The position numbers were made by a program, and so were the translations under genes. Shown in pieces: positions 1 to 64,000 of a stretch of 64,000 nt of DNA (the first letter of the stretch is position 1; the number at the start of each line of letters is the position of its first letter). This DNA comes from Gammaproteobacteria bacterium. Its GTDB lineage: Bacteria > Pseudomonadota > Gammaproteobacteria > Competibacterales > Competibacteraceae. The notes beneath the pieces are model-generated. The model had not been told where the DNA came from and ran no database searches. It saw only the letters and a list, made by a program, of their open reading frames with translations. The stretch is taken from assembly GCA_041396125.1 (NCBI GenBank), contig JAWKZG010000014.1, positions 116,229-180,228 on the forward strand, read 5' to 3'.

Positions 1-761
1 CCGAAATTGCCAAGGTTCTGGCCACAACTCTGAATCGTCGTCTGATCCGTTTGCAATGCTATGAGGGGCTGGATATCGCCAGTGCGGTATACGAATGGAA
101 CTATGCCCGGCAAATGGTCGAGATCCGCTTGGCCGAAGCCACCGGCAAGGCCGACCGGCAACAGCTTTCCAGCTCGATTTACAGTCCTGAATTCCTGATC
201 AAAAGGCCGCTGCTGCAGGCACTGGAAACCCCCGACGAGGGGCCGCCGGTGCTGCTGATCGACGAGCTGGATCGGACCGATGAGCCGTTCGAGGCTTATC
301 TGCTGGAAGTGCTGTCGGATTATCAGGTCAGTATCCCCGAACTGGGCACTGTGGCGGCGACTGAGCCCCCGATCGTGATACTGACGTCCAATCGGACCCG
401 CGAAATTCACGATGCCCTGAAACGACGTTGCTACTACTACTGGGTCGATTATCCCAGTCTGGAACGGGAGCTGGAAATTCTCAGCATCAAAGCCCCCGAG
501 GCACCTGCCGAGCTCAGCCGTCAGGTGGTGGCGTTCGTCCACAAACTGCGGGAAATGGATTTATTCAAACTGCCTGGTGTGGCCGAAAGCATCGACTGGA
601 CCCATGCTCTTTTGCAATTGGATGCGGTACGGCTGGACGCGGAGATTATCAATAATACACTCGGCGCGCTGCTGAAGTACCAGGACGATATCGTCAAACT
701 GCAAGGCAGCGAAGCCTCTCGCCTGTTGGCGGAGATTCAGGCAGAACTGGGCAGTCAGTAA
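1..761 (+). CDS. MoxR-family AAA+ ATPase (CoxD-like), 5' end outside window (frame from nt 3)
   Basis: Translation ...IAKVLATTLNRRLIRLQCYEGLD... continues in-frame from the window edge; MoxR/CoxD C-terminal region motifs; followed by VWA CoxE-like gene as in cox/xdh accessory operons. Confidence 0.8.
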   Translation, partial: EIAKVLATTLNRRLIRLQCYEGLDIASAVYEWNYARQMVEIRLAEATGKADRQQLSSSIYSPEFLIKRPLLQALETPDEGPPVLLIDELDRTDEPFEAYLLEVLSDYQVSIPELGTVAATEPPIVILTSNRTREIHDALKRRCYYYWVDYPSLERELEILSIKAPEAPAELSRQVVAFVHKLREMDLFKLPGVAESIDWTHALLQLDAVRLDAEIINNTLGALLKYQDDIVKLQGSEASRLLAEIQAELGSQ

Positions 762-771
762 CCGCAATCCT

Positions 772-1995
772 ATGAGCGAACCATCCGGGCAGGCTGCAGG
801 CGGCGGTCAACTCGTCGCTAATCTGCTGGCATTTGCGCGCACCCTGCGAGCTGCCGGCATGCCGGTAGGGCCGGGTAAAGTGCTGGATGCCATCGACGCT
901 GTGCAGACGGTCGGAGTGGCTGATCGGGCGGATTTTTACTGGGCCCTGCATGCAGTATTGGTCAATCGGCATGATCAACGAAAAATTTTTGATCAGGTTT
1001 TTCATGTTTTCTGGCGCAATCCGCATTTACTCGATCGCCTGCTCGCTGTCGATCTGCCGACGCTGGACGATGCACAGGCCGAAGAGGCGGGCGAGCCTTT
1101 ATTACGCCGTCTGGCCGAAGCGCTGAATGAAGGGCTGGAGGCCGAGCCGAAGCGGGAGCAGCAGGAAACTGACGCTACCGCGACGTGGTCTAATCTGGCG
1201 GGACTGATGGAGAAAGATTTCGAGCAGATGTCGCGGGCCGAACTGATGCTGGCAAAAGCCATGATGCGTCGCCTGCGCCAGCATATCGACCAAATCCCGA
1301 CCCGCCGCTTTCGGGCTGCAGCTCACGGTGAGCGGGTGGATTTGCGTAATACCCTGCGCCAGGCGCTACGCAGCGGTAGCGATATTATTGCTTTACAACG
1401 CAAGTCCCGCATCAAGCGCACACCGACACTGGTGCTGTTATGCGATGTGTCCGGCTCGATGAGCCGCTATTCGAGAATGCTGCTGCATTTTGCGCACACG
1501 CTGAGCAGTCAGCGCGAGCGGGTGCATACGTTCGTATTCGGGACACAGCTCAGCAATATCACCCGCCAGTTGCGTTACCGTGACGTCGATCAGTCCCTGG
1601 ATGAAGTCGCCCGAGTGGTCAATGACTGGGAAGGCGGCACCTGCATCGGCGCTGCTCTACACACGTTCAATCGCGACTGGTCGCGGCGGGTATTGGGGCA
1701 GGGGGCGGATGTATTGTTTATCAGTGATGGGCTGGATCGCGAAGGCAGCACTGAGCTGGGCGCAGCAATGGAGCGGCTGCACAAGTCCTGCCGTCGTCTT
1801 ATCTGGCTGAATCCACTGCTGCGTTTTGATGGGTTTCAACCCCGGGCGAGTGGCATACGGGCCTTATTGCCGCATGTGGATGAGTTTCGTCCGGCCCATA
1901 ATTTGACCAGTTTGATCGACCTGGCCGAGCTATTGGCGCGGCCGGCGCGACGACATGAAGAAGGAATCAGCGAATGGCTACACATGATGCATTAA
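772..1995 (+). CDS. VWA domain-containing CoxE-like protein
   Basis: 407 aa; MIDAS-type motif LLCDVSGSMSRYS; classic partner of MoxR ATPase. Confidence 0.8.
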   Translation: MSEPSGQAAGGGQLVANLLAFARTLRAAGMPVGPGKVLDAIDAVQTVGVADRADFYWALHAVLVNRHDQRKIFDQVFHVFWRNPHLLDRLLAVDLPTLDDAQAEEAGEPLLRRLAEALNEGLEAEPKREQQETDATATWSNLAGLMEKDFEQMSRAELMLAKAMMRRLRQHIDQIPTRRFRAAAHGERVDLRNTLRQALRSGSDIIALQRKSRIKRTPTLVLLCDVSGSMSRYSRMLLHFAHTLSSQRERVHTFVFGTQLSNITRQLRYRDVDQSLDEVARVVNDWEGGTCIGAALHTFNRDWSRRVLGQGADVLFISDGLDREGSTELGAAMERLHKSCRRLIWLNPLLRFDGFQPRASGIRALLPHVDEFRPAHNLTSLIDLAELLARPARRHEEGISEWLHMMH

Positions 1996-2309
1996 GCAGC
2001 GACGAATTACTGCAGCAGGCCGCTGACTGGCGTGCTCAGGGTCGGCAGGTAGCACTGGCACGGGTGGTGCGGACCTGGGGCTCATCACCGCGACCGGTAG
2101 GCAGTATTCTGATTGTGAATGATCAACTGGATTTCCTGGGTTCAGTGTCAGGTGGCTGTATCGAAGGTGCTGTCATCGAGCAGGCAAAAAGCATTATGGA
2201 CAGCGGTCAGCCGCAACTGCTCGAGTTTGGCGTCAGCAACGAACTGGCCTGGGAAGTCGGTCTGGCCTGCGGTGGCCAGGTGCAGGTCTTCGTGGAGCCT
2301 TTGCAATGA
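1974..2309 (+). CDS. XdhC/CoxI family protein (N-terminal domain)
   Basis: 111 aa, XdhC N-terminal-like sequence; overlaps stop of upstream gene (operon). Confidence 0.65.
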   Translation: MATHDALSSDELLQQAADWRAQGRQVALARVVRTWGSSPRPVGSILIVNDQLDFLGSVSGGCIEGAVIEQAKSIMDSGQPQLLEFGVSNELAWEVGLACGGQVQVFVEPLQ

Positions 2310-3013
2310 AGCTGACGCTGGTGCAACAGATGTTGCAGGCACGGCAGGCCAAACAGCCGTTTGCTTTGCTCACCTGGCTGGATAATGGCCGGGAATGTCT
2401 GCTGCGGCTGGATGCAAGCGGGGATACGGGCGGGGTGGATCTGCCGGCTGACTTCACAGCCCAGGTCCGACAGGCCATTCTGGACGATAACAGCGGCTTG
2501 CTCGAAACCGAGAACGGGCGTGTGTTTGTGCATGTGTTTCAACCGCCCTTGCGCCTGCTGATCGTCGGTGCGGTGCATATTGCCCAGGCGCTCATTCCCG
2601 TGGCCCGTTTGCTGGGATACCAGATAACCCTGATTGATCCGCGCCAGGCCTGGGCGGCTGAGTCCCGTTTCGCCGGTGTCAGCATCAGTACACAATGGCC
2701 GGATGAAGCGCTGCTCGAACTGGCCCCGGATACCCGTACCGCTATTGTTACGCTGAGTCATGATCCGAAGCTGGATGACCCCGCCCTTAAAGTCGCGCTG
2801 GACTCTCCCGCTTTTTATATTGGCGCCCTGGGCAGCCGCCGTACCCATGCAACACGTCTGCAGCGCCTGCAGGAAAGCGGCCTTGAGCAGGCTGCACTGG
2901 CGCGCATTCACGCTCCTATCGGACTGGACATTGGCGCCAAGTCACCGGCGGAAATCGCGCTGTCTATCATGGCTGAACTGACCCAGACCCTGCGTCGGGG
3001 CGGAGCGGCATGA
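2306..3013 (+). CDS. XdhC family accessory protein (Rossmann-like C-terminal domain)
   Basis: 235 aa; LLIVGAVHIAQAL dinucleotide-binding-like motif; 4-nt overlap with neighbours. Confidence 0.7.
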   Translation: MKLTLVQQMLQARQAKQPFALLTWLDNGRECLLRLDASGDTGGVDLPADFTAQVRQAILDDNSGLLETENGRVFVHVFQPPLRLLIVGAVHIAQALIPVARLLGYQITLIDPRQAWAAESRFAGVSISTQWPDEALLELAPDTRTAIVTLSHDPKLDDPALKVALDSPAFYIGALGSRRTHATRLQRLQESGLEQAALARIHAPIGLDIGAKSPAEIALSIMAELTQTLRRGGAA

Positions 3014-4626
3014 AGTTTGGCCCTGAATCACTCAGCAGCGCGGCTGGCGGCATCCTGGCGCATAGCTTGCGGGTGGACAACAAGCGCTTTAAAAAAGGTC
3101 GTGTACTGAGCGCTGTTGATTGCGAGTTTTTGCAGCAGCAAGGCCTTGAACGTATCGTCCTTGCCCGGCTGGAGCCGGACGATATCGCTGAAGATCAGGC
3201 AGCTCATGCGCTGGCGACAGCCCTGCAGCGGGATGGCTCGATGATCGGGGCTGCTTTTACCGGGCGCGCCAATCTGTATGCGGAACAGGCCGGACTGCTG
3301 CAAATCAATACTGAAGCCGTGGACCGCCTGAATCAGGTTCACGAAGACATCACCCTCGCTACCCTGGCACCGTTCAGCACTGTCGAACCCAAACAGATGA
3401 TTGCGACAGTCAAGATCATTCCGTTCGGGGTCAACCGCAATCATCTGCAGCAATGTCTCGATATCGCCCGTGGTCTGTCCGTCATACAGGTTTTACCGTT
3501 TAGCCGGCGTCGTATCGGAGTGGTGCAGACCTTATTACCCGGTCTGCAGGACGCCCTGCTCGATAAAACTATCCGGGTATTGCGGCAGCGGCTGGCGAGT
3601 CTGGGGGCGGAACTGAGCGCAGAACTGCGCTGCAGTCATGAACAAAGCGCGCTGGCGATGGCGATCAACCAGTTGCTGGCGAATCACTGCGAATTGATCC
3701 TGGTGGTCGGTGCTTCGGCTATCGTGGATCGGCGCGATGTTATCCCGGCGGCTATCCAGCAGGCCGGGGGGCGCATCGAGCATTACGGTATGCCGGTCGA
3801 TCCGGGCAATTTATTATTACTGGGTTATCGCAATGAGGTACCTATTCTGGGTTTACCGGGCAGCGCCCGCTCGCCCCGGCAGAGCGGTTATGATCTGGTG
3901 CTGGCACGTCTGTGCGCCGGGATGACCGTCAGCGCTCGCGACATTATGCGCATGGGCGCGGGTGGTCTGTTGAAAGAGCTTCCCTCCCGCCCGCAGCCGC
4001 GTGCCGGCAAAGGCGATGCGGCGCCAGCACGGACTGCGCCGAGAATTGCCGGGTTATTGCTGGCGGCCGGCCAGTCGCGGCGCATGGGTACGGTGAACAA
4101 ACTGCTGCTGGATATCGATGGGCAGGCCATGATCCGGCGGATCGCAGCGGAAATAGGGGCAGCATCGGTTTGCGGGGTATGGGCTGTGACCGGACATGAA
4201 GCCGAGCAAGTTGCCCCGGTTCTGCAGGATCTTGGTGTTCATATTGTCACCAATACGGCTTATGCAGAAGGACTCAGCACTTCGCTGCGGGCCGGTCTGG
4301 TTGCCTTGCCGGACGATATTGACGGGGTCGTGGTCTGTCTGGGAGATATGCCAGAGATCAGCAAAGCGCTGATTAACCGGCTGATTGCCGCTTTCGATCC
4401 ACTGGAAGGCCGGGCTATCTGTGTACCGACCTGTCAGGGTAAACGCGGTAACCCAGTCTTGTGGAGCAAGCGCTTCATTCCGGAAATGCTGGAACTGGCC
4501 GGCGACAGCGGTGCCAAGCATTTACTGGGCGAGCATAGCGAACTGGTCTACGAAGTCGAAACCGAGAACCAAGCAGTTTTGCTGGATCTTGATTCGCCGG
4601 CGGAAGTTGCGGCCTATAAAGGCTGA
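3010..4626 (+). CDS. Molybdopterin-binding domain fused to MobA/MocA-like nucleotidyltransferase (molybdenum cofactor cytidylyl/guanylyltransferase-like)
   Basis: 538 aa; C-terminal LLLAAGQSRRMG...NKLLL motif of MobA-like NTP transferases; N-terminal MoeA/CinA-like MoCF-binding domain. Confidence 0.7.
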   Translation: MKFGPESLSSAAGGILAHSLRVDNKRFKKGRVLSAVDCEFLQQQGLERIVLARLEPDDIAEDQAAHALATALQRDGSMIGAAFTGRANLYAEQAGLLQINTEAVDRLNQVHEDITLATLAPFSTVEPKQMIATVKIIPFGVNRNHLQQCLDIARGLSVIQVLPFSRRRIGVVQTLLPGLQDALLDKTIRVLRQRLASLGAELSAELRCSHEQSALAMAINQLLANHCELILVVGASAIVDRRDVIPAAIQQAGGRIEHYGMPVDPGNLLLLGYRNEVPILGLPGSARSPRQSGYDLVLARLCAGMTVSARDIMRMGAGGLLKELPSRPQPRAGKGDAAPARTAPRIAGLLLAAGQSRRMGTVNKLLLDIDGQAMIRRIAAEIGAASVCGVWAVTGHEAEQVAPVLQDLGVHIVTNTAYAEGLSTSLRAGLVALPDDIDGVVVCLGDMPEISKALINRLIAAFDPLEGRAICVPTCQGKRGNPVLWSKRFIPEMLELAGDSGAKHLLGEHSELVYEVETENQAVLLDLDSPAEVAAYKG

Positions 4627-5384
4627 AGTGCCTGGTGCAGCGCGCTGAACTCCTGACTGAGTTTATGCTGCGGGTCGAGATAAATCAGCGGTCGGGCCTG
4701 TTCGTGCGATTCCCGGATTTTCACCGAGCTGGACAGACAGGGCATAAGTACCGGCAGACCTTCCTCCTGCAGCTGCTGCACTAATTGCCGGGGCAGTTTG
4801 GCGCGGGCCTGGAACTGATTGACCACAATACCCTCGATCTGCAGATCAGGATTGTGATCAGCCCGTAATTCCTCAATCTGGGCGATCAGCTTGTACAACG
4901 CCTGGCGGGAAAAATCATCGCAATCAAACGGAATCAGGCAACGCTCGGCAGCAATCAGCGCCGAGCGTGAATAAAAATTCAGCGCTGGCGGCGTATCGAT
5001 ATAAACCGCATCGAAATCACCGCTGAGTTCGTCCAGGGCTTCGCGCAATTTGTACATTTTATAGCGCGATTCCAGCTTGCTTTCCAACTCATCCATAGCG
5101 TTATTGGCGGCCAGCAGCGACAGATTGGCAAACGGCGTGGGCGTGACATAAAACGCGGGCGGATTCTGCACCAGACGAAAGGTCAGTAGTTGCTCGAAAA
5201 AATCACTAAGCGTGGTATCGAGCTGTTCCACTTGTTTACCCAGCATATAGCGGCTGCTATTGGCTTGCGGATCGAGGTCGACCAGCAAGGTTCGCAAACC
5301 CTGATGAGCGCTCACTGCCGCTAAATTACAACTGATGGTGGATTTGCCAACGCCACCTTTCTGATTGAAGACAACACGACGCAT
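4614..5384 (-). CDS. ParA/MinD-family ATPase (orphan)
   Basis: Deviant Walker A NQKGGVGKST at N-terminus; 256 aa; no parB nearby. Confidence 0.85.
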   Translation of the reverse strand: MRRVVFNQKGGVGKSTISCNLAAVSAHQGLRTLLVDLDPQANSSRYMLGKQVEQLDTTLSDFFEQLLTFRLVQNPPAFYVTPTPFANLSLLAANNAMDELESKLESRYKMYKLREALDELSGDFDAVYIDTPPALNFYSRSALIAAERCLIPFDCDDFSRQALYKLIAQIEELRADHNPDLQIEGIVVNQFQARAKLPRQLVQQLQEEGLPVLMPCLSSSVKIRESHEQARPLIYLDPQHKLSQEFSALHQALQPL

Positions 5385-5500
5385 AATGTTCTCGAACTAG
5401 GGTGCAAAGTAACAGGGGCGGACTGAGTGTCGGGGAATAAATATATATGACATGATCCGCATTAAAGCGGATTTGTCACGCGATGCCAAGCGCCTGCTCG

Positions 5501-6661
5501 CTACAAACCCAGGAAATCCATCAGTTCCTGCCGTCTGTGCTGGGTATCTTCATAGCCCAGGCTGATCAGATCGCGACAAAAATGCGCCTCGAACAATAAA
5601 TACGTTAATAATGCTGAGTTCGACTGCGCTCCGCCCCCCAGGGCTTTCAGCAAAAACCGGACGCTGCGCGGGATATGCGCGATATGACGTGGCGCGATAG
5701 TGGCGATATCCTGACTCGGCGCCAGGGTCAGCAGTCGCACCGGACGGAAAGGATGGCCGGCCGAACCATCGTTACGGCCGTACTGCAAAAGCATATTAAT
5801 CCGTTCCAGCCGTTCGGAATCCGCCGTCAGATTATCCCGAAACAGCGTGTCCAGCACATAGCCGGCAATATGTCCCAGGGTGGGGTAATCGGCGCGTGAA
5901 TCCGTTGCGGGCATCATGCTCAGAGCAGGGTTTCGCACTGTGATGACCAGCAGTTGATCCGCCCCCAGATGCAAGGCAGGGCTGAGCGGGGCGGATTCAC
6001 GCATCGAGCCGTCGCCATGATATTCACCATTTAGATACACTGCCGGAAATACCAGCGGTAAGGCAATGGACGCCATAATATGATCGATACGCAGTTCAAC
6101 CGCCCGTCCCAGGCGTCGGCTGCGGAGCCAGCCGGTTTGCTCGGGAGTGGTCTGGAAATGACAGATGGAACGCCCGGAACTGTAGCCGCTGGTCTGGATT
6201 GCCAGCGCCTTCAGCGTACCCTGATCGATGGCCTGGCTGATCCGGGTCAGGCGGACATGATTTTCCAATAATCCGCGCAATGGTTGATTATCCAACAAAG
6301 CTTCGGGCTGCTGGCTGAATAGACCGCCGCTACTCAGGGCCAGCAGCCAGCGTGAGCCGCCCAGCAGCGCAGAACGGGTATCCGAGCGATAAATTTTGCT
6401 CGGATGCAGATGGCTCCAGATGCCGACCAAGCGCTGAATACCTTCGACCGGCTGGCTGGCAAAACTGGCGAGCATGGCAGCATTGATCGCCCCGGCCGAG
6501 GTGCCGCAGATGACCGGAAACGGATTAGCGGTATCCGCCGGCAGCCATTCTGCGAGTGCCTGCAGTGCCCCGACCTGATAGGCATTACGGGCACCGCCAC
6601 CGGGCAGGATCAGTCCGGTGACAGGGCTTGGGCTGGTCAGATTGTCAGAAGGCATATTCAT
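5501..6661 (-). CDS. Patatin-like phospholipase family protein
   Basis: GGGARNAYQVG oxyanion motif and GTSAGA serine hydrolase motif. Confidence 0.85.
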   Translation of the reverse strand: MNMPSDNLTSPSPVTGLILPGGGARNAYQVGALQALAEWLPADTANPFPVICGTSAGAINAAMLASFASQPVEGIQRLVGIWSHLHPSKIYRSDTRSALLGGSRWLLALSSGGLFSQQPEALLDNQPLRGLLENHVRLTRISQAIDQGTLKALAIQTSGYSSGRSICHFQTTPEQTGWLRSRRLGRAVELRIDHIMASIALPLVFPAVYLNGEYHGDGSMRESAPLSPALHLGADQLLVITVRNPALSMMPATDSRADYPTLGHIAGYVLDTLFRDNLTADSERLERINMLLQYGRNDGSAGHPFRPVRLLTLAPSQDIATIAPRHIAHIPRSVRFLLKALGGGAQSNSALLTYLLFEAHFCRDLISLGYEDTQHRRQELMDFLGL

Positions 6662-6731
6662 ACTGGAACAATACGCAGATGTGTCCGCTGCGGATTTTAT
6701 ACTGGCAGTCGTTCAGGCGTTTTCCAGAGTT

Positions 6732-7229
6732 TTACGCGACAGGCTTCAAGCCAAGTGCGTGTCGCCACTGCTGGTTCAGTTCCTGGTAGCCAGCGGTACC
6801 ATAGGCCTGCATCCAGTCGCGAGACATCTGCAGATACAGCGGTTTATGCTGCTGCTGCCAGTGGTTCAGACTCCAGGGTTCGCTGCTCAGGGCAATCAGC
6901 TCGGTAGCGCGGAATACCAGTGCCTCGTGAGTGGCACCGTCCAGTGTCTGCACATGGTGTTTCTGCAGTACGAATTCGTCACCCTCGAAAAAGCAGATAC
7001 GGCGGCCGTCTTCCTCACTCAATCCGCTGACCAGCAAACCCTCCACGCAGCTTTCACTGTGCGGTGCCAGGGCGGGAAAGGTTTCCTGCTCGACCCGGTA
7101 GCGGGCAAATCCCGGCAGTAAAGCCGTTTGTCTGTGCAGTGCCTGCAGCGGGCTGTCGAGCACGATGTGCAGAACATCGGGATCAAGCAGGCTGCCAAAA
7201 AAACCAATGCATATCAACCTCTGGGACAT
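6732..7229 (-). CDS. Gamma-glutamylcyclotransferase-like (AIG2/GGCT fold) protein
   Basis: 165 aa; N-terminal IGFFGSL (YGTL-like) and EGDEF motif typical of GGCT-like fold; weak. Confidence 0.45.
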   Translation of the reverse strand: MSQRLICIGFFGSLLDPDVLHIVLDSPLQALHRQTALLPGFARYRVEQETFPALAPHSESCVEGLLVSGLSEEDGRRICFFEGDEFVLQKHHVQTLDGATHEALVFRATELIALSSEPWSLNHWQQQHKPLYLQMSRDWMQAYGTAGYQELNQQWRHALGLKPVA

Positions 7230-7345
7230 CTTTCTGTCTCAATAGCATGGCGAGCGAAACGCCGCATTGCAAGTTGTGATGTGATAGTGCTGTGAGAATT
7301 AACAGGCATACTTCGACACATGTTATGAGTAAGCAGGAGAAAACC

Positions 7346-7912
7346 ATGCAACGACGTATTTTTCTGGGCGGACTGGCCGCCATGACCGCGACACTGGTGC
7401 TGTCACGCGTGACTAACAGCCTGGCCGGCAGTGCTGTGAATGTCGATATTGAAGCACTGCAAAGCAACTGGCGTGATTTGCTGGCCGCCGATATCACCGT
7501 GCCCAGCCCGCAGACGCCCTTGCCGCAGCCTTTACCGGACTGGCGTGGGACATTGCCTGCCAAGGCTTATCAGGTATTATTCGAAGAGGGCACCGAACAT
7601 CCTTTCAGTAGTCCTTTGAACGAGGAAAAACGAGCCGGTGTGTTTCTGTGTGCGGCTTGTGATCTGCCTTTGTTCAGTTCCGCCATGAAATATGATAGCG
7701 GGACAGGATGGCCGAGCTTTTTTACCAGCATCCCTGACAGTCTCGCCACCAAGACCGATTTCAAATGGGTCTGGCCGCGCACCGAATACCATTGTGTGCG
7801 TTGTGGGGGACATCAAGGACATGTCTTCGATGATGGTCCGGCCCCGACCGGCCAGCGCTGGTGCAATAACGGGCTGGCTTTGCGGTTTGTGCCGGCAGAC
7901 GGTCAGGCCTGA
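7346..7912 (+). CDS. msrB: Peptide-methionine (R)-S-oxide reductase MsrB with Tat signal peptide
   Basis: RRIFLGG twin-arginine signal; CxxC...CxxC zinc site; RCGGHQGHVFDDGP catalytic motif; SD aggag upstream. Confidence 0.9.
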   Translation: MQRRIFLGGLAAMTATLVLSRVTNSLAGSAVNVDIEALQSNWRDLLAADITVPSPQTPLPQPLPDWRGTLPAKAYQVLFEEGTEHPFSSPLNEEKRAGVFLCAACDLPLFSSAMKYDSGTGWPSFFTSIPDSLATKTDFKWVWPRTEYHCVRCGGHQGHVFDDGPAPTGQRWCNNGLALRFVPADGQA

Positions 7913-7927
7913 TAGCAACTCTGCAAG

Positions 7928-8599
7928 GTGAACACAATGTCATTACATAAACTGTTTGTAACTGGACTGGTACTGCTGGCTGCTGCCTGCAGCACTGGTG
8001 TACCGGCTGATGCCCAGGCCGAAAAAACCGCTGCACTGGTGCCGGATCAGCCAGCACCGATACCGGAGCAAAAAGAGGGGCTGGCGACCGCTATTTTTGC
8101 CGGCGGCTGTTTCTGGTGCATGGAATCACCCTACGACATACTCGAAGGGGTGCTTGCCACAACATCAGGTTACACCGGTGGTCACGTTAAAAATCCGACC
8201 TATAAACAGGTGTCCTACGAAAATACCGGACATTTCGAAGCGGTCCGGATTTTGTACGATCCAGCCAAAATCAGCTATGAAACCCTGCTGGATGTTTTCT
8301 GGCGCAATATTGATCCGCTCGATGCCCGCGGTCAGTTCTGCGATAAAGGTGATTCGTATCGTTCCGCCATCTTTTATCAGAATGCGGCTGAGCAGGCATT
8401 GGCCGAACAGTCCAAACAGGCCGTCGCCAAGCGCTTTGACAAGCCGATTCAGACGGAAGTAATAGCCGCGAGTGAATTCTATGCGGCTGAGAACTATCAC
8501 CAGGATTACTACATGACCAATCCGCTGCGGTATAAATATTACCGCTATGCCTGTGGCCGCGATGCCCGTCTGGAAGAGTTATGGGGCCAGGATGGCTGA
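7928..8599 (+). CDS. msrA: Peptide-methionine (S)-S-oxide reductase MsrA, probable lipoprotein
   Basis: GGCFWC active-site motif; signal peptide with lipobox LAAAC. Confidence 0.9.
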   Translation: MNTMSLHKLFVTGLVLLAAACSTGVPADAQAEKTAALVPDQPAPIPEQKEGLATAIFAGGCFWCMESPYDILEGVLATTSGYTGGHVKNPTYKQVSYENTGHFEAVRILYDPAKISYETLLDVFWRNIDPLDARGQFCDKGDSYRSAIFYQNAAEQALAEQSKQAVAKRFDKPIQTEVIAASEFYAAENYHQDYYMTNPLRYKYYRYACGRDARLEELWGQDG

Positions 8600-8730
8600 T
8601 CGAAGAGAAGGATTGAGATGATGTCCGCGGTCCCCTGCCAGTCAGGAAACGGCTGGCGGGGAGACGCTTTAAATACTTGATCAGAATTAGCCAGGGCTCA
8701 GTTTAAGCCAAGTCCTGGCAGTTCTCGCTT

Positions 8731-10911
8731 TTAGCCTTTGGCTTTAACTTCCCGTCGCCGCTCAGTCAGCAACCATTCGGTGTAACCGTTCGGCTGTTCG
8801 CGGCCTTTAAAAACCAGATCCAGCGCCGCCTGAAAGGCAATACTGTCATCGAAAGCCGGGGCCATCGGCTGATACACCGGGTCTGCAGCGTTCTGCCGGT
8901 CGACCACTTCCGCCATCCGCTGAAAAGTTGCCATGACCTGCTCGCGGCTAACGATGCCGTGATGCAGCCAGTTGGCAATATGCTGGCTGGAAATACGCAG
9001 AGTGGCGCGGTCTTCCATCAAGCCGACATCGTTGATATCCGGCACTTTGGAACAACCCACGCCTTGATCCACCCAGCGCACCACATAGCCAAGAATACCC
9101 TGGGCATTATTGTCGAGTTCCTGCTGAATCTCGGTGTCGCTGAGGTTCCGTCCGCCCAGCAGCGGCGGGGTAAGAATATCGTCCAGCTTGGCACGATCAC
9201 GGCTGGCCAGTTCGCGCTGGCGATTGGCGACATTGACCTGATGATAATGAATCGCGTGCAGCGTTGCGGCGGTAGGCGAGGGCACCCAGGCGGTATTCGC
9301 CCCGGCCAGCGGATGATTGATTTTCGCCTCCAGCATGGCGTTCATGGCATCCGGCATCGCCCACATGCCTTTGCCGATCTGGGCTTTGCCCTGCAGACCG
9401 CAGTTCAGGCCGATATCGACGTTCCAGTCTTCGTAAGCCAGAATCCAGGGCTGGTTTTTAATATCCGGTTTGGGAATCATCGGGCCGGCTTCCATAATGG
9501 AATGGATCTCATCACCGGTACGATCCAGAAATCCGGTATTGATGAAAATCACCCGCTCCCGGGCTGCCCGAATGCATTCCTTTAAATTGACGGTGGTGCG
9601 GCGCTCTTCATCCATAATGCCGATCTTGATGGTATTGCGTGCCAGTCCCAGCGCATCTTCAACCCGGCCGAACAGTTCTACCGTGGCGGCGACTTCTTCC
9701 GGGCCATGCAGTTTGGGTTTGACGATATAGACACTGCCGCTGCGGCTGTTGCTCACCCGGTTTTTACCGAGCAGATCGTGTTTGGCCGCCAGCACGGTCA
9801 CCATCGCATCGAGAAAACCTTCCGGGATTTCAGCACCGTCCAGGGTCACCGCATCGGTATACATATGGATGCTGACATTACGCACCAACAGCACACTGCG
9901 CCCTGGCAGGGTCAGGGTTGAACCGTCCGGCGCAGTATAACTGCGATCCGGATTCAGCCGCCGTACAAGGCTCTTGCCCCCTTTGTTCAGGGTGGTTTCC
10001 AGCGTGCCCTGCATGATACCCAGCCAGTTGCCGTAAACCCGGGTTTTATCTTCGGCATCGACCGCCGAGACAGAATCTTCACAGTCCTGAATAGTGGTCA
10101 AGGCGGATTCCATAACCACATCTTTCAGACCGGCAGGATGGACTTTCCCGATAGCATCGTTCGGATCAAATAAGAGTTCGATATGCAAACCGTTATTGAC
10201 CAGCAGCAACGTTGTCAAACGACCATCGGTTTTGTGAAAGCCAGCGAATTGTTCTGCATTGGCCAGTTCGGTATTGGCCCCATTGGCCAGCTGTACCGAC
10301 AATTGTTTGCGACCGCCGGCATCGCGCAGGGAAAACGCTGTGGCCTCGCTATAAGACCCCTGCGCCAGCGGTGCCGCCTGATCCAGTATCTGGGCGGCCC
10401 GCTCGACGACTTTGGCACCGCGCACCGGGTTAAACGTGCTGGTTTTTTCCGCTCCGTCAGTGGCGGGAATAACATCGGTACCATACAGGGCGTCATACAA
10501 ACTGCCCCAGCGCGCATTGGCGGCGTTCAGGGCGTACCGGGCATTATCGACCGGTACCACCAGCTGCGGACCAGCCAGCGTGGCGATCTCGGGGTCTACG
10601 TTTTCGGTGCTGACCGTAAAATCCGGCCCTTCCGCCACCAGATAGCCGATCTCTGCCAGAAAGGCCTGGTATTCACGCTGGTCGAGCGCTTGACCTTTAT
10701 GCGCGGTATGCCAGTCATCAAGCTTTGCCTGCAGGGCATCACGGCGCTCCAGCAGAGCCCGGTTTTTCGGCCCGAGGTCACGTACAATGCCTTCCAAGGC
10801 CTGCCAAAACGCAGCAGGTTCGACGTCGGTTCCTGGCGCGATGTCGTTATTGATCAGGTCATATAAGCATTTGGCGACTTGCAAGCCACCGACGGAGACG
10901 GTTTCACTCAT
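8731..10911 (-). CDS. glcB: Malate synthase G
   Basis: 726 aa; N-terminus [12 protein letters not shown]...; size and sequence characteristic of malate synthase G. Confidence 0.9.
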
Positions 10912-11142
10912 TAGAATCTATTCTCATACTGGAAATTACCAAGTCGGAATTGCGTTTGCCCGCGCTGGACAAAATCGCATTGTAAAAACCCGACTACAAT
11001 TTGAAAACGAGTCGCGAGACTACCGAAAACCGTATGCTTGTGCAACCGCAGCCAGCGGCTAATATAAGCGGTGCCAAGCGTACCGCACGCGAGCACTATT
11101 TTGATAAACCCTAACATTCGATAACAGGACCCTGCCATCACA

Positions 11143-12330
11143 ATGACTAAGCCACCGTTGCACGATATCCGCATTCTTGATTTAAGCCGTCTGGTTGCCG
11201 GCAATATGCTGACCCACAGCCTGGCTGATTTTGGCGCTGAGGTTATCAAGATTGAGCGCCCCGGCGTCGGTGATGATCTGCGTAACTGGCGTGTTGAAGG
11301 GGTTGCCACCCACTGGAAAGTATACGCCCGCAACAAAAAAAGCCTGAGTCTGGATCTGCGCCAGCCGCAAGGCCGCGATATTTTACTCAAGCTGGTCGAA
11401 TCGGCCCATGTTCTGGTCGAAAATTTTGTCCCTGGCACGCTGGAACGCTGGCAATTGGGGCCGGCCGAACTGCACGCGCGCAACCCCGGTCTGATCATTG
11501 CCCGCGTATCCGGCTGGGGGCAGACCGGGCCGTACCGCGAGAAACCCGGTTTTGGCAGTCTGGTCGAAGCGATGTCCGGTTTTGCCGCGATGACCGGCTT
11601 CCCGGACCGACCGCCGGTGCTGCCGCCACTGGCGCTGGCGGATATGATCGCAGGGCTGTCCGGGGCGATGGCGGTGCTGACCGCACTGCGGGCCTGTGAG
11701 TCTGGTGGTCAGGCAGGGCAGGTGATCGATTTATCCCTGTTCGAGCCGATTTTCTCGACCCTGGGGCCGCAGGCGTTGAACTATCAACTGACGGGTAAAG
11801 CCCCGCAACGCATGGGCAGTCGCACCGCTATTACGGCACCGCGTAATGTCTACGCCTGCAAGGACGGGCGTTATGTTGCCTTGTCCGCTTCCATGCAGGG
11901 CATGGCAGAGCGCTTGTTTCGCGCTATCGGTCGCGCTGAACTGATTGACGATCCGCGCTTTCGCAGTAATACCGACCGGGTCGCCAATAACGATGCCCTG
12001 GACGCCATTATTGCCGAGTTCATGGCAGCGCATACGCAGGAAGAATGTCTGGCTATTTTCAGTCAGGCCCAGGTGACCGTCGGGCCGGTTTGCGACATCG
12101 AGCAATTAATGGAACATCCTTATATAGAGGGCCGCGAGGTGCTGGTTAATGCGCCTGATCCCGAGCTGGGGTCGATCCCCATGCATAACGTCACCCCGCG
12201 GCTGAATGGTACACCCGGAAGCATCCGTTCACCCGCCCCGGAGCTGGGACAGCACAATGCGGAATTATTAGCGGAGCTGGGCTTCAGCAGCGCCGAGATT
12301 GAACAGCTGGCGCAGGACAAAATCATTTAA
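11143..12330 (+). CDS. CoA transferase family III (CaiB/BaiF)
   Basis: 395 aa; family III CoA-transferase N-terminal signature LSRLVAGNM...GAEVIKIERPG. Confidence 0.85.
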   Translation: MTKPPLHDIRILDLSRLVAGNMLTHSLADFGAEVIKIERPGVGDDLRNWRVEGVATHWKVYARNKKSLSLDLRQPQGRDILLKLVESAHVLVENFVPGTLERWQLGPAELHARNPGLIIARVSGWGQTGPYREKPGFGSLVEAMSGFAAMTGFPDRPPVLPPLALADMIAGLSGAMAVLTALRACESGGQAGQVIDLSLFEPIFSTLGPQALNYQLTGKAPQRMGSRTAITAPRNVYACKDGRYVALSASMQGMAERLFRAIGRAELIDDPRFRSNTDRVANNDALDAIIAEFMAAHTQEECLAIFSQAQVTVGPVCDIEQLMEHPYIEGREVLVNAPDPELGSIPMHNVTPRLNGTPGSIRSPAPELGQHNAELLAELGFSSAEIEQLAQDKII

Positions 12331-12450
12331 CAGATACCGGTAAAGTTTGCCGGGCCGCTGATACCCCAGGCAACCCGTCACTGGCACAATGCCGTATTGA
12401 AAAATTGATATACCATGAGCCCCAATGTTTCATGAACGAGGAGTACGACA

Positions 12451-14235
12451 ATGAAAATGACGACTGAGGAAGCCTTTGTTAAGGTCTTGCAAATGCATGG
12501 CATTGAGCATGCCTTTGGTATTATCGGCTCCGCGATGATGCCGGTATCCGATTTGTTTCCGCAAGCCGGTATCAGCTTCTGGGATTGCGCGCACGAAACC
12601 AATGCCGGGCTGATCTGTGACGGCTACACCCGCGCCACCGGCAAGATGGCCATGGCGATTGCCCAGAATGGCCCCGGTATCACGAATTTTGTCACTCCGA
12701 TCAAAACCGCGTACTGGAATCATACCCCGATGCTGCTGGTGACGCCGCAGGCAGCCAACAAAACCATTGGCCAGGGTGGCTTCCAGGAAGTGGAGCAGAT
12801 GGCGGTGTTTCGGGATATGGTCTGTTATCAGGAAGAAGTCCGCGATCCGTCCCGCATTGCCGAAGTGCTGAACCGGGTGATCGAGAAAGCCTGGCGCGGC
12901 TCGGCACCGGCCCAATGCAACGTGCCGCGGGATATGTGGACCCAGGTTATCGATATCGAACTGCCACAGATTGTGCGCCTGGAGCGCTCACCGGGTGGTG
13001 CAGAAAGTATCGCGCAGGCTGCCAAGCTGCTGTCAGAGGCAAAATTTCCGGTGATCCTGTCCGGTGCCGGCGTGGTGATCGGCGATGCGATCCCCGAGTG
13101 TGTGGCTCTGGCCGAGCGGCTGGATGCGCCGGTTTGTAGCGGTTATCAGCACAATGACAGTTTTCCCGGCTCGCATCCGCTGGCCTGTGGGCCGCTGGGC
13201 TATAACGGTTCCAAAGCGGCGATGGAGCTGATCGCCAAGGCGGATGTGGTATTGGCCCTGGGCACACGTCTCAATCCGTTTTCGACCCTGCCCGGTTATG
13301 GCATTGATTACTGGCCGAAAGAGGCCCGGATTATTCAGGTTGACCTCAATCCCGACCGGATTGGCCTGACCAAAAAGATTTCCGTAGGCATTTGCGGTGA
13401 TGCCAAAAAAGTTGCGCAACAATTACTCGAACAACTGGCTCCGAGTGCTGGCGATGCGGGGCGTGAGCAACGCAAAGCGCTGATTCATCAAACCAAATCA
13501 GCCTGGTTGCAGGCCTTGAGTTCAATGGATCATGAAGAAGATGATCCCGGCACGACCTGGAACGAGCGTGCCCGCAAGCGCGATGCCGACCGGATGAGTC
13601 CGCGTATGGCGTGGCGGGCTATTCAGGCAGGTCTGCCCAAAGACGCGATCATTTCCAGCGATATCGGTAATAACTGCGCCATCGGTAATGCCTATCCGAC
13701 CTTTGAAAAAGGCCGAAAATATCTCGCCCCCGGCCTGTTTGGGCCTTGCGGTTACGGCTTTCCGGCTATCATCGGTGCCAAAATCGGCTGTCCTGACGTG
13801 CCGGTGGTCGGCTTCGCCGGAGACGGCGCGTTCGGTATTTCCATGAACGAAATGACCTCCATCGGGCGCGAGGAATGGCCGGGCATCACCATGGTGGTCT
13901 TCCGCAATTATCAGTGGGGCGCGGAAAAGCGCAATACGACATTGTGGTATCAGGATAATTTCGTCGGCACCGAACTCAACCCGGAATTCAGCTATGCAAG
14001 GGTCGCTGAGGCTTGCGGTTTGCGCGGTGTCTCGGTTACCACCCAAACCGAACTCACCGAAGCCCTGCAGACAGCCTGCAAAGCGCAAAACGAGGGCGTG
14101 ACAACGTTTATTGAAGTTATCCTGAACCAGGAACTGGGCGAACCCTTCCGGCGCGATGCCATGAAAGCACCGGTAAAGGTTGCCGGCATTAACCGTGCCG
14201 ATATGCGCCCTCAACAAGGCGCGCAAACAGACTGA
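12451..14235 (+). CDS. xsc: Sulfoacetaldehyde acetyltransferase-like ThDP enzyme
   Basis: 594 aa; N-terminus MKMTTEEAFVKVLQMHGIEHAFGIIGSAMMP typical of Xsc; ThDP-binding GDGAF motif. Confidence 0.7.
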   Translation: MKMTTEEAFVKVLQMHGIEHAFGIIGSAMMPVSDLFPQAGISFWDCAHETNAGLICDGYTRATGKMAMAIAQNGPGITNFVTPIKTAYWNHTPMLLVTPQAANKTIGQGGFQEVEQMAVFRDMVCYQEEVRDPSRIAEVLNRVIEKAWRGSAPAQCNVPRDMWTQVIDIELPQIVRLERSPGGAESIAQAAKLLSEAKFPVILSGAGVVIGDAIPECVALAERLDAPVCSGYQHNDSFPGSHPLACGPLGYNGSKAAMELIAKADVVLALGTRLNPFSTLPGYGIDYWPKEARIIQVDLNPDRIGLTKKISVGICGDAKKVAQQLLEQLAPSAGDAGREQRKALIHQTKSAWLQALSSMDHEEDDPGTTWNERARKRDADRMSPRMAWRAIQAGLPKDAIISSDIGNNCAIGNAYPTFEKGRKYLAPGLFGPCGYGFPAIIGAKIGCPDVPVVGFAGDGAFGISMNEMTSIGREEWPGITMVVFRNYQWGAEKRNTTLWYQDNFVGTELNPEFSYARVAEACGLRGVSVTTQTELTEALQTACKAQNEGVTTFIEVILNQELGEPFRRDAMKAPVKVAGINRADMRPQQGAQTD

Positions 14236-14318
14236 TCATCTGTTATTGAGTACAGCCCGTTTAACGGGCTGTGCCAATAGTCTAAACGGTCGGCAATGCT
14301 GCACTTTAATTGTTTGTC

Positions 14319-14399
14319 ATTCCCGCGCAGGCGGGAATCCAGTGGCACTACACTCTTCACCATCATCTAAACTGTCGTCATTCCCGTGCAGGCAAGAGT
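14319..14399. repeat. Two dRS3-like inverted-repeat units (ATTCCCGCGCAGGCGGGAAT; second copy degenerate) separated by ~40 bp (NIME-like)
   Basis: Perfect ATTCCC-N8-GGGAAT palindrome at 14319-14338, related copy 14380-14399; related copies at ~26106, ~26600 and ~26824. Confidence 0.7.
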
Positions 14400-14537
14400 C
14401 CCGAGCGAAACGCTGGGATTACGCTTCGCTTCATCACCAGCCTACTTCATCCCGGTCTACGCGGGCTTTTTTAAGGTGTACATCGTAAAATGACGCTTAC
14501 TAAACTGGAAATGAATGAAAGGTTAAAACGGCTAATC

Positions 14538-15098
14538 TTAATCATTCAAATTTATTTTGGCTAACTGGAATGGGAGCAATTTCCTTTCATTATCTAGTGT
14601 CACAACCTCGAGTTCATGAAAGAGGCTGGCATTTAAATACTTGTAAGTCCATAGATAATTGAACTCGTGTTTTTCCGCCTCATATCTATCCGACACGATA
14701 ACTACTTTCAAAATCTTCGCCATACGGATTGCCATATAACAGAGCGCGCAAGGCTCTCCTGAAGCAATTAATGTTGCTCCTTTTAAAGAAAAGTCTTTTT
14801 CATTCTGTGACGCTTCTCTTATCGCCTGAATTTCAGCGTGTGCGGTACAATCCAGGTGCCTGGCGACTTGATTTACTCCTTTGCCAATAATCTCTCCATT
14901 CTGGTTAACGATAATAGCTGCAAACGGCAAACCACCTGCCTTGACATTGCTAATAGCCAAATCAAGAACGTTTTCTCCACATTTTATGAGAAGTTCATCA
15001 ATAATATGGTCACACATAGGCGATCTCATTGCTTGACGATAGAGCTGGGGTTGAAATACTAAGTTCTGCTGCAATACTTTCGGCTCGATTTTTTGCAT
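14538..15098 (-). CDS. Nucleoside deaminase (cytidine/deoxycytidylate deaminase fold; TadA/GuaD-like) with ~60-aa C-terminal extension
   Basis: CTAHAEIQAIREA (HAE) and ASGEPCALCYMAI (PCxxC) zinc-binding motifs; low-GC context. Confidence 0.75.
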   Translation of the reverse strand: MQKIEPKVLQQNLVFQPQLYRQAMRSPMCDHIIDELLIKCGENVLDLAISNVKAGGLPFAAIIVNQNGEIIGKGVNQVARHLDCTAHAEIQAIREASQNEKDFSLKGATLIASGEPCALCYMAIRMAKILKVVIVSDRYEAEKHEFNYLWTYKYLNASLFHELEVVTLDNERKLLPFQLAKINLND

Positions 15099-15440
15099 TG
15101 GCTACTGACATGCGATGTCTCTCGTCACCAAATTCTTGGTATTCAGAGGCAATCTCATACATTGTGTCCACCCCTAAATATTTACTCAGTGTCCGTAGGT
15201 GCGGTACCAAGTGACCAGAATCTTCTCGTATTGCGCCTTTTTCAAAACCAAACTCTCCGCTGGAGGTCACTATGATCAATGTCTTACCCGAGAGTATAGG
15301 CCGCAACGGGAAGTCCCCTCGTGAGAGATCAAAATCAAACGTTTTGTTTATACGTACAATTTGATCAAACCACGCTTTTAGCTGAGCCGGCATACCGTAG
15401 TTATACATAGAGGAATCAATATAACATTGGCCGTTGCCAT
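15010..15440 (-). pseudogene. FMN-dependent NADH-azoreductase (AzoR-like) C-terminal fragment
   Basis: MYNYGMPAQLKAWFDQIVR...LSGKTLIIVTSSG matches AzoR residues ~95-200; N-terminal ~90 aa missing/replaced. Confidence 0.6.
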
Positions 15441-15846
15441 CATAGCCATCAGTTGATCTGATAGTGCCAGCCCTCTTTCTGCGCCGGGGTTCTTTCTTCT
15501 GTGGGTAAACACCGCGCCAATCCAATCAGGTAATGAAATCCGGTGGATTTCACGCCAACATCACGATAGATATATCGAGTTTTTCAGGCCGATTCTGTTT
15601 CCATATGTGTCAACAAATCGGAGAGCGATATTTTTCGATATGGAATCGTGATCCGGGTTTGGGTTGTTCGCAGCTCTAACGCTTGAATCTATGTGTAATA
15701 ATGCTCATGTTCATTACCTTAGTTGATTAATGACAGGCGCTATTTTGTAAGTCTGTATAGAATAGTACAAACGAAAAAGTTACACTTACAGATGAATTTA
15801 AATCATCTATGCTATCGATGATTAGTGGTTAGTTTGGAGATTAAGT

Positions 15847-16268
15847 ATGCAGGTATCGTTACAGGCGCTGAAAGCCTTTGAGTCGGCTGCCCGTCAGGGA
15901 AGTTTTAAGTTGGCTGCAGAAGAACTTTCGCTGACGCCCACAGCCATTTCACACCACATTAGCAACCTGGAAAGTCGGTTAAATGTGAATTGTTTCATCG
16001 ACTGGGAAGGCGGATATCACTAACCGGAACAGGTATCAGATTAGCTAAAGCAACCGGACGGATTTCCGGAAAATCTGACAACGCTTTGGAAGAGGTGATG
16101 AAGGCTGGCAGTGCGGTCAGGGTGACGACGACATCATCATTAGCAGCTATGGTGCTAATCCCTTCCCAGCATGAATTTGAACAAGCTAACCCTGATATTT
16201 CTATGGAAATATCGACCGGCGAGTCGGTCGATAGCCAATCATATATCATTCCAATTCGGTCTTGGTGA
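15847..16268 (+). pseudogene. LysR-family transcriptional regulator, frameshifted and truncated
   Basis: HTH region MQVSLQALKAFESAARQGSFKLAAEELSLTPTAISHHISNLE then frame change near 15990; only ~140 aa total. Confidence 0.65.
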
Positions 16269-16844
16269 TGCCTTCAGTCGCTGAGGATTCTTGATGTCAT
16301 TAGATCTGAGTCATTCGAATGTATTTGGTGCTTATAATGACGTCTCCTTCTTGGCCTAATGAACCCATAACCTCTTTTACAACGGAGGAAAAATAAATCG
16401 TTACCGGATCCCTCCACTAGGCGCTTGGCTGGAAAAAATGGGCTGATGGGTCTAATATTAAACTCAAAATTTGGATCAAAGAGCGATCCAGCAGGCTATG
16501 GCAGGAAACGGACTTGTGTTCTGTTCCAGACGCTGACTAAAAGGCTGTTAAAATCTAACCTTCTACAACAATTTGAAACTCGATCAGTCTAATCAGACTT
16601 TTGCTATTACATACCAAATAAAGACAGCTTCGAAACTAGAAGTGCAGCCAGATTTATACATTGGATCGAAGATATTTTGAACCAATAATTCGTGCGGGCA
16701 CTTCTGGCTAACTGAGTATCCTCTAAAGCAAAATACCTGCATAACAAGTTGCAGCACACGGAAAAATTACTCGCTGCGCTCCCACTTCCAGAGCGTGGCA
16801 GAAACACCAACCGCTCGCAATGAGCGGCCTAGGGTGAATGTTTC

Positions 16845-17462
16845 GAGGACAGGCAGCTAGGAGTTATTAATCGGTGACAAGAGCTCAAGTCCATTAAGAG
16901 GCCCATTAAGCTCCATCAGACGTCCTGCAACAGCCAAAGAGCCGAGCGCAATTGGATGTAAGCCAAGTTCACCGATGAGTGTTTCTACAGTTGCCACTGC
17001 CGAGGGATCATCGCCCGCCAAAATAGAACACGTCTAACACTCGGCTCATGCGGTGCAAAGATTTTCAAAAGGCAGTGTGTTAAATGCCTTTACGGTGCGA
17101 GTGACGGTGCGAGCCTGGAAACAATCTCGCTACCCGAGTCGCCCTTTAAATCACCGACACGATAATCTGGTGCGTAGCTGAGAAATATATTGGTTGTGAT
17201 CACTAGAATATGTCCACCCCAATCCCTTTCCGGGTGAGCATCCGCACTTTAAGCCAAGGAACTGCAAGGAAAAACAATGTCACGTTTGCAGGCTTCGGTA
17301 ACTGACGCGGCGGTTAATCGATCATCTATATCCGCCAGTCGGTCTTGCAAACTTTCGCGCCCGCGGCTGTTAGCCACCAGCACTTCGGGGGCTGACGGCG
17401 ACGAACTGGGTCGCCAGTGTACGCCCAATTGTGGATGCGCCAATAATTCCAATCTTCATGGC
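16845..17462 (-). pseudogene. NAD(P)-binding oxidoreductase (NADPH-dependent F420 reductase-like) with frameshifts
   Basis: Minus-strand MKIGIIGASTIGRTLA Rossmann motif (17462 downward), frame changes to ...VLVANSRGRESLQDLA..., further fragment ~16845-17040. Confidence 0.5.
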
Positions 17463-17604
17463 ATATTCTCCAAAAAATCAATGATAGTAAGCGGGGATTT
17501 CAGGCTTTCGCTGAACGCCGCCCCTCCTTTTTGTCGGTGGGGCGGTTGCCTTCCATTTATGTTTCACGCAGACCAAAAACAGTGGTTTGCCTGGACGACA
17601 GCGA

Positions 17605-18354
17605 TCAGATTTGATTCATTCCGCCGTCGACAAACAGCTCAATCCCGTTGATAAAACTGGCGTCATCGGATGCGAGGAACAGCACGGCATTAGCAATGTC
17701 TCGGGGTTGACCGATACGGTTAGCAGGGATTTGTTCAATCAAAGCGTTCTTGATGCCCGCGGCCTGTTCACCGCCACCGAACAGATCGTCGAGGCCGGCA
17801 GTGTCAGTCAAACCAGGGCTGACAACATTGACACGGATATTCCGATCCTTGAGGTCCAGAATCCAACTACGGGCAAAGTTGCGCACAGCGGCTTTGGACG
17901 CAGAATAGACGCTGAAATTCGCAGTGCCCGCAGTGCCCGTGGTGGAAGATGTCAAAATGATTGAGGCACCGTCTCGCAGCAGTGGCAAAGCCTTTTGAAC
18001 CGTGAACAGCGTACCCTTCACATTGGCGTCGAACGTCTTCTGATAGTGCGCTTCGGTGATCGCGCCAAGGGGTAGCAGCTCGCCGCCACCGGCATTGGCG
18101 AACAGTACGTCGATTTGTGAATGACGTTGCTGAACAACATCGTAAAGCTGATCGAGATCTTCAAGATTGGCCGAATCACAGCGCACGCCGGTGACATCAC
18201 CACCGATCGCCTTTACCGCAGCGTCAAGCGATGCCTGGCGCCGTCCTGTAATAAACACTGATGCACCCTGGGAAGCGAACGCTTTAGCCGTGGCCAGACC
18301 TATACCGCTGGTGCCTCCGGTGACGATGACGACTTTGTTTTCAAAATTACTCAT
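17605..18354 (-). CDS. SDR-family oxidoreductase
   Basis: TGGTSGIG cofactor motif, YSASK catalytic motif. Confidence 0.9.
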   Translation of the reverse strand: MSNFENKVVIVTGGTSGIGLATAKAFASQGASVFITGRRQASLDAAVKAIGGDVTGVRCDSANLEDLDQLYDVVQQRHSQIDVLFANAGGGELLPLGAITEAHYQKTFDANVKGTLFTVQKALPLLRDGASIILTSSTTGTAGTANFSVYSASKAAVRNFARSWILDLKDRNIRVNVVSPGLTDTAGLDDLFGGGEQAAGIKNALIEQIPANRIGQPRDIANAVLFLASDDASFINGIELFVDGGMNQI

Positions 18355-18445
18355 GGCCTATCTCCTGATTGTTGGGCAAGACCGCCTTGCCACGTAAGAT
18401 CAGCTTACATTTGGAACAAAAAGTGTTGTAGTAGGCAAAAATGGT

Positions 18446-19396
18446 GTGAAGCGTTCTATAATTAGAACGATGAAAACGGATTTAAATGATTTTGCTTATT
18501 TTGCTGAGGTCGTAACTCATGGTGGGTTTGCGGCAGCTTCGCGTGCCCTGAAAGAACCCAAATCCAAGTTGAGCCGGCGCGTTGCCCGGCTTGAGGAGCG
18601 CCTGGGGCTTCGACTCATTGAGCGTTCCAGTCGTCGTTTTCGCGTGACCGACGTCGGGCGCTTGTTCTTTGAGCGCTGCAAGGCCATTCAATTGGAAGCA
18701 GAGCAGGCAGAAGCCCTGGTGGCAGAGGCGCAGTCTGAACCGCATGGGCGTATTCGCTTCAGTTGTCCCACCGGTATGATTGAAGTCATCTCAGATTTGG
18801 TGCAAAGCTATTTGCACCGATACCCCAAAGTGCGTTTGCAATTGCTGGCGACCGACAGGCCGGTCGATCTCATCGAGGAGCGAATTGATTTGGCGTTACG
18901 GGTTCGCGTCGCGTTGACCAGTGATGCTGAATTAACAATGCGCAGCCTTGGTAGATCAACGCGTATCCTGGTTGCGAGACCGGAGCTGGCAAATCAATTG
19001 CGCACCCCTGAGCAATTAGCGCAACGCTCAATATTGGCAACGAATGACATAGATAGTGAAACTGAGTGGACCCTTGAGAGCCAAGATGGAAAAACCATGA
19101 CATTACGTCATGAAGCTCGATTCGGTTGTGGTGACATGACCGCTGTGCGTGACGCAGCAATGGCTGGATTGGGTGTGGCGCTTTTGCCTTATCATGTATG
19201 CCGGAAGTCCATGAGTGAGGGACAACTCACTCGGGTGTTGCCGGAATGGCGTGGGCAGCAAGGCCTCGTGCATCTTGTTTTTACCACTCGGCGCGGCTTA
19301 CCACCATCGGTGCGAGCTCTGATTGACCTTCTTGCTGCGAGATTTCCAGACGATATTTTGGATGCTCCCGAAGCAGAAAGCCATAGTGCCGTATAG
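18446..19396 (+). CDS. LysR-family transcriptional regulator (divergent from SDR gene)
   Basis: HTH LNDFAYFAEVVTHGGFAAASRAL; LysR substrate-binding domain; start probably M at 18473. Confidence 0.85.
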   Translation: MKRSIIRTMKTDLNDFAYFAEVVTHGGFAAASRALKEPKSKLSRRVARLEERLGLRLIERSSRRFRVTDVGRLFFERCKAIQLEAEQAEALVAEAQSEPHGRIRFSCPTGMIEVISDLVQSYLHRYPKVRLQLLATDRPVDLIEERIDLALRVRVALTSDAELTMRSLGRSTRILVARPELANQLRTPEQLAQRSILATNDIDSETEWTLESQDGKTMTLRHEARFGCGDMTAVRDAAMAGLGVALLPYHVCRKSMSEGQLTRVLPEWRGQQGLVHLVFTTRRGLPPSVRALIDLLAARFPDDILDAPEAESHSAV

Positions 19397-19499
19397 CGTG
19401 GAAACCAATCGTAATACGCATGTGTTTTGTACATTATCGTACAACCAGCCCTTTCAAGGTGAAAAAATACAACATTAAAACAATAGCTTGCAACATTAC

Positions 19500-19808
19500 T
19501 TATAACCTGACTAGTTTGACTAGCAGCTTCCCAAACAATCAGAATATTGGTATATCAAGCAGTTACGATGGCGCAATTTGAGTCATCTTGAAAGTGCTGC
19601 TGATGTAACTCACAGGTATCATCGTTTCCCGAGTTTTCTGTAAATCCGATATCTGGGAAGAAGGATTTTGCAATAGAGAAGCCTTTGCCGCTTGGAACGA
19701 ATGGCTTCAGGCTGGTTAGTTTCATGATGGTTTACTTTTTTTTGCTGACATCTGATTTTAATGTAATCGTCCTGATACGAATCCGTTAACGATACCTGAT
19801 CGAGTGAT
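19500..19808 (-). pseudogene. Highly degraded integron-integrase (intI) 5' remnant
   Basis: Minus-strand translation TNKSPKSLDQV... parallels MNKLPILLDQV... of the intI at 58091; nucleotide similarity to 57990-58091 continues; start codon mutated (ACG). Confidence 0.4.
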
Positions 19809-19839
19809 TTGGGTGACTTATTCGTCCGGAAAATTTTAG

Positions 19840-19960
19840 GTACGTATAAAATTTATGTGAATTTTATCTTTCTGAATTTTATTGCTTTTATTGCTTTTAT
19901 TGCTGGGTGTTGACATTAGAAATTATGGGGGTCTATTTTGGCGTCTGTCTAAATTTAGTT
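19840..19960 (+). promoter_or_regulatory. attI-like region A with Pc-like promoter (TTGACA 19910-19915, TATTTT 19934-19939) ending at G|TT crossover (19958)
   Basis: ~80% identical to 58093-58217 next to intI; identity ends exactly after GTT as expected for attI x attC junction; contains 3x tandem TTATTGCT. Confidence 0.6.
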
Positions 19961-20042
19961 CGTCGCCATCAGAGAAAATCAGTAAGGTGACAAATTTAGG
20001 GTTTTCATCTCATACGCATGGGACCATAGCCGCGACTGGGTA

Positions 20043-21122
20043 TTGGCTCTTGCAGAGCGGCTTCGCAATGATGGAATCGACATTGTGCTCGATCAATGGG
20101 AAACGGTTCCCGGCGATATGCTGCCCAAGTTCATGGAATCCGCAGTTCGTGAAAGCGACTACGTGCTTGTTGTCTGCACTCCTTCGTATAAGAAGAAATC
20201 GGATGATCGAACAGGTGGAGTCGGCTACGAAGGGGACATCATGACCGCAGAGGTCTTCGCTCTCGAAAAGCGAGCGAAGTTTATCCCACTCCTCCGCGAA
20301 GGTGACTGGCGAGCGGCGTCACCGAGTTGGCTGCTGGGAGCCTATTATCTCGACCTGCGAGGGGAGCAATACTCAAGTGACACTTATGGCGAATTGCTTG
20401 ACCTTTTGCTGGGGCGTCGCAAGAAGGCGCCTGACCTGGGGACGTCTCGACCATCCTGGGCTGAGCTAAGTCCGATTGAAATCGTGCAAATTCCCCTCTC
20501 TAGCGAACTCCCTCAATTCTCCAAGGACGGATGGCTTACGCTTATAGCTCACGCATTGGCTAAGACGTTTAGTGACCAGCCAACCACGCGATTCGTCGGA
20601 CTGCTATCGCAACGGATCGTCGAACGAGATGGCAACGAGTTCACGGTGGTATCTATGACTGCACCGTTTTCCAGATTCCTGAAAAGCTATAAACTCTCAA
20701 TCTCGTCGCTGATGGAGGCTTCGCTAAGGCGGGACAGACCGGCAATGGAGGAACAGAAGGCAGACCTTGCTGATACGCTTTCGAAGTGGCGATACCGAGT
20801 AGAAGTGGGATGCGGCGAATCCTGGACGGCAAATCAGTTTGTTGTGGATGCTGAAACGAAGCTCATCGAAGTCACACCTGCCACTCTGGATACAAAGCAA
20901 AAGAAATTTTGGCGACCAAAGTCGACCAGCGAAGTTCTTGCTTTGATTGCGCATCTGAGTAATCCAATTGTTCAAATGAACATTGATGGTCTGTTAGAAG
21001 ATCCGAGGTTGACTGATTTGGTGAAAGACCTTTTAGATCATAAATACGTCAATATGGATCGCCTCCATGTGGCTTTGTCAAATCCTGAACAGTGGGAGTA
21101 CTCTGGTGATGAGGACGTTTAG
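20043..21122 (+). CDS. TIR domain protein with ~230-aa uncharacterised C-terminal domain (cassette A1)
   Basis: In-frame FRVFISYAWDHSRDWVLALAERLRNDGIDIVLDQWE...DYVLVVCTPSY fits TIR alphaA-betaB pattern; TIR homology extends upstream to ~19995 without canonical start (TAA at 19983; listed start is TTG). Confidence 0.65.
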   Translation: MALAERLRNDGIDIVLDQWETVPGDMLPKFMESAVRESDYVLVVCTPSYKKKSDDRTGGVGYEGDIMTAEVFALEKRAKFIPLLREGDWRAASPSWLLGAYYLDLRGEQYSSDTYGELLDLLLGRRKKAPDLGTSRPSWAELSPIEIVQIPLSSELPQFSKDGWLTLIAHALAKTFSDQPTTRFVGLLSQRIVERDGNEFTVVSMTAPFSRFLKSYKLSISSLMEASLRRDRPAMEEQKADLADTLSKWRYRVEVGCGESWTANQFVVDAETKLIEVTPATLDTKQKKFWRPKSTSEVLALIAHLSNPIVQMNIDGLLEDPRLTDLVKDLLDHKYVNMDRLHVALSNPEQWEYSGDEDV

Positions 21123-21132
21123 AGAAATGAGT

Positions 21133-21216
21133 GACGAACAAAGCCGTGCACCGGAGCACCCATTCACGCGGTTCATGAATTCAAACTCTTCCGTTCGTGC
21201 CCGGTGACGGCAGACG
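21133..21216 (+). other. attC A1 (inverse core GACGAAC ... GTTAGGC)
   Basis: GACGAAC complements cassette start TTCGTC; R' GTTAGGC consensus; 84 bp. Confidence 0.55.
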
Positions 21217-21266
21217 TTAGGCTTGCGTCGAGAAAATCAATCAAACTTCAATAAAGGAAAAGAATT

Positions 21267-21476
21267 ATGGCAACAACCATGTTTTTTGAAGAGCTCGTTA
21301 AGTGCCAGGGCGGAAAAGAAGAAATGGATATAGAATTCGGTCGATCCTCATTTTACGAAGAGGATAGTATATATCTGAAGGTGGATGGAAAGTCCATAGT
21401 AATGGACCGAGCGACCGCCAAGAAATTTGTAGAGGCCGCCTCTGGAGTTGGTCACTATTTTGGTTTTATTGACTAG
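21267..21476 (+). CDS. Hypothetical 69-aa protein (cassette A2, gene 1)
   Basis: ORF with RBS aaaggaaaag upstream; no recognisable domain. Confidence 0.4.
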   Translation: MATTMFFEELVKCQGGKEEMDIEFGRSSFYEEDSIYLKVDGKSIVMDRATAKKFVEAASGVGHYFGFID

Positions 21477-21491
21477 ATACTGGGATTATAA

Positions 21492-21755
21492 ATGCCAAAT
21501 ATTGATTTCAAAGATGTTGAAGCAATAGATCCGTCCACAATGGCGGTGTCATTTCCCGCTACCGTAGATGGAGTGCAAATTCGATGTGTCATTTCCACAG
21601 AAGCTTTACAAGATCACTTTAATGCTATGATTGATGATCAATTGGATGTGTTTAAATCAAACAGATATAGTATTGAATGTAAGGCCAGAGAAGTAATTGA
21701 GAGCGGTCGCTATGAAGCAGGCGGCAGCATTTTGATTCGTTCATCTGATTTTTAG
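21492..21755 (+). CDS. DUF1488 family protein (cassette A2, gene 2)
   Basis: 87 aa; VSFPATVDGVQIRCVISTEAL pattern resembles DUF1488. Confidence 0.55.
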   Translation: MPNIDFKDVEAIDPSTMAVSFPATVDGVQIRCVISTEALQDHFNAMIDDQLDVFKSNRYSIECKAREVIESGRYEAGGSILIRSSDF

Positions 21756-21757
21756 GC

Positions 21758-21866
21758 CTAACAAATTGCTGCACGCGGACACATACTGCTACGCTCGTTT
21801 TTGTGTGTCGCTGCGCTCCATTTTACACAAAAACGTTCTCCGCAGTATGTGCCGGTGAGCAAGGCG
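21758..21866 (+). other. attC A2 (GCCTAAC ... GTTATGT), long imperfect palindrome
   Basis: Inverse core complements cassette start TTAGGC; stems ACACATACTGC/GCAGTATGTG and CGTTTTTGTGT/ACACAAAAACG. Confidence 0.5.
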
Positions 21867-21890
21867 TTATGTGCCAGTCGCGAGAATTCG

Positions 21891-22193
21891 ATGCACCTAG
21901 TACCTCAATGGGATGAAATCAGGTTGATCGGCCAGTCCCGAATTGTCGGGTTGACTATGTTAGTGCCGTTCATTGGGTACCTACTACTTTTCAATGAATC
22001 CATCTGGGAATACTTCCGACTATCAACCGACCTCGTTGGTATAAAGCAGATCGAACCTGAATCAACCATTCTACGATTGCACTTTTTGTACTATGGCCTA
22101 ACGTTGGTAGGCTTAGCATCACTCCTTTACCAAGCAGTCTGCCCTCATGAGATCAAGGAGCATGGAAACGGAGTATGCCTATGTGAGTGGTGA
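21891..22193 (+). CDS. Hypothetical membrane protein (cassette A3), overlaps next ORF
   Basis: Predicted TM helices (IVGLTMLVPFIGYLLLF, LYYGLTLVGLASLLY). Confidence 0.35.
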   Translation: MHLVPQWDEIRLIGQSRIVGLTMLVPFIGYLLLFNESIWEYFRLSTDLVGIKQIEPESTILRLHFLYYGLTLVGLASLLYQAVCPHEIKEHGNGVCLCEW

Positions 22194-22551
22194 GTCAACT
22201 CTGATGACTCACGCTCGCTTTGCGAGTCTGGTAAATCCCTACGAAGAAAAACTTACGGAGGAGCCAGAGAAGTACTCGGAGTTAGAAGCCTACGTAAGTA
22301 GCTACAAAAAAGCGTCCAATCCAACCATGGACGTCTATTCTTCGAAGGAAGAACTACGAAGCGAGACTGCGGAACTTGAGCGAACTGCGTTCATAAACAC
22401 GCTGAGCTTCAATTGGCGATATCTATGCTCCAAGCACTTTTACACCAGGTTGGCTGTTTCTGCCCTCTACTTTTCTGGGTTCAGCTTGGTGTTGTGGCCA
22501 TCAGCGGTAGTGTTCGTTCAAGTCACATCTGGAATTCTGAGAGGCACATAA
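22147..22551 (+). CDS. Hypothetical protein with C-terminal TM segment (cassette A3); may be frameshifted continuation of previous ORF
   Basis: 134 aa ORF, stop embedded in inverse core ACATAAC. Confidence 0.35.
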   Translation: MRSRSMETEYAYVSGESTLMTHARFASLVNPYEEKLTEEPEKYSELEAYVSSYKKASNPTMDVYSSKEELRSETAELERTAFINTLSFNWRYLCSKHFYTRLAVSALYFSGFSLVLWPSAVVFVQVTSGILRGT

Positions 22552-22638
22552 CATGAAGTTGAAGTCGGACGTAGCAACCTGTCATCAAAATTGCTGCGCA
22601 ATTTTGCCGCCAGAACGACTACGCCGTTTAACTTGGTG
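22546..22638 (+). other. attC A3 (ACATAAC ... GTTAGGC)
   Basis: Inverse core complements cassette start TTATGT; 93 bp. Confidence 0.55.
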
Positions 22639-22664
22639 TTAGGCTATCAAGTAGGCATACAGCA

Positions 22665-23465
22665 ATGTTTGATAAGGAGTGGATCGAGAAAGCACAGAAG
22701 GTCACGGACGCGGAGTCCTGGGCTCATGGTGCCATGCTTGAACTAGATACCTCCGGTGGCATTTACCTCAACACACTTCGTATGTGGTATGAAGAATTTC
22801 CTGGATCAAAAAAGCAGAAGAAACCCCTACGACAACGGATCGAAAACTTTGGTAATGAAGACCACCTTGGTGGAGTAAACGAATTATCGTGGTGGAAATT
22901 TCTACAGAAAGGTAATTTCGGTGCTGAGCCAGTACCCACTGCTAGCAGCGCACGCCCAGATTTCAAAGTTCAGACACCGACAGAATTCTTCGTTGAAGTT
23001 TCAACGTTAAATGTTTCTGCTAATGAAAAGCAACAGATGGAAAGTGAAGGGGCTATTTCACTCAACCACGCGGAAACCCTCCGTCGCTTGTTGCTTAAAT
23101 CCACAAATGATAAACACGAACAGATGTCCTTTGCGTGCAACCAACGGCGCCCATGCTGCTTAGTGCTATTTGACTATATGACATGGAGCGCATTTGGCAC
23201 TCAATTTTTCCGCTATTTGGCAAGTTATCTTTTTCGCGAGAATGGAGGCTTCACGCAGCTGCCTACTGAACTATCTGCCCTTATCTATGTTGAAAGAAAA
23301 GTAATAGACGGGCACATTGGGTTAAGTCGTGATCGGTCAGCGGTGTACTACAATCCTAATGCGAAATACCCGCTCGCACCAGGAACATTCACTGAATTGC
23401 GGCAGTACTGGTACCAAATGGTGGAAGTCGAACCTCAATGCAAAGATTACTGGGTATGGCTGTAA
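22665..23465 (+). CDS. Hypothetical 266-aa protein (cassette A4)
   Basis: Clean ORF; possible nuclease-like RPDFKV...FFVEVST segment, unverified. Confidence 0.5.
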   Translation: MFDKEWIEKAQKVTDAESWAHGAMLELDTSGGIYLNTLRMWYEEFPGSKKQKKPLRQRIENFGNEDHLGGVNELSWWKFLQKGNFGAEPVPTASSARPDFKVQTPTEFFVEVSTLNVSANEKQQMESEGAISLNHAETLRRLLLKSTNDKHEQMSFACNQRRPCCLVLFDYMTWSAFGTQFFRYLASYLFRENGGFTQLPTELSALIYVERKVIDGHIGLSRDRSAVYYNPNAKYPLAPGTFTELRQYWYQMVEVEPQCKDYWVWL

Positions 23466-23481
23466 TTGTGGCTACGAGTTG

Positions 23482-23556
23482 GCCTAACAATGCCATTAAC
23501 ACGGACCCCAAAAAGCTACGCTGCGCTCCGCTTTGTGGGACCGGTTATGGCTGGCG
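23482..23556 (+). other. attC A4 (GCCTAAC ... GTTAGGC)
   Basis: Perfectly complementary R''/R' pair, 75 bp. Confidence 0.6.
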
Positions 23557-23581
23557 TTAGGCGTCACTAAGCGCTTCGGCA

Positions 23582-24055
23582 ATGAAATCTGAGTCCTATC
23601 GCGTTCGAGTCCTTGGCAGCTCTGACATTCAAGCAATGCGGGAAATGCTTGTCGCATTTGGCGAGGCCTTCGAAGACAAGCCGACTTACACCCAGCATCA
23701 GCCAACGGACACCTACCTCAAGGAGCTGCTCTCAAGCTCGACTTTCATCGCTGTAGCAGCGCTTTCTGAAGCAAAGGTCATCGGTGGCCTTGCGGCATAT
23801 GCGCTTCCCAAATTTGAGCAGGCCCGCTCAGAGATCTACATCTACGATCTGGCTGTACTAGAAAGCCATCGCCGCCAAGGCATTGCGACGGCGATGATTC
23901 AAGAACTCAAGAAGCTGGCCAAATCCATAGGCGCCTACGTCATCTTCGTTCAGGCAGATCATGGCGACGATCCGGCAATCAATCTCTATACGAAGCTCGG
24001 AGTTCGAGAAGATGTCCTTCACTTCGACATACTTCCTGGCGATGGTGACGCCTGA
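23582..24055 (+). CDS. Aminoglycoside 3-N-acetyltransferase, AAC(3)-I-like GNAT (cassette A5)
   Basis: Strong similarity to AAC(3)-Ia along whole length: [81 protein letters not shown]. Confidence 0.8.
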
Positions 24056-24115
24056 CCCTTCCATTGAGAGGTCGTTTTCCGGCCTACGGCCTCCAAGCGC
24101 CTCTCATGTCAAACG
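24051..24115 (+). other. attC A5 (GCCTGAC ... GTTATAC)
   Basis: Inverse-core-like overlapping stop codon; hairpin TTGAGAGG/CCTCTCATG. Confidence 0.4.
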
Positions 24116-24124
24116 TTATACATA

Positions 24125-24820
24125 ATGGATCCAAAGAAGCTGTTTATTGATGAGAGGTTAAAAGCCAATTGCGCCTATTGTGGTGCAGTCATGAATTCTA
24201 GGGATCACACTCCTTCTAAAGTATTCCTTGATGAGCCGTACCCAGAAAATCTGCCTGTCGCAGAAGCCTGCGCAAAATGCAATGGTGGTTTTTCTGCTGA
24301 CGAAGAGTATCTATCTTGCCTGATTGAGTGCGTAGTTCACGGGACAGCCAAGCCTGATGAAAGATTCAGAGATAAAGTGGCAAGAACTCTTGAAGCCCGA
24401 CCAGCCATCGCTAAACGAATCGAGAGTGGAAAGCAGTTGGATATTAGCAATAATCCAATTTGGCAACCGGAGGGGCCTCGAGTCAAGAATATTGTCCTGA
24501 AGCTTGCTCGCGGATACGTATCCTATGAGCTAGGGCTTCAGCATGTAGAAGAGCCGGTAATTATTGATATTGTGCCAAGTCCATGCATGACCGAAGATGA
24601 ATTAGAAGCTTTTAACACACTTGAGGAGCATGCTGGATTCCTATATCCAGAAATTGGCAGCCGTGCTTTCGTTAATTTACTGTCAGGAAAAGCCACAGCA
24701 TACGGTGGGTGGTATGTCGTGCAAGAAGGAAGATATCGATATGCCCTCGGTCAGTCAGCGGGTGATTGGGTGAAATTGGTGTTAAGTGAATATCTCGCAT
24801 GTCGCGTGGTTTGGGAGTAA
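24125..24820 (+). CDS. HNH endonuclease-domain protein (cassette A6)
   Basis: CAYCG...DHTPSK...CAKCN zinc-finger/HNH-like arrangement; 231 aa. Confidence 0.55.
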   Translation: MDPKKLFIDERLKANCAYCGAVMNSRDHTPSKVFLDEPYPENLPVAEACAKCNGGFSADEEYLSCLIECVVHGTAKPDERFRDKVARTLEARPAIAKRIESGKQLDISNNPIWQPEGPRVKNIVLKLARGYVSYELGLQHVEEPVIIDIVPSPCMTEDELEAFNTLEEHAGFLYPEIGSRAFVNLLSGKATAYGGWYVVQEGRYRYALGQSAGDWVKLVLSEYLACRVVWE

Positions 24821-24824
24821 TTAT

Positions 24825-24875
24825 GTATAACAAGGTGCCCAAGTTGGACGGCTTTGCCGGCCCTTGGCTTGGTAG
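24825..24875 (+). other. attC A6 (GTATAAC ... GTTAGAG)
   Basis: Inverse core complements cassette start TTATAC; short palindrome. Confidence 0.4.
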
Positions 24876-24920
24876 TTAGAGGAGAGTTAATGAATTGCCG
24901 GACTTGGAAACTGGATCTCA

Positions 24921-25860
24921 ATGGCGAATAAACCAGAAACAGCTTCAATCATACCGATACCTTCCGTGAAGAGGCTACTCAATGGCCCGAAGCGACAACA
25001 CTTTCTACCGAAATTCTACCTCGAAGGCTTTGCCATAGAGGATGGAATGGTCGGTGTTTGATCGGGAGTTGAACGAGATAAGGGTACAGCGGCCCGTGAA
25101 CACCTGCGTCATCGGACATTTCTACACAATGGAGGACTCAGGAGGGGCAAGGTTTCGACCTTGAACAATTGCTTTCCGAATATGAAAATAAGGCCAGTCT
25201 TGTTATTAAGAAACTGCGCCGCGCAGGAAGATATCAATGTGGACGAGCGGGCGGATTTTGCCATATTTGTAGCTTTAGCTGCATGCCGTACTCCTGACGT
25301 TGTGGATTCTCTTAAACTTTCAACTCCAACTTCATCAAAGATATGGCAAACCATATGTTTGCAGACGTTGACGGGGTTAAGGCACGAATTCGCGGCAAAT
25401 CTGACGTGCAGTTAACGGAGGAGGAACTGAGGCGGACGCACGCGCGCTTGTGGACTATGCGCAGAGCGGACGATATGAGGTAATTACGAACTGATGCGCG
25501 GGCCATTTGCATGGCGATGAAAATGGCTATGAGCATCGCGCCAATTTTGCAGGGCGTGACTGGATGGTTCTTCATCGTGATACCGAAAAGAAGTCTTTTG
25601 TGACCACCGATGCACCTGTTCTCCTAACCACGTTGGCTCCACGCAAGAAGAGCATTTGGGGTATCGGGTTCGGCAACATTGATGCCCTGGTACTGTTTCC
25701 CATGACGGAATCCTGCGGTTTGTTAATGTGCGGCACTGAGGGAGCACTGAGCACCGGAAACGTACAGATGCGGATAAAATACGCCGCATCAATTTGGCCG
25801 TCGCTGACCATTGCCAACGGTTTGTCGTTGGCCGTGACGAAGCGTTGGTTTGCTCATTAG
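24921..25860 (+). pseudogene. DUF4238 family protein with multiple frameshifts (cassette A7)
   Basis: KRQHFLPKFYLEGF and GHFYT motifs of DUF4238 N-terminus split across frames; later ORF 25507-25860 is the C-terminal part. Confidence 0.55.
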
Positions 25861-25936
25861 CAAATCGCTTATGTTTGGCAAACAAGAAGTGGCAACCCAA
25901 AATGCAAAGTACATAGATGACCTGAAATGAGGAAAA

Positions 25937-26035
25937 CTCTAACATTTGTGTCAAGTCGACGGGAATTTCGCTGGCGCTTCATTCCTGCTGCTTACCCATA
26001 CCGTTTGTCGCTACGCGGCGCAACCGGTCGTTCGG
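25937..26035 (+). other. attC A7 (CTCTAAC ... GTTCGGC), boundaries tentative
   Basis: CTCTAAC complements cassette start TTAGAG; TGTCAAG/CTTGACA stems. Confidence 0.3.
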
Positions 26036-26099
26036 CCTTGACAGAACCTGCTCCATTATCAGCGCTTGTATCTACAAAGATCCTTTCAGGCGATAATTA

Positions 26100-26180
26100 T
26101 CGTCATTCCCGCGCAGGCGTAACCAGTTCGGATCATTATCAGGAACATCTGATAGGCAGATCCAGACCGAATAAAGTGCC
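26100..26180. repeat. dRS3-like half repeat plus ~40-bp direct repeat copy 1 (TATCAGGAACATCTGATAGGCAGATCCAGACCGA)
   Basis: Nearly identical 38-bp sequence recurs at 26852-26890; ATTCCCGCGCAGGCG at 26106. Confidence 0.6.
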
Positions 26181-26211
26181 TTCGTGCTGGGTTCGTAATC
26201 TATATTCCTAA

Positions 26212-26364
26212 TTAATTACGATTGTTGCTGCCGCGGTGACCGGCCTGATGCTGCCAGTACTGATGCCAGGAAGAAAAGCCGTCGGGTGGTGATTTAAAGG
26301 AGATGGCGCAGGCCGATAAGCCAGTAATCAGTATCAGCGCCAGTGTAAAATTTCTCAGAATCAT
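26212..26364 (-). CDS. Possible small lipoprotein (~50 aa)
   Basis: MILRNFTLALILITGLSAC lipobox; weak. Confidence 0.25.
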   Translation of the reverse strand: MILRNFTLALILITGLSACAISFKSPPDGFSSWHQYWQHQAGHRGSNNRN

Positions 26365-26814
26365 AACTATAAACTCCTTTTTCAAATTAACTAAACGTCC
26401 GGTCAAATGTGTTTGCAACTGCCACAGTGATGCTCGTGGACAGACAGCGTTCTCGTGTAAAACGAACCGCCAACGCAAGATAAAATCCGACCGCGCGCTG
26501 ACTTCAGCGCGCATGTTTCTGATCTTTAGCTCAGAATAGCAATAAAGCGGCTTTTAGTCCCTGTAACCTGATTTCCCAATCCCTGGGGCATCTTATCCGT
26601 GTCCTTTGTCATTCCTGCGCGTCCCTGCACGGCGTCTGTCGGTTTAATAGCCGCTTGTCTGCTTGGCATCCTGTCCGTATTTCCACAGTGTTCCTTGCTG
26701 TGGGTAGAGGGAAGTTTACGCTGAAGGCGTCAGTGAAGGGTCAAGAAGTTGTTATATTTGCGTTGGTGCCACTGACGATTTTGATCATAGGCCGGCACTT
26801 TGCTGCACATCGAT

Positions 26815-26900
26815 CAGCGATTGGTATTCCCGCAGGCAGGAATACCGTCAAGTACCAGTATCAGGAACGTCTGAGAGGCAGATCCAGACCGATTCCTTCC
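26815..26900. repeat. Degenerate dRS3-like palindrome (ATTCCCGCAGGCAGGAAT) plus direct repeat copy 2
   Basis: See copy 1; located at the 3' end of the aldo/keto reductase gene. Confidence 0.55.
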
Positions 26901-26904
26901 AGTT

Positions 26905-27830
26905 CGCCGAACAATTCGTACAGCTTTTCTGACATCTGCCTGTGGCAGCGGCGGGCCGAGAATCGAATTGATATTGCTGGCCAGATGCGTCTGATCGCCG
27001 GTGCCAAACAGGATCACATCGGCACCGGGCTCATGGCGGGCAAAAGCGGTAGGCGGCATCAATCACACCGTCTGCGCCGTTTTCATGAATCAGAAAACCC
27101 AATGGGTTATCAGTTTGGGCTAGCCAGGCCGGGACTTGACCCGCATCGGCAAGTTCCTTCAGGGTGTCCTGCAACGTCCGGGGACACTGAAAATACTGCG
27201 TACCACAAACATCAGCAAAGTACCGATGCCTTTAGCCTGGGTATGCGGAAAGACCTTGCTGCGGGCTTTTTGATTCAGCATATGAAAGCCCAGCATGATC
27301 ACTTCCCAGCAATCATCTTCCTGCAGGGCGCGCTGCAGCATCGCCTGCGGGGCGTCATTAGGCGGTGATTCGGTGATGCCCAGATGGCGGATTTTGCCTT
27401 TGTCACGTTCTTTCAGCAGGGCTGGCACCAGCTCGGCCCGGACATAGTCGTACGCCCGAGGTTGTACCGCATGCAGATGAAATACATCAATATAATCCGT
27501 TTGCAGCCGTCGCAGCGATTGTTCCAGACTGGCGATGACATCACTGGCGGGTAATAACGTGTCACCCTTTTTGATCAGGGCCTTGGTCGAGACGACTACG
27601 GTATCGCGTGGCACTGCCCGAATGGCTTCGCCGACGATATCCTCGGTGCCATAAGCGGTCGCTGTATCAATGAAATTTACGCCCAGATCCAGCGCTGCGC
27701 GCACCAGCGCCACCGAGTCAGCAGTGCTTTTGCCGGTGGACTGTCCCAGACGGCTGCTGCCGCCACAGCCGAGCCCTGCAACGCTGACTTTCAGACCGGT
27801 TTTACCCAGTTCGGTGTACTGCATAATCAC
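26905..27830 (-). pseudogene. Aldo/keto reductase with apparent frameshifts near 27160 and 27065 (or sequencing errors)
   Basis: N-terminal 223 aa intact (27159-27830); C-terminal AKR motifs FARHEPGADVILFGTGDQTHLASNI appear in a different frame (26880-27062). Confidence 0.5.
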
Positions 27831-27895
27831 GTTTCCTCTCTGTAAAATTGAGCCGGGAAATCAGGTCGATACTGAGCGCCAGGCCTGGATTGTTG

Positions 27896-28612
27896 CTACA
27901 CGCTTAAATAGGCCGCCTGGACCGCTTCATCGGCTTGCAGTTCGGCTAAACTGCCGTGCCAGCGCAGATGGCCCTGTTCCAGCACATAAGCCCGATCCCC
28001 CGCATTTTTGGCGAAAGACAAATTCTGCTCCGAAAGTAATACGGTCAGCCCTTCCTGTTTCAGTGTTTGCAGGGTCTGCATCATTTGCTCAACGATGACT
28101 GGTGCCAACCCTTCGGAAGGTTCGTCCAGCAGGATCAGGCGCGGATTGCCCATCAGCGTGCGGGCGATGGCCAGCATCTGCTGCTCACCGCCGCTGGTCT
28201 GACCGGCGGGCCGGTGTTGCAGTTCGGCCAGATTGGGGAACAGTTCGAACAAGCGCTTTGGTGTCCAGTGCGGTGCATCCGACCGGGGTGGCTGGCGACC
28301 GACTTCGAGGTTTTCCAGAATGGTCAGGGCAGGGAACACGCGCCGTTCTTCCGGCACATAACCCAGCCCCATCTGGGCGATCCGGTAAGCGGGTAAGGTA
28401 TTAATAGTCTGGCCCATGAAACGGATCTGTCCGGCACTGGCGCGAACCAGCCCCATCAGTGTTTTCAGGGTAGTCGATTTACCGGCCCCATTACGCCCCA
28501 GCAGTACGACCACTTCGCCACTTTGTACCGTGAGCGACAGCTCGAACAGGATCTGGGCGCGGCCATAATGGGTGCTGATCTGTCCGACTTCCAGCAATGC
28601 CTGCTCAGTCAT
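27896..28612 (-). CDS. livF: Branched-chain amino acid ABC transporter ATP-binding protein LivF-like
   Basis: Walker A GRNGAGKST, signature SGGEQQML. Confidence 0.85.
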   Translation of the reverse strand: MTEQALLEVGQISTHYGRAQILFELSLTVQSGEVVVLLGRNGAGKSTTLKTLMGLVRASAGQIRFMGQTINTLPAYRIAQMGLGYVPEERRVFPALTILENLEVGRQPPRSDAPHWTPKRLFELFPNLAELQHRPAGQTSGGEQQMLAIARTLMGNPRLILLDEPSEGLAPVIVEQMMQTLQTLKQEGLTVLLSEQNLSFAKNAGDRAYVLEQGHLRWHGSLAELQADEAVQAAYLSV

Positions 28613-29357
28613 GGCTGTCTCCCTGGCCCAGATAAAGCGTCCGTACCTGCGGATCGGCCCGTACCTGCGCCGGCGCACCCTGGGCGATCAGTTCGCCGCG
28701 ATTCAAAACAATAATACGGTTGGCATGTTCGAATACCACATCCATATCGTGCTCGGTAAACAGCACCGCCATACCGCGTTCGCGCACGATTGTCGCGGTC
28801 AGTCGCATCAAAGCCTGGCGTTCGGCCGGGGCCATGCCGGCAGTGGGTTCGTCCATCAATAGCAGGCGCGGCTGATGGGCGAGGGCGACCGCCAGTTCGA
28901 CCCGCTTCAGATCGCCATACGCCAGCACACTGCAGGCCCGTTCTGCCTGTTCTGCCATTCCGACCTGCTGCAACAATGCCCGTGCGGCATCAGGCCGGTA
29001 ACGGTTGGCCCGTGTCCAGCCGTCGTAAAACCGGCGTTGGTGCGACAGCAGCGCCACCTGGACATTTTCCAGCACGGTCATGGAGCTGAACGTCGCTGTA
29101 ATCTGGAATGTACGCCCGACCCCGCGCCGGAATACCGTGCGCGGTGGCAAGCCGGCCAGCTCTTCGCCGTCCAGCCGGACGCTGCCGCGATCCGGTCGCA
29201 ACTGGCCATTCAACAGGTTAAAGCAAGTGGATTTGCCGGCACCGTTCGGGCCGATCATGGCCAGCAGCTCGCCCTGAGCCAGCTCGAAACTGACCTCATT
29301 GACCGCCCGTACGCCACCGAACGCTTTGCTTAACTGGCTAACGATGAGCAGACTCAT
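28605..29357 (-). CDS. livG: Branched-chain amino acid ABC transporter ATP-binding protein LivG-like
   Basis: MSLLIVSQLSKAFGGVRAVNEVSF; Walker A GPNGAGKST; ATGA start/stop overlap with livM. Confidence 0.85.
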   Translation of the reverse strand: MSLLIVSQLSKAFGGVRAVNEVSFELAQGELLAMIGPNGAGKSTCFNLLNGQLRPDRGSVRLDGEELAGLPPRTVFRRGVGRTFQITATFSSMTVLENVQVALLSHQRRFYDGWTRANRYRPDAARALLQQVGMAEQAERACSVLAYGDLKRVELAVALAHQPRLLLMDEPTAGMAPAERQALMRLTATIVRERGMAVLFTEHDMDVVFEHANRIIVLNRGELIAQGAPAQVRADPQVRTLYLGQGDSHD

Positions 29358-30316
29358 TTGGTACCCCGACGCAGCAGGCTCTGGCCGATACCGCCGAGTC
29401 CCTGCGGAAACAGCAGCACCAGCGCAATGATGGCCAGACCGAGCAACAGCCGCCAGTACTCCAGCCGCGCCAAGGTATCGTACAGCCAGGTATACAGCGC
29501 CGCTCCGAACAAGGGTCCGCTCAGGCTTTGCACGCCACCCAGCAGCACCATCATCAGGGCGTCCACCGAACGCGGGATAGCCATGGCATCGGGAAAAATA
29601 CTGCCTTTGGAAAACACATACAGACCGCCCGCCAGTCCGGCGCAGGCACCTGCCACCGTGAACGCCAGCCACTGCTGCCGCTGTACCGGGATGCCAATGG
29701 CCTCGGCCCGCAGCGGGGAGTCCCGGCCAGCCCGCAGCAAATAACCAAACGGCGAAAACACCAGCCGTCGTAACAGATAAATACCACTGCCACACAGCGC
29801 CAGGGTCAGATAGTAAAAAGCGCGCCGGTCGTTGGCCCAGTCCGCTGGCCAGATGCCGAGAATGCCATCATCGCCGCCGGTAAACCCATACCATTGAAAT
29901 ACCACCGACCAGGCAATCTGAGCAAAAGCCAGGGTCAGCATCGCCAGATACACGCCGCTCAGACGGACACAGAACCAGCCGAACAGCAAAGCTCCCAGGC
30001 CGCCAGCCAGCGGTGCTGCCAGCAGGGCCGGCAACATTGGGGCCTGCAGATACTTGACCAGCAGTGCAGCGCCATACGCGCCCAGTCCGAAATACGCAGC
30101 ATGACCGAACGACACCATCCCGCCCGGTCCCATCATGAAATGCAGACTGGCAGCGAACAGGGCAGCGATCAGAATTTCAATGGCCAGTACCAGAGTAAAT
30201 TCGTCGATCAGCCAGGGCGTCAGCCAGGGCAGGGCGAGCAGACCCAACAGCAAAACCAGCCAGCCGGCCTGGCGCTTTCCAGCCGGCCAGACGCAGCGGT
30301 TCCTGGGCCTGCACAC
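29354..30316 (-). CDS. livM: Branched-chain amino acid ABC transporter permease LivM-like (start uncertain)
   Basis: Multi-TM permease with LivM-like sequence. Confidence 0.75.
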   Translation of the reverse strand: MCRPRNRCVWPAGKRQAGWLVLLLGLLALPWLTPWLIDEFTLVLAIEILIAALFAASLHFMMGPGGMVSFGHAAYFGLGAYGAALLVKYLQAPMLPALLAAPLAGGLGALLFGWFCVRLSGVYLAMLTLAFAQIAWSVVFQWYGFTGGDDGILGIWPADWANDRRAFYYLTLALCGSGIYLLRRLVFSPFGYLLRAGRDSPLRAEAIGIPVQRQQWLAFTVAGACAGLAGGLYVFSKGSIFPDAMAIPRSVDALMMVLLGGVQSLSGPLFGAALYTWLYDTLARLEYWRLLLGLAIIALVLLFPQGLGGIGQSLLRRGTK

Positions 30317-31205
30317 CGGGCGTATGAGTGGCGTCTTCCGGCCGTCCCAGCAGACCCCAGGGACGAATAACCAGCACCACCGCCATGACCAGAAACATCA
30401 ACACCAGCGTAATCTGAGGAAATATCAGGACCCCGAATGCGTTCAGCTCGCCAATCAGCACCGCAGCCAGAAAAGCCCCGGTGATCGAACCCATGCCGCC
30501 GACCACAACGACCACAAACGCCGCCGCGATGATATTCATGTCCAGCAGCAAATCCGCGCCGCCTTTCGGCAACTGCACCGCTCCACCGAGACCGGCCAGG
30601 ACCGCGCCGACAAAAAACACTGAGGTAAACAGCCAGGCCTGATTAACGCCCAGCGCCGCGACCATCTCACGATCCTGTGTTGCAGCGCGCACCAGCGTAC
30701 CCCAGCGGGTTTTGCGAAACAGCAGCCAGAGCGCCAGCAGCACCGCTGCACTGAGCACAATCAGCGCGATATCGTATTCCGGCAGATAATCCTGACCGAT
30801 GCGGATGGCGCTATCCAGGCCCGGCGCACGCGGCCCGATCAGATCTTCCGGCCCCCACAGCCATAGCGTGGCATCCTGTACGATCAGTACCACGCCAAAC
30901 GTGGCCAGCAGCTGAAACAGCTCGGGTGCCTGGTAAATACGTCGCAGAATCAGCACCTCGACCAGTACACCGATAAGCCCGACCAGCAGGGCGGCCAGAA
31001 CCACCGCTGACCAGAAGCCGAGGCCGCTGCCACCAAAGCGCTGTCCCAGTGAATACGCCAGATATGCGCCCAGCATATAAAACGAACCGTGGGCGAAGTT
31101 GACGATACGGCTGACGCCGAAAATGATGGATAAACCGGCCGCTACCATGAACAAAGAAGCGGCGCTGGCCAAACCGGTCAGAAATTGGATCAGGAAGGTA
31201 CTCAT
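30177..31205 (-). CDS. livH: Branched-chain amino acid ABC transporter permease LivH-like with unusual 3' extension overlapping livM by ~140 nt
   Basis: MSTFLIQFLTGLASAASLFMVAAGLSIIFG typical LivH N-terminus; C-terminal ~45 aa atypical. Confidence 0.75.
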   Translation of the reverse strand: MSTFLIQFLTGLASAASLFMVAAGLSIIFGVSRIVNFAHGSFYMLGAYLAYSLGQRFGGSGLGFWSAVVLAALLVGLIGVLVEVLILRRIYQAPELFQLLATFGVVLIVQDATLWLWGPEDLIGPRAPGLDSAIRIGQDYLPEYDIALIVLSAAVLLALWLLFRKTRWGTLVRAATQDREMVAALGVNQAWLFTSVFFVGAVLAGLGGAVQLPKGGADLLLDMNIIAAAFVVVVVGGMGSITGAFLAAVLIGELNAFGVLIFPQITLVLMFLVMAVVLVIRPWGLLGRPEDATHTPGVQAQEPLRLAGWKAPGRLAGFAVGSARPALADALADRRIYSGTGH

Positions 31206-31333
31206 TACGGCTTATGCGGGCTCGTCAGCTGTCGATTGTTGTGCTTTCTGGTTATTACTTTTAGCATACCGCAATCTTTACAAGGCAGGCTATGCCGGTT
31301 GCATCGGGCAGCGGCGACGACAGGAGAGAGCTC

Positions 31334-32668
31334 ATGATCTGGAGTAAATTTGGCGGCGAATTCGTCGATGTCATCGAATGGACCGATGACAGCAAGGACA
31401 CCCTGGTCTACCGTTTCGAGCGCTACGGCAACGAAATCAAATACGGTGCCAAACTGACCGTGCGGCCTGGTCAGATTGCGGTTTTTGTCAACGAGGGCAA
31501 ACTGGCCGACACGTTCAGCCCCGGCATGTACACGCTGGAAACCCAGAATGTGCCGATTTTGTCCACGCTGCAAGGCTGGAAACACGGTTTCGAAAGCCCG
31601 TTCAAGGCGGAAGTGTATTTCGTCAGCACGCGCCGTTTCACCGATCTCAAATGGGGCACCAAAAACCCGATTATTGTGCGCGACAAAGAATTCGATATGG
31701 TCCGGCTGCGCGCTTATGGCACCTACGAAATCAAAGTCAACGATGCGTCCATGCTGATCCATGAAATCGTCGGCACCGACGGGCATTTCACCACCGACGA
31801 AATCAGTAATCAATTGCGCAATCTGATCGTTTCGCGCTTTAGCGATGTGGTGGCTGAATCCGGTATCCCTCTGCTTGATATGGCAGCCAATTACACCGAG
31901 CTAAGCGATTATGTGACGCGGGAAATTGGCCTTGAAGTCGCCCAGTACGGGCTGGAGCTGACCAAATTACTGGTTGAAAACATCTCGCTGCCGCCAGCCG
32001 TGGAAGAAGCGCTGGATCGGCGCAGCAGTATGGGTATTGTCGGTGATCTGAAAAAATACTCCCAGTTTCAGGCCGCTGAAGCGATGCCGGATGCGGCCCG
32101 AAATCCCGGCGGTGATGCTGGTGCCGGTATTGGCATGGGGATGGGTTTCGCGATGGCCAAACAAATGGCTGATGCGATGTCGAATCCTGCTGCACCACCG
32201 CCACCTGCACCCGCTCCGGCAGCACCTGCGGCGGGCGCTCCGCCACCACCACCACCAGCAGGCGCGGTGCAATATTATCTAGCTGAAAACGGTCAGCGGC
32301 AGGGGCCGTTCGGACTGGATGCCCTTAAGCAAAAAGCACAAAGCGGTGCATTCAATAAGCAGACCATGGTCTGGGCGCAAGGTATGACTGCCTGGCAGAA
32401 AGCCGGTGAGGTAGCGGAATTGCAGAGCTTGTTTAGCGCTCCACCGCCCTTGCCGGGAGCGGCTACGCCAAGTTTTTACGTCGCTGAAAACGGTCAGCAG
32501 GCCGGGCCATTCCGTCTGGAAACGCTGCGCGAATGGGCGAGTGAGGGGGTTTTTACCCGCGCCACTCTGGTCTGGCGGGAAGGCATGAACGGCTGGCAGG
32601 CTGCCGGCGAGGTGGAGATTTTGCAGGATTTATTCACGCATCTGCCGCCGCCGTTGCCGTCGCACTGA
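31334..32668 (+). CDS. SPFH/band-7 domain protein with Pro/Ala-rich linker and two C-terminal GYF-like (DUF4339) repeats
   Basis: YdjI-like SPFH N-terminal region; duplicated ...YVAENGQ..GPF....L...A..G.F...TLVW..GM..WQ.AGEV motif. Confidence 0.7.
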   Translation: MIWSKFGGEFVDVIEWTDDSKDTLVYRFERYGNEIKYGAKLTVRPGQIAVFVNEGKLADTFSPGMYTLETQNVPILSTLQGWKHGFESPFKAEVYFVSTRRFTDLKWGTKNPIIVRDKEFDMVRLRAYGTYEIKVNDASMLIHEIVGTDGHFTTDEISNQLRNLIVSRFSDVVAESGIPLLDMAANYTELSDYVTREIGLEVAQYGLELTKLLVENISLPPAVEEALDRRSSMGIVGDLKKYSQFQAAEAMPDAARNPGGDAGAGIGMGMGFAMAKQMADAMSNPAAPPPPAPAPAAPAAGAPPPPPPAGAVQYYLAENGQRQGPFGLDALKQKAQSGAFNKQTMVWAQGMTAWQKAGEVAELQSLFSAPPPLPGAATPSFYVAENGQQAGPFRLETLREWASEGVFTRATLVWREGMNGWQAAGEVEILQDLFTHLPPPLPSH

Positions 32669-32684
32669 GGGCCGATACGCCGCA

Positions 32685-33749
32685 ATGTCTGTTAAACAAT
32701 TCCCCTGCAAGAGCTGCGGTGCAGCATTTGAATACACCCCTGGCACAGCGCATCTGACCTGTCCGTATTGCGGCAGTGAAAACGCCATTCCGCAATCCGA
32801 GCAGGATATCGCGGAACAGGATTTTCACGCTACGCTGGCGCAATTGGCCAGCACCCATACGGTCGAACGCAGTGCCACGGTTACCTGCCAGAGCTGTGAC
32901 GCCGAGTTTACGCTGGCACCGAATACCCGCGCCGATGAATGCCCGTTCTGTGGCTCGGCGGTAATCAGCGAACCGGGCGAGCATGAACAACTGCCGCCGG
33001 TCGCACTGCTGCCGTTTAAACTGAATGCCCGTGACGCCCGCAAACAGTTTGCCAACTGGCTGCAAAAGCTCTGGTTTGCGCCGAATAAAGTCAAACAATA
33101 TGCTCGTGCTGACGACGGCTTTAGCGGTATTTATCTGCCGTACTGGACCTTCGACAGCCGCACTGTCAGCGTATACCGCGGCCAGCGCGGGGACGATTAC
33201 TATGTCCAGACCCGTGGCCCGGACGGCAAGACCCGGCGCGAGAAACGTACCCGCTGGCACACGGTTAGCGGTACGGTCGGTCGGGTTTTTGACGATGTGC
33301 TGGTGGTAGCCAGTGAATCATTGCCAAAAACCTACGTTGAGCGGCTGGCACCGTGGGATCTGGCGGAGCTGACGCCTTACAGCCAGGAATATCTCAGCGG
33401 GTTTCGGGCGGAAACCTATCAGATCGGACTGGAGCAGGGCTATCAGCATGCCCGCAGTCAGATGGAAGCGCTGATCCGGCAAGACGTGAAGCGCGATATT
33501 GGCGGGGACAAGCAGCGTATTCAGAACATCTCGACCCAGTACGACAATATCACCTTCAAGCATATCCTGTTGCCGGTGTACATGGCGGCCTACCGCTACC
33601 GGGACAAGGTCTATCGTTTTGTGATTAATGGCCGTACCGGCGAGGTGCAAGGCGAACGGCCCTACAGCTGGGTCAAGATCGGACTGGCTGCACTGCTTGC
33701 CGCAGCGCTGATCGGAGGACTGGTGTATATTCTGAATCAATCCCAATAA
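32685..33749 (+). CDS. Zinc-ribbon membrane protein (YdjG-like partner of SPFH protein)
   Basis: Two CxxC...CPxCG zinc-ribbon pairs at N-terminus; C-terminal TM helix. Confidence 0.6.
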   Translation: MSVKQFPCKSCGAAFEYTPGTAHLTCPYCGSENAIPQSEQDIAEQDFHATLAQLASTHTVERSATVTCQSCDAEFTLAPNTRADECPFCGSAVISEPGEHEQLPPVALLPFKLNARDARKQFANWLQKLWFAPNKVKQYARADDGFSGIYLPYWTFDSRTVSVYRGQRGDDYYVQTRGPDGKTRREKRTRWHTVSGTVGRVFDDVLVVASESLPKTYVERLAPWDLAELTPYSQEYLSGFRAETYQIGLEQGYQHARSQMEALIRQDVKRDIGGDKQRIQNISTQYDNITFKHILLPVYMAAYRYRDKVYRFVINGRTGEVQGERPYSWVKIGLAALLAAALIGGLVYILNQSQ

Positions 33750-33832
33750 AAACAGCTCCGCAGGCGCGCCCGTGTCATCCGGCTGCTGCCGTTTCCAACC
33801 ACCCATTTGCATAGAACCAGAACAATAGACTT

Positions 33833-35011
33833 ATGAACCTACCCGTTACAGCCACTGAAAAACACCCCGGTACCACTATCCGTTCCATCCGCCTGATCGG
33901 TTTAAGCCACACCCTGCCCAACGGGCTGGCCTACGGCATGAGCCGGGGTATGACCCCGTGTCGCCAGACCACTTTGGTCGAACTAACCACAGAAGATGGC
34001 GTCGTCGGTATCGGCGAAGCCTGGGGAATGCCAGCCCTGAATGCCGCCTACCTGGCGGTTATCAAGCCGTTTTATCTGGGCCGGCGGGTGTTTGATCACG
34101 AGCTGGCCTGGTATGACATCATTTCGCGCCTGTACCACCTGGGTATCCAGAACCAGATGATAGCCTGTATGAGCGGTATCGACATGGCGGCGCGTGATGC
34201 TATTGGCAAACTGCTTGGGGTTGGTGTCTGTGATCTGCTGGGCGGGCGAGGCAGCGAGCGTATTCCTGTGTATGCTTCAGGCGGTTATTTCGCCAATCAG
34301 ACGCATTATTCGCTGGAGCACCAGCTCGAACCCCTGGCCGGGCAGGGCCATAAGCGGGTCAAGATAAAAATTGGCCGCAGTCCGCAGGATGATCAGGATC
34401 GGGTCGTCCGCAGCCGGGCTGTGCTGGGGGATGACTTCGAGCTGCTGGTCGATACCAATGGCAATTATTCACCCGATCTAGTGCTTGACAGTATGCGCCG
34501 GATTGCGCCCTATAACATCGGCTGGTACGAGGAACCGCTGCCACCGCAGGATTTTCAGGGCTTGCAGCGATTACGGGAACAAGCCCTGATTCCGGTCGCG
34601 ACGGGCGAGGCTTTATACACCGCTTTTGATTTTAATCGCTTGCTCGAAGCGCGTCAGATCGACGTCCTGCAACCGGATATTACGCTCTGCGGCGGGCTGG
34701 GACAGGCACGCCACAGTGCACTGCAGGCGCTGCAGGCGAATCTGCGGGTTTCGCCTCATGTCTGGGGCAGCGCGGTCGGTCTGGCTGCAGCCTGTCATTT
34801 TGTCGCCTCACTGCCTACCTATCCGCATGGTGATAATAATCCGGCACCGACGCTGATCGAATACGATATCGGGATCAATCCGCTGCGTGATGAACTGCTG
34901 AGCACGCCGCTGACCGCCCAGGCCGGAGAAGTCGCAGTGCCGACTGGCGCGGGGCTGGGCATTGAGCTTGATCCGGACGCCGTGGCCAAGTACCAGACCG
35001 AGGTTTATTAA
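33833..35011 (+). CDS. Mandelate racemase/muconate lactonizing enzyme (enolase superfamily) protein
   Basis: 392 aa; ...DGVVGIGEAWG... capping/barrel domain motifs. Confidence 0.75.
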   Translation: MNLPVTATEKHPGTTIRSIRLIGLSHTLPNGLAYGMSRGMTPCRQTTLVELTTEDGVVGIGEAWGMPALNAAYLAVIKPFYLGRRVFDHELAWYDIISRLYHLGIQNQMIACMSGIDMAARDAIGKLLGVGVCDLLGGRGSERIPVYASGGYFANQTHYSLEHQLEPLAGQGHKRVKIKIGRSPQDDQDRVVRSRAVLGDDFELLVDTNGNYSPDLVLDSMRRIAPYNIGWYEEPLPPQDFQGLQRLREQALIPVATGEALYTAFDFNRLLEARQIDVLQPDITLCGGLGQARHSALQALQANLRVSPHVWGSAVGLAAACHFVASLPTYPHGDNNPAPTLIEYDIGINPLRDELLSTPLTAQAGEVAVPTGAGLGIELDPDAVAKYQTEVY

Positions 35012-35015
35012 GCGT

Positions 35016-35944
35016 ATGGCAAAACGGGTCTTGCTGGTTGGCTGCCAGGGGTTTGTGGGTCGTCATGTGCTGCAGGCGCTGCGTGCGGCCGGCTGGTCTG
35101 TGTACGGTTATGACCTGGCAGCGGATTGTACTGACGACCGGCTGGAGCATTATTTTTGCGGCCAGTTGCAGGATCGTGCCTGCCTGGCAGCGCTGGCGCA
35201 GACAAAAGCGGATCTGATTGTCTCGCTGGCAGCCTACAATGCCGGCGATGGCATGGTGAGCTCAGTGAACAGGACGACGATCAGGCGATCCAGGTCAATG
35301 CGCTGGGCCTGAAAACACTACTGGATGCTGCCCGCCAGGCCGGTGTGGCACGGGTATTATGGGCCAGCTCGACGGTGGTGTACGGTGCTGCCGGGCGCTA
35401 TCCGCCCGGTCCCGTCAACGAAGATGCGCCGTGTCGGCCGCTGCTGAGTTACGGCTTAAGCAAAGTGCTGGCGGAACAGATCGCCTGCTTTCAGCGCGAT
35501 CGTTACGGTCTGGAGGTCTGTGGCCTGCGCCTGCCGCTGGTGTTCGGGCCGGGCCGCTGGTATCGCGGCGCGCTGGGCAGTCTGGCCGATGTGTTTGCGC
35601 AGGCCGGATCTGGCCGCAGACTCCGGCTCGACGGCCCGTCCGAACCTTTCGATTTCCTGTATGCCGTCGATGCCGGACGGGCATTTGCCGCCGCTGCAGA
35701 CTGCCCGAAACCGTTGTCGGCAGTCTACAATGTGGCGGGTTTTGTTACGGATTATGAGGCGATTGCCAGTGCGCTGGAGCAACGTTTCGAACAGCTGCAT
35801 ATCGAGCGACATTTAAGCCCGAGCGACTGGGTTTTACCGCTGCTTGACGGCCACTATTTCCAGCATGATACCGGCTTCCAGGCCGCGTTTGATCTGGCTC
35901 GTGCGGTGGATGATTTTCTGCATCATGCCGGCTCCCCGTCCTGA
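35016..35944 (+). pseudogene. NAD-dependent epimerase/dehydratase family protein with frameshift near 35240-35290
   Basis: N-terminal VLLVGCQGFVGRHV Rossmann motif in one frame, remainder (YGLSK catalytic motif) in ORF 35156-35944. Confidence 0.55.
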
Positions 35945-37158
35945 TTTGGGCTGGCGCTGACCAGTACCCCGGCGCTGGTCAGCTGCTCGATCTCGCTGTC
36001 GGCAAAACCGGCGGCGTGCAGGACTTCCTGATTGTGCTGGCCGATACTCGGGGGCTGGCGCTGCAGCGGGATGCGTTCCCGGTCACTGCCAAATTCCAGC
36101 GGCAGAGCGGGCAGCAGGGTTTGCTCACCCACGCCACCACCAGCAGCGGTAATCGCGGTTGCCAGCAGCCCGCCACTGTCCAGTAAATGCGGATCGGTAA
36201 AAAGATCTTCCGGCCGTCCGACCGGCGCCCAGGAAATTTTGGCCGACTCGCAACGTGCAATGACCTGCTCGTACGGCAGTTCAGAAAAGATCGCACCGAG
36301 TTGGGGAATCAGCCAGGTACGTTCCTTGGCCCGTTGCGCGTTGCTGGCAAGGCGTTCGTCCTGCGCCAGCGTGGGTAATTCGAACACCTGGCAGAACCGC
36401 TCCCATTGCGCATCACTGGTAACACCGATAAAGAGTTGCTCACCTTCCTGCGTTTTGAAGACATCGTAAATACCCCAGGCCCCGCGCCGGGCGGTCATCG
36501 GCGGTACGGTTTCACCGGTGGCGGCCGCGCCTGCCATATGCGAGCCCATCAGAAATACGGCCGATTCGAACAGTGAACTGCCGACGCGCTGGCCTTGGCC
36601 GGTTTGCTCGCGCTCGCGCAGGGCAGCCAAAACACCCGTAACGCCAAACACTGCACCCAGAATATCGACGATCGATGCGCCGGCGCGCAGGGGCTGACCC
36701 GGCGGGCCTGTCATATAAGCCAGACCGCTTTGAAATTGTACGACTTCGTCCAGTGCCGGTTTCTGTTCGTAGGGGCCGGCCAGAAATCCCTTCAGCGCGA
36801 GATAAATCAGTCTTGGATTGAGCGCGCTCAGTGTTTCCCAGCCGCAGTTCAGTCGCTCCATGGTACCAGGGCCGTAATTTTCCAGTACCACATCGGCATC
36901 GCGCACCAGACGATGCAGAACGGCCTGACCTGCCGGATTTTTCAGATCAATGGCGAGACTGCGCTTGTTGCGATTGAAATTGGCGAAAAAGCCGGCTGCG
37001 AAACCCGGCAGGCGGCGGGTATGATCGCCACCGGGTGCGGGTTCGACTTTGATAACATCAGCGCCCAGATCGGCGAATAGCAATCCGGCACAAGGTCCCA
37101 TGATAGTGTGGCTGAACTCCAGTACTTGCAGTCCCGCTAAAGGTTTCGGTGTACTCAT
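35923..37158 (-). CDS. CoA transferase family III (CaiB/BaiF)
   Basis: 411 aa; LEFSHTIMGPCAGLLFADLGADVIKVEPAPGGD signature. Confidence 0.85.
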   Translation of the reverse strand: MSTPKPLAGLQVLEFSHTIMGPCAGLLFADLGADVIKVEPAPGGDHTRRLPGFAAGFFANFNRNKRSLAIDLKNPAGQAVLHRLVRDADVVLENYGPGTMERLNCGWETLSALNPRLIYLALKGFLAGPYEQKPALDEVVQFQSGLAYMTGPPGQPLRAGASIVDILGAVFGVTGVLAALREREQTGQGQRVGSSLFESAVFLMGSHMAGAAATGETVPPMTARRGAWGIYDVFKTQEGEQLFIGVTSDAQWERFCQVFELPTLAQDERLASNAQRAKERTWLIPQLGAIFSELPYEQVIARCESAKISWAPVGRPEDLFTDPHLLDSGGLLATAITAAGGGVGEQTLLPALPLEFGSDRERIPLQRQPPSIGQHNQEVLHAAGFADSEIEQLTSAGVLVSASPNQDGEPA

Positions 37159-38134
37159 GCTGCTGCTTTGGCCCGAAATCTGGTCAGACTGCCACCCCGC
37201 AGCGCGGCGCTGGGGAGCTGATGGCCTACGATGCGCTCCGCCATTTGGGCAACGTCCAGTAGTGCATCAAGATCGACGCCGGTACTGATACCCATCTCTT
37301 CGGCCAGCAACACCAGTTCTTCCGTGGCGATATTGCCCGGTGCACCCTTGTGTGCCGCGAACGGACAGCCGCCCAGCCCGGCAACTGTGGTGTCAAAGCG
37401 CTCGACACCCAGACGCAGGCCGGTATGGGCATTGGCAATACCCAGACCACGGGTATCGTGCAGATGCAGTTTCAGTTGTAGTTCCGGCCAGCGCTCACGC
37501 ACTGCGCTGACGAGTTTTTCAATGCGTGCCGGAGTCGCCCAGCCCATCGTGTCGGCCAGGGATAATTCCTCGATGGTGACGCCGGCTTCGGCTGCCAGTT
37601 CGAGACCGTCAGCCACTGTGGTCAGCACCTGCGCAGGAGCAATATCGCCGGCGAAATTACAGCCGAAAGCCGCCATGACACCAATCCGGGTAACCGGGAC
37701 GCCGGCTTTGAGGTGGGCCTGGGTTTGCACACGCATGGCCTCTAGATTGCCCGCGTGGTCACGATTGAGGTTCTTACGCGAAAACGCATCAGAAGCGGCC
37801 AGCGAGATGGAACCGCTCAAGGTCAGTTTATCCCGGTACGCCAGGGCACGATTCAGACCTTTTTCGTTAAACCAGAGTGCGTGTACTCGACGCCGGCACG
37901 CGGACTGAAACCGGCGGCGACCTGCTCGGCATCGGCCCAGCCGGGCACCAGCCGGGGCGATACGAATGAACAAATCTGGATATGGCTCAGCCCGGTGGCT
38001 GACAGGGCATCAATCAGCGCGATCTTGTCCGCACTGGCAATAGGGCCGGGTTCGATCTGGAACCCTTCCCGCGGGCCCTCTTCGGTAATCAGAATCCGGT
38101 TTGGAAGATCAGACATATAAATAACTCTCCTCAA
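37155..38134 (-). pseudogene. HMG-CoA lyase-like (citramalyl-CoA lyase-like) protein with frameshift near 37880
   Basis: N-terminal 93-aa ORF (37853-38134) and 272-aa ORF (37155-37973) together cover an HMGL-like TIM-barrel; LHLHDTRGLGIANA motif. Confidence 0.6.
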
Positions 38135-38146
38135 GCGTACACAAGG

Positions 38147-39679
38147 TTACGGTTGGGTATCGGTATGAGATAGATTTTTGCGCTGTTGCGCCCGCCGCCG
38201 CGCCCGCAGCGCTGTGAAAACGGCGATCAGCAAGGCCACTGTGGTTGCACCGTACAGGGTCAGGGCAATCGGGCTTTCTATTAAAATTGAGGCATCGCCG
38301 CCCGAGATACTGAGTGCCCGGCGGTAATTGTTCTCCATTTCAGTCCCCAGCAGCAGTCCGAGCACAATCGGTACAATCGGAATATCGAGCTTGCGCATCA
38401 GATAACCCAATACCCCGAAACCCACCATCACAAACAGATCGAAGGTTGAGTGGTTGATCGAGTAAACGCCGACAAAGCTGATCATCACTACTGCCGGCAG
38501 CAGCAGCCACATTGGCAGCGCCAGCAGGCGGGTGAAGAAGCCAACCAGCGGCACGTTGAGCAGCAACAGCACCACATTGGCGATATACAGCGAGGCAATC
38601 AGACCCCATACCACGTCAGGCTGTTTTTGAAACAATAAAGGACCCGGTGTGATGTTCAGCGAAATCAGCAGCGCCAGCAGAACGGCGGTGGTGCCGCTGC
38701 CGGGAACACCCAGGCTGAGCATCGGGATCAGTGCACCACCGGCCGCCGCATTATTGCCCGCTTCGGGTGCAGCTACACCGCGCGGATCACCAGTGCCAAA
38801 CGTTTTATCGCGATTGGAGACCTTTTTTTCCAGCGCATAAGCCAAAAAGCTGCCGAGCGAAGCACCCGCACCGGGCAGTACCCCCGACACAAAACCGACC
38901 AGTGAGCCACGCAGCATGGCGCCAAATGTTGCGGCAATCTCGGAGAATTTGGCGTAGGCGCGATGCACCGGCACCATCGGTCCGGCAGTGCTGTGCTGCT
39001 GTTCGAGATAGACCAGAATCTCGCTGATGGCAAAAAGCCCGACAATGGCCACAATCGGATGAAAGCCATCAAACAGATGGAAAACGCCGAAGGTATAGCG
39101 GGCCGTGCCGCTGACCGGGTCGAGTCCGACCGTGCCGAGCGCGAGCCCGAACGCGGCTGCCATTAATGTTTTGGCCGGATTGGCACCGGTAACGCCGCCG
39201 ATGGTGGCAAACGCCAGAATGTACAGCGCAAAATATTCCGCCGGGCCGAAATGAATGGCAATTTTGACCAGCATCGGTGCAAACAGCGTCAGTCCGATGG
39301 TCGCCAGGGTAGCACCCACAAATGAGGCAATTGCCGAGATGGCTAGCGCTTCAGAGGCTTTACCTTTGCGCGCCATGGGATGTCCGTCCAGACAGGTCAT
39401 CATGGCCGGTTCATCACCTGGAATATTCAGCATGATCGATGAAATACGGCCCCCGTACATACAGCCGTAATACACGCAGGCAAGCAGAATAATAGCTGAC
39501 GCCGGTTCCAGCCCCAGGGTAAAGGCCAGCGGTATCAGGATCGCGACCCCGTTGACCGGACCAAGCCCCGGTAGCGCACCGACAACGGTGCCGGCAATGC
39601 AGCCGAAGACGGCCAGCATAAAATTGGTGGGGGTCAGTGCAACGCCCAGACCTTGGGCAAGAAAGCCGAGTATTTCCAT
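38147..39679 (-). CDS. tctA: Tripartite tricarboxylate transporter permease TctA
   Basis: 510 aa, multi-TM, TctA-like N-terminus. Confidence 0.85.
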   Translation of the reverse strand: MEILGFLAQGLGVALTPTNFMLAVFGCIAGTVVGALPGLGPVNGVAILIPLAFTLGLEPASAIILLACVYYGCMYGGRISSIMLNIPGDEPAMMTCLDGHPMARKGKASEALAISAIASFVGATLATIGLTLFAPMLVKIAIHFGPAEYFALYILAFATIGGVTGANPAKTLMAAAFGLALGTVGLDPVSGTARYTFGVFHLFDGFHPIVAIVGLFAISEILVYLEQQHSTAGPMVPVHRAYAKFSEIAATFGAMLRGSLVGFVSGVLPGAGASLGSFLAYALEKKVSNRDKTFGTGDPRGVAAPEAGNNAAAGGALIPMLSLGVPGSGTTAVLLALLISLNITPGPLLFQKQPDVVWGLIASLYIANVVLLLLNVPLVGFFTRLLALPMWLLLPAVVMISFVGVYSINHSTFDLFVMVGFGVLGYLMRKLDIPIVPIVLGLLLGTEMENNYRRALSISGGDASILIESPIALTLYGATTVALLIAVFTALRARRRAQQRKNLSHTDTQP

Positions 39680-39685
39680 TGCGGC

Positions 39686-40117
39686 TTAACTGAAATTTTC
39701 AGGCAACATGGGTAGATGCAGTCCTAATAACTGATCGAAAATGACAAACAGGGCCAGCGAGATGGTGATTGCCGAGACCAGCCCGGCACGCAGACCAGCG
39801 CCCAGCAGCCAGGCCATAATCATGATGCCCAGCGCGGTGGACAGCGGAAAGCCCAGCGGCTCCAGCAGCAGCGGATAGCCCAGCAGCACCAGCAGCATGC
39901 CGCATTGGCGCAGCAGCGGGTGGCCGCTAGGCCAATGCGGGTCAGGATCCGGGCGCAGAATAAGATAAAACGCGAACAGCCCCAGCGGTATCGCAACCAG
40001 TTGCGGAAATGCCGCGGGGCCGACCGGATCGCCGAACCCCTGGTCGAAGCTGTTCGCATGCCAGGCATACCAGATCGCCAGCGCGGCGATCAGGAGCCCG
40101 GTGATGCGATCACTCAT
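39686..40117 (-). CDS. tctB: Tripartite tricarboxylate transporter TctB family protein
   Basis: 143 aa, 4 TM, adjacent to tctA. Confidence 0.7.
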   Translation of the reverse strand: MSDRITGLLIAALAIWYAWHANSFDQGFGDPVGPAAFPQLVAIPLGLFAFYLILRPDPDPHWPSGHPLLRQCGMLLVLLGYPLLLEPLGFPLSTALGIMIMAWLLGAGLRAGLVSAITISLALFVIFDQLLGLHLPMLPENFS

Positions 40118-41094
40118 TATTGAATAACGCCGATCGCCTTGGAGACATCGTGCATGTCACGCTCGGACTGACGCACGAATTCGTCGAATTCCTGGCCACC
40201 GCGCCAGATCAGGGTCAGCCCCTTGGCGGTTGCTTCCTGCTGCCAGGCATCGGACTGGTAGAGTTTGCCGAGGATATCCACCCAGGCATTGTATTCCTCG
40301 TCGCTGACCTTGCCCGGCATGTAGAAGCCGCGCCAGTTGTAGCCGGTCACATCCAGCCCTTGTTCTTTTGCTGTGGGGATATCCTGGAAGGCAGTCAGAC
40401 GGTCATCCGACATGACGGCGAGCGGGCGCACATCACCGGATTCGAGAAAACCGGCTACTTCGCCAATATCTGTGAGCACCGCGCCGATGTGGTTGCCCAT
40501 TAACTGGGTGACCGCATCACTACCACCGGAATACTGCACCCAGCGAATTTTTTCAGATCATCGTCGCTCATGCCGGCTTTTCTGGCCAGCAGCAGCAACC
40601 GTAAATGATCCCAGCCGCCGACATTGGAGGAGCCGCCGGCTACAACCGAGGTCGGATCGTTTTTCAGCGCATCCAGCAGACCGTTCAGGTCGGTGTAGGG
40701 AGAGTCATTATTGACCATCACAATACCGACATCGGCGCCCAGCATGCCAATCCAGCGCATGGCATCTACGCCGGCGGGGTATTTACCCCTGGGCGATCTG
40801 GGTGATACCTACAGTGCTGGCTGCGACGATCAGGTTCGGATCGCTGTCACGCTTGGAGGCGACATTGGCATAGGCAACCGCACCGACACCACCGGCCATA
40901 TTGGTCACCTGAACCGGCTCGTCCAGCAGGTTTTCTTCCTGTAATAATTTCCCCACCGTGCGGCAGGTGAAATCCCAGCCACCGCCCGGATTGGCGGGGG
41001 CAATGCATTCGACATTGGCCGGCTTGAATGCCAGCAAGGGTAATGAGAGCGCGACAATACCAACGGCGCGGCCAAATCTGGATAATTTCAGCAT
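40117..41094 (-). pseudogene. tctC: TctC/Bug-family substrate-binding protein split into three ORFs by two frameshifts (near 40540 at T6 and near 40790)
   Basis: ORFs 40783-41094 (signal peptide), 40500-40760, 40117-40539 all match consecutive parts of Bug-family SBP. Confidence 0.6.
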
Positions 41095-41603
41095 GTGGTT
41101 TCTCCTCGGGATAAAGTCAGGATTTTTTAAAAGGTGCCACGGATTTTTGCTTAAGCGTTTTAATTAACGTCTTGGTTTGAACGTTACGGGCCAAATTACG
41201 GGCCAAATCCGATGGCGAACAACCCCGCCGAACCGGGCAGGGACTGTTATGGGTTCCGACGCGTTAGATTATCAACTCCACGCCATAAAAATGCTACTGC
41301 TGCTATGCTTAATATGTTCACTAAGGCGATACTACACGGGATTGAGCACAAATCCGCAAGTATCTTAAGTTGTTATGAGACAGCCTGAAAACGGGGTTCC
41401 AGAGCGGTTTGTCTAGCATTTTTTTACCGCAGGAAAAAAGGATATATCATGCCCTTATGCCTGACAAGCAGGCTGCCGGGTATGTTATCAGGCGTTAAAA
41501 CTGTACGGTAGGCAGGTGTCTATCATTCCGGCAGAATGATTATATTTATCGCCTGCAATAATCACTATGCAATAACAGACTGACAACACTGCTGGAGATC
41601 TGC

Positions 41604-42063
41604 ATGAGTATTACCGAAAAATTGCAGGCGCTGGGCTATACCCTGCCAGCGCCTGCCCAACCTGCGTTTAATTACGTCCCGGTCACGGTCCATCAGGGCG
41701 TCGCTTATGTCAGTGGCCAGTTGCCGAAAGAAGATGGTGAGGTGCGTATCCAGGGCAAAGTCGGTGCTGAGGTCGATCTGACCCAGGCCAGCCACGCGGC
41801 ACGGGTGTGCATCCTGCAGGCACTGGCCTGTCTGCAGGCCGAGCTGGGTGATCTAAACCGTATTACACAGATCCTTAAAGTGAACGGTTATGTCGCTTCA
41901 GCGCCGGGGTTCAATGCCCAGCCTAAAGTGCTGGATGCGGCCTCGACCCTGCTGGTTTAGCTGTTCGGTGCGCCCGGCCGGCATGCTCGGGCAGCGGTCG
42001 GAGTGGCTGAATTACCCCGGAATGCTCCGGTGGAAATCGAATTAACCGTAGCGGTGACGACAG
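41604..42063 (+). pseudogene. RidA/YjgF-family protein interrupted by in-frame TAG at 41958-41960
   Basis: ...STLLV*LFGAPGRHARAAVGVAELPRNAPVEIELT continues in same frame after TAG. Confidence 0.6.
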
Positions 42064-42073
42064 GAGAGACGCA

Positions 42074-42844
42074 ATGAGCGACTGGTATGAAATGGCGCAA
42101 ATGACCTCGACCGAGTTTGCACAGGCGCGCGAAACCATCAAATTGGCGCTGGTGCCGGTCGGTGCCACCGAGCAGCACGGCTCCAATCTGGCTCTGGCAA
42201 CCGATTACGTGGTGGGGCATCGGCTGGCACAAAGACTGGCGCAGCGCCTGCACCCCAGCGCAGTGGTCGTGCCACCGCTGCCTTTTGGTTTGTCCTACCA
42301 TCACACCGGTTTCGCTGGTACGATGACTTTATCGCCGGAAAGTTTTATCGCTGTCTGTGTGGATATCGCCCGCTCTCTGAAGCGTAATGGTATCCAGCAT
42401 GTGCTGTTCGTGAATGGTCACAATGGCAACACCGCTATACTCAATGTGATTACCACGAAACTGGTCTATGAACTGGACATGAAAGCGGCGACCAGTTTTT
42501 ATTTTGCCCAGGCCTCAGATGTCATCAAACAGCACAGCCAGACCGCCCGTTTTGGCCATGCCTGCGAGATTGAAACCAGTGTGCTGCTGGCGCTGGCACC
42601 GGAACTGGTGCGTCAGGATGCGCTGACAGCCGGTGATCTGAAACCGGCCAGTTTGCAACTCGCGTTCAATAACCAGCCTTTCGCGCTGCAGGTGCCGGTG
42701 CCGTTTCACGAACAGACCCGTAACGGGGTTTTCGGTGATGCCCGTCTGGCCAGCCGCGAAATCGGTGAAGCCATCGTCGAAACCGCTATTGAGCGCACGC
42801 TGACCTTTGTCGAGAGCTTTTTGGCAACGTATCCTGACAAATAA
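42074..42844 (+). CDS. Creatininase-family amidohydrolase
   Basis: LVPVGATEQHG...LFVNGHNGN motifs. Confidence 0.8.
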   Translation: MSDWYEMAQMTSTEFAQARETIKLALVPVGATEQHGSNLALATDYVVGHRLAQRLAQRLHPSAVVVPPLPFGLSYHHTGFAGTMTLSPESFIAVCVDIARSLKRNGIQHVLFVNGHNGNTAILNVITTKLVYELDMKAATSFYFAQASDVIKQHSQTARFGHACEIETSVLLALAPELVRQDALTAGDLKPASLQLAFNNQPFALQVPVPFHEQTRNGVFGDARLASREIGEAIVETAIERTLTFVESFLATYPDK

Positions 42845-42983
42845 ATATATAAAGATAACAACAACAAGATAATAGAAAACAACAAGAGGTGAGAAAAATG
42901 GCCGGGCAGCACAGCGCTGGCTTGTCATGGACAATCATTCATTCCATTGACTGCTAAAAAAACGGAGAAGTAAGGAGAAGACT

Positions 42984-44567
42984 ATGCCTAACGTTCATAA
43001 ATCTGGCTTGTATAAACTGGCACAGGCGGCTGTACTGCTGTCCTGCAGCGCGCTGATCGCAACGCCGACACTGGCGGAACCCTACGGGCCAAGCCCTGAG
43101 AATCCGAAACAGGGTGGCTCGCTGAACCTGGGCTCACTGGTTGAGCCACCCGCGCTGGATCCCTTTCATCAGGCCGCTGATGCCCGTATCCGGGTGAGTG
43201 TGCTGGTGTACCAGGGCTTGCTGTACGAGGATGCCTCCGGTGTCGCGCAGCCTTTGCTGGCGGAGCAGTATCAGGTGTCGGAGGATGGCCTGCGCTATAC
43301 CTTCAAAATTCGCTCGGGGGTGAAATTTCATACCGGCGCGGTCATGACGCCCGCTGATGTCAAATATTCCTACGATTACATCCGCGATCCTGCCAACGGT
43401 TCGCCCGGGGCCAAGGATTTCGCCACCATCGAAGCGATTAATCTGCTGGCTGATGACACCGTCGAGTTCGTGCTCAGTGAACCGAATGCCGCCCTGCCAA
43501 TGACCCTGACCAATAAATACGGCGCTGTCGTGCCGCAGGGCACTTTCGATGATCCCGCTGCCAAAGCGGCACTGAACCAGACCAGCGTGGGTACCGGGCC
43601 GTTCAAACTGGCAGCCTTTGAAACCAACAGTTATCTGCGCCTGGTACGTTTCGAGGACTACTGGCAAGCCGGTCTGCCGTATCTGGACGAGGTCACGTTC
43701 CTGTTTATGCCAAATTCCGCTGCGATGCTGGTGGGACTGCAGAATCAGCGTATTGATCTGGCGCTGCTGGACCGCCCGCAGGACATCGACCGGATTGAAA
43801 AACTCGAACACATCGAGGCTAAGCGCTGGCCTTCGCTGAATCAAAAAGCACTGGATCTGGACAGCGCCTATGGGCCTTTACAGGATGTGCGGGTGCGCCA
43901 GGCCATTTCACTGGCTATCGATAAGCAAAAAATCATGGAAGCTGCATTCAGCGGATATGGTCAGGTGATCGGCACTATGGTAGCCGGTATGCAGGAAACC
44001 TGGGGCGTGCCGCTGAGCGAGCTGCCCATGCAGGGACCGGACCTGGCAGCAGCCCGTCAGTTAATGGCCGACGCAGGCCACAGCGACGGTCTGGAAATGG
44101 ATCTGATCACCATCATCGGCTATGACTGGATGGATCCGGCAGCGCTGACCCTGGCCCAGCAGTTGAGTGAAATCGGCATTACCCTGAACATCCAGAAACT
44201 TGAACTGGGGGTCTGGATTCAGAATTTCCGTAGCCGTCAGATGAAACTCACCTTCAATGACTGGGCTACCAGCCCGGATCCCAATCTGTTGTTCTACCGG
44301 CATTTTCACAAACAACCGGAAGGCGCGGATTTCCGTAACTGGAACAACGATAAAGCCAGTGCTTTGCTGGATCAGGGCCGGACTGAATCCGATCCGGACA
44401 AGCGGCGCGATATTTACCTCGATTTTCAGCGGGAACTGGCCACCACCGTGCCGACGATCATGTTGTTCAGTGCGGATTGGATTTCAGCCGCCAATCGCAA
44501 GGTGAAAAATTACCAGCATCATCCCACCGGCTGGTATTTCGGTCTCGTGAAAACCTATCTGGATTAA
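42984..44567 (+). CDS. ABC transporter substrate-binding protein, peptide/nickel family (DppA-like)
   Basis: 527 aa with signal peptide; SBP family 5 architecture. Confidence 0.8.
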   Translation: MPNVHKSGLYKLAQAAVLLSCSALIATPTLAEPYGPSPENPKQGGSLNLGSLVEPPALDPFHQAADARIRVSVLVYQGLLYEDASGVAQPLLAEQYQVSEDGLRYTFKIRSGVKFHTGAVMTPADVKYSYDYIRDPANGSPGAKDFATIEAINLLADDTVEFVLSEPNAALPMTLTNKYGAVVPQGTFDDPAAKAALNQTSVGTGPFKLAAFETNSYLRLVRFEDYWQAGLPYLDEVTFLFMPNSAAMLVGLQNQRIDLALLDRPQDIDRIEKLEHIEAKRWPSLNQKALDLDSAYGPLQDVRVRQAISLAIDKQKIMEAAFSGYGQVIGTMVAGMQETWGVPLSELPMQGPDLAAARQLMADAGHSDGLEMDLITIIGYDWMDPAALTLAQQLSEIGITLNIQKLELGVWIQNFRSRQMKLTFNDWATSPDPNLLFYRHFHKQPEGADFRNWNNDKASALLDQGRTESDPDKRRDIYLDFQRELATTVPTIMLFSADWISAANRKVKNYQHHPTGWYFGLVKTYLD

Positions 44568-44591
44568 CGCGCTGGCAATCCCGACCCGGCA

Positions 44592-45533
44592 ATGAGTGGT
44601 TTTTTAGTACGACGTTTGCTGGCATCGCTGCTGACAGCGTTGCTGGCGAGCATGGTGGTATTCGCTATTGTGCGCACCGTACCCGGCGATATTGTCATGC
44701 AAATGATGGGGCAAAGCAGCGATGATCCGCGTGCCGAGGCTGCTTTGCGAGCCTTTTTCGGCCTGGATCAACCGCTGTACCGGCAATATCTGGACTGGCT
44801 CTGGCGGGTGCTGCAGGGTGATCTGGGGCGCAGCTGGAATAAAGGCCTGGATGTTGCCGACGCGGTCTGGAGTGCGTTTCTGGTGACTCTGGAACTGGGC
44901 TTGCTGACCTTGCTGCTGGCAACGTTCATCGGTGTGCCTTGGGACTGCTGGCAGCGTTGCGGAAGGGCGCTGGCTGGATCACGCGCTGCAGACCATCAAC
45001 CTGCTGGGACTGTCGGCACCGGTATTCTGGGTGGGGCTGATGCTGCTGGTGGGGGCATCATCCCTGCTGGCCTGGTCGCCGCCGCTGATTTACCGGGGGC
45101 CGTCCGAATCGTTCAGCGATAATCTGGCTATGCTAGTGCTGCCGGTGCTCAGTCTGGGCGTCCTGCAGGCCGCCGCCTATGCCCAGTTCACCCGACAGGC
45201 GGTCATCAGTGCCAAGCGCGAAGACTATGTGCGCACCGCACGGGCCAAAGGGATACCGCTGGCCAGCGTTTACTTCAAGCATATTCTGCGCAATATCCTG
45301 ATTCCCCTGGTGACATTTATGGGTTTGATCCTGATACAGATTCTCGGTGGTGTTGTGATCATCGAATCGCTTTTTTCCCGCCAGGGCTGGGCCGGTTGCT
45401 GCTGAGCAGTCTGCAGCAGCGTGATTTTCCACTGGTGCAGGGCGCTTTATTACTGATTGTCGTGGTGGCGCTGCTGGTCAATCTGACCGTGGATCTGCTG
45501 TATCGCCTGATTGATCCGCGTACCCGCTCATGA
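44592..45533 (+). pseudogene. ABC transporter permease (DppB-like) with two frameshifts (~44935 and ~45385)
   Basis: Three consecutive ORFs in different frames together cover a DppB-like permease. Confidence 0.6.
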
Positions 45534-46378
45534 GTGTGCTCAATGAATCCGCTGCCAAACCGGGCTGGTGGCGGCAGAGCGGCGTGCAGCCGCAATTACT
45601 GTTCGGTACAGCGCTGATCGCTTTGCTGCTGGCAATGGTTATCGCACCGCAGTTGTTCAGCAGCCAGTCGCCGACCGCCATCGATCTGGCGCAGGCTTTA
45701 CAGCCACCCTCGCAGGCGCACTGGTTCGGTACCGACGATGTCGGTCGTGATATCTACACCCGGGTAATCTATGGCGCCCGCATTACTCTTGGGGTGGTGG
45801 CCGGTTCACTGCTGATTGCCGCATTTGTGGGCGGCTGGCTGGGGCTGCTGGCCGGTTTTTACGGCCGCACGGTAGATATGTTAAGCGGGCGTGTGATCGA
45901 TGTGGTGCTGAGTTTCCCGCCGATTATTCTCGGTGTGATTATCACCGGTATTCTGGGACCGGGCCTGCAGAATCTGGTGCTGGCGCTCAGTCTGGTGTAT
46001 CTGCCGGTGTTTTTCCGTATTGCCCGCTCGGGCGCGATCAGCGAAGCGAATAAAACCTATGTTGAGGCAGCGCGCGCGCTCGGTATGAGCCGGCGCCGGA
46101 TTCTGGCACGTCATATCGCCCGTAATGTGCTGCCGTTACTGCTGCTGCAATACATGATTCTGTTTCCGCTGGCCTTGCAAATTGAAGCTGCTCTGGGATT
46201 CCTGGGGCTGGGTATTCAGCCGCCGACGCCGGACTGGGGCGCGATTCTGGAGCAAAGTAAGGATTTTGTCCTGTTTGCGCCCTGGATGTCCTTGTTTCCA
46301 GGCTTGTTCATATTGTTGTCAGCGTTTGGGGTGATGCTGGCGGGTCGTGGCCTGCAACAGCGTCTGGGGCTGGATTGA
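45530..46378 (+). CDS. ABC transporter permease (DppC-like)
   Basis: 282 aa, 6 TM. Confidence 0.8.
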   Translation: MSVLNESAAKPGWWRQSGVQPQLLFGTALIALLLAMVIAPQLFSSQSPTAIDLAQALQPPSQAHWFGTDDVGRDIYTRVIYGARITLGVVAGSLLIAAFVGGWLGLLAGFYGRTVDMLSGRVIDVVLSFPPIILGVIITGILGPGLQNLVLALSLVYLPVFFRIARSGAISEANKTYVEAARALGMSRRRILARHIARNVLPLLLLQYMILFPLALQIEAALGFLGLGIQPPTPDWGAILEQSKDFVLFAPWMSLFPGLFILLSAFGVMLAGRGLQQRLGLD

Positions 46379-48239
46379 GATGACGCCTTTACTTGATGTC
46401 CGTAATCTGAGTGTCCGTTATGGCCACGGTACTGGCGCAGTGATGGCTGTGCAGGATCTGTCGTTCCAGATTCAACCCGGTGAAACCGTCGCGCTGGTGG
46501 GGGAATCCGGCTCTGGCAAAACGGTCACTGCACTGAGCCTGCTGGGATTGCTGGATATCAGCGGCGGCGAAGTGCTGAGCGGTTCGGCCCTATTGCAAAG
46601 CGATTCGGTGCGAAGCGATCCACTTGCGCTGGATCTGCTGACGGCAGATGAACAGCAGCTGGAACGGGTGCGGGGTGATCGTCTGGCGATGATTTTCCAG
46701 GAACCGATGACCGCACTGAATCCGGTGTTCAGTATTGGTGAACAAATTGCAGAATCGCTGCGCCGGCATCGCGGACTGGATCGTGCTCAGGCGCGGCAAC
46801 AGGCGATTGACTTGTTGCATCAGGTGCGCATTTCGGATCCCGAGCAGCGTATTGATCAATATCCACATCAATTATCCGGCGGCATGCGGCAGCGGGTGAT
46901 GATCGCCATGGCGATATGCTGCAAACCGGCTTTGCTGATTGCCGATGAACCCACCACGGCGCTGGATGTGACCGTGCAGGCGCAGATTCTGGAGTTGCTG
47001 CGTACATTGCGTCAGGAAATGGGTATGGCAATGCTGTTCGTAACGCACGATATGGGTGTGGTGGCGGAAATCGCAGACCGGGTGATCGTCATGCGGCATG
47101 GCCGCAAGCAGGAGGAAAACCTGGTTCGGCAATTGTTCGAAGCGCCGCAGCATCCGTATACAAAAACCTTGCTGCAGGCGGTACCACGGCTGGGCAGTAT
47201 GCAGGGCAAAGCCGAGCCGGAACCGTTTGACTTGCTCGATGAAACGCTGTCAGAGTCGCCCGACGAGCCACTATCTGCAGAATCAAATCCTGCTGAGCCA
47301 GCAGCTGACAAGACAGAGCAGGAACCGGAGACAGCCTTATTGCAGGTTACTGATCTCAGTGTCCGGTTCCCGGTACGGGGTGGTTTGTGGCGGCGGATTA
47401 TCGGCCATGTGCAGGCGGTAAATGGCGTTTCACTGCAGCTGCAGCCAGCAGAAACCCTGGCGATTGTCGGCGAAAGCGGTTCGGGCAAATCTACGCTGGC
47501 CAGAGCCATATTGCGGTTGCTGGAACCGGCAGCCGGTGAGATACGGTTTGCTGATAAAACAGTCAGTGCACTGACCGAAGACGCGTTGTTTGCGTTTCGG
47601 CGGGAAGCACAGATGATTTTCCAGGATCCTTACGCAGCGCTTAATCCCCGTATCCGGGTCGGCGATGCGATTGCCGAACCGTTACTTTTGCATCGTCTGG
47701 TCGAGGCGGGGGAGGTGGCTGCAGTTGTCACTGATCTGCTCCGTCAGGTGGGCCTGGATGCCTCGTTTGCCCGGCGGTTTCCGCGCCAGCTGTCCGGCGG
47801 GCAGCGGCAACGCATCTGTATTGCGCGGGCGCTGGGGCTGAAACCGAAGCTGATCGTCGCGGACGAGCCGGTATCAGCGCTGGATGTCTCGATCCAGGCC
47901 CAGATCATTAATCTGATGCTGGAGTTGCAACGGGCTTTTGGTTTGTCCTATCTGTTTATTTCGCACGACATGGCGGTGGTCGAGCGTATCAGTCACCGGG
48001 TGGCCGTGATGTATCAGGGCCAGATTGTTGAAATCGGACCGCGGGCAGCCGTGTTTGACAGTCCACAACACCCGTATACACAAAAACTGCTGGCAGCCGT
48101 GCCAAGTCTCGATCCTGCTCAGCACCGCTTGCGGGAAGCCGCTGATCCCGAGCCGGTAAGCGGGCAGACTGTATCCATGGGGATGCCCGCTGCAGAAATG
48201 CTTGAAGCGGGTGTTGGACATTTTTTCAGAGCGTATTGA
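46347..48239 (+). CDS. ABC transporter ATP-binding protein with duplicated ATPase domains (DppD/DppF fusion)
   Basis: Two Walker A (GESGSGKT / GESGSGKS) and two LSGG signature motifs. Confidence 0.85.
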
Positions 48240-48380
48240 ACATGCTCGCTGCAACGCCCAAAAACTGCCTCGCAAACAGCTTATGGTTTGGGGCAGGGGT
48301 GCCCCTTCAAAAATGTCTGGAGGGTATTTTTGAAACAAACGCTAAAACAGTCTCTCGCGCCAGCAACCAGGCGGCCAGGG

Positions 48381-48872
48381 TCATGCCATCCCAGAGTGCC
48401 GCTGGCGGATGAGCTGATCCAGTTCGGCGGGCGTGTACTGATAACACTCGATCTCTTCGGTTGGATCGGCCTGCGCCTGGGTTGGCGTCAGCTCCGTGGC
48501 CAGATAGACCTGACAGGTTTCCTTGGCGGCACCATTCCAGGGGTTAAAGTCACCCAGTAGTTCCAGCCGGGCTGCTTTATAACCGGTTTCCTCGGCCAGT
48601 TCAAAGTGTGCGGTCTGTTCGTGCGTGTGAGTGGCTTTTACGCCGCCGCAGGGGAATTCCAGACTTTCACGCTCACCCAGATAACGATACTGATTAACCA
48701 GAATCAGTTGTCCTGTTGCGGTCAGCGGTACGATCATGCTGGAGCCGTTGGTTTCGGCGTAATGGTATTCGTGCTGGCCATAGCCCGGCACCTCGACATA
48801 ATCCCGGCGATACGTCCACCAGGGGTTCTGCAGCATAACTTCACTGTTTTTCTTACGCCAGCGTTTCAGCAT
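48381..48872 (-). CDS. NUDIX hydrolase (start uncertain)
   Basis: Nudix box GGVKATHTHEQTAHFELAEETGY. Confidence 0.75.
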   Translation of the reverse strand: MLKRWRKKNSEVMLQNPWWTYRRDYVEVPGYGQHEYHYAETNGSSMIVPLTATGQLILVNQYRYLGERESLEFPCGGVKATHTHEQTAHFELAEETGYKAARLELLGDFNPWNGAAKETCQVYLATELTPTQAQADPTEEIECYQYTPAELDQLIRQRHSGMA

Positions 48873-49713
48873 GATGGCTTGTTCCCAGAAGTTCAATCGT
48901 CATAGGAGGGGTATGGGCAGTCGGCATAAATTGTCTGATGCGGGGCCTGATAGAGGATGGAAAGGGCATTTGCGCCGGATTTTCGCAGCACAGCGCCAGC
49001 TTGTGGTTTGGGCCCAGCTGATACAGCCAGAAAGCCCAGTGTGCCGGGGTATCCTGCAAGGTGTCGGCGACTGTCAGACCAATAGTTTTCCGGCCGGGGC
49101 CGGCATGCAGCTGAAAACCGAAACTATCCAGCGCCAGTGCCAGGCCCATGCCTTTCGCTTTGATGAAGGATTCTTTCAGCGTCCAGTAATCGAAAAAACC
49201 GGCATGTTGTTGCGAACCGGGCAGACGCTGCAGATCGGCGCATTCCTGCGGGGAAAAATAACGATCCGCGATATCCAGCAGGCGATTGCTGCGCTCCAGT
49301 GTTTCGACATCGACCCCGATTGCCTGCTCACGAGTAACTGCGCAAGCTACCAGGCCCTTGGTGTGGGAGATATTGAAGCGCAGTGACAGCTGCTCCGGAT
49401 TGGCAACTTCGGGTCGCCCGTAGGTATTGCGACTGAATCGCCAGGCTGTCGGCGGCAGTGGGGCATAACGCGACAGGGTCAGACGCAGCAGCGCGTGCGC
49501 AATCAGGTATTCATGCTGTACGCGGGGGATTTTAATACGCGCCCAGCGGGCGTGTTCCTCACGGTCCAGCAATGCCTGATAGGCTTTGAGAAGGGCCGGG
49601 TCAAAGATGCTTGCAGGCTGGCTCAGCCAGATATGAATATCCTGCTGGCTTAAGTGTTCCGGCGCATTGGCGGCAGGGTCTGGAGTGGTCATGCAGGCAT
49701 TAAAAAACCCCAT
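48853..49713 (-). CDS. 4'-phosphopantetheinyl transferase superfamily (Sfp/EntD-like)
   Basis: FDYWTLKESFIKAKG motif; GVDVE motif. Confidence 0.75.
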   Translation of the reverse strand: MGFFNACMTTPDPAANAPEHLSQQDIHIWLSQPASIFDPALLKAYQALLDREEHARWARIKIPRVQHEYLIAHALLRLTLSRYAPLPPTAWRFSRNTYGRPEVANPEQLSLRFNISHTKGLVACAVTREQAIGVDVETLERSNRLLDIADRYFSPQECADLQRLPGSQQHAGFFDYWTLKESFIKAKGMGLALALDSFGFQLHAGPGRKTIGLTVADTLQDTPAHWAFWLYQLGPNHKLALCCENPAQMPFPSSIRPRIRQFMPTAHTPPMTIELLGTSHHAETLA

Positions 49714-49750
49714 CCGTGCAGAACACGAATGGGGTTTTGTTACAGGCTAA

Positions 49751-50416
49751 TCAGTCGTCGCCGCCGAAAATACCCAGGATCATCAACAAGCTTTGAAAGA
49801 TGTTGAAGATCGATACATACAGGGAGACGGTCGCCATGATGTAATTGGTTTCACCACCGTGGATGATATTGCTGGTTTCCCACAGGATAAAACCGGACAT
49901 CAGCAGAATCACGGCAGCTGAAATCGCCAGTGACATGGCCGGAATCTGGAAGAAGATATTACCCAGCGCAGCCAGAAAAATAACCAGCATGCCGACCATC
50001 AGGAAGCCACCCATAAAGGTGAAATCTTTGCGGGTGGTCAGGACATAGCCCGACAGCGCCAGGAAAATCGCACCGGTACCGAACATGGCGGTCGTGACGA
50101 TCTGTGAACCGTTCGACAGGCTCAAGACAGCGGTCAGCAGCGGTCCCAGGGTATAACCCATAAAACCGGTCAGGGCGAACACCATCAAAATGCCCCAGGC
50201 ACTGTTACGCAGTGCTGAGGTGGCGAACAACAGACCGAAATAACCGAGTAATGTCCACAGACCCATATACGGGGCGTTGGTCATCACCGCAAAAGCAGCC
50301 ATCGCACCGCTGAACAGCAGCGTTAGCGACAATAGCATGTAGGTGTTGCGTAATACCTTGTTAGTCGCCAGTGCTGAGTCTCGGGTACCGGCAACAGAAA
50401 AAGCTCGATCAACCAT
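49751..50416 (-). CDS. Bax inhibitor-1/YccA family membrane protein
   Basis: 221 aa, 7 TM, BI-1 family pattern. Confidence 0.8.
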   Translation of the reverse strand: MVDRAFSVAGTRDSALATNKVLRNTYMLLSLTLLFSGAMAAFAVMTNAPYMGLWTLLGYFGLLFATSALRNSAWGILMVFALTGFMGYTLGPLLTAVLSLSNGSQIVTTAMFGTGAIFLALSGYVLTTRKDFTFMGGFLMVGMLVIFLAALGNIFFQIPAMSLAISAAVILLMSGFILWETSNIIHGGETNYIMATVSLYVSIFNIFQSLLMILGIFGGDD

Positions 50417-50567
50417 AGTAAACCTCCAAAAAATCCTATTGAGTTGTCTAAACCTTGGATAATAATTGCGTTGTGTAGTTCCTGCAAAAACACCGCAAGT
50501 ATAACGAAAAGACAGGTTTGTTACGGGACTTTAACCTGTTTTTAATCGTTAAGGGGCCGTTGGTGCT

Positions 50568-52214
50568 TCACATATTGGGATAATTCGGACCACCCCCGCC
50601 TTCCGGCACCACCCAGACTATATTTTGGGTCGGATCCTTGATATCACAAGTCTTGCAGTGTACACAATTTTGCGCGTTGATCTGTAAACGAGGGTCAGAG
50701 CCGTCGTCATTGCGTACGATCTCATAAACACCGGCCGGGCAATAGCGCTGCTCAGGAGCATCGTACAGGGCCAGATTATACTGTATGGGAATCGCCGGAT
50801 CTTTCAGGGTCAGATGCGCGGGCTGGTTTTCCTCATGATTGGTGCCGGACAGAAAGACCGACGACGGTTTGTCGAAGCTGATTTTGCCGTCCGGCTTGGG
50901 ATAGTCGATCTTGTCGAAAAAACGCGCCGGTTGCAGTGCGGTATGATCAGCATGCTGACGCAGTGTCCAGGGTGCCCGGCCTTGCAGCAGATAGGTATCC
51001 AGCGCGGCGTAAGCGATACCGCCGACCAGTCCCCAGCGGAAAGCGGGTCGAATATTACGCACCTGCTTGAGTTCCTGCCATAACCAGCTTTGCTTGAGCT
51101 TTTCCGGGTAAGCGGTGAGTTCTGCAAACTGGGCGCTATCCGCCTGCAGGGCCTCGTACACGGTTTCAGCCGCCACCATGCCGGATTTCATAGCGGTGTG
51201 GCTGCCCTTGATTTTGGGTACGTTGAGAAAACCTGCCGAGTCGCCGATGATGAGGCCGCCCGGAAACGTCAGTTTGGGAATGGACTGCAGGCCGCCTTCG
51301 CTCAACGCACGGGCACCATAGGCAATGCGCCGGCCACCTTCAAAAAATAGCTTGATTTCCGGATGGGTTTTGAAGCGCTGGAATTCATCGAAAGGGCTCA
51401 GATAGGGATTTTCGTAATCCAGTCCGATGACAAAGCCTACCGCGACCTGATTGTCTTCCAGATGATACAGAAACGAGCCGCCGTAGGTGCCCAGATTCAG
51501 CGGCCAGCCTACCGTGTGTATCACCAGTCCGGGCTCGTGTTTGGCCGGATCGATTTCCCAGAGTTCCTTGATACCAATACCGTAGGTTTGCGGATCAGCC
51601 TCTTCGCGCAGCTTGAAACGATCAAACAGCGTGCGGGTCAGGGAGCCGCGACATCCCTCCGCAAACAGGGTTTGCTTGGCATGCAGTTCCATGCCGGGCT
51701 GGTAATTCTCGGTCTGCTGGCCATCTTTGCCGATCCCCATATCACCGGTCGCAACTCCTTTAACGCTGCCGTCAGGGTGGTATAAAACCTCGGCGGCGGC
51801 AAAACCGGGATAGATCTCCACGCCCAGTTCTTCAGCCTGTTCGCCCAGCCAGCGGCAGACATTGCCCAGGCTGACAATATAATTGCCATCATTATGCATT
51901 TGCGGCGGTGTTGGCAGACGGTAAGCATGTTCGTGCGTCAACCACAGGAATTTGTCCTTCCGGGCCGGGGTTTTCAGCGGCGCGCCACGCTCTTTCCAGT
52001 CGGGCAGGAGCTCGTTCAGCGCGCGTGGCTCGATAACCGCACCTGACATAATGTGCGCGCCAACCTCGGAGCCTTTTTCCAGTACGCACACACCGATTTC
52101 CTGGTCGTTTGCCTGCGCAAGTTGCTTGAGCCGGATTGCTGCAGACAGGCCCGCCGGGCCGGCCCCAACAATCACGACATCGTATTCCATACTTTCGCGT
52201 TGCAAGGATGTCAC
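50568..52214 (-). CDS. Electron transfer flavoprotein-ubiquinone oxidoreductase
   Basis: 548 aa; N-terminal FAD motif [14 protein letters not shown]; C-terminal 4Fe-4[13 protein letters not shown]. Confidence 0.9.
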
Positions 52215-52497
52215 CTCATGATGAATGAATAATTAATCAGTCTAAAACGCTAAAATACCACTTGGCGGGTTCATCATGACAGCACTGCTGGCACAACACC
52301 CCCGCGAATCAGGATTTGCACGGAATTATAAACCTATGGCCATCGGTCTGGCGTACTATCTGAAACCTGTGCGTGTGCAAACAAGGCCTGGCTGGTGGCG
52401 GATAACGTCGTGATCAGATAGTTAATAAACGGGCCAATAAACAGTTAAATGAAGCGAAAGTGGCGGAAAGTATAGTGAAAAGCAAGGCAATGATGCC

Positions 52498-53250
52498 ATG
52501 AGCTTGTATCAAAAGCTGCGCCAGCTGCAGTTGGGTTATCTGCTGGTCCTCTGGCTGGCGGCGCTGTGGCTGGCCTGGCTACTGGTGGCGCAGTGGAATT
52601 TTTTTTATACCGTTTGGTACGACTGGCTGGCTATTGATCACACAATTGCCGAATACGGTCCGCAGAATCGTTACCGGCAGGGTTTTGAACAGACCAGCCG
52701 GGCCGAGCGGGAACGCTTGCTGGCCGCGCTGGTGACCGCCATCCATAATGACGGTGCCGGGCTGGAAACACTGCGCTATCACGCGCCTGATGGCAAAGTA
52801 CTGGGGGTTTTTCTGCGACCGCCGGAAATTCTGCATCTGCAGGATGTGGCGAGGCTGCTGAACATATTACGTTGGCTGGGCTGGGTGGCGGTAGTGACCT
52901 GGCTATTGCTGACATTGCATCGAGCGTTGCGGCGTATCCCGCCGCCAAGTCCGCGCCGGGTGGTGCTGAGTTCGCTGGCCGTGCTGGCTGTACTGGGTGC
53001 CGGGGTTGTGCTGATGGGTCCGGTACGGGTGTTTTATCAGCTGCATATATGGATTTTTCCGCCCGGACATCCCTGGTTTTTTTACTATCAGGATTCCCTG
53101 ATGACCACCTTGCTGAAGGCACCGGATATTTTCGCGCCGATCACACTGAGCTGGCTATTGCTCAGCGTGCTGGTCCTGGCGCTGCTGCTGGGTCTGGCCC
53201 GCGTGCTAAATACCGTCTTGACGACGACCGGCAAAGCAGCCGCTGAATAG
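52498..53250 (+). CDS. Integral membrane protein, DUF1461 (Lit-like) family
   Basis: 250 aa with 4-5 TM; weak family assignment. Confidence 0.45.
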   Translation: MSLYQKLRQLQLGYLLVLWLAALWLAWLLVAQWNFFYTVWYDWLAIDHTIAEYGPQNRYRQGFEQTSRAERERLLAALVTAIHNDGAGLETLRYHAPDGKVLGVFLRPPEILHLQDVARLLNILRWLGWVAVVTWLLLTLHRALRRIPPPSPRRVVLSSLAVLAVLGAGVVLMGPVRVFYQLHIWIFPPGHPWFFYYQDSLMTTLLKAPDIFAPITLSWLLLSVLVLALLLGLARVLNTVLTTTGKAAAE

Positions 53251-53252
53251 AC

Positions 53253-54005
53253 TTACCATTGATCGTCGCCGGATTGCACGGTAGGCAGACCGGCTTCATA
53301 CCAGGCTGCAAGGCCGCCGCGATACCACAACACATTTCTGTAGCCGAGGTTGACAGCGCGCAGCGCTGCGTTATAGGCGTACCAGCTATCAAATCCGCCA
53401 CAATAGAACACCAGGGTTTGTTTGCGATTGTTGCCGGTCAGGGTTTTCAGACGCTCGCCCAGATGTTGTTGTGTGTCGTCGGTGAATTTGCCTTTTGTAC
53501 TGGCACCGCTGAGCCACACGGAACCGGGGATTATTTCGGTCGATTCGCCAGTCAGTGTATTGATGAGCAAGGGCGGTTTTTTGCCTGTGATCCGCTTTTG
53601 CAGCTGAACCGTACTGATCAGTTTGCCACCGGCCAGCGTGACGGGCGTAGGCCCCCGGTAATTAGTTGGAAGCAGTCCTGAGACGGGTGGGGTGCCGTGG
53701 TTGGTGGCTTCTTCAGCATAAGCCTGGTTGGCGATCTTGATATCCGCCAAAGGCAGATCAGAGCGCACCGGTTTGAGGTCGGCAATCGGATTGGAGCTGG
53801 TCGCGGCGACCGGGACGGTAGCGGGTGGTGTGGTTGCCGTTGCAGGTGATACGGGTGGTGTGGTGGAGACGGGGGGAGGGGCGGGGGCGGAAAAGGTATC
53901 GCTGAGCGTGTCTTTGGTGGTGTCCCAGGCGGCGTTCATGCTTTCACAAGCGCTTAAAGCGAGCACGCAGACGGGGATGCAAAAATAATGTAATCGATAT
54001 CTCAT
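53253..54005 (-). CDS. Rhodanese-domain lipoprotein with Pro/Thr-rich linker
   Basis: Lipobox LALSAC; C-terminal rhodanese active-site loop FYCGG. Confidence 0.75.
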   Translation of the reverse strand: MRYRLHYFCIPVCVLALSACESMNAAWDTTKDTLSDTFSAPAPPPVSTTPPVSPATATTPPATVPVAATSSNPIADLKPVRSDLPLADIKIANQAYAEEATNHGTPPVSGLLPTNYRGPTPVTLAGGKLISTVQLQKRITGKKPPLLINTLTGESTEIIPGSVWLSGASTKGKFTDDTQQHLGERLKTLTGNNRKQTLVFYCGGFDSWYAYNAALRAVNLGYRNVLWYRGGLAAWYEAGLPTVQSGDDQW

Positions 54006-54183
54006 AGAGTGTGTCCATCGTTTAAAAAATAGAGCCCATACTGATTTAGGCCGAAAGTGCTTTGCACTTTAACGGCTGCCGTTTAAAAATCAACAGCAAG
54101 TTATCGCGCGGCTATAATAATGGTACCTGCAGAATTATCTGCTATAGCTATCCGCTTTGTTTTTTTTAGGGGAATTAAGCAAT

Positions 54184-54393
54184 ATGAAAAAATACGGTAT
54201 CCGTATGACGTTGCCCAAAGGTGATCCTATGGCCCAGCCCCATTTGCTGGGTGAGGGCTGGGAAACATACCGCTGGTACGATACTGAACAAAAACGGGAT
54301 AAGGAGCTGACCGACATGCTCTCCAAACATCCTTATTACCGCACGGGCGACAGCGCCAGCCTGATTTATAGTAAAACCGAGCGCGACGCATAG
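54184..54393 (+). CDS. Small conserved hypothetical protein (~69 aa) upstream of FadB-like gene
   Basis: MKKYGIRMTLPKGDPMAQPHLLGEGWETYRWYD...; compact, RBS present. Confidence 0.4.
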   Translation: MKKYGIRMTLPKGDPMAQPHLLGEGWETYRWYDTEQKRDKELTDMLSKHPYYRTGDSASLIYSKTERDA

Positions 54394-54396
54394 GTT

Positions 54397-56700
54397 GTGA
54401 CTGTCGCCATGAAAGCCAGCAAACCTGATTTTTTTCAGCGAATTGCGGTTCTCGGTGCTGGTGCTATGGGGCTGCAGTTGGCCGCTCATCTTGCCAATGC
54501 CCGCACCGAGGTTATCTTATTTGATCTGGCAACGACAGGGCCGGATCCGGATGCCAAGTTACAACAAAAGCTGGCGGACTTATTGCAGTTGCAACCGCCG
54601 GCTTTTGCATTGCCTGAATATAGCCGTGCCATCACGCCGGCAACGTTTCAAAACGATCTGGCCCGCTTGCGTGATTGCGATTTAATCATTGAGACCACGA
54701 CCGAGCAGGGTGATTGCAAGGAAGGTGTGCTGGCGCGAGTGGCGCCGTATATAAACCGGCGTGCGGTTATCACCACAACCACCGATACCGTGAGCATCGA
54801 ACGCCTGGCCAGAGCATTGCCGGAGTGTTTGCGGGCGCAGTTCTGTGGTCTGCATTTATTAATGCCGCCGCGCTATACCCAGCTGGTCGAGTTGGCCGCC
54901 TCCAGTTACACCGATGCGCGGGTGCTGGATCAACTGGCACATTTTTCCGTCCGCGTTCTGGGCAAACAGGTGGTGCGGGTCAAGGATTCTCCGCTGTTTA
55001 TTGCCGACCGCCTGGCAGTCTGTCTGTTTAGCATGGCCTGGCGTTATGCCTTGCGCTTTGAATTGACCCTGGAAACCGTCGATGCGCTGCTGGAACGGGT
55101 TTTCGGTCTGTCCACAGGGGTTTTCCGGACGATTGACCGGCACGGCGCGAACCGCTTTGTAGCTCTGCTTGAAGAGGCGCGGGCAGCCTTGCCGCAGGAT
55201 CGCTGGCTGGCTCAGGTGCAATGGCCCGACGTGTTGCCGGCTGCGGCCAGATTGACAGATAAAGACAGCGATGCCACCGCTGTTTTTTTCATTAAGCAGA
55301 CGGGCCAGTGGTTGAGTATGGACCCGCTGAACGGCGCGTATCGTCCCATTTTACAGGCACCTCTAGGTGCTTTTTCCGCTGTGGTGGATGCCGCAGAATG
55401 GCAGCAGCTTATCCGTCAGTCCAATGCCCTGGAAGCACAGTTTTTGCGTGCTTTCCTGGCCGAGTTTTGCCTGTATTCTGCCTTGCATTTGCAGCAACTT
55501 GCACACAGCTGCGCCGAGTTTGATCTGGTCGTCCGGTATGCTTACGGTGCCCAGATCGGGATTTTTGAACTCTGGCAAAAGCTGGGCTGGGAGACCGTGC
55601 AGGACTGGTTGCCGGAGGCAGCGCAAACACGGGCTGACTGGCCGGACTGGGTCAAGCATCAGACGGCCGCCTATAGCCGCAAAGGTGTTTATACCCCTGA
55701 CCTGAACGGCCATCAGCCGTATGTTTTTGAAGCGGCCTACCAGCGCCAGATACCTTTGCCGGCACTGCCCGGTGGCGAGACGCCTGACCATGCTTCCAGT
55801 GGCAGCGGGCAGGCCAGTATTGGTTTTCGGGTCTGGGAAGCTGATCCGCATACTACCGTGCTGTCGATTTGCGATGGTGCCGCGTTGCATTGCGCGGCGA
55901 CACTGCAGGACTTGCAGCGCGTACTCGGTGAGCTGTTCAAACGCAGTGAGACGGTCGTGCTGGAACTGCAGGGACAGACCGCCTGTTATGACCGCTTAAG
56001 TCTGGAACCCAATCTGAACGCCTGTCTGCGGGAAATCGAAGCGCTTTATCTGCAGTTACGCTATGCGCCGGTGCCGGTAGTTGCCACCCTGAACGGTGTC
56101 ATTGCCGGGCCTGCGCTGTCGCTGGCGCTGGCCTGTCCGGTGCGGGTCTGTGCACAAAATAGTTTGCTCTATGCCGGTTTATACGCCGGGCGCTGCAGCC
56201 GTTCTGCAGATGTTTATTTGCCGGCTGTGGTGGGCGTTGGACATGCGTTAATAACCTATCTGGCGACAGCGCCCACGCCGCTGGCGCGACAGGTGCAGAC
56301 GGCCTGTGTCATCGCAGTGTTGTTACAAGCACCACTGAGCATTGGCGCTGAGGCTGCCCGTCAGCAGGGTTTGCTGCAGGCGCAGGATATTGTTTTGCTG
56401 AACCCCGCCGAGCTGGTCGGCAATGCGCTGGGTCAGGGGCAACAGTTGCGGCATCAGGCGTACCGCCCACCGCCGTGCTGGCCGGTACCGGTGTTGGGAC
56501 GTGACAGTGTTGACTCGGTCAGCAGTTTGCTGGCGGATCAATTTCCGGATCTCCACGCTAGCAGACTGGCGGTGAAGTGGAAAATACCGCTCATCCGTTT
56601 ACTGTGCGGCGGTGATCAGCCGGCAAACAGTTTGCTCAGTGATGAGAGTTTGCTGCGTCTGGAGCAGAAAACCTGCCAGGCGTTATGGCACTCGCCCTGA
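54397..56700 (+). CDS. 3-hydroxyacyl-CoA dehydrogenase (N-terminal) / enoyl-CoA hydratase-like (C-terminal) fusion protein
   Basis: IAVLGAGAMG NAD-binding motif at N-terminus; crotonase-like ATLNGVIAGPALSLALAC in C-terminal third. Confidence 0.65.
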   Translation: MTVAMKASKPDFFQRIAVLGAGAMGLQLAAHLANARTEVILFDLATTGPDPDAKLQQKLADLLQLQPPAFALPEYSRAITPATFQNDLARLRDCDLIIETTTEQGDCKEGVLARVAPYINRRAVITTTTDTVSIERLARALPECLRAQFCGLHLLMPPRYTQLVELAASSYTDARVLDQLAHFSVRVLGKQVVRVKDSPLFIADRLAVCLFSMAWRYALRFELTLETVDALLERVFGLSTGVFRTIDRHGANRFVALLEEARAALPQDRWLAQVQWPDVLPAAARLTDKDSDATAVFFIKQTGQWLSMDPLNGAYRPILQAPLGAFSAVVDAAEWQQLIRQSNALEAQFLRAFLAEFCLYSALHLQQLAHSCAEFDLVVRYAYGAQIGIFELWQKLGWETVQDWLPEAAQTRADWPDWVKHQTAAYSRKGVYTPDLNGHQPYVFEAAYQRQIPLPALPGGETPDHASSGSGQASIGFRVWEADPHTTVLSICDGAALHCAATLQDLQRVLGELFKRSETVVLELQGQTACYDRLSLEPNLNACLREIEALYLQLRYAPVPVVATLNGVIAGPALSLALACPVRVCAQNSLLYAGLYAGRCSRSADVYLPAVVGVGHALITYLATAPTPLARQVQTACVIAVLLQAPLSIGAEAARQQGLLQAQDIVLLNPAELVGNALGQGQQLRHQAYRPPPCWPVPVLGRDSVDSVSSLLADQFPDLHASRLAVKWKIPLIRLLCGGDQPANSLLSDESLLRLEQKTCQALWHSP

Positions 56701-56813
56701 TCTGTCCCGGATAGAGACTTGATGACGGGGAATAGTGACGGACGTAGTAACGCTGGCAATTATACCTGAATAGCCTGCGCGGGTATTGCCAGTCATCATT
56801 TTCAGTTCATGTA

Positions 56814-57416
56814 ATGCAGGCCAATGATGCTGGAGGACAAGCAATGCAAACCGTAGCCTTTACCCGCATGGCGGATGGCACCCGCGAAGAATACCAGTTC
56901 CTGGAAAAGCTCGAAGAGGAGTATATACAGGCGTTGCCGCAACGGCTGATGGAGGCCTTGCAGCGTCTGGAGCATTCTTTTTCAGGCTATAAGGTAACGC
57001 GCCTGGGGCACTCCCTGCAGGGGGCGACCCGTGCCTACCGCGACGGCCGGGAGGAAGACTATATTGTCGCAGTGCTGCTGCATGATATTGGCGACGAGCT
57101 GGCACCGCATACGCACAGCGAACTGGCTGCTGCCGTGCTGCGTCCGTTTGTTCCGGAAAAGCTGTACTGGATTGTCAAGCACCACGGCGTGTTTCAGATG
57201 GTGTATTACGCCCATCATTTCGGCGCTGACCCGAATGCGCGCGACCGTTTCAAAGACCACCCCTGGTATCAGGACGCGGTCGAGTTCTGCGAACTGTACG
57301 ACCAGAACTGCTTCGACCCGGATTACGATACCTTGCCGCTGACGTTTTTCCAGCCCATGCTGGAGCGCGTCTTTGGGCGCAAACCGCAATTCGGTGGCGA
57401 GCGGGATATGAACTAG
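56814..57416 (+). CDS. HD-domain phosphohydrolase
   Basis: LLHDIGDE HD motif. Confidence 0.7.
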   Translation: MQANDAGGQAMQTVAFTRMADGTREEYQFLEKLEEEYIQALPQRLMEALQRLEHSFSGYKVTRLGHSLQGATRAYRDGREEDYIVAVLLHDIGDELAPHTHSELAAAVLRPFVPEKLYWIVKHHGVFQMVYYAHHFGADPNARDRFKDHPWYQDAVEFCELYDQNCFDPDYDTLPLTFFQPMLERVFGRKPQFGGERDMN

Positions 57417-57497
57417 GCGTTTTGCAATGCCCAGACCGGCAAAAAGAGAATTGATTTTTGCCGGTTTCACGATGTTACAAACCACTACAGCGGTTAG

Positions 57498-58091
57498 TCA
57501 GGTCGATACCGGCGTAGCTGGTATTAAGTGTTTGGCCTTAATTAGTTGGTCTTTTAAGGGTAGTAACAGATTTTCCGGAAGCATAGTCACCCGGTCCTTA
57601 TTACCTTTGCCTTCGCGAACGATGATTTCGCGCCGCTCAAATTCAATATCTTTGACGCGTAACCGCAAGCTTTCCAGCAAACGCATGCCTGTGCCATAAA
57701 GCAAACTTGCCACCAGCCACATGGTACCGTTCAATTCCGCTAGCAATGCCGACACTTCGCGTGGTGTCAACACCACCGGCAATCGTTTGGCTGCTTTGGC
57801 TTCCACCATTTCTTTCAACCACGGCAAATCGATATTGAGCACTTCTTTATAGAGAAAAAGTAAAGCCGATTTAGCTTGATTTTGGGTCGAGGCCGAAACC
57901 TTGCGTTCAACTGCCAGATACGTCAAAAAGGCTTCCACTTCTTTGACACCCATATCTTTGGGATGGCGCTATTGGTGGTACAAGATGAAACGCTTTGCCC
58001 AGTCGGCGTACGCGTCTTCGGTCCGAATGGAATAATGTTTGACACGTATCCGGTGACGAACCTGGTCAAGTAGTATTGGCAGTTTATTCAT
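57498..58091 (-). pseudogene. intI: Integron integrase intI: in-frame TAG (57969-57971) and loss of C-terminal half
   Basis: [84 protein letters not shown]... is the IntI N-terminal fold; only ~190 of ~320 aa present; catalytic RHRY C-terminal region absent. Confidence 0.75.
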
Positions 58092-58092
58092 C

Positions 58093-58217
58093 CGCAAAGT
58101 TTTAGGTTCGTATAATATTAATGTAAAGTTTATCTTTATGAATTTAATGGTTTTTATTTTTTGACGTTGACATTATAAAGTATGGCGGTTTATTTTTGCG
58201 TCTGTCTAAATTTAGTT
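58093..58217 (+). promoter_or_regulatory. attI-like region B with Pc-like promoter (TTGACA 58167-58172, TTATTT ~58189-58194); crossover G at 58215
   Basis: Divergent from intI start; ends GTT|AGCC; ~80% identical to 19840-19960. Confidence 0.6.
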
Positions 58218-58416
58218 AGCCAAAATTATTATTTTTTAGAGTTGGCTCAGCGTTGGTGGCCAAAAGAACGCATCAGTGTGCAGGCCGGTGCCCGATTACA
58301 TTCAATGACAGAATGCCAAACGGTTGGATTGAAAGTCAGCGGAGAGTTTGGGCGTATGACTCATAAAATCATCTCATTATCACGGGCTGGTGTTGCATCT
58401 GGCGCAAGTCTGTGGT

Positions 58417-58471
58417 GTCTAACAAGGCATTCAAGCGGAGCGTCTTTACAAGCCGCTCGCTTAGTTTATCG
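58417..58471 (+). other. attC B1 (GTCTAAC ... GTTAGGT), 55 bp
   Basis: Inverse core one mismatch from complement of cassette start TTAGCC; hairpin AAGCGGAGCG/CGCTCGCTT. Confidence 0.4.
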
Positions 58472-58488
58472 TTAGGTGATCAGCCGGG

Positions 58489-58860
58489 ATGAGTAACAGT
58501 CTCAGGATATTAATATTGCTGGCTTTTCTGATTCATTCACTCTATCTGTTCTTCGATAGAGAATCGGTAATGTATTACGATGGCTATTATGCTGTCTGGG
58601 CAGAATATGCTTGGTATGCGGTTCAGGTCTTATTATTATGTTCTTTAGTCGGGCTGTTTTTCCTTGTGAAAGTATCACGCTATTTTTTAATCGTAGCACT
58701 CTCTGAGCTTAACTTTTGTTTACGCGCAAGGTTCAACCATCTATGCTCCTGCGCATCATGTAATGGTTCAAGTGGGCTCGGCATCTACGGTGCTATTCTT
58801 TCGATAGTGTTTTTTTCAAATATTGTTTGGCGTCAAAAAAGGCCGAATAATGGCGTGTAA
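58489..58860 (+). CDS. Hypothetical 3-TM membrane protein (cassette B2)
   Basis: 123 aa with three hydrophobic helices. Confidence 0.45.
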   Translation: MSNSLRILILLAFLIHSLYLFFDRESVMYYDGYYAVWAEYAWYAVQVLLLCSLVGLFFLVKVSRYFLIVALSELNFCLRARFNHLCSCASCNGSSGLGIYGAILSIVFFSNIVWRQKRPNNGV

Positions 58861-58863
58861 CTC

Positions 58864-58930
58864 ATCTAACAAAAGCATCAACAGGGATGTCTGCTTCGCA
58901 GCCACCCGTTATGAAAATCGTTAGACCGAT
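58864..58930 (+). other. attC B2 (ATCTAAC ... GTTAGAC)
   Basis: Inverse core/R' pair flanking short palindrome. Confidence 0.45.
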
Positions 58931-58958
58931 CGCGCCCCGGACCTAGGAGGCATGCTGC

Positions 58959-60003
58959 GTGAAAGTTCTAATCGTTGGCTCCCTGCATCATGATTTTGAT
59001 GAAGAAGTGAGGAACGCCTTCGTCGGCGCCTGCAAGGAGATCGGGGCCACCTTGGCACGCGGTGGGTTCGAGTTCGTCGTGGGATCATCAAGCCCGAACA
59101 CAGCTGACAAATGGGTTCTGGAGGGCGCCGCGCACGTTGAGGGCAAGCACAAAGTATTCGTCTTTCGACCGGACGATGGCCCAACGCCGAAGCTGCCGTC
59201 CGATGACACCACAAAGGGAGAATTCATTGTCAGCTACAAGCGACTGCGTGGTCCATGGGCCGGTGGTCGTCTCCCAGATCCAGGCGGCCGATTGTGTTCT
59301 TATGGTTGGCGGGGCGCGAGGCAGTGCGCAGGTCGGGTATTCAGCGATGGCACTGGAGAAGCCCGTCCTTGCGGTAGCTTGTTTTGGTGGTTCAGCCGCA
59401 GAAGCCTGGACACAGTTCGAGCCATTCTACGAGCGTCTGTCGACGACCAGAGAGCGGGTTGGTAGCCTTCGAGAAAAATGGCAACCGGGCAACGACGAGA
59501 TCGTGGTCAACGTTCTGACAGAACTTGTCCGGCGCAAGATTTTCAGCCGAACGCACCTCGCTACAGATGCGGTTCCCTTACTGCTCAACATGGCCTTGTT
59601 TGCAGCGTGGGTGTGGCTTTTCGTTGCGCCCCCCAAGCCATTGCAAGCATCTTTCTTTGCGTTGCTAGCCGTGTCGGCGTTTCTGGGGACAGCTCTTCGA
59701 GGATCGCTTCGGGTGGTTGTCGATCCAACTGCAGGTCCCTCACGAAGCGAACTCATTGCTGAATTCAGTGCCGGCCTTGTTCTCGCGTTTGCACTCGCGC
59801 TGCTCTACCTCGCAGGCAGCTTCACTTTCACAGGTGATTTCAATGCCATCTCCTCGAATTCCACCACCGTCACCGTGGACTACCAGAGGGTGGCGGTTGC
59901 AATGGGGTTACTTGGAATTGCAGGTGGTTGGTTGCTTGAGCGAGTTGCCGAGAACTTGACCGGCTGGTTCGGTAGTCGTCTGCCAAGTGCTGACGGGCCG
60001 TGA
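58959..60003 (+). pseudogene. LOG/SLOG-like Rossmann domain fused to C-terminal 4-TM domain; frameshift near 59240 (cassette B3)
   Basis: N-part MKVLIVGS...GGFEFVVGSS and C-frame VLMVGGARGSAQVGYSAMALEKPVLAVACFGG resemble LOG-family PGGxGTxEE/GG region; four TM helices after residue ~190. Confidence 0.5.
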
Positions 60004-60014
60004 GTTGAAAAGTC

Positions 60015-60065
<51 letters not shown>

Positions 60066-61925
60066 AGCGTGTGTGCCGGGCATGGCACGAAACGAGTCGG
60101 GTGAGAGTCCCGATACCAGGTATTCGCAGAGCCGAAGGTTAGGAGAAGGGCAAGGGCGTCATCGTGAGGTGGGGTCTGTAGGAAGCCCAATCCAAAGCGG
60201 CGGGGCGACGAACAGGAACTGGATACGAGGTGTGACACCGACGGGGCCAGTGGGCACGTGACCATCAAGCCCTCCATCTGCACGGGTCGGTGTTTTATAA
60301 ATCCAGCGTCTACGTCGCGAACGTTTCGTGTCTTACCCCGGGAGGTCTGTCAATTGTTCACGGATCGAACTGAAACGGGAGTAATCGCGTTTGATCGGTT
60401 GGCAGAAGTCAGCAGCGGGCATAGTAGGCGAGATCTCACCGCCGAAGGCCCAAACCTTTGTGGAAGTGACCGCCGGTGAAGAACCCATCGAACGCCTCAG
60501 CCCCGCAGCTTGCGCTGCCTCTGGTGATGCCGGAGGAGGAACGATGTGTTGAGGATCCGGACGACTCACCTTCCAAGACGAGCGCTTCATCGCTCATGGC
60601 GCAGGTATTGGAGCGGGAGAATCTGCTACGTGCGCTCAGACAAGTCCAACGTAATCGAGGTGCGCCAGGCATCGACGGCATGTGTGTCGAACAACTGTCT
60701 GGCTATCTCACCCTCCATTGGCCGCGCATCCGGACTGAACTGGCCGAAGGGCGCTATCGCCCCAAGCCGGTTAAGCGGGTCCTGATTCCGAAGCCTGACG
60801 GACGGCAACGCAAACTGGGTATTCCCACGGTCCTCGACCGTTTTATCCAGCAGGCGATTGCGCAAGTCGTGCAACGGCACTGGGAGCCGCACTTTCATGA
60901 CAACAGTTATGGATTTCGTCCCGGGCGCAACGCCCATCAAGCGATCAGGCACGCGCAGAGCGCGATCCGAGGCGGCAAGCGCTGGGTCGTTGACCTGGAT
61001 CTGGATGCCTTCTTTGATCGGGTCAACCACAGCCGCCTGATTCGGCGGTTGTACCGTCACCTGTCTGAACGTGGCCTGCTGCAACTGATCACTCGCTACC
61101 TGAAGGCGGGGGTCATGACAGAAGGCCAACGACAGGCGAGCGCCGAAGGGGTGCCGCAAGGCGGCCCCTTATCGCCGGTGCTCTCCAACGTCGTGCTCGA
61201 TGAGCTGGATTGGGAGCTGCACCGTCGAGGCCACACCTTTGCCCGTTATGCGGACGACTGCCAGGTATACGTCAGCAGTCAGCGAGCAGGCGAGCGGGTG
61301 ATGGCTCGTCTACAGCGCTATATCGAGCGGACCCTTCGACTCAAGGTCAACGCCGGGAAAAGTGCCGTGGACAAACCCTGGAAGCGTAGCTTCCTGGGCT
61401 TCACCTTCAGCCGCCGGGGTGCCCGGGTGAAAGTGGCCGAGAAGGCCATCGACCGCCTGCAAGCCAACATCCGGCAGCTGAGCCGTCGCACGAGAGGCTA
61501 CAGTTTGCGTCAGATCATCGCTGAGCTGAAGAAAACCCTGCTTGGATGGAAAGCGTACTTCGACTTGAGCGAGGTACTGAGTCCGCTGCGGGATCTGGAC
61601 AAGTGGCTGCGACGTCGATTGCGGTGTTATCAGTGGAAGCAATGGGGCCGCTCGGGGTATCGCCGTCTGCGCAAGCTTGGCGTTCCCCGGGTACTGGCCT
61701 GGAATACGGCCAAATCGGCGCATGGGCCTTGGCGTATCAGTCACAGCCCTGCACTGTACCAGGCGATGCCGAAGCGTTACTTTAGGGACTTGGGGCTGCC
61801 GGAACTGGCAGCACGATGAACCTCACAAAGGAACCGCCGTGGTACGTGATCCGTATGCCCGGTGGTGTGGGAGGAGAGGGGCTGCGAGGCCTCTCCCTAT
61901 CCCGATTATACGTAAGTAATGATCG
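60066..61925 (+). mobile_element. Group II intron (bacterial class C-like, attC-associated); boundaries approximate
   Basis: 5' GTGTGCC... (GUGYG) right after a stem-loop; RT/maturase ORF in domain IV; GC-rich D5-like hairpin GGGAGGAGAGGGGC...GCCTCTCCCTATCCC and short D6-like hairpin near 61870-61920. Confidence 0.55.
60476..61819 (+). CDS. Group II intron reverse transcriptase/maturase (no endonuclease domain)
   Basis: RT blocks 0-7 (PKPDGRQRKLGIPTVLDRFIQQA, YADDCQVYV) and maturase X domain; 447 aa. Confidence 0.9.
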   Translation: MKNPSNASAPQLALPLVMPEEERCVEDPDDSPSKTSASSLMAQVLERENLLRALRQVQRNRGAPGIDGMCVEQLSGYLTLHWPRIRTELAEGRYRPKPVKRVLIPKPDGRQRKLGIPTVLDRFIQQAIAQVVQRHWEPHFHDNSYGFRPGRNAHQAIRHAQSAIRGGKRWVVDLDLDAFFDRVNHSRLIRRLYRHLSERGLLQLITRYLKAGVMTEGQRQASAEGVPQGGPLSPVLSNVVLDELDWELHRRGHTFARYADDCQVYVSSQRAGERVMARLQRYIERTLRLKVNAGKSAVDKPWKRSFLGFTFSRRGARVKVAEKAIDRLQANIRQLSRRTRGYSLRQIIAELKKTLLGWKAYFDLSEVLSPLRDLDKWLRRRLRCYQWKQWGRSGYRRLRKLGVPRVLAWNTAKSAHGPWRISHSPALYQAMPKRYFRDLGLPELAAR

Positions 61926-62299
61926 AGAAACTGTTCGCGAATACGGTTTACGTGAAAGTCTTTCCGAATCGCTTTGAGCTAAAGCACATCGAGCCGGGAA
62001 GGTCAGAGGTGGAAGTAAGCAGTGAGCCATTCACAACGGCTAGGTTACTCGTGGGGAAATTTTCCGTAGCAGAGTGTGTTCTGAAGCGCGGCATGAAACG
62101 GTTGCACGAAAAAAGGTGGTTTTCGCCAAGTCCAATCGTGGTAATTCAGCCTATGGAAAAAACTGACAACGGCCTGAGTGAAGTCGAAGAAAGGGTCTTG
62201 CTGGAGTTGGCAGCTGGAGCCGGTGCACGAAAAGTATCTATATGGGTGGGGAACGAACTTTCGGATGATGAAGTCACCGAAAAGGCAGCACGCGCATAA
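61919..62299 (+). CDS. Truncated MreB-like (actin-fold ATPase) fragment, ~126 aa; real start may be GTG ~61961
   Basis: FSVAECVLKRGMKRLH..RWFSPSPIVVIQPMEKTDNGLSEVEERVLLELAAGAGARKV parallels MreB [52 protein letters not shown]; stops after phosphate-2 region. Confidence 0.5.
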   Translation: MIEKLFANTVYVKVFPNRFELKHIEPGRSEVEVSSEPFTTARLLVGKFSVAECVLKRGMKRLHEKRWFSPSPIVVIQPMEKTDNGLSEVEERVLLELAAGAGARKVSIWVGNELSDDEVTEKAARA

Positions 62300-62484
62300 C
62301 AAGACGGCCAAGCTGTTCGCCTGTGGCTCACTCCGACGCTCAGCACTTCGCGCCTGCTCAGGCATGGCGTTCCCGCTCTTCTTTCCTAGTAAAGGGTTAC
62401 CACAATTGGATCAAAACCTAACGCCAAGGTAAGCGGCGCTCAGCATGGAGCGCTTGATCGGGCAAAAATGGCAAAGCCATGTGC

Positions 62485-62512
62485 TTGCATCTATACGGCA
62501 TGGCCGTATAAT
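62485..62512 (+). promoter_or_regulatory. Sigma70-like promoter of TA cassette (TTGCAT-16 nt-TATAAT)
   Basis: Near-consensus hexamers 17 nt upstream of toxin start. Confidence 0.55.
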
Positions 62513-62528
62513 AGGATTATGTTTACCG

Positions 62529-62854
62529 TAGTCGAAACGCCTACCTTTACAAAACTTGCCGCTGATTATTGGGATGAAGATGAGCGAGGGGAATTCGCTG
62601 CATGGATAGCATCTGATCCAGAATTTGGTGATGTAGTTCCGGGGTCTGGAGGCGTGCGCAAAATACGTTGGAACAGAAAAGGCAGCGGCAAGCGAGGTGG
62701 TGTCCGTGTTATCTATTTTAATCGACGGATTAATGGTGAAGTATGGTTGCTGTTGATTTACGCAAAAAGCGCTAAAGATAATATCCCCGCTCATATACTG
62801 AAAGAAATCAAAGAGGAAATTGAACAATGCCAAAGACAGAAAAAGAGTTGTTAG
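62529..62854 (+). CDS. Type II toxin, RelE/ParE superfamily (HigB-like, phage Gp49-like)
   Basis: VETPTFTKLAADYWDEDERGEFAAWIASDPEFGDVVPGSGGVRKIRWNRKGSGKRGGVRVIYF pattern. Confidence 0.75.
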
Positions 62855-63135
62855 AGCGAGATGCTAAGCGCGATATCTGCGCAGAACTTTTACAGTCTGT
62901 GCGAGAAATGAAAGCAGGTAAGCGCAACCGAGTACACCAAATAAAGATATCTTCGGTGATTGAAGCCCGTCAAAAAGTTGGATTGTCTCAAGCAGAATTT
63001 GCTGAGCTGCTAGGAGTGTCAAAGCGAACGCTTCAAGACTGGGAGCAAGGTAGGCGAGAGCCGTCGGGTGCAGCGAAGTCATTACTTGAAGTTGCAAGAA
63101 AGCGGCCTGAAGTATTATTAGAAATATTTAGCTAG
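62827..63135 (+). CDS. HTH XRE-family antitoxin (HigA-like)
   Basis: GLSQAEFAELLGVSKRTLQDWEQGRREPSGAAKSLL; overlaps toxin stop. Confidence 0.75.
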   Translation: MPKTEKELLERDAKRDICAELLQSVREMKAGKRNRVHQIKISSVIEARQKVGLSQAEFAELLGVSKRTLQDWEQGRREPSGAAKSLLEVARKRPEVLLEIFS

Positions 63136-63147
63136 CATTGAGCGCAA

Positions 63148-63242
63148 ACCTAACATCAGGTTGAGGCGGACTTTTTACAAACTGGCCCAACTTGAGTTCT
63201 GCCAGAACAGGCCAATTTGTAAAAAGCCTCTTAACCTGGGCG
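63148..63242 (+). other. attC B5 (ACCTAAC ... GTTATGT), 95 bp
   Basis: Long stems GGACTTTTTACAAACTGGCC/GGCCAATTTGTAAAAAGCC; R' GTTATGT identical to attC A2. Confidence 0.6.
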
Positions 63243-63430
63243 TTATGTGATTGTTTTATGAAATAATATCAAGAAAATGTGTACTAAAGTACCTGTGAGT
63301 GAGTTAGTCCAGCTTCCGATTACCTGGGTTAGAGGTGATGACGAATGACTTAAGACGGTGTTTAAGTCGTTAAAGTCAGGAAACTGTATCAAGCAACCCA
63401 TTAGACTACTAAATTGTGGCTGTGGAAAAA

Positions 63431-64000
63431 CCCATCTCTTTACACACAAGTCAAAAAGCCCCGATTTGCCGGGCATAGCGCAGGCCTGCGGTGAAATCCA
63501 TCACCCGCTGCAAGCCCAGCCAGAGGGTCTTTGCACCGGGCTCGCCATCGCCCTTGCGCCCTAAAAAGCCGCCCAGTCTGGCGATCATGCGCAAGGCAGC
63601 GTTGAGTGTGGGGGGCTGCTGGGGCATGGGCTGTTCGGCCAGTAAATACGCCCCCTGCCACTCCTCCTCAGCCAATACCAGGTTGACGTCCAAATCCGGC
63701 ACTGTGCGTCCCAGGCGCATCAAACGGCCTATACGCCAGCTCACGATCAGATACAGCGCTATAGCCCGCTCCATGCGCGCTAACGTAGACAGTTGTAGCG
63801 CTTCGAGCCGACAGCCCTGTTTGAGAATCAAAAAAAACAGTTCGATTTCCCAGCGTGCCAGATACCAGCTGATCAGCTCCCGTGCCGCCGCCTGATGGGG
63901 GATGTCGCGATTGCTCAGTAAACGCCACAGCACCGGCTTGACGCCCGCCGGGGCCTCGATTTCCTCGGCCATTAATAAATTCACCGTGAGTGCCGGCGCA
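63431..64000 (-). mobile_element. IS4-family (IS50-like) insertion sequence, right end; continues beyond window
   Basis: Terminal sequence CCATCTCTTTACACACAAGT resembles Tn5/IS50 outside end CTGACTCTTATACACAAGT; transposase C-terminus follows. Confidence 0.65.
63451..64000 (-). CDS. IS4-family DDE transposase, C-terminal part (N-terminus outside window)
   Basis: WYLARWEIELFF...IARLGGF motifs match Tn5 transposase (YRRRWRIEEFHKAWK...IARLGGFMD). Confidence 0.75.
   Translation of the reverse strand, partial: APALTVNLLMAEEIEAPAGVKPVLWRLLSNRDIPHQAAARELISWYLARWEIELFFLILKQGCRLEALQLSTLARMERAIALYLIVSWRIGRLMRLGRTVPDLDVNLVLAEEEWQGAYLLAEQPMPQQPPTLNAALRMIARLGGFLGRKGDGEPGAKTLWLGLQRVMDFTAGLRYARQIGAF

Follow-up and report, generated by a model that had tools for sequence, protein, structure and literature searches.

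The stretch of DNA analysed, hereafter the window, is 64,000 nt long and was found to contain two integron platforms. The one at locus A is a decayed second integron which has lost most of its recombinase gene, with the docking site, the predicted promoter and seven cassettes being retained. Platform A has the following features:

19760–19825, minus strand: intI_A stub of ~22 codons, with the start changed from ATG to ACG and one indel (translation, DNA alignment)
19833–19861, minus strand: Pint-like promoter directed toward the lost intI, TTCACA-17-TAAAAT, predicted by consensus scan only
19877–19903, no strand assigned: three tandem copies of TTTTATTGC in the attI region, read in the sequence
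19910–19939, plus strand: predicted Pc-like cassette promoter, TTGACA-18-TATTTT (scans of both platforms)
19941–19960, plus strand: attI_A core GCGTCTGTCTAAATTTAGTT (identical 20-mer at 58198–58217; divergence directly 3' in the window and in contigs L001, L003 and L005)
between 19958 and 19959, plus strand: crossover point G|TT of attI_A (end of the alignment)

Positions 19773–19960 align with 58040–58217 of platform B at 77–80% identity over 188 nt (MAFFT, blastn; E 2.6e-36), in agreement with the original prediction of ~80% identity between 19840–19960 and the intI-attI intergenic region at 58093–58217. This was the sole significant second copy identified by blastn within the 64-kb window, and the two platforms are each other's closest relatives (78–83% identity, vs 63–75% to the next attI regions); they may stem from a duplication or from two acquisitions, the alternatives named in the original prediction. 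The last 20 nt are identical in both (20/20), and identity stops at the GTT triplet, as had been noticed earlier, the alignment ending at 19958–19960 and 58215–58217 with CGTC following at locus A and AGCC at locus B. Divergence exactly 3' of GTT was observed in six independent sequences. The site lies where the array adjoins intI, and the cassettes are joined to it at G|TT, as is characteristic of attI, and the same core adjoins an intact intI in L012, L013, L014/L034 and L035, where unrelated sequence lies 3' of GTT.

Read on the reverse strand from 19825, the stub begins TNKSPKSLDQV and its locus B counterpart MNKLPILLDQV (translations TNKSPKSLDQVSLTDSYQDDY and MNKLPILLDQVRHRIRVKHYS, respectively). 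The decayed intI start proposed from the sequence was thus verified by translation and by DNA alignment. Similarity to intI fades at ~19760, past the indel, and with ~22 codons left locus A does not have the intI adjoining attI of a complete integron. The predicted cassette promoter TTGACA-18-TATTTT was seen in both platforms and at locus A lies 48 nt 5' of the crossover G; in L013, L014 and L035, TTGAC(A/T) and an A/T-rich -10 hexamer are equally far from GTT, with a different spacer sequence. The TTTTATTGC repeat is present in two copies in the alignment of sister strains vs three in the window.

The seven cassettes of array A and their attC sites, all on the plus strand, are:

19959–21216: cassette 1, TIR-domain protein (Pfam TIR_2, E 6e-23)
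21133–21222: attC of cassette 1 (bottom-strand fold z -2.6; weight-matrix score 21.7, rank 3/2530)
21217–21866: cassette 2, a 69-aa ORF and a DUF1488 ORF (Pfam)
21756–21872: attC of cassette 2 (fold z -4.5; helix scan rank 2; weight-matrix score 7.2)
21867–22638: cassette 3, two overlapping ORFs (ORF list)
22546–22644: attC of cassette 3 (fold z -4.3; weight-matrix score 3.9)
22639–23556: cassette 4, 266-aa protein (ORF list; no Pfam family match)
23482–23562: attC of cassette 4 (fold z -4.0; weight-matrix score 24.7, rank 2)
23557–24115: cassette 5, AAC(3)-I family aminoglycoside acetyltransferase (NF033083, 230.8 bits vs a cut-off of 200)
24050–24121: attC of cassette 5, R'' GCCTGAC (fold z -1.75; weight-matrix score 12.7)
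24116–24875: cassette 6, 231-aa protein (ORF list; no Pfam family match)
24825–24881: attC of cassette 6, short at 57 nt (fold z -1.1, weak; weight-matrix score 10.3; 5' arm score 13.0)
24876–26036: cassette 7, multiply frameshifted DUF4238-like remnant (weak DUF4238 match, E 3e-5)
from 25937: attC of cassette 7 (5' arm matrix score 12.5)

The G+C content of the array is 48.1% compared with ~57% for the backbone, which bears out its earlier description as low-GC. Cassette 1 has no canonical start codon upstream of the TIR domain, and the ORF pair of cassette 3 is probably one frameshifted membrane protein gene; where the window is low in GC, frameshifts may reflect misassembly instead of decay. 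Arms near-identical to those of the cassette 4 attC were also observed in two unrelated arrays (L053 and L055).

It had been proposed that each cassette start complements the inverse core of its own attC. This was found for 28/28 variable bases across the seven cassettes, against 15/28 when the bases were matched to the physically adjacent R', and the permutations equalling it (6/5040) were all trivial swaps of identical boxes. Complementarity between a cassette start and its own R'' is the signature of a circular intermediate. All seven predicted R''/R' pairs were recovered where they had been placed, although the 3' end of the seventh is degenerate and cassette 5 has GCCTGAC. Seven sites have an imperfect palindrome between an R'' box (RYYYAAC) and an R' box (GTTRRRY), with GAC for AAC in cassette 5, and six of the seven are complete. 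The attC of cassette 7 has a genuine 5' arm (seventh best among ~128,000 scored start positions on both strands), and its R' is either GTTTGTC at 26003–26009, which gives the better helix fit (8.0 vs 4.0 for 26036), or GTTCGGC at 26030–26036, which gives the better sequence-matrix fit (9.5 vs 2.3 for 26009).

In the folded bottom strand the extrahelical bases are confined to the R''-L'' arm, in the plus orientation only, with a bulge pattern of 5bp-x-3bp-x-3bp-x on the 5' arm. Fold z-scores for the sites of cassettes 1–4 (A1–A4) were between -2.6 and -4.5; those of A5 (-1.75) and A6 (-1.1) were weak and A7 gave no significant fold in these tests. A weight matrix was built from 78 attC sites of 25 unrelated integron arrays in metagenomes and used to score 2530 candidate pairs; all seven A sites scored above 0, against a background mean of -39 (sd 13), and the top 30 candidates all lay inside arrays A and B. 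With a covariance model trained only on A1–A4, the best non-training matches were the array B sites B2, B3 and B1 (E 6e-4 to 4e-3), followed by a background match at E 0.24. The same model gave no significant detection of attC sites in one clinical class 1 integron, and an Rfam scan of the window at the gathering threshold returned no attC family match, only group II intron matches. The core of the original prediction, a second intI-less attI/Pc platform with cassettes inserted at G|TT, is therefore upheld by the attI homologs and by two attC models.

The paralogous integron at locus B comprises:

57498–58091, minus strand: intI_B, integrase pseudogene (positions 1–183 of 315 of TIGR02249)
58092–58217, plus strand: attI_B and predicted Pc_B, counterpart of 19826–19960 (alignment, promoter scan, attC models)
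58417–58477, 58864–58926, 60016 onward and 63148–63248: attC sites of array B (attC models)

This integrase is also dead in the window's strain, having a TAG at codon 41 and 424 bp deleted at 57525/57526, and it scored 241 bits against the integron-integrase model TIGR02249 (cut-off 265). In L011 and L012 this locus holds intact 321-aa alleles (P0002 and P0003), 98–99% identical, and the closest named relative is the chromosomal IntI of Nitrosomonas ureae (81% identity). The IntI1-type equivalog NF011946 scored 224 bits (cut-off 435) and the flanks are chromosomal metabolic genes, which places the element outside the mobile classes 1–5. No integron was found at the locus B site in relatives at ~86% protein identity, and an empty-site comparison indicated that synteny around locus A is not conserved among relatives. 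Array B contains an IS and a group II intron.

Complete integrons of the same IntI clade (P0002/P0003, Nitrosomonas ureae, L013 and L014) have the attI core TCTRTCTAAATYTAGTT as at locus A, with matching promoter position and attC architecture; they possess a 321-aa integrase, whereas locus A has none. Class 2 integrons likewise have an attI, a promoter and cassettes beside a non-functional integrase (intI2, with an internal stop codon), and their cassette change depends on an in-trans integrase or on stop-codon suppression. They are Tn7-borne and clinical, with a full-length gene bearing one nonsense codon, whereas locus A is chromosomal and environmental and is without 93% of the integrase gene.

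Locus A is a CALIN that arose by deletion of intI and has kept its attI and predicted Pc, and IntegronFinder would label it a CALIN. A stretch of 5 kb holds its seven attC sites; the closest intI sequence is the 66-nt stub and the next beyond it is the pseudogene 31 kb past the end of array A. CALINs are abundant (Cury et al., 2016, PMC4889954), and locus A resembles them in having at least two attC sites without a functional intI nearby and cassettes mostly without known function. It differs in that its origin is visible through the 22-codon stub and the complete attI and Pc. Loss of intI is one of four proposed origins of CALINs, and a recognisable intI pseudogene was reported in 15/279 of them by a search aimed at the C-terminal domain (Cury et al., 2016, PMC4889954). 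Such a search would miss both intI pseudogenes of the window, so that CALINs without an intI pseudogene may be over-counted. Sedentary chromosomal integrons are defined by presence in all genomes of a species or by >19 attC sites (Cury et al., 2016, PMC4889954), vs the seven cassettes of array A. The earlier view that two platforms on one chromosome are uncommon was overstated, as more than one IntI occurs in 20% of integron-bearing genomes (PMC4889954).

In Xanthomonas ilvD integrons, intI is inactivated by stops, frameshifts and large deletions in arrays which persist (Gillings et al., 2005, as summarised in bioRxiv 10.1101/2025.06.18.660453). The likeness to locus A is a chromosomal integron with its integrase knocked out and its array retained. 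There, however, the same intI lesion usually accompanies identical arrays, whereas the strains at locus A differ in the first cassette, and there is one platform in place of the two paralogous ones found here.

Platform A was compared with four independent metagenome contigs (L001/L004, L003 and L005), which have the same intI stub, deletion junction and attI at 90–96% identity, and every sister-strain contig extending as far as the locus, four to six in number, was found to have it. The first bases 3' of GTT are AAAT, AGGC and ATAG in L001/L004, L003 and L005, respectively, and CGTC in the window, and the cassette DNA of these contigs is absent from the 64-kb window. Different first cassettes on one shared intI-less platform argue that cassettes turned over once the integrase was gone, probably in trans, and platform A was probably still serviced by a recombinase encoded elsewhere; the balance tips slightly toward such in-trans turnover having taken place. 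At locus B, the window and L033 carry the same 424-bp deletion with different first cassettes. Either homologous exchange or a third source of integrase is required here, and a simple account in which IntI_B serves locus A is weakened. Contigs carrying an intact intI_B and contigs carrying platform A were obtained in the same studies and are not linkable to one genome.

The anatomy, a remnant chromosomal integron with an intI deletion, a surviving attI and Pc and seven cassettes, can be assigned with high confidence, and the full explanation, in which such a remnant receives in-trans service, is considered likely. A deletion took intI_A except for its first ~22 codons and left the intergenic module of predicted Pc, accessory repeats and attI core with G|TT; the seven cassettes, once inserted by attI x attC recombination, persist at locus A. 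Because Pc and attI survive, array A may be transcribable from the predicted Pc, and attI_A may be usable as a docking site for an in-trans integrase. The natural candidate would be the integrase of the paralogous platform 38 kb from locus A, where the attI core matches attI_A at all 20 nt and whose integrase gene sister strains have in intact form. The differing first cassettes on the same deletion would best be explained by turnover that followed the loss of the integrase. Both arrays of the window's strain are presumably frozen and decaying, unless there is a further intI elsewhere in the genome; for array A, decay is suggested by the frameshifted cassettes 3 and 7, the start-less cassette 1 and the degenerate last attC. 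That the orphan Pc-attI module is kept as an integrase-less docking and expression site on which the paralogous integrase acts in trans is proposed tentatively, its chances being a little short of even. If true, two platforms would share one integrase, and loss of intI would not freeze arrays as long as a compatible integrase is in circulation, be it within the genome or in the population.

Platform A could instead be a dead fossil, its cassettes having been inserted while intI_A was intact and no integrase acting on attI_A today. The inactivity of both intI copies in the window and the degraded appearance of cassettes 1, 3 and 7 and of the last attC are in keeping with this, as are the static arrays that accompany inactivated intI in Xanthomonas (bioRxiv 10.1101/2025.06.18.660453, citing Gillings 2005). 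The first-cassette differences could then predate the deletion or have arisen as strains living side by side recombined homologously; such exchange could likewise account for the carriers of one deletion with different first cassettes at locus B. However, four different junctions occur on a single shared deletion allele and all breakpoints fall precisely at G|TT. The deletion junction lies ~200 bp from the crossover, which demands a separate homologous crossover within 200 bp for each variant, unless the deletion is older than the junctions. The fossil reading is judged rather unlikely.

A recent origin of locus A from the locus B integron, as a piece split off by rearrangement or as a segmental duplicate, would follow the usual rearrangement path by which CALINs form but is disfavoured and very improbable. 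The loci are 38 kb apart on one replicon and array B has its IS and group II intron, yet the platforms are only 77–83% identical where strains differ by ~5%, an intI stub and an attI of its own are present at locus A, no cassette is common to the two arrays, and the same platform A is present in independent assemblies. The suggestion that the common 130–190 bp are an unrelated repeat or regulatory element, with attC-like palindromes arising by chance or as terminators, draws on the frequent matches of simple palindrome scans across the backbone. It was refuted by the tests and retains a negligible probability: the repeat family envisaged in the original prediction did not materialise, there being just two copies in the window and zero matches to the core pattern in 185,579 species genomes or JGI metagenomes. 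The element also abuts intI genes everywhere it was found, independent attC models pick out exactly these sites, and the junction-complementarity rule holds.

Most CALINs are without a visible origin, and locus A displays the integrase-loss route with deletion scar, attI and promoter in place. Together with the sister-strain contigs, it is a natural test case for whether integrase-less arrays stay dynamic via in-trans integrases. This question bears on the supply of mobile integrons from silent cassette reservoirs. Array A contains a gene for aminoglycoside resistance of the AAC(3)-I type.

Two attI/Pc platforms of ~80% identity had been predicted, and pairwise alignment bore this out: positions 19773-19960 at locus A, the integrase-less integron, share 77–80% identity with 58040-58217 at locus B, its paralog 38 kb away (MAFFT; blastn E 2.6e-36), the latter being the sole significant second copy within the window by blastn. 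The last 20 nt, GCGTCTGTCTAAATTTAGTT, are identical between both platforms and, as originally observed, similarity ends directly past the GTT triplet in each (19958-19960; 58215-58217). The decayed integrase start (ATG>ACG) expected upstream was also found, with minus-strand translation from 19825 giving TNKSPKSLDQVSLTDSYQDDY (locus B counterpart, MNKLPILLDQVRHRIRVKHYS); ~22 codons of the intI_A start are kept, with one indel, and homology is gone near 19760. Sequence scanning identified a sigma-70-like promoter (TTGACA-18-TATTTT) oriented toward the cassettes on both platforms, and alignment of related attI regions placed its -35 and -10 hexamers at a constant distance from GTT with a variable spacer sequence. 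The G+C content of array A is 48.1%, as against ~57% for the backbone, in agreement with the low-GC cassettes predicted. For the intI promoter region, a LexA box was considered and rejected, the sequence differing from CTGT-N8-ACAG. A 9-nt unit (TTTTATTGC) at 19877-19903 in attI_A occurs in three copies in the window, two in the metagenome contigs L003 and L005 and apparently one in L006.

The R'' and R' boxes are present at the predicted positions for all seven attC sites of array A (A1-A7). The four variable bases at the cassette starts complement the R'' box of their own attC at 28/28 positions, as had been proposed, vs. 15/28 for the physically adjacent R' box. Equally good pairings were obtained in just 6 of 5040 permutations, these being trivial swaps among three identical boxes. 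This junction complementarity is the signature of formerly circular cassettes inserted at G|TT. Arm-to-arm alignment revealed the canonical attC layout (R'' and spacer, then stretches of 5, 3, and 3 bp, each followed by a bulge); the single-base bulges occur on the R''-L'' arm alone, consistently in the + orientation. Among 2530 AAC...GTT pairs scanned for helices on both strands, the seven candidates ranked 1, 2, 5, 5, 13, 16, and 33. A two-arm weight matrix (AAC/GTT columns excluded) was trained on 78 attC sites picked by structure alone from arrays upstream of intI at 25 unrelated metagenomic loci. All seven sites scored above zero against a background mean of -39.4 (sd 12.9), and the top 30 scoring pairs all lie within the two arrays.

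attC sites of array A, with z-scores of bottom-strand DNA folds and weight-matrix scores
A1: fold z -2.6; matrix score 21.7
A2: fold z -4.5; matrix score 7.2
A3: fold z -4.3; matrix score 3.9
A4: fold z -4.0; matrix score 24.7
A5: fold z -1.75; matrix score 12.7
A6: fold z -1.1; matrix score 10.3
A7: fold z about 0; matrix score 9.5 or 2.3 (depending on the 3' end chosen)

A half-site scan scored ~128,000 start positions on both strands, and the top eight 5' arms were without exception candidate R''-L'' arms of the + strand. As that of A7 is among them, its 5' arm is genuine; at the 3' end the site is degenerate, with GTTTGTC (26003-26009) favoured by the helix criterion and GTTCGGC (26030-26036) by the sequence matrix. 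A covariance model built from trimmed A1-A4 sites alone and run over the whole window gave B2, B3, and B1 of array B as its best non-training matches (E 6e-4 to 4e-3), with the next background match at E 0.24. This model was unable to span long attC loops and so missed its own long training sites, and on a clinical class 1 integron it returned non-significant matches alone, though these were located in inter-cassette gaps. Other approaches were discarded: simple scanning for AAC...GTT palindromes lacked specificity (205 hits), a strict minimum-free-energy fold filter too tight (2 hits), and a single-sequence covariance model too weak for bootstrapping. A 27-nt stretch that by eye resembles the A2 R''-L'' arm (GCATAACAAGTTGCAGCACACGGAAAA) at 16740-16790 was not counted as an attC, having no fold (z -0.8) and a full-site score equal to background. 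It precedes a CGCTGCGCTCC motif shared with A2 and A4, and may itself be a relic or a chance resemblance.

The following gene content was found for the array.

Cassettes of array A
Cassette 1: TIR_2 domain protein, lacking a start codon before the domain
Cassette 2: 69-aa ORF and DUF1488 ORF
Cassette 3: split ORF, probably frameshifted
Cassette 4: 266-aa protein, no family match
Cassette 5: AAC(3)-I family acetyltransferase, above the NCBIfam equivalog cut-off
Cassette 6: 231-aa protein, no family match
Cassette 7: DUF4238-like remnant, multiply frameshifted

In the TIR gene of cassette 1, no ATG, GTG, or TTG occurs from an in-frame TAA (19983-19985) up to the domain start, and initiation at the earliest usable codon (TTG at 20043) would remove the first strand of the domain; either the gene is a pseudogene or its start codon is unusual. 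The acetyltransferase of cassette 5 (23582-24055; NF033083, 230.8 bits vs. a cut-off of 200) is 63–67% identical to plasmid-borne AAC(3)-Ib, -Ic, and -If, and constitutes a resistance-type cassette within an environmental chromosomal array. Exact-protein look-up of the cassette 5 and 6 products and of the right-flank ABC ATPase returned no record.

The attI core TCTRTCTAAATYTAGTT also lies directly upstream of intact intI in the metagenome loci L012, L013, L014/L034 (89% IntI identity), and L035 (77%), with a more diverged form in L039 and L040 (70–72%). In every one of these the DNA past GTT is unrelated. Over the ~190-nt region, A and B are mutual nearest relatives (78–83% identity, vs. 63–75% to L013/L014), and at 70–77% IntI identity likeness is confined to the last ~17 nt. 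Given this pattern, the lost IntI_A must have been closely related to IntI_B. A repeat family present at non-integron loci was also looked for: the core pattern has zero exact matches in 185,579 species genomes or the JGI metagenome set, and is therefore not a dispersed repeat.

Sister-strain contigs, retrieved via the flanking SDR protein, are ~95% identical to window positions 14.6-19.96 kb, and the match breaks off exactly at 19960. The intI stub, deletion junction, and attI are common to L001/L004, L003, and L005 (90–96% identity with the window), while the sequence following GTT reads AAAT (HAD-like ORF) in L001/L004, AGGC (129-aa ORF) in L003, ATAG in L005, and CGTC in the window. None of the cassette DNA of these contigs occurs anywhere in the window. 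With an exact repeat of <30 nt common to attI_A and attI_B, chimeric assembly at k=141 is unlikely. The population thus varies precisely at the crossover point.

At locus B, intI_B (57498-58091, minus strand) matches positions 1-183 of 315 of the integron-integrase model TIGR02249 and ends after ~197 residues, having a TAG at codon 41 (57969-57971) and, on alignment to full-length alleles, a clean 424-bp deletion (junction 57525/57526). Homology search identified full-length 321-aa alleles (P0002, P0003) of 98–99% identity, on contigs (L011, L012) with the same neighbours as in the window, namely an HD-domain gene and a 3-hydroxyacyl-CoA dehydrogenase gene. With intI_A reduced to a stub and intI_B carrying both lesions, the two integrase genes visible in the window are dead in this strain; an intact copy persists in sister strains at locus B. 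The deletion allele also occurs without the TAG (P0001, on L033). In this second carrier the cassette next to attI_B is a different one, with an HNH-like ORF following GTT|AGGC. L033 (1-660, 1260-1472) also departs from the window sequence starting 26 nt past the deletion junction; turnover, homologous exchange, or an insertion may explain these differences.

Locus A has the anatomy of a degenerate integron with cassettes bearing the signature of insertion, so that the original prediction is confirmed and its interpretation supported. Its interesting and testable feature is an apparent cassette turnover at an integrase-less attI. One scar accompanied by four different junctions ~200 bp away suggests that the intI_A deletion is older than the diversification of first cassettes, in which case attI_A would have been served by a trans-acting integrase. 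IntI_B would be the most evident candidate, since the two attI cores are identical and intact alleles exist in the population; intact intI_B and platform A are known from separate contigs of the same studies. Alternatively, the first-cassette differences could be explained by homologous exchange between strains. At locus B, the two carriers of the same 424-bp deletion likewise differ in first cassette, which requires a third source of integrase, or homologous exchange, in addition to any action of IntI_B in trans.

The element at locus A fits the CALIN category, attC clusters lacking an integron integrase, for which loss of intI is one possible origin; a recognisable intI pseudogene was seen beside 15/279 only (Cury et al., 2016, PMC4889954). 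It had been considered uncommon for one chromosome to carry two platforms, but this is not rare, as >1 IntI is found in 20% of integron-bearing genomes (Cury et al., 2016). The closest biological parallel comes from Xanthomonas, whose ilvD integrons frequently have an inactivated intI (stops, frameshifts, large deletions) and then keep fixed arrays (bioRxiv 10.1101/2025.06.18.660453); locus A differs, its arrays varying on a common lesion.

The A/B pair arose either from duplication or from two acquisitions from related donors. In relatives at ~86% protein identity (7.17-Mb genome, 660-kb contig) the locus B site is free of an integron, with the HD-like gene and the gene after it having none in between, so the B integron was gained in this lineage or lost outside it. 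The closest named backbone relatives are uncultured Competibacteraceae-like Gammaproteobacteria (78–79% identity), with no close relative among GTDB species representatives. For locus A, the flanking LysR protein matched distant Alphaproteobacteria alone (≤78% identity) among genomes, yielding no empty site, and synteny is not conserved around the Xsc homologue in the 7.17-Mb genome.

Array B also holds a group II intron inside an attC (60016-61915; Rfam D1-D4 at 60158-60450; reverse transcriptase/maturase ORF at 60476-61819), which resembles the attC-targeting class C introns. It apparently starts at ~60069 (GTGTG), just after the stem of the attC starting at 60016, which is thereby split from its R' box. 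A cassette at 62468-63248 encodes a RelE-like toxin and an XRE/MqsA-like antitoxin and has a strong attC (63148-63248); upstream, an opposite-strand attC 3' arm ending at 62416 hints at an inverted or rearranged site. An IS with a Tn5-type transposase starts at 63431 (63431-64000), and since the same IS end adjoins the equivalent of position 16500 in three sister contigs (L004, L008, L010), it is mobile in the population.

Platform A is contained in a low-GC block (14.3-26.1 kb) with repeats at both ends: palindromic repeats of the ATTCCCGCGCAGGCGGGAAT type (14316-14401, 26102-26126, 26605-26620, 26826-26892) and a 37-nt repeat at 26134 (26134-26170) and 26856 (92% identical). Genes at 14600-17470 for F420-dependent oxidoreductase, LysR-like, and flavodoxin-like proteins are intact in L001 and split over several frames in the window, reflecting either real island decay or long-read assembly indel errors in AT-rich sequence; the same caution, decay or assembly indels, applies to the frameshifts of cassettes 3 and 7.

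Follow-up and report, generated by a model that had tools for sequence, protein, structure and literature searches.

A gene cassette in a window of 64,000 nucleotides (the whole stretch of DNA that was analysed, from contig JAWKZG010000014.1 of a gammaproteobacterial assembly) is judged, with moderate confidence, to encode a single-protein abortive-infection defence of the bSEFIR kind, of which the present copy has lost its ATG and is probably not made. At this locus, a SEFIR effector is fused to a C-terminal domain that is rare, unannotated and apparently modular, and the two are packaged as an integron cassette; the whole is a variant of a known defence. A preliminary description had proposed a candidate single-gene antiphage system: the single-gene antiphage type is retained here, and the novelty of the system is given up in favour of a variant of the described bSEFIR (PADLOC 1.5e-59). 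The main lead is the family of proteins that carry the C-terminal module, more than the copy in the window. Coordinates are listed in Table 1; residue numbers of the module follow the 378-residue numbering of the window frame.

Table 1 Features of the SEFIR cassette and its surroundings, in order of position in the window. The forward strand is indicated by +, the reverse strand by -.
Feature	Position	Strand	Remarks
Integrase gene 5' remnant, array A	19793-19825	-	ATG changed to ACG; ~11 recognisable codons
attI-like region with promoter-like site	19826-19958	+	Ends at recombination G 19958; ~80% identical to 58093-58216 beside array B intI
Integron cassette with SEFIR gene	19959-21216	+	First of a 7-cassette array (19959 to ~26045)
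Destroyed start	19983-19985	+	TAA where relatives (L001, L002, L003, L013) have ATG
SEFIR gene, open frame	19986-21122	+	378 codons and TAG 21120-21122; SEFIR domain and C-terminal module
GTG in +1 frame, then A_AAT_TTA (19992-19998)	19987-19998	+	-1 slip would enter the SEFIR frame at K3; speculative
SEFIR (TIR-superfamily) domain	19998-20435	+	Residues 5 to ~150; beta-strand A, residues 5-9; D36 and E82 conserved
ATC, publicly annotated start	20007-20009	+	Removes V6 and conserved F7 of beta-strand A
TTG, first canonical in-frame start (codon 20)	20043-20045	+	Removes beta-strand A and the beginning of helix A
C-terminal module, ~218 aa	20466-21119	+	Predicted sensor/regulatory domain; invariant F203, D288, S315, E368, W370, Y372
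attC	21133-21222	+	R'' GACGAAC 21133-21139; R' GTTAGGC 21216-21222; L003 conserved to GTT

The open frame is free of internal stops and frameshifts across its 378 codons and is directly preceded by a TAA (19983-19985). The gene had been placed at 19986-21133 in the preliminary description; the beginning of the frame agrees with this, and the end is to be corrected, position 21133 lying 11 bases beyond the stop codon. The peptides on which a TIR-like N-terminal domain had been proposed (VFISYAWD, LAERLRNDGIDIVLDQWE and DYVLVVCTPSY) all lie inside the frame, and the domain itself was confirmed with Pfam, in which TIR_2 (6.4e-23, 82 bits) and SEFIR (1.5e-14, 55 bits) both match residues 5-137. 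An upstream extension of the frame or a fusion to attI was considered and rejected, as three in-frame stops are present within 19950-19985.

Within the TIR superfamily, the N-terminal domain falls in the SEFIR branch, so that the earlier assignment is kept at the level of the superfamily and replaced, at the level of a classical TIR domain, by SEFIR (PADLOC bSEFIR 1.5e-59; 5y8e 7e-20). The PADLOC bSEFIR model was matched with 200.9 bits (1.5e-59; residues 5-180, profile positions 40-203 of 412), which answers the proposed comparison with defence-system models. A search of the PDB gave the crystal structures of Bacillus cereus SEFIR (5Y8E/5Y8F) at 7e-20, and classical TIR structures at 4e-7 or worse. 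The full-length AlphaFold (AF2) model of the window protein (pLDDT 88.7) was matched best by 5y8e in Foldseek (E 6e-9, TM 0.73), followed by TIR NADases (SPARTA, SARM1, AbTir) and the SEFIR domains of IL-17R/Act1; of the two things for which a structural check had been suggested, a TIR-superfamily fold is thereby confirmed, and E82 is placed where TIR NADases have their catalytic Glu. The order of the two families depends on the database: SEFIR is the stronger match in the PDB (7e-20 vs 4e-7) and TIR_2 the stronger in Pfam (82 vs 55 bits). The authors of bSEFIR selected proteins in which the SEFIR match is stronger than the TIR match, using HHsearch (10.1101/2022.05.11.491447), and by Pfam taken on its own the window protein would not satisfy this rule.

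Among the SEFIR columns that are conserved in at least 90% of homologues (119 homologues), 53 of 54 are kept by the window protein, D36 and E82 included. By alignment, D36 corresponds to D37 of BcSEFIR and E82 (GGVGYE motif) to E83 of BcSEFIR, and at least 90% of homologues likewise keep the Glu at the TIR catalytic position.

Among known systems, bSEFIR (Millman et al. 2022; Bacillus sp. NIO-1130) comes closest; it is a single-gene defence that protects Bacillus subtilis from phi29 (10.1101/2022.05.11.491447) and is reported to deplete NAD+ through its N-terminal SEFIR domain (10.1101/2024.02.11.579819). Both proteins have an N-terminal SEFIR domain (the 200.9 bits given above), both are encoded by a single gene on mobile DNA, and both have the conserved Asp (LDxW motif; D36, taken to correspond to the published D40) and Glu (GGVGxE; E82); by analogy, the window protein would be expected to deplete NAD+. 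The window gene differs from bSEFIR in that its match to the family model is confined to the first 180 residues and covers none of the C-terminal 218; in that this copy is without a start codon; and in that it is carried in an integron cassette. A search with BcSEFIR as the query returned mostly short SEFIR proteins, and among them no long Bacillus bSEFIR for comparison of the C-terminal parts. BcSEFIR itself (PDB 5Y8E/5Y8F) shares the fold, with ~32-35% identity over 141-155 aligned columns, but the close relatives found for it are mostly of ~140-200 residues and leave no room for a module of 218 residues.

It is improbable, in our estimation, that the SEFIR domain serves for assembly or signalling (IL-17 receptor/Act1-like) or as a Thoeris-like signal generator, with the killing done by the module or by an unlinked partner. 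Animal SEFIR domains are adaptors, interaction roles were proposed in the paper on B. cereus SEFIR, and the window protein gives weak matches to the ThsB and ThcB4 models; moreover, the D40A mutation of bSEFIR abolishes defence, and this residue is predicted to take part in SEFIR-SEFIR interaction (10.1101/2022.05.11.491447). Against these stand the one-gene cassette with no ThsA-like or other partner adjacent, the NCBIfam ThcB4 score of 22 bits (cut-off 220), the conservation, described above, of the Glu at the TIR catalytic position, the recognised enzymes or membrane segments that hold the N-terminal position in the module family, and the report that bSEFIR depletes NAD+ via its SEFIR domain (10.1101/2024.02.11.579819). 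The NADase reading of the domain is preferred.

Three other systems were also considered and rejected: Thoeris, no ThsA-like gene being found nearby and the ThsB and ThcB4 scores being far below their cut-offs; CBASS, no partner genes being found and scores being below threshold; and Lamassu, no SMC gene being found in the array and no match to LmuA being given by the module.

The C-terminal part (~218 aa) had been described as without a recognisable motif, and the module alone indeed gave no matches in Pfam, NCBIfam or PADLOC, nor any defence model even at E values up to 10; no structural analogue was found in the PDB. Its AF2 model is compact and confident (pLDDT 89.6, pTM 0.87). The domain, which had been called novel, is not confined to this protein: it is a rare, recurrent module that is common to proteins with other effector domains. 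An exhaustive phmmer search of 1.84e9 cluster representatives gave ~25 full-length matches (E 1e-13 to 1e-3) in proteins of 270-530 residues, each time at the C-terminal end; a profile search with the module in a set of 5.8e9 proteins, in which the word prefilter was limiting, gave 7 matches; and a degenerate DNA pattern for EEWDY(I/V)NP gave 5 loci, 1 of which (L010, Tunturibacter) is a true module member. After local iteration the family is clean, with a length of ~215-230 residues, 6 invariant residues and the signature elements …TSE…LLD…R-x-N-x-x-D-P-E-E-W-D-Y, the last of which ends the signature.

In all, ~30 protein clusters share the module behind N-termini of different kinds. SEFIR, the window protein, P0002, P0003, P0071, P0075, P0120 and P0153 (Mucilaginibacter celer); classical TIR, P0148; SIR2, P0133; Mrr-type nuclease, P0132; alpha/beta hydrolase, P0134; transmembrane helices, P0121, its Tunturibacter relative (L010) and P0131; short tails, several members. 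The C-terminus of the common SEFIR proteins of ~313 residues is a different one (hhalign probability 0.2%), and the shared C-terminus that is seemingly indicated for them by BLASTP (coverage 69-80%) was rejected as alignment drift on the same hhalign comparison. The genes around members of the module family do not form obvious defence islands; P0075 is found in an island with an integrase, and P0153 beside a transposase.

Among relatives the killing domain changes and the module does not; on this ground the module is read as the sensing or regulating part, with SEFIR for the effector, and the N-terminal position is marked as that of the effector by the recognised enzymes or membrane segments that fill it across the family. 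The module is thus probably the sensor or regulatory half of the protein, as judged from its sequence relatives. Single-protein abortive-infection systems are usually laid out in this way, with a constant C-terminal module behind enzymatic or membrane killing domains that can be exchanged. It is possible, and proposed here tentatively, that the ~215-residue module defines an unrecognised family of such single-protein systems, absent from Pfam, PADLOC v2 and the PDB, with a compact sensor of new fold and interchangeable effectors, and with the window cassette as its SEFIR-armed member. Should the module be a sensor, it would be a new small trigger domain for NAD+-depleting or otherwise killing defences, and the domain swaps (SEFIR, TIR, SIR2, nuclease, hydrolase, membrane) would provide a natural test of one sensor with many effectors.

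Two further systems bear on this arrangement. DSR1/DSR2 and similar single-protein, NAD+-depleting defences pair an N-terminal SIR2 domain with a C-terminal phage sensor, the logic that is proposed here as well, and one module member (P0133) has an N-terminal SIR2 domain; the DSR proteins differ in their size (~1000+ residues) and helical-repeat sensors, whereas the module is a compact alpha/beta domain of ~215 residues with no detectable similarity to them. In Lamassu, the N-terminal part of LmuA is matched by the SIR2 and Mrr N-termini of two module members, and similar effectors are exchanged; the array, however, holds no LmuB/SMC partner, and the C-terminal part of the LmuA models is not matched by the module.

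In the mechanism that we propose, activation of the protein would bring the SEFIR domains together, and NAD+ would then be depleted and phage replication aborted. The SEFIR domain is predicted to hydrolyse NAD+ upon activation, with Glu82 in GGVGYE placed where TIR NADases have their catalytic Glu, and the 218-residue module may either sense infection or control assembly.

The SEFIR gene lies in a genuine integron cassette. The cassette (19959-21216) holds only this ORF, and its neighbours are unrelated; six further cassettes follow downstream on the same strand, to ~26045 (read by eye). A closely related gene is carried by three independent metagenome contigs (L001/L002, L003 and L013); of the proteins encoded there, P0002 and P0003 share ~89-90% identity with the window protein. 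The homology to L001, L003 and L013 begins at G/TTCGTC (19958-19964), and that to L003 ends at the attC core G/TTAGGC (21216-21222); the flanks are unrelated, and the SEFIR cassette is seen in four different ones. The R'' site GACGAAC is the reverse complement of the cassette 5' end GTTCGTC, as expected for a circularisable cassette, and the bottom strand of attC folds as a bulged hairpin (-19 kcal/mol, z -1.6). A scan with a strict attC regular expression (RYYYAAC…GTTRRRY, with arm matching) found none, because the cores of this array deviate from it, e.g., GACGAAC; the attC sites were instead read by eye and confirmed by cross-contig homology.

That the cassette is the first of array A, as had been described, is borne out by region 19760-19960, which is ~80% identical to the attI/promoter region between the 58-kb integrase remnant and its first cassette. 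TTGACA occurs in both platforms, as does GCGTCTGTCTAAATTTAGTT, which is the same in the two as far as the crossover point. The promoter-like site consists of TTGACA (19910-19915), an 18-nt spacer and TATTTT (19934-19939), with 10/12 consensus positions, and such matches lie within the number expected by chance; the earlier statement that the gene lies directly under Pc is accordingly kept as a conserved match to the promoter consensus, and not as a demonstrated promoter. Next to the cassette no integrase gene is present beyond the remnant of array A, in which TNKSPKSLDQV aligns with MNKLPILLDQV of the 58-kb remnant. A tblastn search for integrases gave a sole integrase-like match, at 57.5-58.1 kb on the minus strand, and this array B intI is a pseudogene, which is interrupted by a stop at codon 41 and breaks off at about residue 198. 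As judged from these genes, both integrases are degraded, and the platform would be unable to move cassettes by itself.

Defence genes have been described in integron cassettes before, and a cost has been reported for defence cassettes in first position (10.1101/2024.07.02.601719). The BRiCs of mobile integrons and the defence cassettes of chromosomal integrons resemble the present locus in being one-gene defence cassettes, first behind the platform promoter; the window differs in its platform, which is of an environmental chromosomal type with a degraded integrase, and in the damaged start of its gene. In a text search of the BRiC paper, no mention of TIR was found (10.1101/2024.07.02.601719). 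A SEFIR-type system is hereby added to integron-borne defence, in an environmental, non-clinical platform; the setting itself is not new.

The TIR homology was stated to extend upstream of the first canonical start codon, up to the TAA, and this is the case: the first in-frame ATG, GTG or TTG is TTG 20043, at codon 20. It had been suggested that the start is either non-canonical or damaged, and damage is supported by the relatives, whose ATG aligns with the TAA of the window. The relatives L001, L002, L003 and L013 start with ATG AGT GGC AAG TCT AAR GTC TTC, to which the window bases align as (T)A-A GGT GAC AAA TTT AGG GTT TTC; here the ATG has lost its T to a deletion, its G is replaced by A, and the preceding T completes the TAA (window sequence at 19983-19991, TAAGGTGAC). 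Beta-strand A of the AF2 model consists of residues 5-9 (RVFIS), no remaining start codon gives this first strand whole, and a start within it is found in none of 121 homologues.

The gene body is nonetheless under purifying selection, with 54 synonymous and 23 nonsynonymous changes on the window branch (omega ~0.13, similar to relatives). Since selection on the body is still seen, either the start was lost recently or the gene continues to be translated to some extent, and the selection signal on this branch is equally compatible with an unusual, continued translation. As read from the lesion, the window copy is probably silenced, with the full-length protein not made or made only at trace level: one deleted base and one substitution have removed the ATG and left the TAA. 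As the ancestral ATG is destroyed, the phage challenge under the native Pc that had been proposed would probably fail unless the ATG were restored.

It is unlikely, though of some weight, that the gene is still expressed from a non-canonical start as a low-level defence NADase. One route would be ATC 20007, with a weak TAGGG upstream; an NCBI protein from a Gammaproteobacteria MAG (P0001) is identical to the window protein, has 371 residues and begins with MSYAWD, from which it follows that the public annotation starts at this ATC. The other route would be GTG 19987 with a -1 slip on A_AAT_TTA (19992-19998), by which M-T-K-F-R-V-F-I-S-Y would be restored, and for which the sequence contains both the GTG and the heptamer. 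Continued expression is further consistent with the omega of 0.13 and the 378 codons without stops or frameshifts, with the 53 of 54 conserved SEFIR residues that are intact, and with the benefit that a host could draw from low expression of a toxic effector right behind a promoter. However, the ATC start loses V6 and the conserved F7 of beta-strand A, as is done by 0 of 121 homologues, and ATC is a very poor initiator in the bacteria studied. The frameshift start is post hoc, with no identifiable stimulatory element and no second example, and the relatives have a plain ATG. A silenced copy is the reading that we retain.

Still less probable, and the least likely of the alternatives considered, is that the lesion is an assembly or consensus artefact and that a normal ATG is present in the real gene. 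The DNA comes from a MAG, all relatives have ATG, and the lesion is carried by a single record, its exact sequence not being found in the JGI metagenomes. A simple assembly error is argued against by the surroundings of the lesion: the ~40 bases between the cassette boundary and codon 6, in which it lies, depart from every relative at many positions, as is expected of real divergence. The remaining gene differs by 83.5 to 90.3 synonymous changes, which marks a distinct lineage and not a mis-assembled copy.

A defence gene that occupies the cassette position of highest expression has here lost its start while its body is intact, which fits an in-place silencing of a costly defence, and equally an ordinary early decay. 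In the public annotation, the SEFIR gene is treated as a normal gene with an ATC start.

Two homologous integron platforms lie in the window in the same orientation, 38 kb apart (19760-19960 for array A; 57492-58216 for array B), and they share about 80% identity across the attI and promoter regions. The integrase is degraded in both: intI of array B is interrupted early and truncated, and only about 11 codons are left of the array A integrase. The place where the latter should continue is occupied by a 56-residue ORF, suggesting that integrase sequence was deleted or replaced here; this ORF had no Pfam match and, read by eye, looks similar to the N-terminal part of glyoxalase/VOC-family proteins.

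Array A is embedded in a block of low G+C (0.43-0.53 across 14000-27000, against 0.54-0.62 in the 13 kb flanking either side). On its left side the block reaches about 6 kb beyond the integron, and fragmented ORFs lie within it at 14.5-17.5 kb; low G+C extending beyond the integron, together with these fragmented ORFs, suggests a larger island, acquired or decaying.

Integrase-region features and cassettes of array A (window positions)
Feature	Position	Strand	Content
56-residue ORF	19555-19725	-	at expected continuation of array A integrase
Cassette 2	21267-21755		two small ORFs, 69 and 87 residues
Cassette 4	22665-23465	+	266-residue ORF
Cassette 5	23582-24055	+	AAC(3)-I family aminoglycoside N-acetyltransferase
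Cassette 6	24125-24820	+	231-residue ORF
Cassette 7 (last)	24878-26045		broken, overlapping ORFs only
intI of array B	57492-58091	-	stop at codon 41; catalytic C-terminal half missing

The layout of cassette 2 looks like that of a two-gene, toxin-antitoxin-like unit, the second ORF being assigned to DUF1488 (2.8e-18). Cassette 4 may be another defence-related cassette: its product was assigned to no family in Pfam or NCBIfam, and PADLOC gave short, weak matches to PD-T7-5 (1.5e-5) and PD-T7-1 (2e-4), confined to residues 223-258. Paired CxxC motifs in the cassette 6 product (CAYCG…CAKCNGG) resemble those of an HNH or zinc-ribbon nuclease; no match was obtained in Pfam, NCBIfam, or PADLOC. The ORFs of cassette 7 look like pieces of a single frameshifted gene, of a type ('HFLPKFYL', DUF4238-like) proposed from inspection of the residues; array A would then contain two decayed cassette genes. 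The product of cassette 5 scored 230.8 bits against NCBIfam NF033083, exceeding the equivalog cut-off of 200; it is a resistance-type cassette within an integron of an environmental MAG.

In the family of proteins sharing the C-terminal module of the SEFIR protein of cassette 1, a short motif that recurs as a repeat, G-(D/N)-x-S-P-G-(I/V/F)-V-x-(G/R)-(D/N)-(F/Y), stands just ahead of the module in many of the proteins whose N-terminus is not enzymatic; module-family proteins with this motif include P0124, P0121, P0131, P0138, and P0145.

Follow-up and report, generated by a model that had tools for sequence, protein, structure and literature searches.

The AAC(3)-I profile of aminoglycoside resistance comprises gentamicin, sisomicin and fortimicin. 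Clusters of attC sites that lack an integrase are called CALINs in the usage of IntegronFinder, and chromosomal integrons with an inactivated intI gene have been described for Xanthomonas. Homology between attC sites has assigned source taxa to 27% of resistance cassettes, the taxa being Xanthomonadales, Spirochaetes and Vibrionales, with aacC5 and aacC6 both traced to Xanthomonadales; the main text of that study mentions neither aacA4 nor Burkholderiales (Ghaly et al, 2021; PMC8352920). A search of the literature returned no paper tying Rhizobacter-type arrays to resistance cassettes, nor did a full-text search bring up a primary study of meta-AAC enzymes and environmental aminoglycoside acetyltransferases.

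Here we describe an aac(3)-I gene cassette within a stretch of 64,000 nucleotides from a Gammaproteobacteria bacterium (GCA_041396125.1, JAWKZG010000014.1:116229-180228), the whole of which is referred to below as the window. The cassette is very probably complete and horizontally acquired, the fifth in a chromosomal array without an integrase, and probably expressed at a low level; the activity of its product is predicted from homology.

Results

The cassette carries an intact AAC(3)-I gene

The gene is an open reading frame on the forward strand (23582..24055; 157 codons plus stop) that encodes an AAC(3)-I family aminoglycoside 3-N-acetyltransferase of the GNAT fold. An in-frame TAG at 23558-23560 rules out a start codon upstream of 23582. 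The 157-aa product matched the NCBIfam equivalog model NF033083 (AAC_3_I) with 230.8 bits against a cutoff of 200 (E 6.2e-69), residues 8-150 aligning to positions 1-143 of the 145 in the model, and the second-best NCBIfam family reached 34 bits. Pfam recognized the GNAT domain (Acetyltransf_1, E 1e-17), and the solved AAC(3)-I structures 4yfj, 6bvc, 9mgs, 1bo4 and 5hmn were all matched at E 8e-59 to 8e-50, the lowest value being that of 4yfj. The alignment is free of gaps to AAC(3)-Ia and likewise to 4yfj and 6bvc, the acetyl-CoA motif RRQGIA occupies residues 97-102 (R97 to A102), and all 61 columns that are invariant in a family alignment of 21 sequences are kept by the window protein. The aac(3)-I gene is intact and, relative to the copy found in Rhizobacter, under purifying selection (dN/dS 0.18). 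From copies that are 99% identical the window gene differs by three to four nucleotides, all of them non-synonymous (S53P, H96Y, I116L, N134S) and all in family-variable columns; this count is too small to call selection.

A reading made from the DNA without database searches (hereafter the sequence-only reading) had described the product as a clearly diverged AAC(3)-I enzyme that matches AAC(3)-Ia motif for motif, and had proposed that identity below ~40% to AAC(3)-I enzymes would count against it. Family membership and divergence were both confirmed. In tblastn comparisons against annotated plasmids, the product was 66.9-67.1% identical to AAC(3)-Ib, 66.4% to AAC(3)-If, 63.2% to AAC(3)-Ic, 63.0% to AAC(3)-Ia (92/146, no gaps), 59.6% to AAC(3)-Ih and 55.6% to AAC(3)-Id, a range (55.6-67.1%) that lies well above the proposed line. 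The resemblance in motifs is also real, but four of the five strings that had been quoted are the AAC(3)-Ia versions, one or two residues off those of the window; HFDI is among the motif strings as they read in the window protein. The exact protein has already been deposited in NCBI under an AAC(3)-I family annotation.

By homology, the enzyme would transfer an acetyl group from acetyl-CoA to the 2-deoxystreptamine ring in aminoglycosides of the gentamicin type, at the 3-amino position. Alternatively, if resistance enzymes of this kind were recruited from a broad housekeeping family, the product could be a GNAT protein with a substrate other than an aminoglycoside and would confer no useful resistance. 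The family is large: among 8,000 candidates scored, at least 7,994 were homologues at E <= 1e-20, and at least 529 homologue loci lie in species-representative genomes. Of the best 80 among these loci (at least 529 in all), only ~4-9 stand in attC arrays, those of Piscinibacter defluvii, Rubrivivax sp. RP6-9 and a Rhodocyclales MAG among them; this count is a lower bound, as weak sites tend to escape the attC heuristic. The others among the best 80 appear to be plain chromosomal genes, mostly of Burkholderiales, and their carriers include Hydrogenophaga, Caldimonas, Variovorax, Luteimonas and cyanobacteria, among others. Since most genomic members of the family are thus not carried on cassettes, the native substrate could be something other than an aminoglycoside. 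However, the product exceeds the curated cutoff of NF033083, a model at equivalog level, it keeps long motifs of AAC(3)-Ia and AAC(3)-Ib, for which structures have been solved, and AAC(3)-Ia, -Ib, -Ic and -If (63-67%) are as close to it as its nearest non-cassette chromosomal homologues (at most 72% among the matches listed). We consider a non-aminoglycoside substrate unlikely, and retain the reading of the product as an aminoglycoside 3-N-acetyltransferase.

The cassette boundaries are reproduced among different neighbours

The cassette is 559 bp long (23557..24115, forward strand), its ends being given by the points at which homology to 21 other contigs breaks off. This homology runs from G|TTAGGC to ...CAAACG|TT, and six different contexts lie upstream of it and four downstream. 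A discrete cassette bounded by attC sites, as the sequence-only reading had it, is therefore what the comparison recovers, with the boundaries 23556|23557 and 24115|24116 reproduced in the 21 contigs, and the interval 23557-24115 that it had named coincides exactly with a single cassette as conventionally delimited. GTTAGGC occupies 23556-23562. Its G (23556) belongs to the preceding attC (23482-23562), and the G|TT crossover falls between this G and the T at 23557; at the other end, the interval closes with the G (24115) that opens the following GTTATAC. The cassette consists of one promoterless gene together with its own attC.

When the flanks of 17 contigs were aligned, upstream similarity began at TTAGGCGTCACTAAGC, directly after a G, and four unrelated upstream sequences were distinguished, the window's own included. 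Downstream similarity ended at CATGTCAAACG; the next letters are TTATAC, TTAGGT or TTAGGC, beyond which the sequences are unrelated. A fifth upstream context, in contig L010, diverges within the leader at the end of an IS-type transposase gene and, because of that position, is not a junction at the crossover point. Two further contigs, which hold the Rhizobacter-like variant, added two upstream contexts and one downstream context. These added contexts were yielded by a degenerate junction pattern searched in JGI metagenome contigs, among which the exact 29-nt junction pattern was found in none.

At least 18 contigs, from metagenomes or MAGs, encode a protein 97-99% identical to the product. 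Near-identical copies of the cassette share 99.1-99.4% DNA identity with the window, whereas the malate synthase G of the host has no relative above 82%, one 98% contig aside; this difference argues that the cassette is foreign to its host, which would have acquired it horizontally. Horizontal acquisition is further suggested by the attC, which alone among those of the window matches a model of Rhizobacter-type sites (see below). The near-identical copies occur in records named WANG18-1_SAMN0838..., whose sample names hint at a single wastewater-type data series, and in a MAG labelled HKST-UBA63. The copy in the latter lies on a 1.9-kb contig assigned to Candidatus Saccharibacteria, a label that is probably a binning artefact.

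The attC belongs to a family found in Rhizobacter arrays

The attC of the aac(3)-I cassette, identified with a covariance model and by alignment, is 72 nt long (24050..24121, forward strand) and overlaps the TGA stop codon of the gene. Its arms are R'' GCCTGAC, L'' CATTGAGAGG, L' CCTCTCATG and R' GTTATAC. The covariance model was built from 22 attCs of Rhizobacter J219, with the attC of its aac(3) cassette left out. On this model the window attC scored 56 bits (E about 1e-13) and was the sole site in the window above 14 bits, the next best (21180-21222) reaching 13.2 bits (E 0.53). Among clinical attCs, that of aacA4 scored 71.3 bits, that of aadA1 43.6 bits, and that of aacC1 gave no match. 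The window attC is thus of the type used throughout the chromosomal array of Rhizobacter J219, GCCTAACCCTTCCATCGAGAGGAC...GCCTCTCATGTCAAACGTTAGGC, and arms of this family are common to arrays of Rhizobacter, Piscinibacter and Rubrivivax.

Within this family the window attC is a degraded member. Its bottom strand folds weakly (-11.4 kcal/mol, z -1.75), compared with -23.0 kcal/mol for Rhizobacter and -24.8 kcal/mol for aacA4. R'' reads GCCTGAC and not RYYYAAC, because the overlapping stop codon is TGA where the Rhizobacter copy has TAA, and the predicted extrahelical base is A and not G. The changes in R'' and in the extrahelical base are common to all of the 97-99% copies with an attC on the contig, and these copies lie in different contexts, which suggests that the degraded variant has probably recombined nonetheless; its degradation relative to the family makes its present mobility uncertain.

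One attC of Rhizobacter J219 (L009 1708-1779) is identical at 71 of 72 positions to the attC of the clinical aac(6')-Ib/aacA4 cassette in pIGT15 (L018 2409-2480). Two genes of the Rhizobacter array were considered as AAC(6') enzymes and rejected: the 208-aa protein encoded upstream of this aacA4-like attC, which is unrelated, and an acetyltransferase encoded at L009 2474-2920.

Comparison with aacC1 and other clinical AAC(3)-I cassettes

The sequence-only reading had also proposed an environmental progenitor or reservoir of a gentamicin-resistance cassette. An ancestor of a clinical AAC(3)-I cassette, be it aacC1 (AAC(3)-Ia) or another, would be expected to belong to the same enzyme family, to be borne on a cassette and to reside on an environmental chromosome, as is the case here. 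However, the window gene is 63% identical to aac(3)-Ia in protein and ~67% in DNA, its product is no more than 67% identical to any named allele found, and ancestry of aacC1 would imply near-identity (~98% or more) of both ORF and attC. The 109-nt attC of aacC1 is in fact unrelated to that of the window, being without a match to the model on which the latter scores 56 bits. Megablast of the cassette gave no match in 72,556 plasmids and none in 5,426 E. coli genomes, and an attI1 site is present in none of the upstream contexts seen. The 5' junction, GTTAGGC, had been likened to that of aacC1 cassettes, but the aacC1 junction in pIGT15 is GTTAGGT, and since the GTTRRRY core is generic to all cassettes it provides no specific link. 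Judged on these comparisons, descent of the known alleles from the window cassette appears effectively refuted, and we give it almost no credence. The term reservoir holds in a generic sense only, as it would for thousands of environmental homologues.

The array follows a decayed integron platform

The setting is chromosomal and environmental, in agreement with the sequence-only reading: the DNA comes from a MAG contig, and the flanking genes include those for ABC transporters, fatty-acid oxidation and malate synthase G as well as xsc. The array that holds the cassette (array A) is contained in a low-GC block at ~14.3-26.1 kb, with GC of 0.43-0.53 compared with 0.55-0.62 outside. A hairpin repeat, GTCATTCCCGCGCAGGCGGGAATCC, is found at both edges of this block (14316-14340, 14377-14401 and 26102-26126), and its copies may be REP-like elements or island boundaries.

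Array A starts at 19959, directly after the remnant of an integron platform (platform A; 19745..19958, forward strand) that was delimited by alignment with a second platform in the window (platform B, 58030-58217). The remnant comprises an intI relic, a Pc-like promoter and attI. The relic is degenerate, amounting to ~60 nt of the 5' end of intI with ATG changed to ACG, and homology between the two platforms stops exactly at attI, ...TCTAAATTTAG|TT (19958|19959). The Pc-like promoter (TTGACA-N18-TATTTT; 19910..19939, forward strand) scored 10/12 in a promoter scan and is conserved in platform B; because promoter-like sites were not above chance as judged from shuffled sequence, its function as Pc is suggested by position and conservation only. 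An attI and a putative Pc thus stand at the head of array A, and what adjoins it of intI is the ~60-nt relic.

Platform B (58030..58217, forward strand) fills the space between an intI pseudogene and the first cassette of array B and contains the equivalent Pc-like promoter and attI (...TCTAAATTTAG|TTAGCC), after which the attCs of array B follow at 58417-58477, 58864-58926 and 63148-63248. The pseudogene (57498..58091, reverse strand) is the sole intI in the window and lies about 33-34 kb from the cassettes of array A. It represents the N-terminal half only, has an in-frame TAG at codon 41, and matches positions 1-183 of the 315 in TIGR02249 with 240.6 bits, which is under the cutoff of 265 because of the truncation; Pfam matches were also obtained, and no integrase-like sequence was found beyond residue 197. 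The window holds two paralogous, decayed integron platforms, and the two Pc-attI segments (19745-19958 and 58030-58217) are 38 kb apart in the same orientation. A further candidate integrase, on the reverse strand at 14.5-15.5 kb, was rejected, as it proved to be a deaminase-like gene and an unrelated ORF.

Array B also contains a group II intron (60017-61910, forward strand, exact ends approximate; Rfam RF02001 120 bits, RF01998 46.6 bits), which is oriented as the cassettes are and carries an ORF for a reverse transcriptase/maturase (60476..61819). An attC-like left arm (GTCTAACAACAGCATGCAGCGG at 60017) directly precedes it, and the intron therefore appears to have entered array B where an attC has its 3' end.

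The designation of the locus as an integron therefore needs to be qualified. The array does begin at a Pc-like promoter and an attI remnant, but its own integrase is gone and the only intI in the window is a truncated pseudogene. With six attCs, where at least two are needed, and no integron integrase nearby, array A falls under the definition of a CALIN.

The six attC-like sites of array A lie between 21133 and 24881, the sixth (24825-24881) being weak. They were obtained with strict criteria that gave 0-1 matches on 30 kb of ordinary chromosome as a control; an earlier permissive scan, whose matches were mostly false and in coding sequence, was replaced by these stricter scans with the control region. 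All cassettes are on the forward strand. The first (19959..21216; attC 21133-21222) encodes a TIR/SEFIR protein (ORF 20043..21122) that matches Pfam TIR_2 and SEFIR as well as the PADLOC anti-phage model bSEFIR (E 6.5e-50), and the promoter-proximal position of the array is thus held by a defence gene. The second (21217..21866) has an attC of 117 nt (21756-21872; -49.9 kcal/mol, RNA parameters), and the third (21867..22638) an ORF without a family (22147..22551) and an attC at 22546-22644. The fourth (22639..23556) encodes a protein of 266 aa, likewise without a family (22665..23465), and ends in a canonical attC, GCCTAAC...GTTAGGC (23482..23562), the bottom strand of which folds at -19.7 kcal/mol (DNA parameters; z -3.96) and the R' of which, GTTAGGC, is the 5' junction of the aac(3)-I cassette.

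Downstream of the aac(3)-I cassette, the sixth cassette (24116..24875; ORF 24125..24820, 231 aa, no family) has the weak attC mentioned above and also follows aac(3)-I in another contig, L001. The seventh cassette region (24876..26100, the right-hand limit of the array being approximate) contains a broken gene, as seen in alignment and translations against the L001 copy. Compared with that copy (L001 2368-3009), which is intact, window positions 24921-25560 contain at least eight single-base indels in 500 nt, whereas the 1.4 kb just upstream have none; these indels may reflect either real pseudogenization or a local assembly problem.

Expression and mobility of the cassette in its present host

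Transcription of aac(3)-I would come only from the Pc-like site ~3.6 kb upstream and would have to pass through four attCs, and the 25-nt leader of the gene has no Shine-Dalgarno motif. The distant promoter and the missing motif together suggest that the gene is probably stockpiled at low expression, and the cassette would move only with an integrase supplied in trans.

The same observations could be taken further, to a cassette stranded in its host: the gene would be intact but in effect silent and immobile, would give the host no phenotype and would be heading to decay. Such a state is suggested by the deletion of the array integrase and the truncation and nonsense codon of the other intI, by the fifth position of the cassette, which puts ~3.6 kb and four attC hairpins between it and the sole promoter-like site, by the leader without a Shine-Dalgarno motif, by the weakening of the attC at R'' and at the extrahelical base, and by the neighbouring cassette gene with its eight or more frameshifts. 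However, the ORF is without defect and keeps every invariant residue, the weakened attC variant occurs at ~99% identity in two downstream and three upstream contexts and has probably been recombined recently, and an integrase could exist elsewhere in the genome. We place the stranded state a little short of an even chance. It is compatible with a complete, horizontally acquired AAC(3)-I cassette as far as the identity of the protein is concerned, and differs from it on activity in the host.

Discussion

As a resistance gene, the aac(3)-I cassette of the window adds little, AAC(3)-I relatives being abundant in environmental bacteria and the exact protein being correctly named already. Its value, which is modest, is that of an example of cassette traffic, in which copies at ~99% identity are found among different neighbours, the attC is Rhizobacter-like and the host integron is without an integrase. 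The attC family has more potential than the gene itself, since it includes the attC of clinical aacA4 and so bears on the origin of clinical resistance cassettes; of the observations made here, only this link of the attC to aacA4 and to Rhizobacter-like arrays could reach further, as a possible lead to the source of aacA4-type cassettes. Along this line, the Rhizobacter-like integrons of Burkholderiales might be the source of cassettes with an aacA4-type attC, with the window cassette a sibling that moves between environmental arrays and is a candidate for capture. We put this forward tentatively and would sooner expect it to fail than to hold. On this reading, the cassette would already be moving between arrays in environmental, apparently wastewater-type metagenomes, and would be a realistic candidate for future capture by class 1 integrons.

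The array resembles CALINs and the chromosomal integrons of the Xanthomonas type in being a chromosomal array of attCs with signs of decay and no functional integrase nearby. Unlike CALINs, it has kept its Pc-attI end, and a second, paralogous platform in the same orientation is present in the window. Because the Pc-attI end survives, array A is better regarded as a truncated integron than as an orphan cluster.

The nearest named alleles are AAC(3)-Ib and AAC(3)-If, cassettes of clinical class 1 integrons (structure 4yfj), which have the NCBIfam family, size, GNAT motifs and carriage on a cassette in common with the window gene. One third of their residues differ from those of the window protein, and, in contrast to these alleles, the window cassette was not found on the plasmids or in the E. 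coli genomes searched, and its product has an activity predicted by homology only. With AAC(3)-Ia, encoded by aacC1 (for example in pIGT15, NZ_KP294351.1), the window protein has long blocks in common, including HRRQGIATA, and both cassettes are short, promoterless and without an obvious ribosome-binding site. Their attCs, however, are alike in the core sites only, and the 5' junction is GTTAGGT in aacC1 but GTTAGGC in the window. The converse is true of aacA4 (aac(6')-Ib), also of class 1 integrons, whose attC is of the same family as that of the window, CCTAACCCTTCCATCGAG...CCTCATGTCAAACGTTAGG, whereas the gene is unrelated, encoding an AAC(6') and not an AAC(3); the clinical attC is moreover intact and folds at -24.8 kcal/mol.

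The closest counterpart with respect to both gene and attC is the aac(3)-I cassette in the large chromosomal array of Rhizobacter sp. J219 (GCA_024700055.1, locus L009), which is 92.4% identical to that of the window in protein and 93.2% in DNA, has matching cassette boundaries and carries a homologous attC. The Rhizobacter attC is canonical (GCCTAAC, extrahelical G, -23 kcal/mol), whereas that of the window has GCCTGAC, an extrahelical A and a fold of -11.4 kcal/mol. The arrays also differ: in Rhizobacter the 20 kb read contain more than 20 repeats of the window-type attC, whereas the array of the window is heterogeneous and contains one attC of the Rhizobacter type, that of the aac(3)-I cassette.

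Follow-up and report, generated by a model that had tools for sequence, protein, structure and literature searches.

A decayed chromosomal integron with a group II intron inside an attC site, in an uncultured gammaproteobacterium

Sedentary chromosomal integrons with an inactivated intI are known, for example in Xanthomonas pathovars, and Cury et al. are said to have set apart in 2016 a class of 'CALIN next to an intI pseudogene'. In such integrons the location is fixed and the cassettes differ by strain. The integrase has been killed by nonsense mutation and deletion, the array has been left behind with insertion sequences in it, and the cassettes are mostly of unknown function, together with toxin-antitoxin (TA) modules. 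All these traits recur at the locus analysed here, which lies in a window of 64,000 nucleotides (the whole stretch analysed, to which all coordinates refer) from an NCBI MAG labelled 'Gammaproteobacteria bacterium', with Candidatus Competibacteraceae as close relatives. The region is very probably a heavily decayed sedentary chromosomal integron, in an uncultured gammaproteobacterium of wastewater type. In contrast to the described cases, the host is uncultured and Competibacteraceae-like, a single contig bears two attI platforms at a distance of 38 kb, neither with a working intI, and related metagenomic strains differ in their intI alleles, some intact, some partly and some fully deleted. 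A decayed chromosomal integron is an object of known kind, and we describe no new system. A sequence-only reading had proposed a chromosomal integron with an inactivated intI and a mixed cassette array. Family HMMs, syntenic intact orthologues, the attI breakpoint and an independent attC covariance model (CM) all support this, and every element described in that reading was found in place or very nearly so.

The intI pseudogene, attI and a candidate promoter

The platform (intI, attI, Pc) occupies a conserved chromosomal site, with an HD-domain gene and a 3-hydroxyacyl-CoA dehydrogenase gene as neighbours. At the same site, related strains from other metagenomes still carry an intact 321-aa IntI.

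57498..58091, minus strand: intI pseudogene; of the 321 codons of an integron integrase the first 189 remain, followed by 8 out-of-context codons and a stop
57969..57971, minus strand: in-frame TAG in intI, replacing Lys41
57525..57526, no strand: deletion junction in intI, 424 bp lost
58092..58217, plus strand: attI region, intergenic, recombination point G58215|T58216
58167..58196, plus strand: candidate Pc promoter, TTGACA-18-TATTTT, pointing into the array, consensus match only

The gene starts at a true ATG at 58091 and its frame ends at 57498-57500 on the minus strand. In an NCBIfam search the fragment scored 240.6 bits against TIGR02249 (integron integrase, profile positions 1-183 of 315), versus 56.7 bits for XerC and 54.7 bits for XerD. 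The intact 321-aa proteins P0002 and P0003 match it with 98-99% identity (99% for P0002), and the syntenic orthologue P0002 itself reaches 473.7 bits over the full model (cutoff 265). The fragment belongs to the IntI clade of tyrosine recombinases, as had been thought. One might argue that it is the remnant of a XerC/XerD- or phage-type integrase, that the palindromes beside it are REP elements or terminators, and that there is no integron at all; indeed its only Pfam matches are generic Phage_integrase and SAM-like domains, and several palindromes could serve as terminators. This is extremely improbable. We reject a Xer identity since the Xer models score over 180 bits less than TIGR02249, and the full-length orthologues lie above the IntI cutoff. 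We likewise reject the REP or terminator reading of the palindromes, which carry RYYYAAC/GTTRRRY boxes, are matched by a CM built from other integrons, and are confined to two arrays, one per gene unit and on one strand. The homology between attI copies, moreover, ends at a canonical GTT.

Both lesions claimed for intI, the TAG and the loss of the catalytic C-terminal half, are there. The TAG replaces a codon that is AAG in all aligned orthologues (protein alignment) and is absent from contigs L081, L082 and L083. The deletion, delimited by blastn and alignment against L081 and L082 (the latter syntenic with 53.0-57.5 kb of the window), took codons 190-321 and 24 bp downstream of the stop. With the codons went the IntI-specific additional domain and the catalytic residues of box II, the Tyr among them. 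An alignment had been expected to reveal the additional domain in the fragment; it is missing there because it was deleted, and is seen only in the orthologues P0002, P0003, P0006 and P0010. With these parts gone and Lys41 turned into TAG, the gene does not encode a functional integrase, and no other intI lies within the 64-kb window (tblastn with P0002, sole match 58091-57525). Since no intact IntI additional domain or set of catalytic residues exists in the window, what it contains is the remnant of an integron, and IntegronFinder would call it a CALIN; a complete integron is ruled out. The 424-bp deletion has cost intI its function, and the Lys41 nonsense mutation probably came later.

Naturally, the window comes from a MAG, intact intI alleles 98-99% identical to the fragment coexist in related samples, and one lesion in the array, a frameshift, amounts to 2 bp within a GT-rich run. 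The lesions might thus be artefacts of assembly or consensus, and the integron truly intact and functional, but we hold this to be very unlikely. The independent contig L083, assembled from another sample, has the identical deletion junction and shares with the window four junction-adjacent SNPs that set both apart from the intact alleles; by this common junction and haplotype, the deletion is real. In contig L091 even more of intI is gone from this locus, and a clean in-register deletion inside one gene is not what a chimeric join is expected to leave. As for the TAG and the 2-bp frameshift, they are known from this one assembly and could be MAG consensus errors.

An attI/Pc region divergent from intI had been placed at 58093-58217; the intergenic stretch is 58092-58217, and comparison of four sequences gives its end. 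This copy (B), a second copy in the window (A, 19773-19960), L081 and L083 resemble one another as far as ...TCTAAATTTAGTT (58217) and are unrelated beyond. Homology ends right after the GTT at 58215-58217, and four different cassettes follow in the four sequences, so that the breakpoint marks an attI adjacent and divergent to intI, ending with GTTRRRY at the cassette insertion point. The candidate Pc is the best sigma-70-like site in 57400-63500 (10/12 match), and its hexamers are kept in copy A and L083; the -35 of L081 reads TTGATA. By this conserved consensus, a promoter within attI would drive transcription of the array, as had been proposed.

attC sites and cargo of array B

Array B extends to the right of attI and comprises five cassettes, closed by attC hairpins on the plus strand, and the beginning of a sixth; the window ends at 64000.

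58216..58471, plus strand: cassette 1, 256 bp
58417..58477, plus strand: attC1, R'' GTCTAAC ... R' GTTAGGT; CM 42.6 bits, E 4e-10
58472..58920, plus strand: cassette 2, ORF 58489-58860 for a 123-aa hydrophobic protein
58864..58926, plus strand: attC2, ATCTAAC ... GTTAGAC; CM 19.9 bits, E 0.0016; fold z=-3.3
58959..60003, plus strand: cassette 3 gene (putative SLOG-TM), pseudogene, -2 frameshift between 59270 and 59271
60016..60070, completed at 61907-61911, plus strand: attC3, split by an intron; R' box made of G60069-T60070 and TATAC at 61907-61911
61919..62299, plus strand: cassette 4 gene, intact, YjaA-family small protein of 126 aa
62416..62463, no strand: attC half-site remnant between cassettes 4 and 5, one R box (ACCTAAC on plus, GTTAGGT on minus) and an L-type hairpin
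62519..62854, plus strand: cassette 5 toxin, RelE-type, PF06296 28.9 bits (cutoff 27), toxin-first gene order
62827..63135, plus strand: cassette 5 antitoxin, Xre/MqsA-C-type HTH protein of 102 aa, 28-nt overlap with the toxin gene
63148..63248, plus strand: attC5, ACCTAAC ... GTTATGT, 101 nt, from an R-box and fold scan
63243..63432, plus strand: start of the sixth cassette, between the attC5 G|TT and the IS terminus, cut off by the IS
63433..64000, minus strand: IS4-family, IS50/Tn5-type insertion sequence (IS), running off the window; terminal repeat ...CTCTTTACACACAAGT

Our covariance model (R1) was trained on 47 sites of 55-72 nt, all from integrons of other genomes, in which 87% of cells pair, versus 23-46% with the partners slid. 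As a positive control it gave 30-57 bits on class 1 attC sites outside the training set. It is narrower than the model of IntegronFinder and missed at least the blaIMP-4 attC in a control plasmid. At E<0.01 it finds six matches in the 64-kb window, all on the plus strand and all inside the two cassette arrays. Three sites of array B (attC1 to attC3) show, by both the model and their folds, R'' and R' boxes bounding an imperfect hairpin with extrahelical bases, in one orientation. At attC1 nhmmer adds 27.7 bits, and the bottom-strand DNA fold has z=-4.1 and a bulged 3' arm; attC3 scores 25.2 bits (E 4e-5, match 60016-60076), and its bottom strand, once reconstituted, has a fold of z=-5.9 in which two bases are extrahelical. 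The fifth site qualifies by structure only. It is an R-box-bounded bulged hairpin (bottom-strand z=-5.9, equally stable shuffles 0/200) that scores only 8.4 bits, not significant, with a model trained on shorter attCs. Extrahelical bases had been predicted for bottom-strand folds, and all array B attCs other than the half-site have 3'-arm bulges, with z from -3.3 to -5.9. The half-site, whose partner R box is missing, has a fold z of -1.2, a CM score of 11.4 bits (E 0.48) and an nhmmer score of 15.3 bits (E 0.0011, 3' half only), both on the minus strand. Loss of one R box from this fourth attC would have fused cassettes 4 and 5. Each attC had been said to set apart a single ORF or a TA pair; this needs correction at the half-site and for cassette 1, which lacks a credible ORF.

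In cassette 1 there are only short ORFs or ones overlapping attI or attC, and its 97-aa ORF has no family match in Pfam or NCBIfam. The 123-aa protein of cassette 2 has none in Pfam, NCBIfam or PADLOC. The gene in cassette 3 that had been called LOG/SLOG-TM is present but frameshifted: in contig L086 (99.8% identical) two extra bases (GT) restore a 348-aa ORF. The lesion falls within a short run rich in GT, and the NCBI gene call (218 aa) reflects it. There are about 45 full-length homologues of 340-363 aa. The product is predicted to have an N-terminal SLOG/LOG-fold domain and a C-terminal helical membrane region with four long helices. An AF2 model (pLDDT 79 overall, about 90 in the N-terminal domain) has TM1055, the ThsA SLOG domain and LOG as best PDB matches in Foldseek (E 9e-5 to 1e-3, target TM-score about 0.6). 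By sequence, the SLOG cluster4 profile gives an E of only 0.22, and no Pfam or PADLOC model matches at significance. The predicted Rossmann-like fold may be like those of the Thoeris ThsA SLOG domain and the LOG family; the effector part differs, being a helical membrane domain in place of SIR2 or Macro, and the window copy is frameshifted. A homologue, P0122, occurs in a different array as a cassette whose attC comes 13 nt past the stop of the gene, which suggests that this cargo is of cassette nature.

The supposed MreB-like fragment of cassette 4 is instead a complete ORF of the YjaA family. We discard MreB, at only 18.9 bits, against 71.4 bits for NF041448 YjaA (E 7e-20, under the 125-bit cutoff). 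An identical copy exists in L086, and L091 has a 126-aa product at the same place. Cassette 5 holds the expected TA pair, type II and toxin-first (HigBA/MqsRA-like order), in which the RelE-superfamily toxin overlaps an HTH antitoxin (HTH_3 47.8 bits, MqsA_antitoxin 34.7 bits, TIGR03830 51 bits, the last under its cutoff). A TTGCAT-16-TATAAT motif lies directly upstream of the toxin, at about 62487-62514, and with this candidate promoter of its own the pair would stabilise the array. The IS50-like insertion had also been recognised correctly: Dimer_Tnp_Tn5 (PF02281) scores 130.3 bits and NF033590 182.2 bits (cutoff 160), placing the element in the IS50/Tn5 group of the IS4 family. One IS end lies within the window, and DNA similarity to Polaromonas IS4 copies begins at this terminus, 63433.

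A group II intron in the R' box of attC3

Classical IIC-attC introns sit on the bottom strand at the R'' end of attC, antisense to the cassettes, and block transcription from Pc (PMC3001079, PMC7923331). In the literature, Kl.pn.I3 (PMC5027574) and a top-strand intron of Enterobacter cloacae, the latter as cited in PMC7923331, exemplify group IIC introns that disrupt attC sites of class 1 integrons in sense orientation.

60071..61906, plus strand: group II intron, complete, with an En-less intron-encoded protein (IEP); in the top strand, within the attC3 R' box at GT^T, reading in the direction of the cassettes
60476..61819, plus strand: IEP, reverse transcriptase/maturase of 447 aa; TIGR04416 396.5 bits; RVT_1 and GIIM

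A group II intron had been reported here, and Rfam agrees (RF02001 120 bits, RF01998 46.6 bits). Domain V/VI scores 24.2 bits, under the gathering threshold, with the full model covered and its end exactly at 61906. Domains I-VI are present, and the ends, GUGUG...GAU, fit the 5' GUGYG and 3' AY of such introns. To set the boundaries, we compared the site with two interrupted attCs, attC_aadA1 of pR148 and attC_aacA4 of pPp47. Only about 47 residues follow GIIM in the IEP, which has reverse transcriptase and maturase domains without an endonuclease domain and shares 62-66% identity with the IEPs of introns found in arrays of class 1 integrons. By analogy with relatives so described (PMC5027574, PMC7923331), the intron probably belongs to group IIC.

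Compared directly, the introns of Aeromonas pR148 (NC_019380) and Proteus pPp47 (NZ_MG516912) share with ours the insertion point ...CGT^TA in the R' box on the attC top strand, the cassette-parallel orientation, the 5' GUGUG and 3' ...CCCGAU ends and the En-less IEP; the likeness to Kl.pn.I3 and the E. cloacae intron is drawn from the literature. The window intron differs by about 35% protein divergence and by its setting, which is an environmental array on a chromosome and not a class 1 integron on a plasmid. Introns of the S.ma.I2 type likewise target the attC hairpin with its GTT motif and have an En-less IEP, but they occupy the bottom strand at R'' in antisense, whereas the window intron is on the top (plus) strand at the R' box in sense; it is not of that lineage. 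Being in the sense strand, it would be co-transcribed with the array, from whose transcript it could splice out, whereas antisense IIC-attC introns block the transcript instead.

A second platform and possible cassette exchange

19773..19960, plus strand: second attI/Pc copy (A), about 80% identical to copy B (81% over 83 nt)
19961..24883, plus strand: array A, at least six cassettes (bSEFIR/TIR, a DUF1488 pair, unknowns, AAC(3)-I)
21133-21222, 21756-21872, 22546-22644, 23482-23562, 24050-24121 and 24826-24883, plus strand: array A attCs, by CM, fold scan and folds

Copy A keeps only about 50 nt of intI, with the ATG changed to ACG, and three sites of its array score 17.7-21.5 bits with the CM. 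Known resistance genes had been said to be lacking in array B, which is true; a gene of the AAC(3)-I family, however, lies in the second array (19.96-24.9 kb).

Excision and insertion of cassettes would be beyond the local intI, and an IntI acting in trans would be needed. The array had been called probably frozen. It may indeed be immobile today, but two relatives hint at later exchange. L083 has the same 424-bp deletion and junction haplotype yet another first cassette directly after the attI GTT. In L091, a block of intron, YjaA gene and TA pair 99.3% identical to that of the window stands behind another upstream cassette (Kiwa KwaAB); its homology begins within 4 nt of the G|TT crossover, and the core flank is only 95% identical. 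The array might then be live, as an attI and attC platform without intI (CALIN), served by an IntI from another part of the genome or from a visiting element, and with cassettes that turn over. The attI, Pc and three attCs are still well formed, and a second attI platform exists on the same contig. We regard this as possible but rather doubtful. No intact intI lies in the window, and the differences between strains may come from homologous recombination (between strains or intron copies) or predate the deletion. The damage accumulated in array B, i.e. the intron in the attC3 R' box, the -2 frameshift in the SLOG-TM gene, the R box lost at the fourth attC and the IS in the sixth cassette, also points to relaxed maintenance.

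One might speculate further that the two intI-less attI platforms are live docking sites in trans. The sense-strand intron, which begins one nucleotide past the G|TT crossover, would then form a composite unit with the cassette that follows, and the two would move together. This reading, which we think unlikely, would explain why a 99.3% identical block stands behind different cassettes in two genomes with 95% identical core flanks. If true, environmental chromosomal arrays would be a reservoir of the top-strand attC introns found in clinical class 1 integrons.

Integrase gene and attI

The locus is the remnant of a chromosomal integron, with a doubly inactivated intI, an attI and canonical attC sites, and its array (array B) has been further damaged by a frameshift, the loss of an R box, a group II intron in the sense strand and an IS. 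The sequence-only reading, a chromosomal integron with inactivated intI and a mixed array, is real and had the essentials right.

Features of arrays B and A (R1, attC covariance model built for this analysis; IEP, intron-encoded protein)
58091 down to 57498, - strand: intI pseudogene, one frame, broken by TAG at 57969-57971
58216-58471, + strand: cassette 1, no credible ORF
58417-58477, + strand: attC1, R1 42.6 bits
Array B, + strand: cassette 2, 123-aa hydrophobic protein, no family match
58864-58926, + strand: attC2, R1 19.9 bits
60016-60076, + strand: attC3, R1 25.2 bits
60476-61819, + strand: intron IEP ORF, group II reverse transcriptase/maturase without endonuclease domain, TIGR04416 396.5 bits
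Array B, + strand: cassette 4, complete 126-aa YjaA-family protein, 71.4 bits
62416-62463: attC remnant, a single good R box plus L-type hairpin, partner box absent
Array B, + strand: cassette 5, RelE-type/HTH pair in toxin-first order, own TTGCAT-16-TATAAT motif
63148-63248, + strand: attC5, 101 nt, ACCTAAC/GTTATGT boxes, fold z=-5.9, R1 8.4 bits only
Array B, + strand: cassette 6, interrupted at 63433 by an element of IS4/IS50 type that extends past the window end
19773-24883, + strand: second integron platform (array A), same strand, 38 kb upstream of array B, at least six cassettes with attCs
20043-21122, + strand: first cassette of array A, TIR/SEFIR-domain protein, PADLOC bSEFIR 169 bits, Pfam TIR_2 57 bits
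Array A, + strand: DUF1488 pair
23582-24055, + strand: AAC(3)-I aminoglycoside acetyltransferase gene, NF033083 equivalog 230.8 bits, cutoff 200
21133-21222, 23482-23562 and 24050-24121, + strand: attCs of array A, R1 E<0.01

The recombinase is an IntI, as had been proposed. With the TAG masked, the fragment scores 240.6 bits on the NCBIfam model TIGR02249 (profile positions 1-183 of 315), against 56.7 bits for XerC and 54.7 bits for XerD; its Pfam matches are the generic SAM-like and Phage_integrase domains only. A search covering 5.8 billion proteins returned two intact 321-aa integron integrases from other metagenomes, P0002 and P0003, 98-99% identical to the fragment, and below them a graded series of homologues down to the IntI of Nitrosomonas ureae (81%). 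P0002 reaches 473.7 bits on TIGR02249 (cutoff 265), and tblastn with this protein found no further intI in the 64-kb window. Alignment reveals two lesions, in agreement with the in-frame TAG and the missing catalytic C-terminal half noticed from the sequence. The Lys41 codon, AAG in all orthologues, is TAG in the window, and a clean 424-bp deletion (junction 57525/57526) has removed codons 190-321 and 24 bp past the stop. This deletion took away both the additional domain that is specific to IntI and the catalytic residues of box II; hence the domain is invisible in the window itself and is seen only in the orthologues.

The 424-bp deletion is real and not an assembly artefact, because its junction recurs in L083, a related contig from another sample, together with four SNPs just past the junction that distinguish both from intact alleles. 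The TAG is absent from L083, hence the deletion preceded the nonsense mutation. In another relative, L091, everything but the last few bases of intI is lost. A breakpoint at 57525 shared with the window was ruled out for this contig, which retains the 30 bp lying below the intI stop; its deletion is another, larger one. Against three relatives, the window remnant (57526-58000) is rich in private substitutions towards its 5' end (alignment columns 93-250), consistent with relaxed constraint after inactivation.

The contig encoding P0003 (L082) is collinear with the window at 53.0-57.5 kb (rhodanese, 3-hydroxyacyl-CoA dehydrogenase, then an HD-domain protein). This places the integron at a fixed chromosomal site, of which the window holds a damaged allele. 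The window proteins MEZ5593672.1, MEZ5593673.1 and MEZ5593637.1 are metagenome-assembled genome (MAG) entries labelled 'Gammaproteobacteria bacterium', and Candidatus Competibacteraceae MAGs are the closest relatives for several parts of the window. Core genes have about 55-60% G+C and the integron region is a 40-63% mosaic, as expected of cassettes of mixed origin.

The 126 bp from the intI start to 58217 recur in L083, in a further related contig, L081, and within the window at 19773-19960 (copy A; about 80% identity, 81% over 83 nt). In all four sequences the likeness stops right after ...TCTAAATTTAGTT, and what follows is unrelated. An attI recombination point (G|TT) that has taken up different cassettes should look like this. 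We take this breakpoint as the strongest available evidence of attI function short of experiment, and it bears out the attI claimed at 58093-58217. Of the sigma-70-like sites in the region, the top one (58167-58196, TTGACA-18-TATTTT) points into the array; its hexamers are kept in copy A and L083, and the -35 of L081 is TTGATA. The Pc that had been announced is thus present as a consensus site facing the array, and as a candidate only for transcription, given that it is a consensus match.

attC sites and the group II intron

Since Rfam has no attC family, we built our own covariance model, R1, from 47 sites of 55-72 nt that lie, in other genomes, next to integron integrase genes on their cassette side. 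Across these sites 87% of cells pair in the R and L helices as proposed, versus 23-46% with the partners slid. The training set consists of short betaproteobacterial-type attCs and long attCs are under-scored. As a control, R1 was run on the class 1 attCs of pR148 and pPp47, outside the training set, where it gave 30-57 bits and missed some long sites. Run over both window strands with filters off, it returned six matches with E<0.01, all on the + strand and all within the two arrays. Folded as bottom-strand DNA, the attCs form hairpins that the R box closes and whose 3' arm carries bulged bases (z -3.3 to -5.9). Sites of the attC type, as proposed from the sequence, were thus recovered, with bulges of the kind to be looked for in their folds. 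attC5 begins 13 nt past the antitoxin stop, where expected.

The remnant at 62416-62463 matches on the - strand (sequence-only HMM, nhmmer E 0.0011; R1 E 0.48), and the side of the bulge and a by-eye fit to the R''-L'' consensus are signs of the + strand. We read it as a decayed attC fusing two cassettes, between the fourth and fifth genes. The description of one attC per ORF or toxin-antitoxin (TA) unit is to be corrected at this boundary, with its half site, and for cassette 1, which has no credible ORF. A GCATAAC...GTT pair picked by eye at 62296-62372 was ruled out as an attC: its fold has z=-0.05 and R1 finds nothing.

The group II intron listed among the cargo is confirmed by Rfam domains I-IV (60158-60450), by a full-length, sub-threshold domain V/VI match ending at 61906 and by its IEP. 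The closest annotated relatives of the IEP, at 62-66% identity, belong to introns in the class 1 integron arrays of pR148 and pPp47, where the known attC_aadA1 and attC_aacA4 are interrupted as ...CGT[GTGTG...CCCGAT]TAGAT.... The matching junctions in the window, ...GAGCGT[GTGTGCC...CCCGAT]TATACG, set the intron at 60071-61906 and restore an attC3 ending in GTTATAC. All three introns share insertion point and orientation: top strand, within R', one base past G|TT, in cassette orientation. Classical IIC-attC introns differ, lying in the bottom strand at the R'' end and antisense (PMC3001079, PMC7923331). PMC7923331 cites a sense-strand precedent from Enterobacter cloacae, and another one, Kl.pn.I3, disrupts an attC (PMC5027574). 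A sense intron transcribed from Pc and able to splice would not necessarily silence the cassettes downstream. The net GC skew over the window is positive, which points to the + strand as the probable lagging-strand template; En-less introns prefer this substrate. A 50%-identical intron of a Serratia plasmid (H21) sits in the IncC backbone and was ruled out as an S.ma.I2-type integron intron.

Cargo and cassette exchange

Over 3.2 kb, contig L086 matches the window at 99.8% identity and carries an additional 2 bp after 59270, which merge two overlapping ORFs of cassette 3 into one of 348 aa. About 45 full-length homologues have 340-363 aa, hence the window copy is frameshifted. The family's AlphaFold model (pLDDT 79; N-terminal domain about 90) has fold matches to TM1055, to LOG proteins and to the SLOG domain of ThsA (E 1e-4 to 1e-3), and continues into four long helices; sequence profiles gave no significant match (SLOG cluster4, E 0.22). 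The LOG/SLOG-TM cargo that had been recognized is thus supported at the fold level only, in a broken copy. An 85%-identical homologue in another genome's array is followed by an attC 13 nt past its stop, which makes this gene a cassette. Distant homologues (41%) in L089 (5222-7032) and L090 (3155-4965) overlap an upstream 260-aa gene by 4 nt; their operons also encode an N6-methyltransferase and a protein kinase, a setting that resembles a defence island. PADLOC found no match for the SLOG-TM, YjaA-like and RelE-like proteins.

The cassette 4 product, taken for an MreB-like fragment, is a complete YjaA-family protein; its MreB match is marginal (18.9 bits against 71.4). For cassette 5 a HigBA-like pair had been claimed: the toxin-first pair is there, with a RelE-type toxin and an HTH partner. 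The IS50-like insertion stands, as the element starting at 63433.

In array A, the intI remnant at attI_A (19773-19960) is down to about 50 nt, and its ATG has become ACG. One cassette (21801-22551) is taken up by two overlapping ORFs (21801-22193 and 22147-22551) that look like another frameshifted gene. The AAC(3)-I gene is a resistance-family gene within an environmental chromosomal array. A 58-nt stretch with a TTGACA...TAT promoter-like motif lies at the far end of array A (26009-26066) and, 86% alike, in the former place of intI in L091 (283-340). The bSEFIR/TIR gene and SLOG-TM hint at signalling-type defence cargo, but they lie 38 kb apart.

L091 (1-6573, Ca. Competibacteraceae MAG GCA_020445095.1) covers the same chromosomal locus, without attI, and has an nSTAND1 gene and a KwaA-KwaB cassette ahead of the intron/YjaA/TA block; its intron-interrupted attC resembles window 23482-23522. 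This block, preceded there by Kiwa (KwaAB), is 99.3% identical to window 60067-63104, whereas the core flank is only 95% identical, and the likeness of the block sets in no more than 4 nt from the crossover. L083 has the same intI deletion allele as the window and a different first cassette. On these grounds cassettes may still have been exchanged once intI was gone, by an integrase in trans or by homologous recombination.

Integron decay in a natural population

All components are of known kinds; their combination and the polymorphism in the population are instructive rather than surprising. Current understanding is unchanged and the locus adds an instance to it. Intact, half-deleted and fully deleted intI alleles at one chromosomal site present integron decay at several stages in one natural population. 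An intron in the sense orientation, in the attC top strand and close to those of clinical class 1 integrons, is found here in an environmental chromosomal array. The arrays combine defence-type cargo (SLOG-TM and bSEFIR/TIR here, Kiwa in a relative) with a gene of the AAC(3)-I family, in keeping with the view that both phage-defence and resistance cassettes are housed in the chromosomal integrons of wastewater bacteria.
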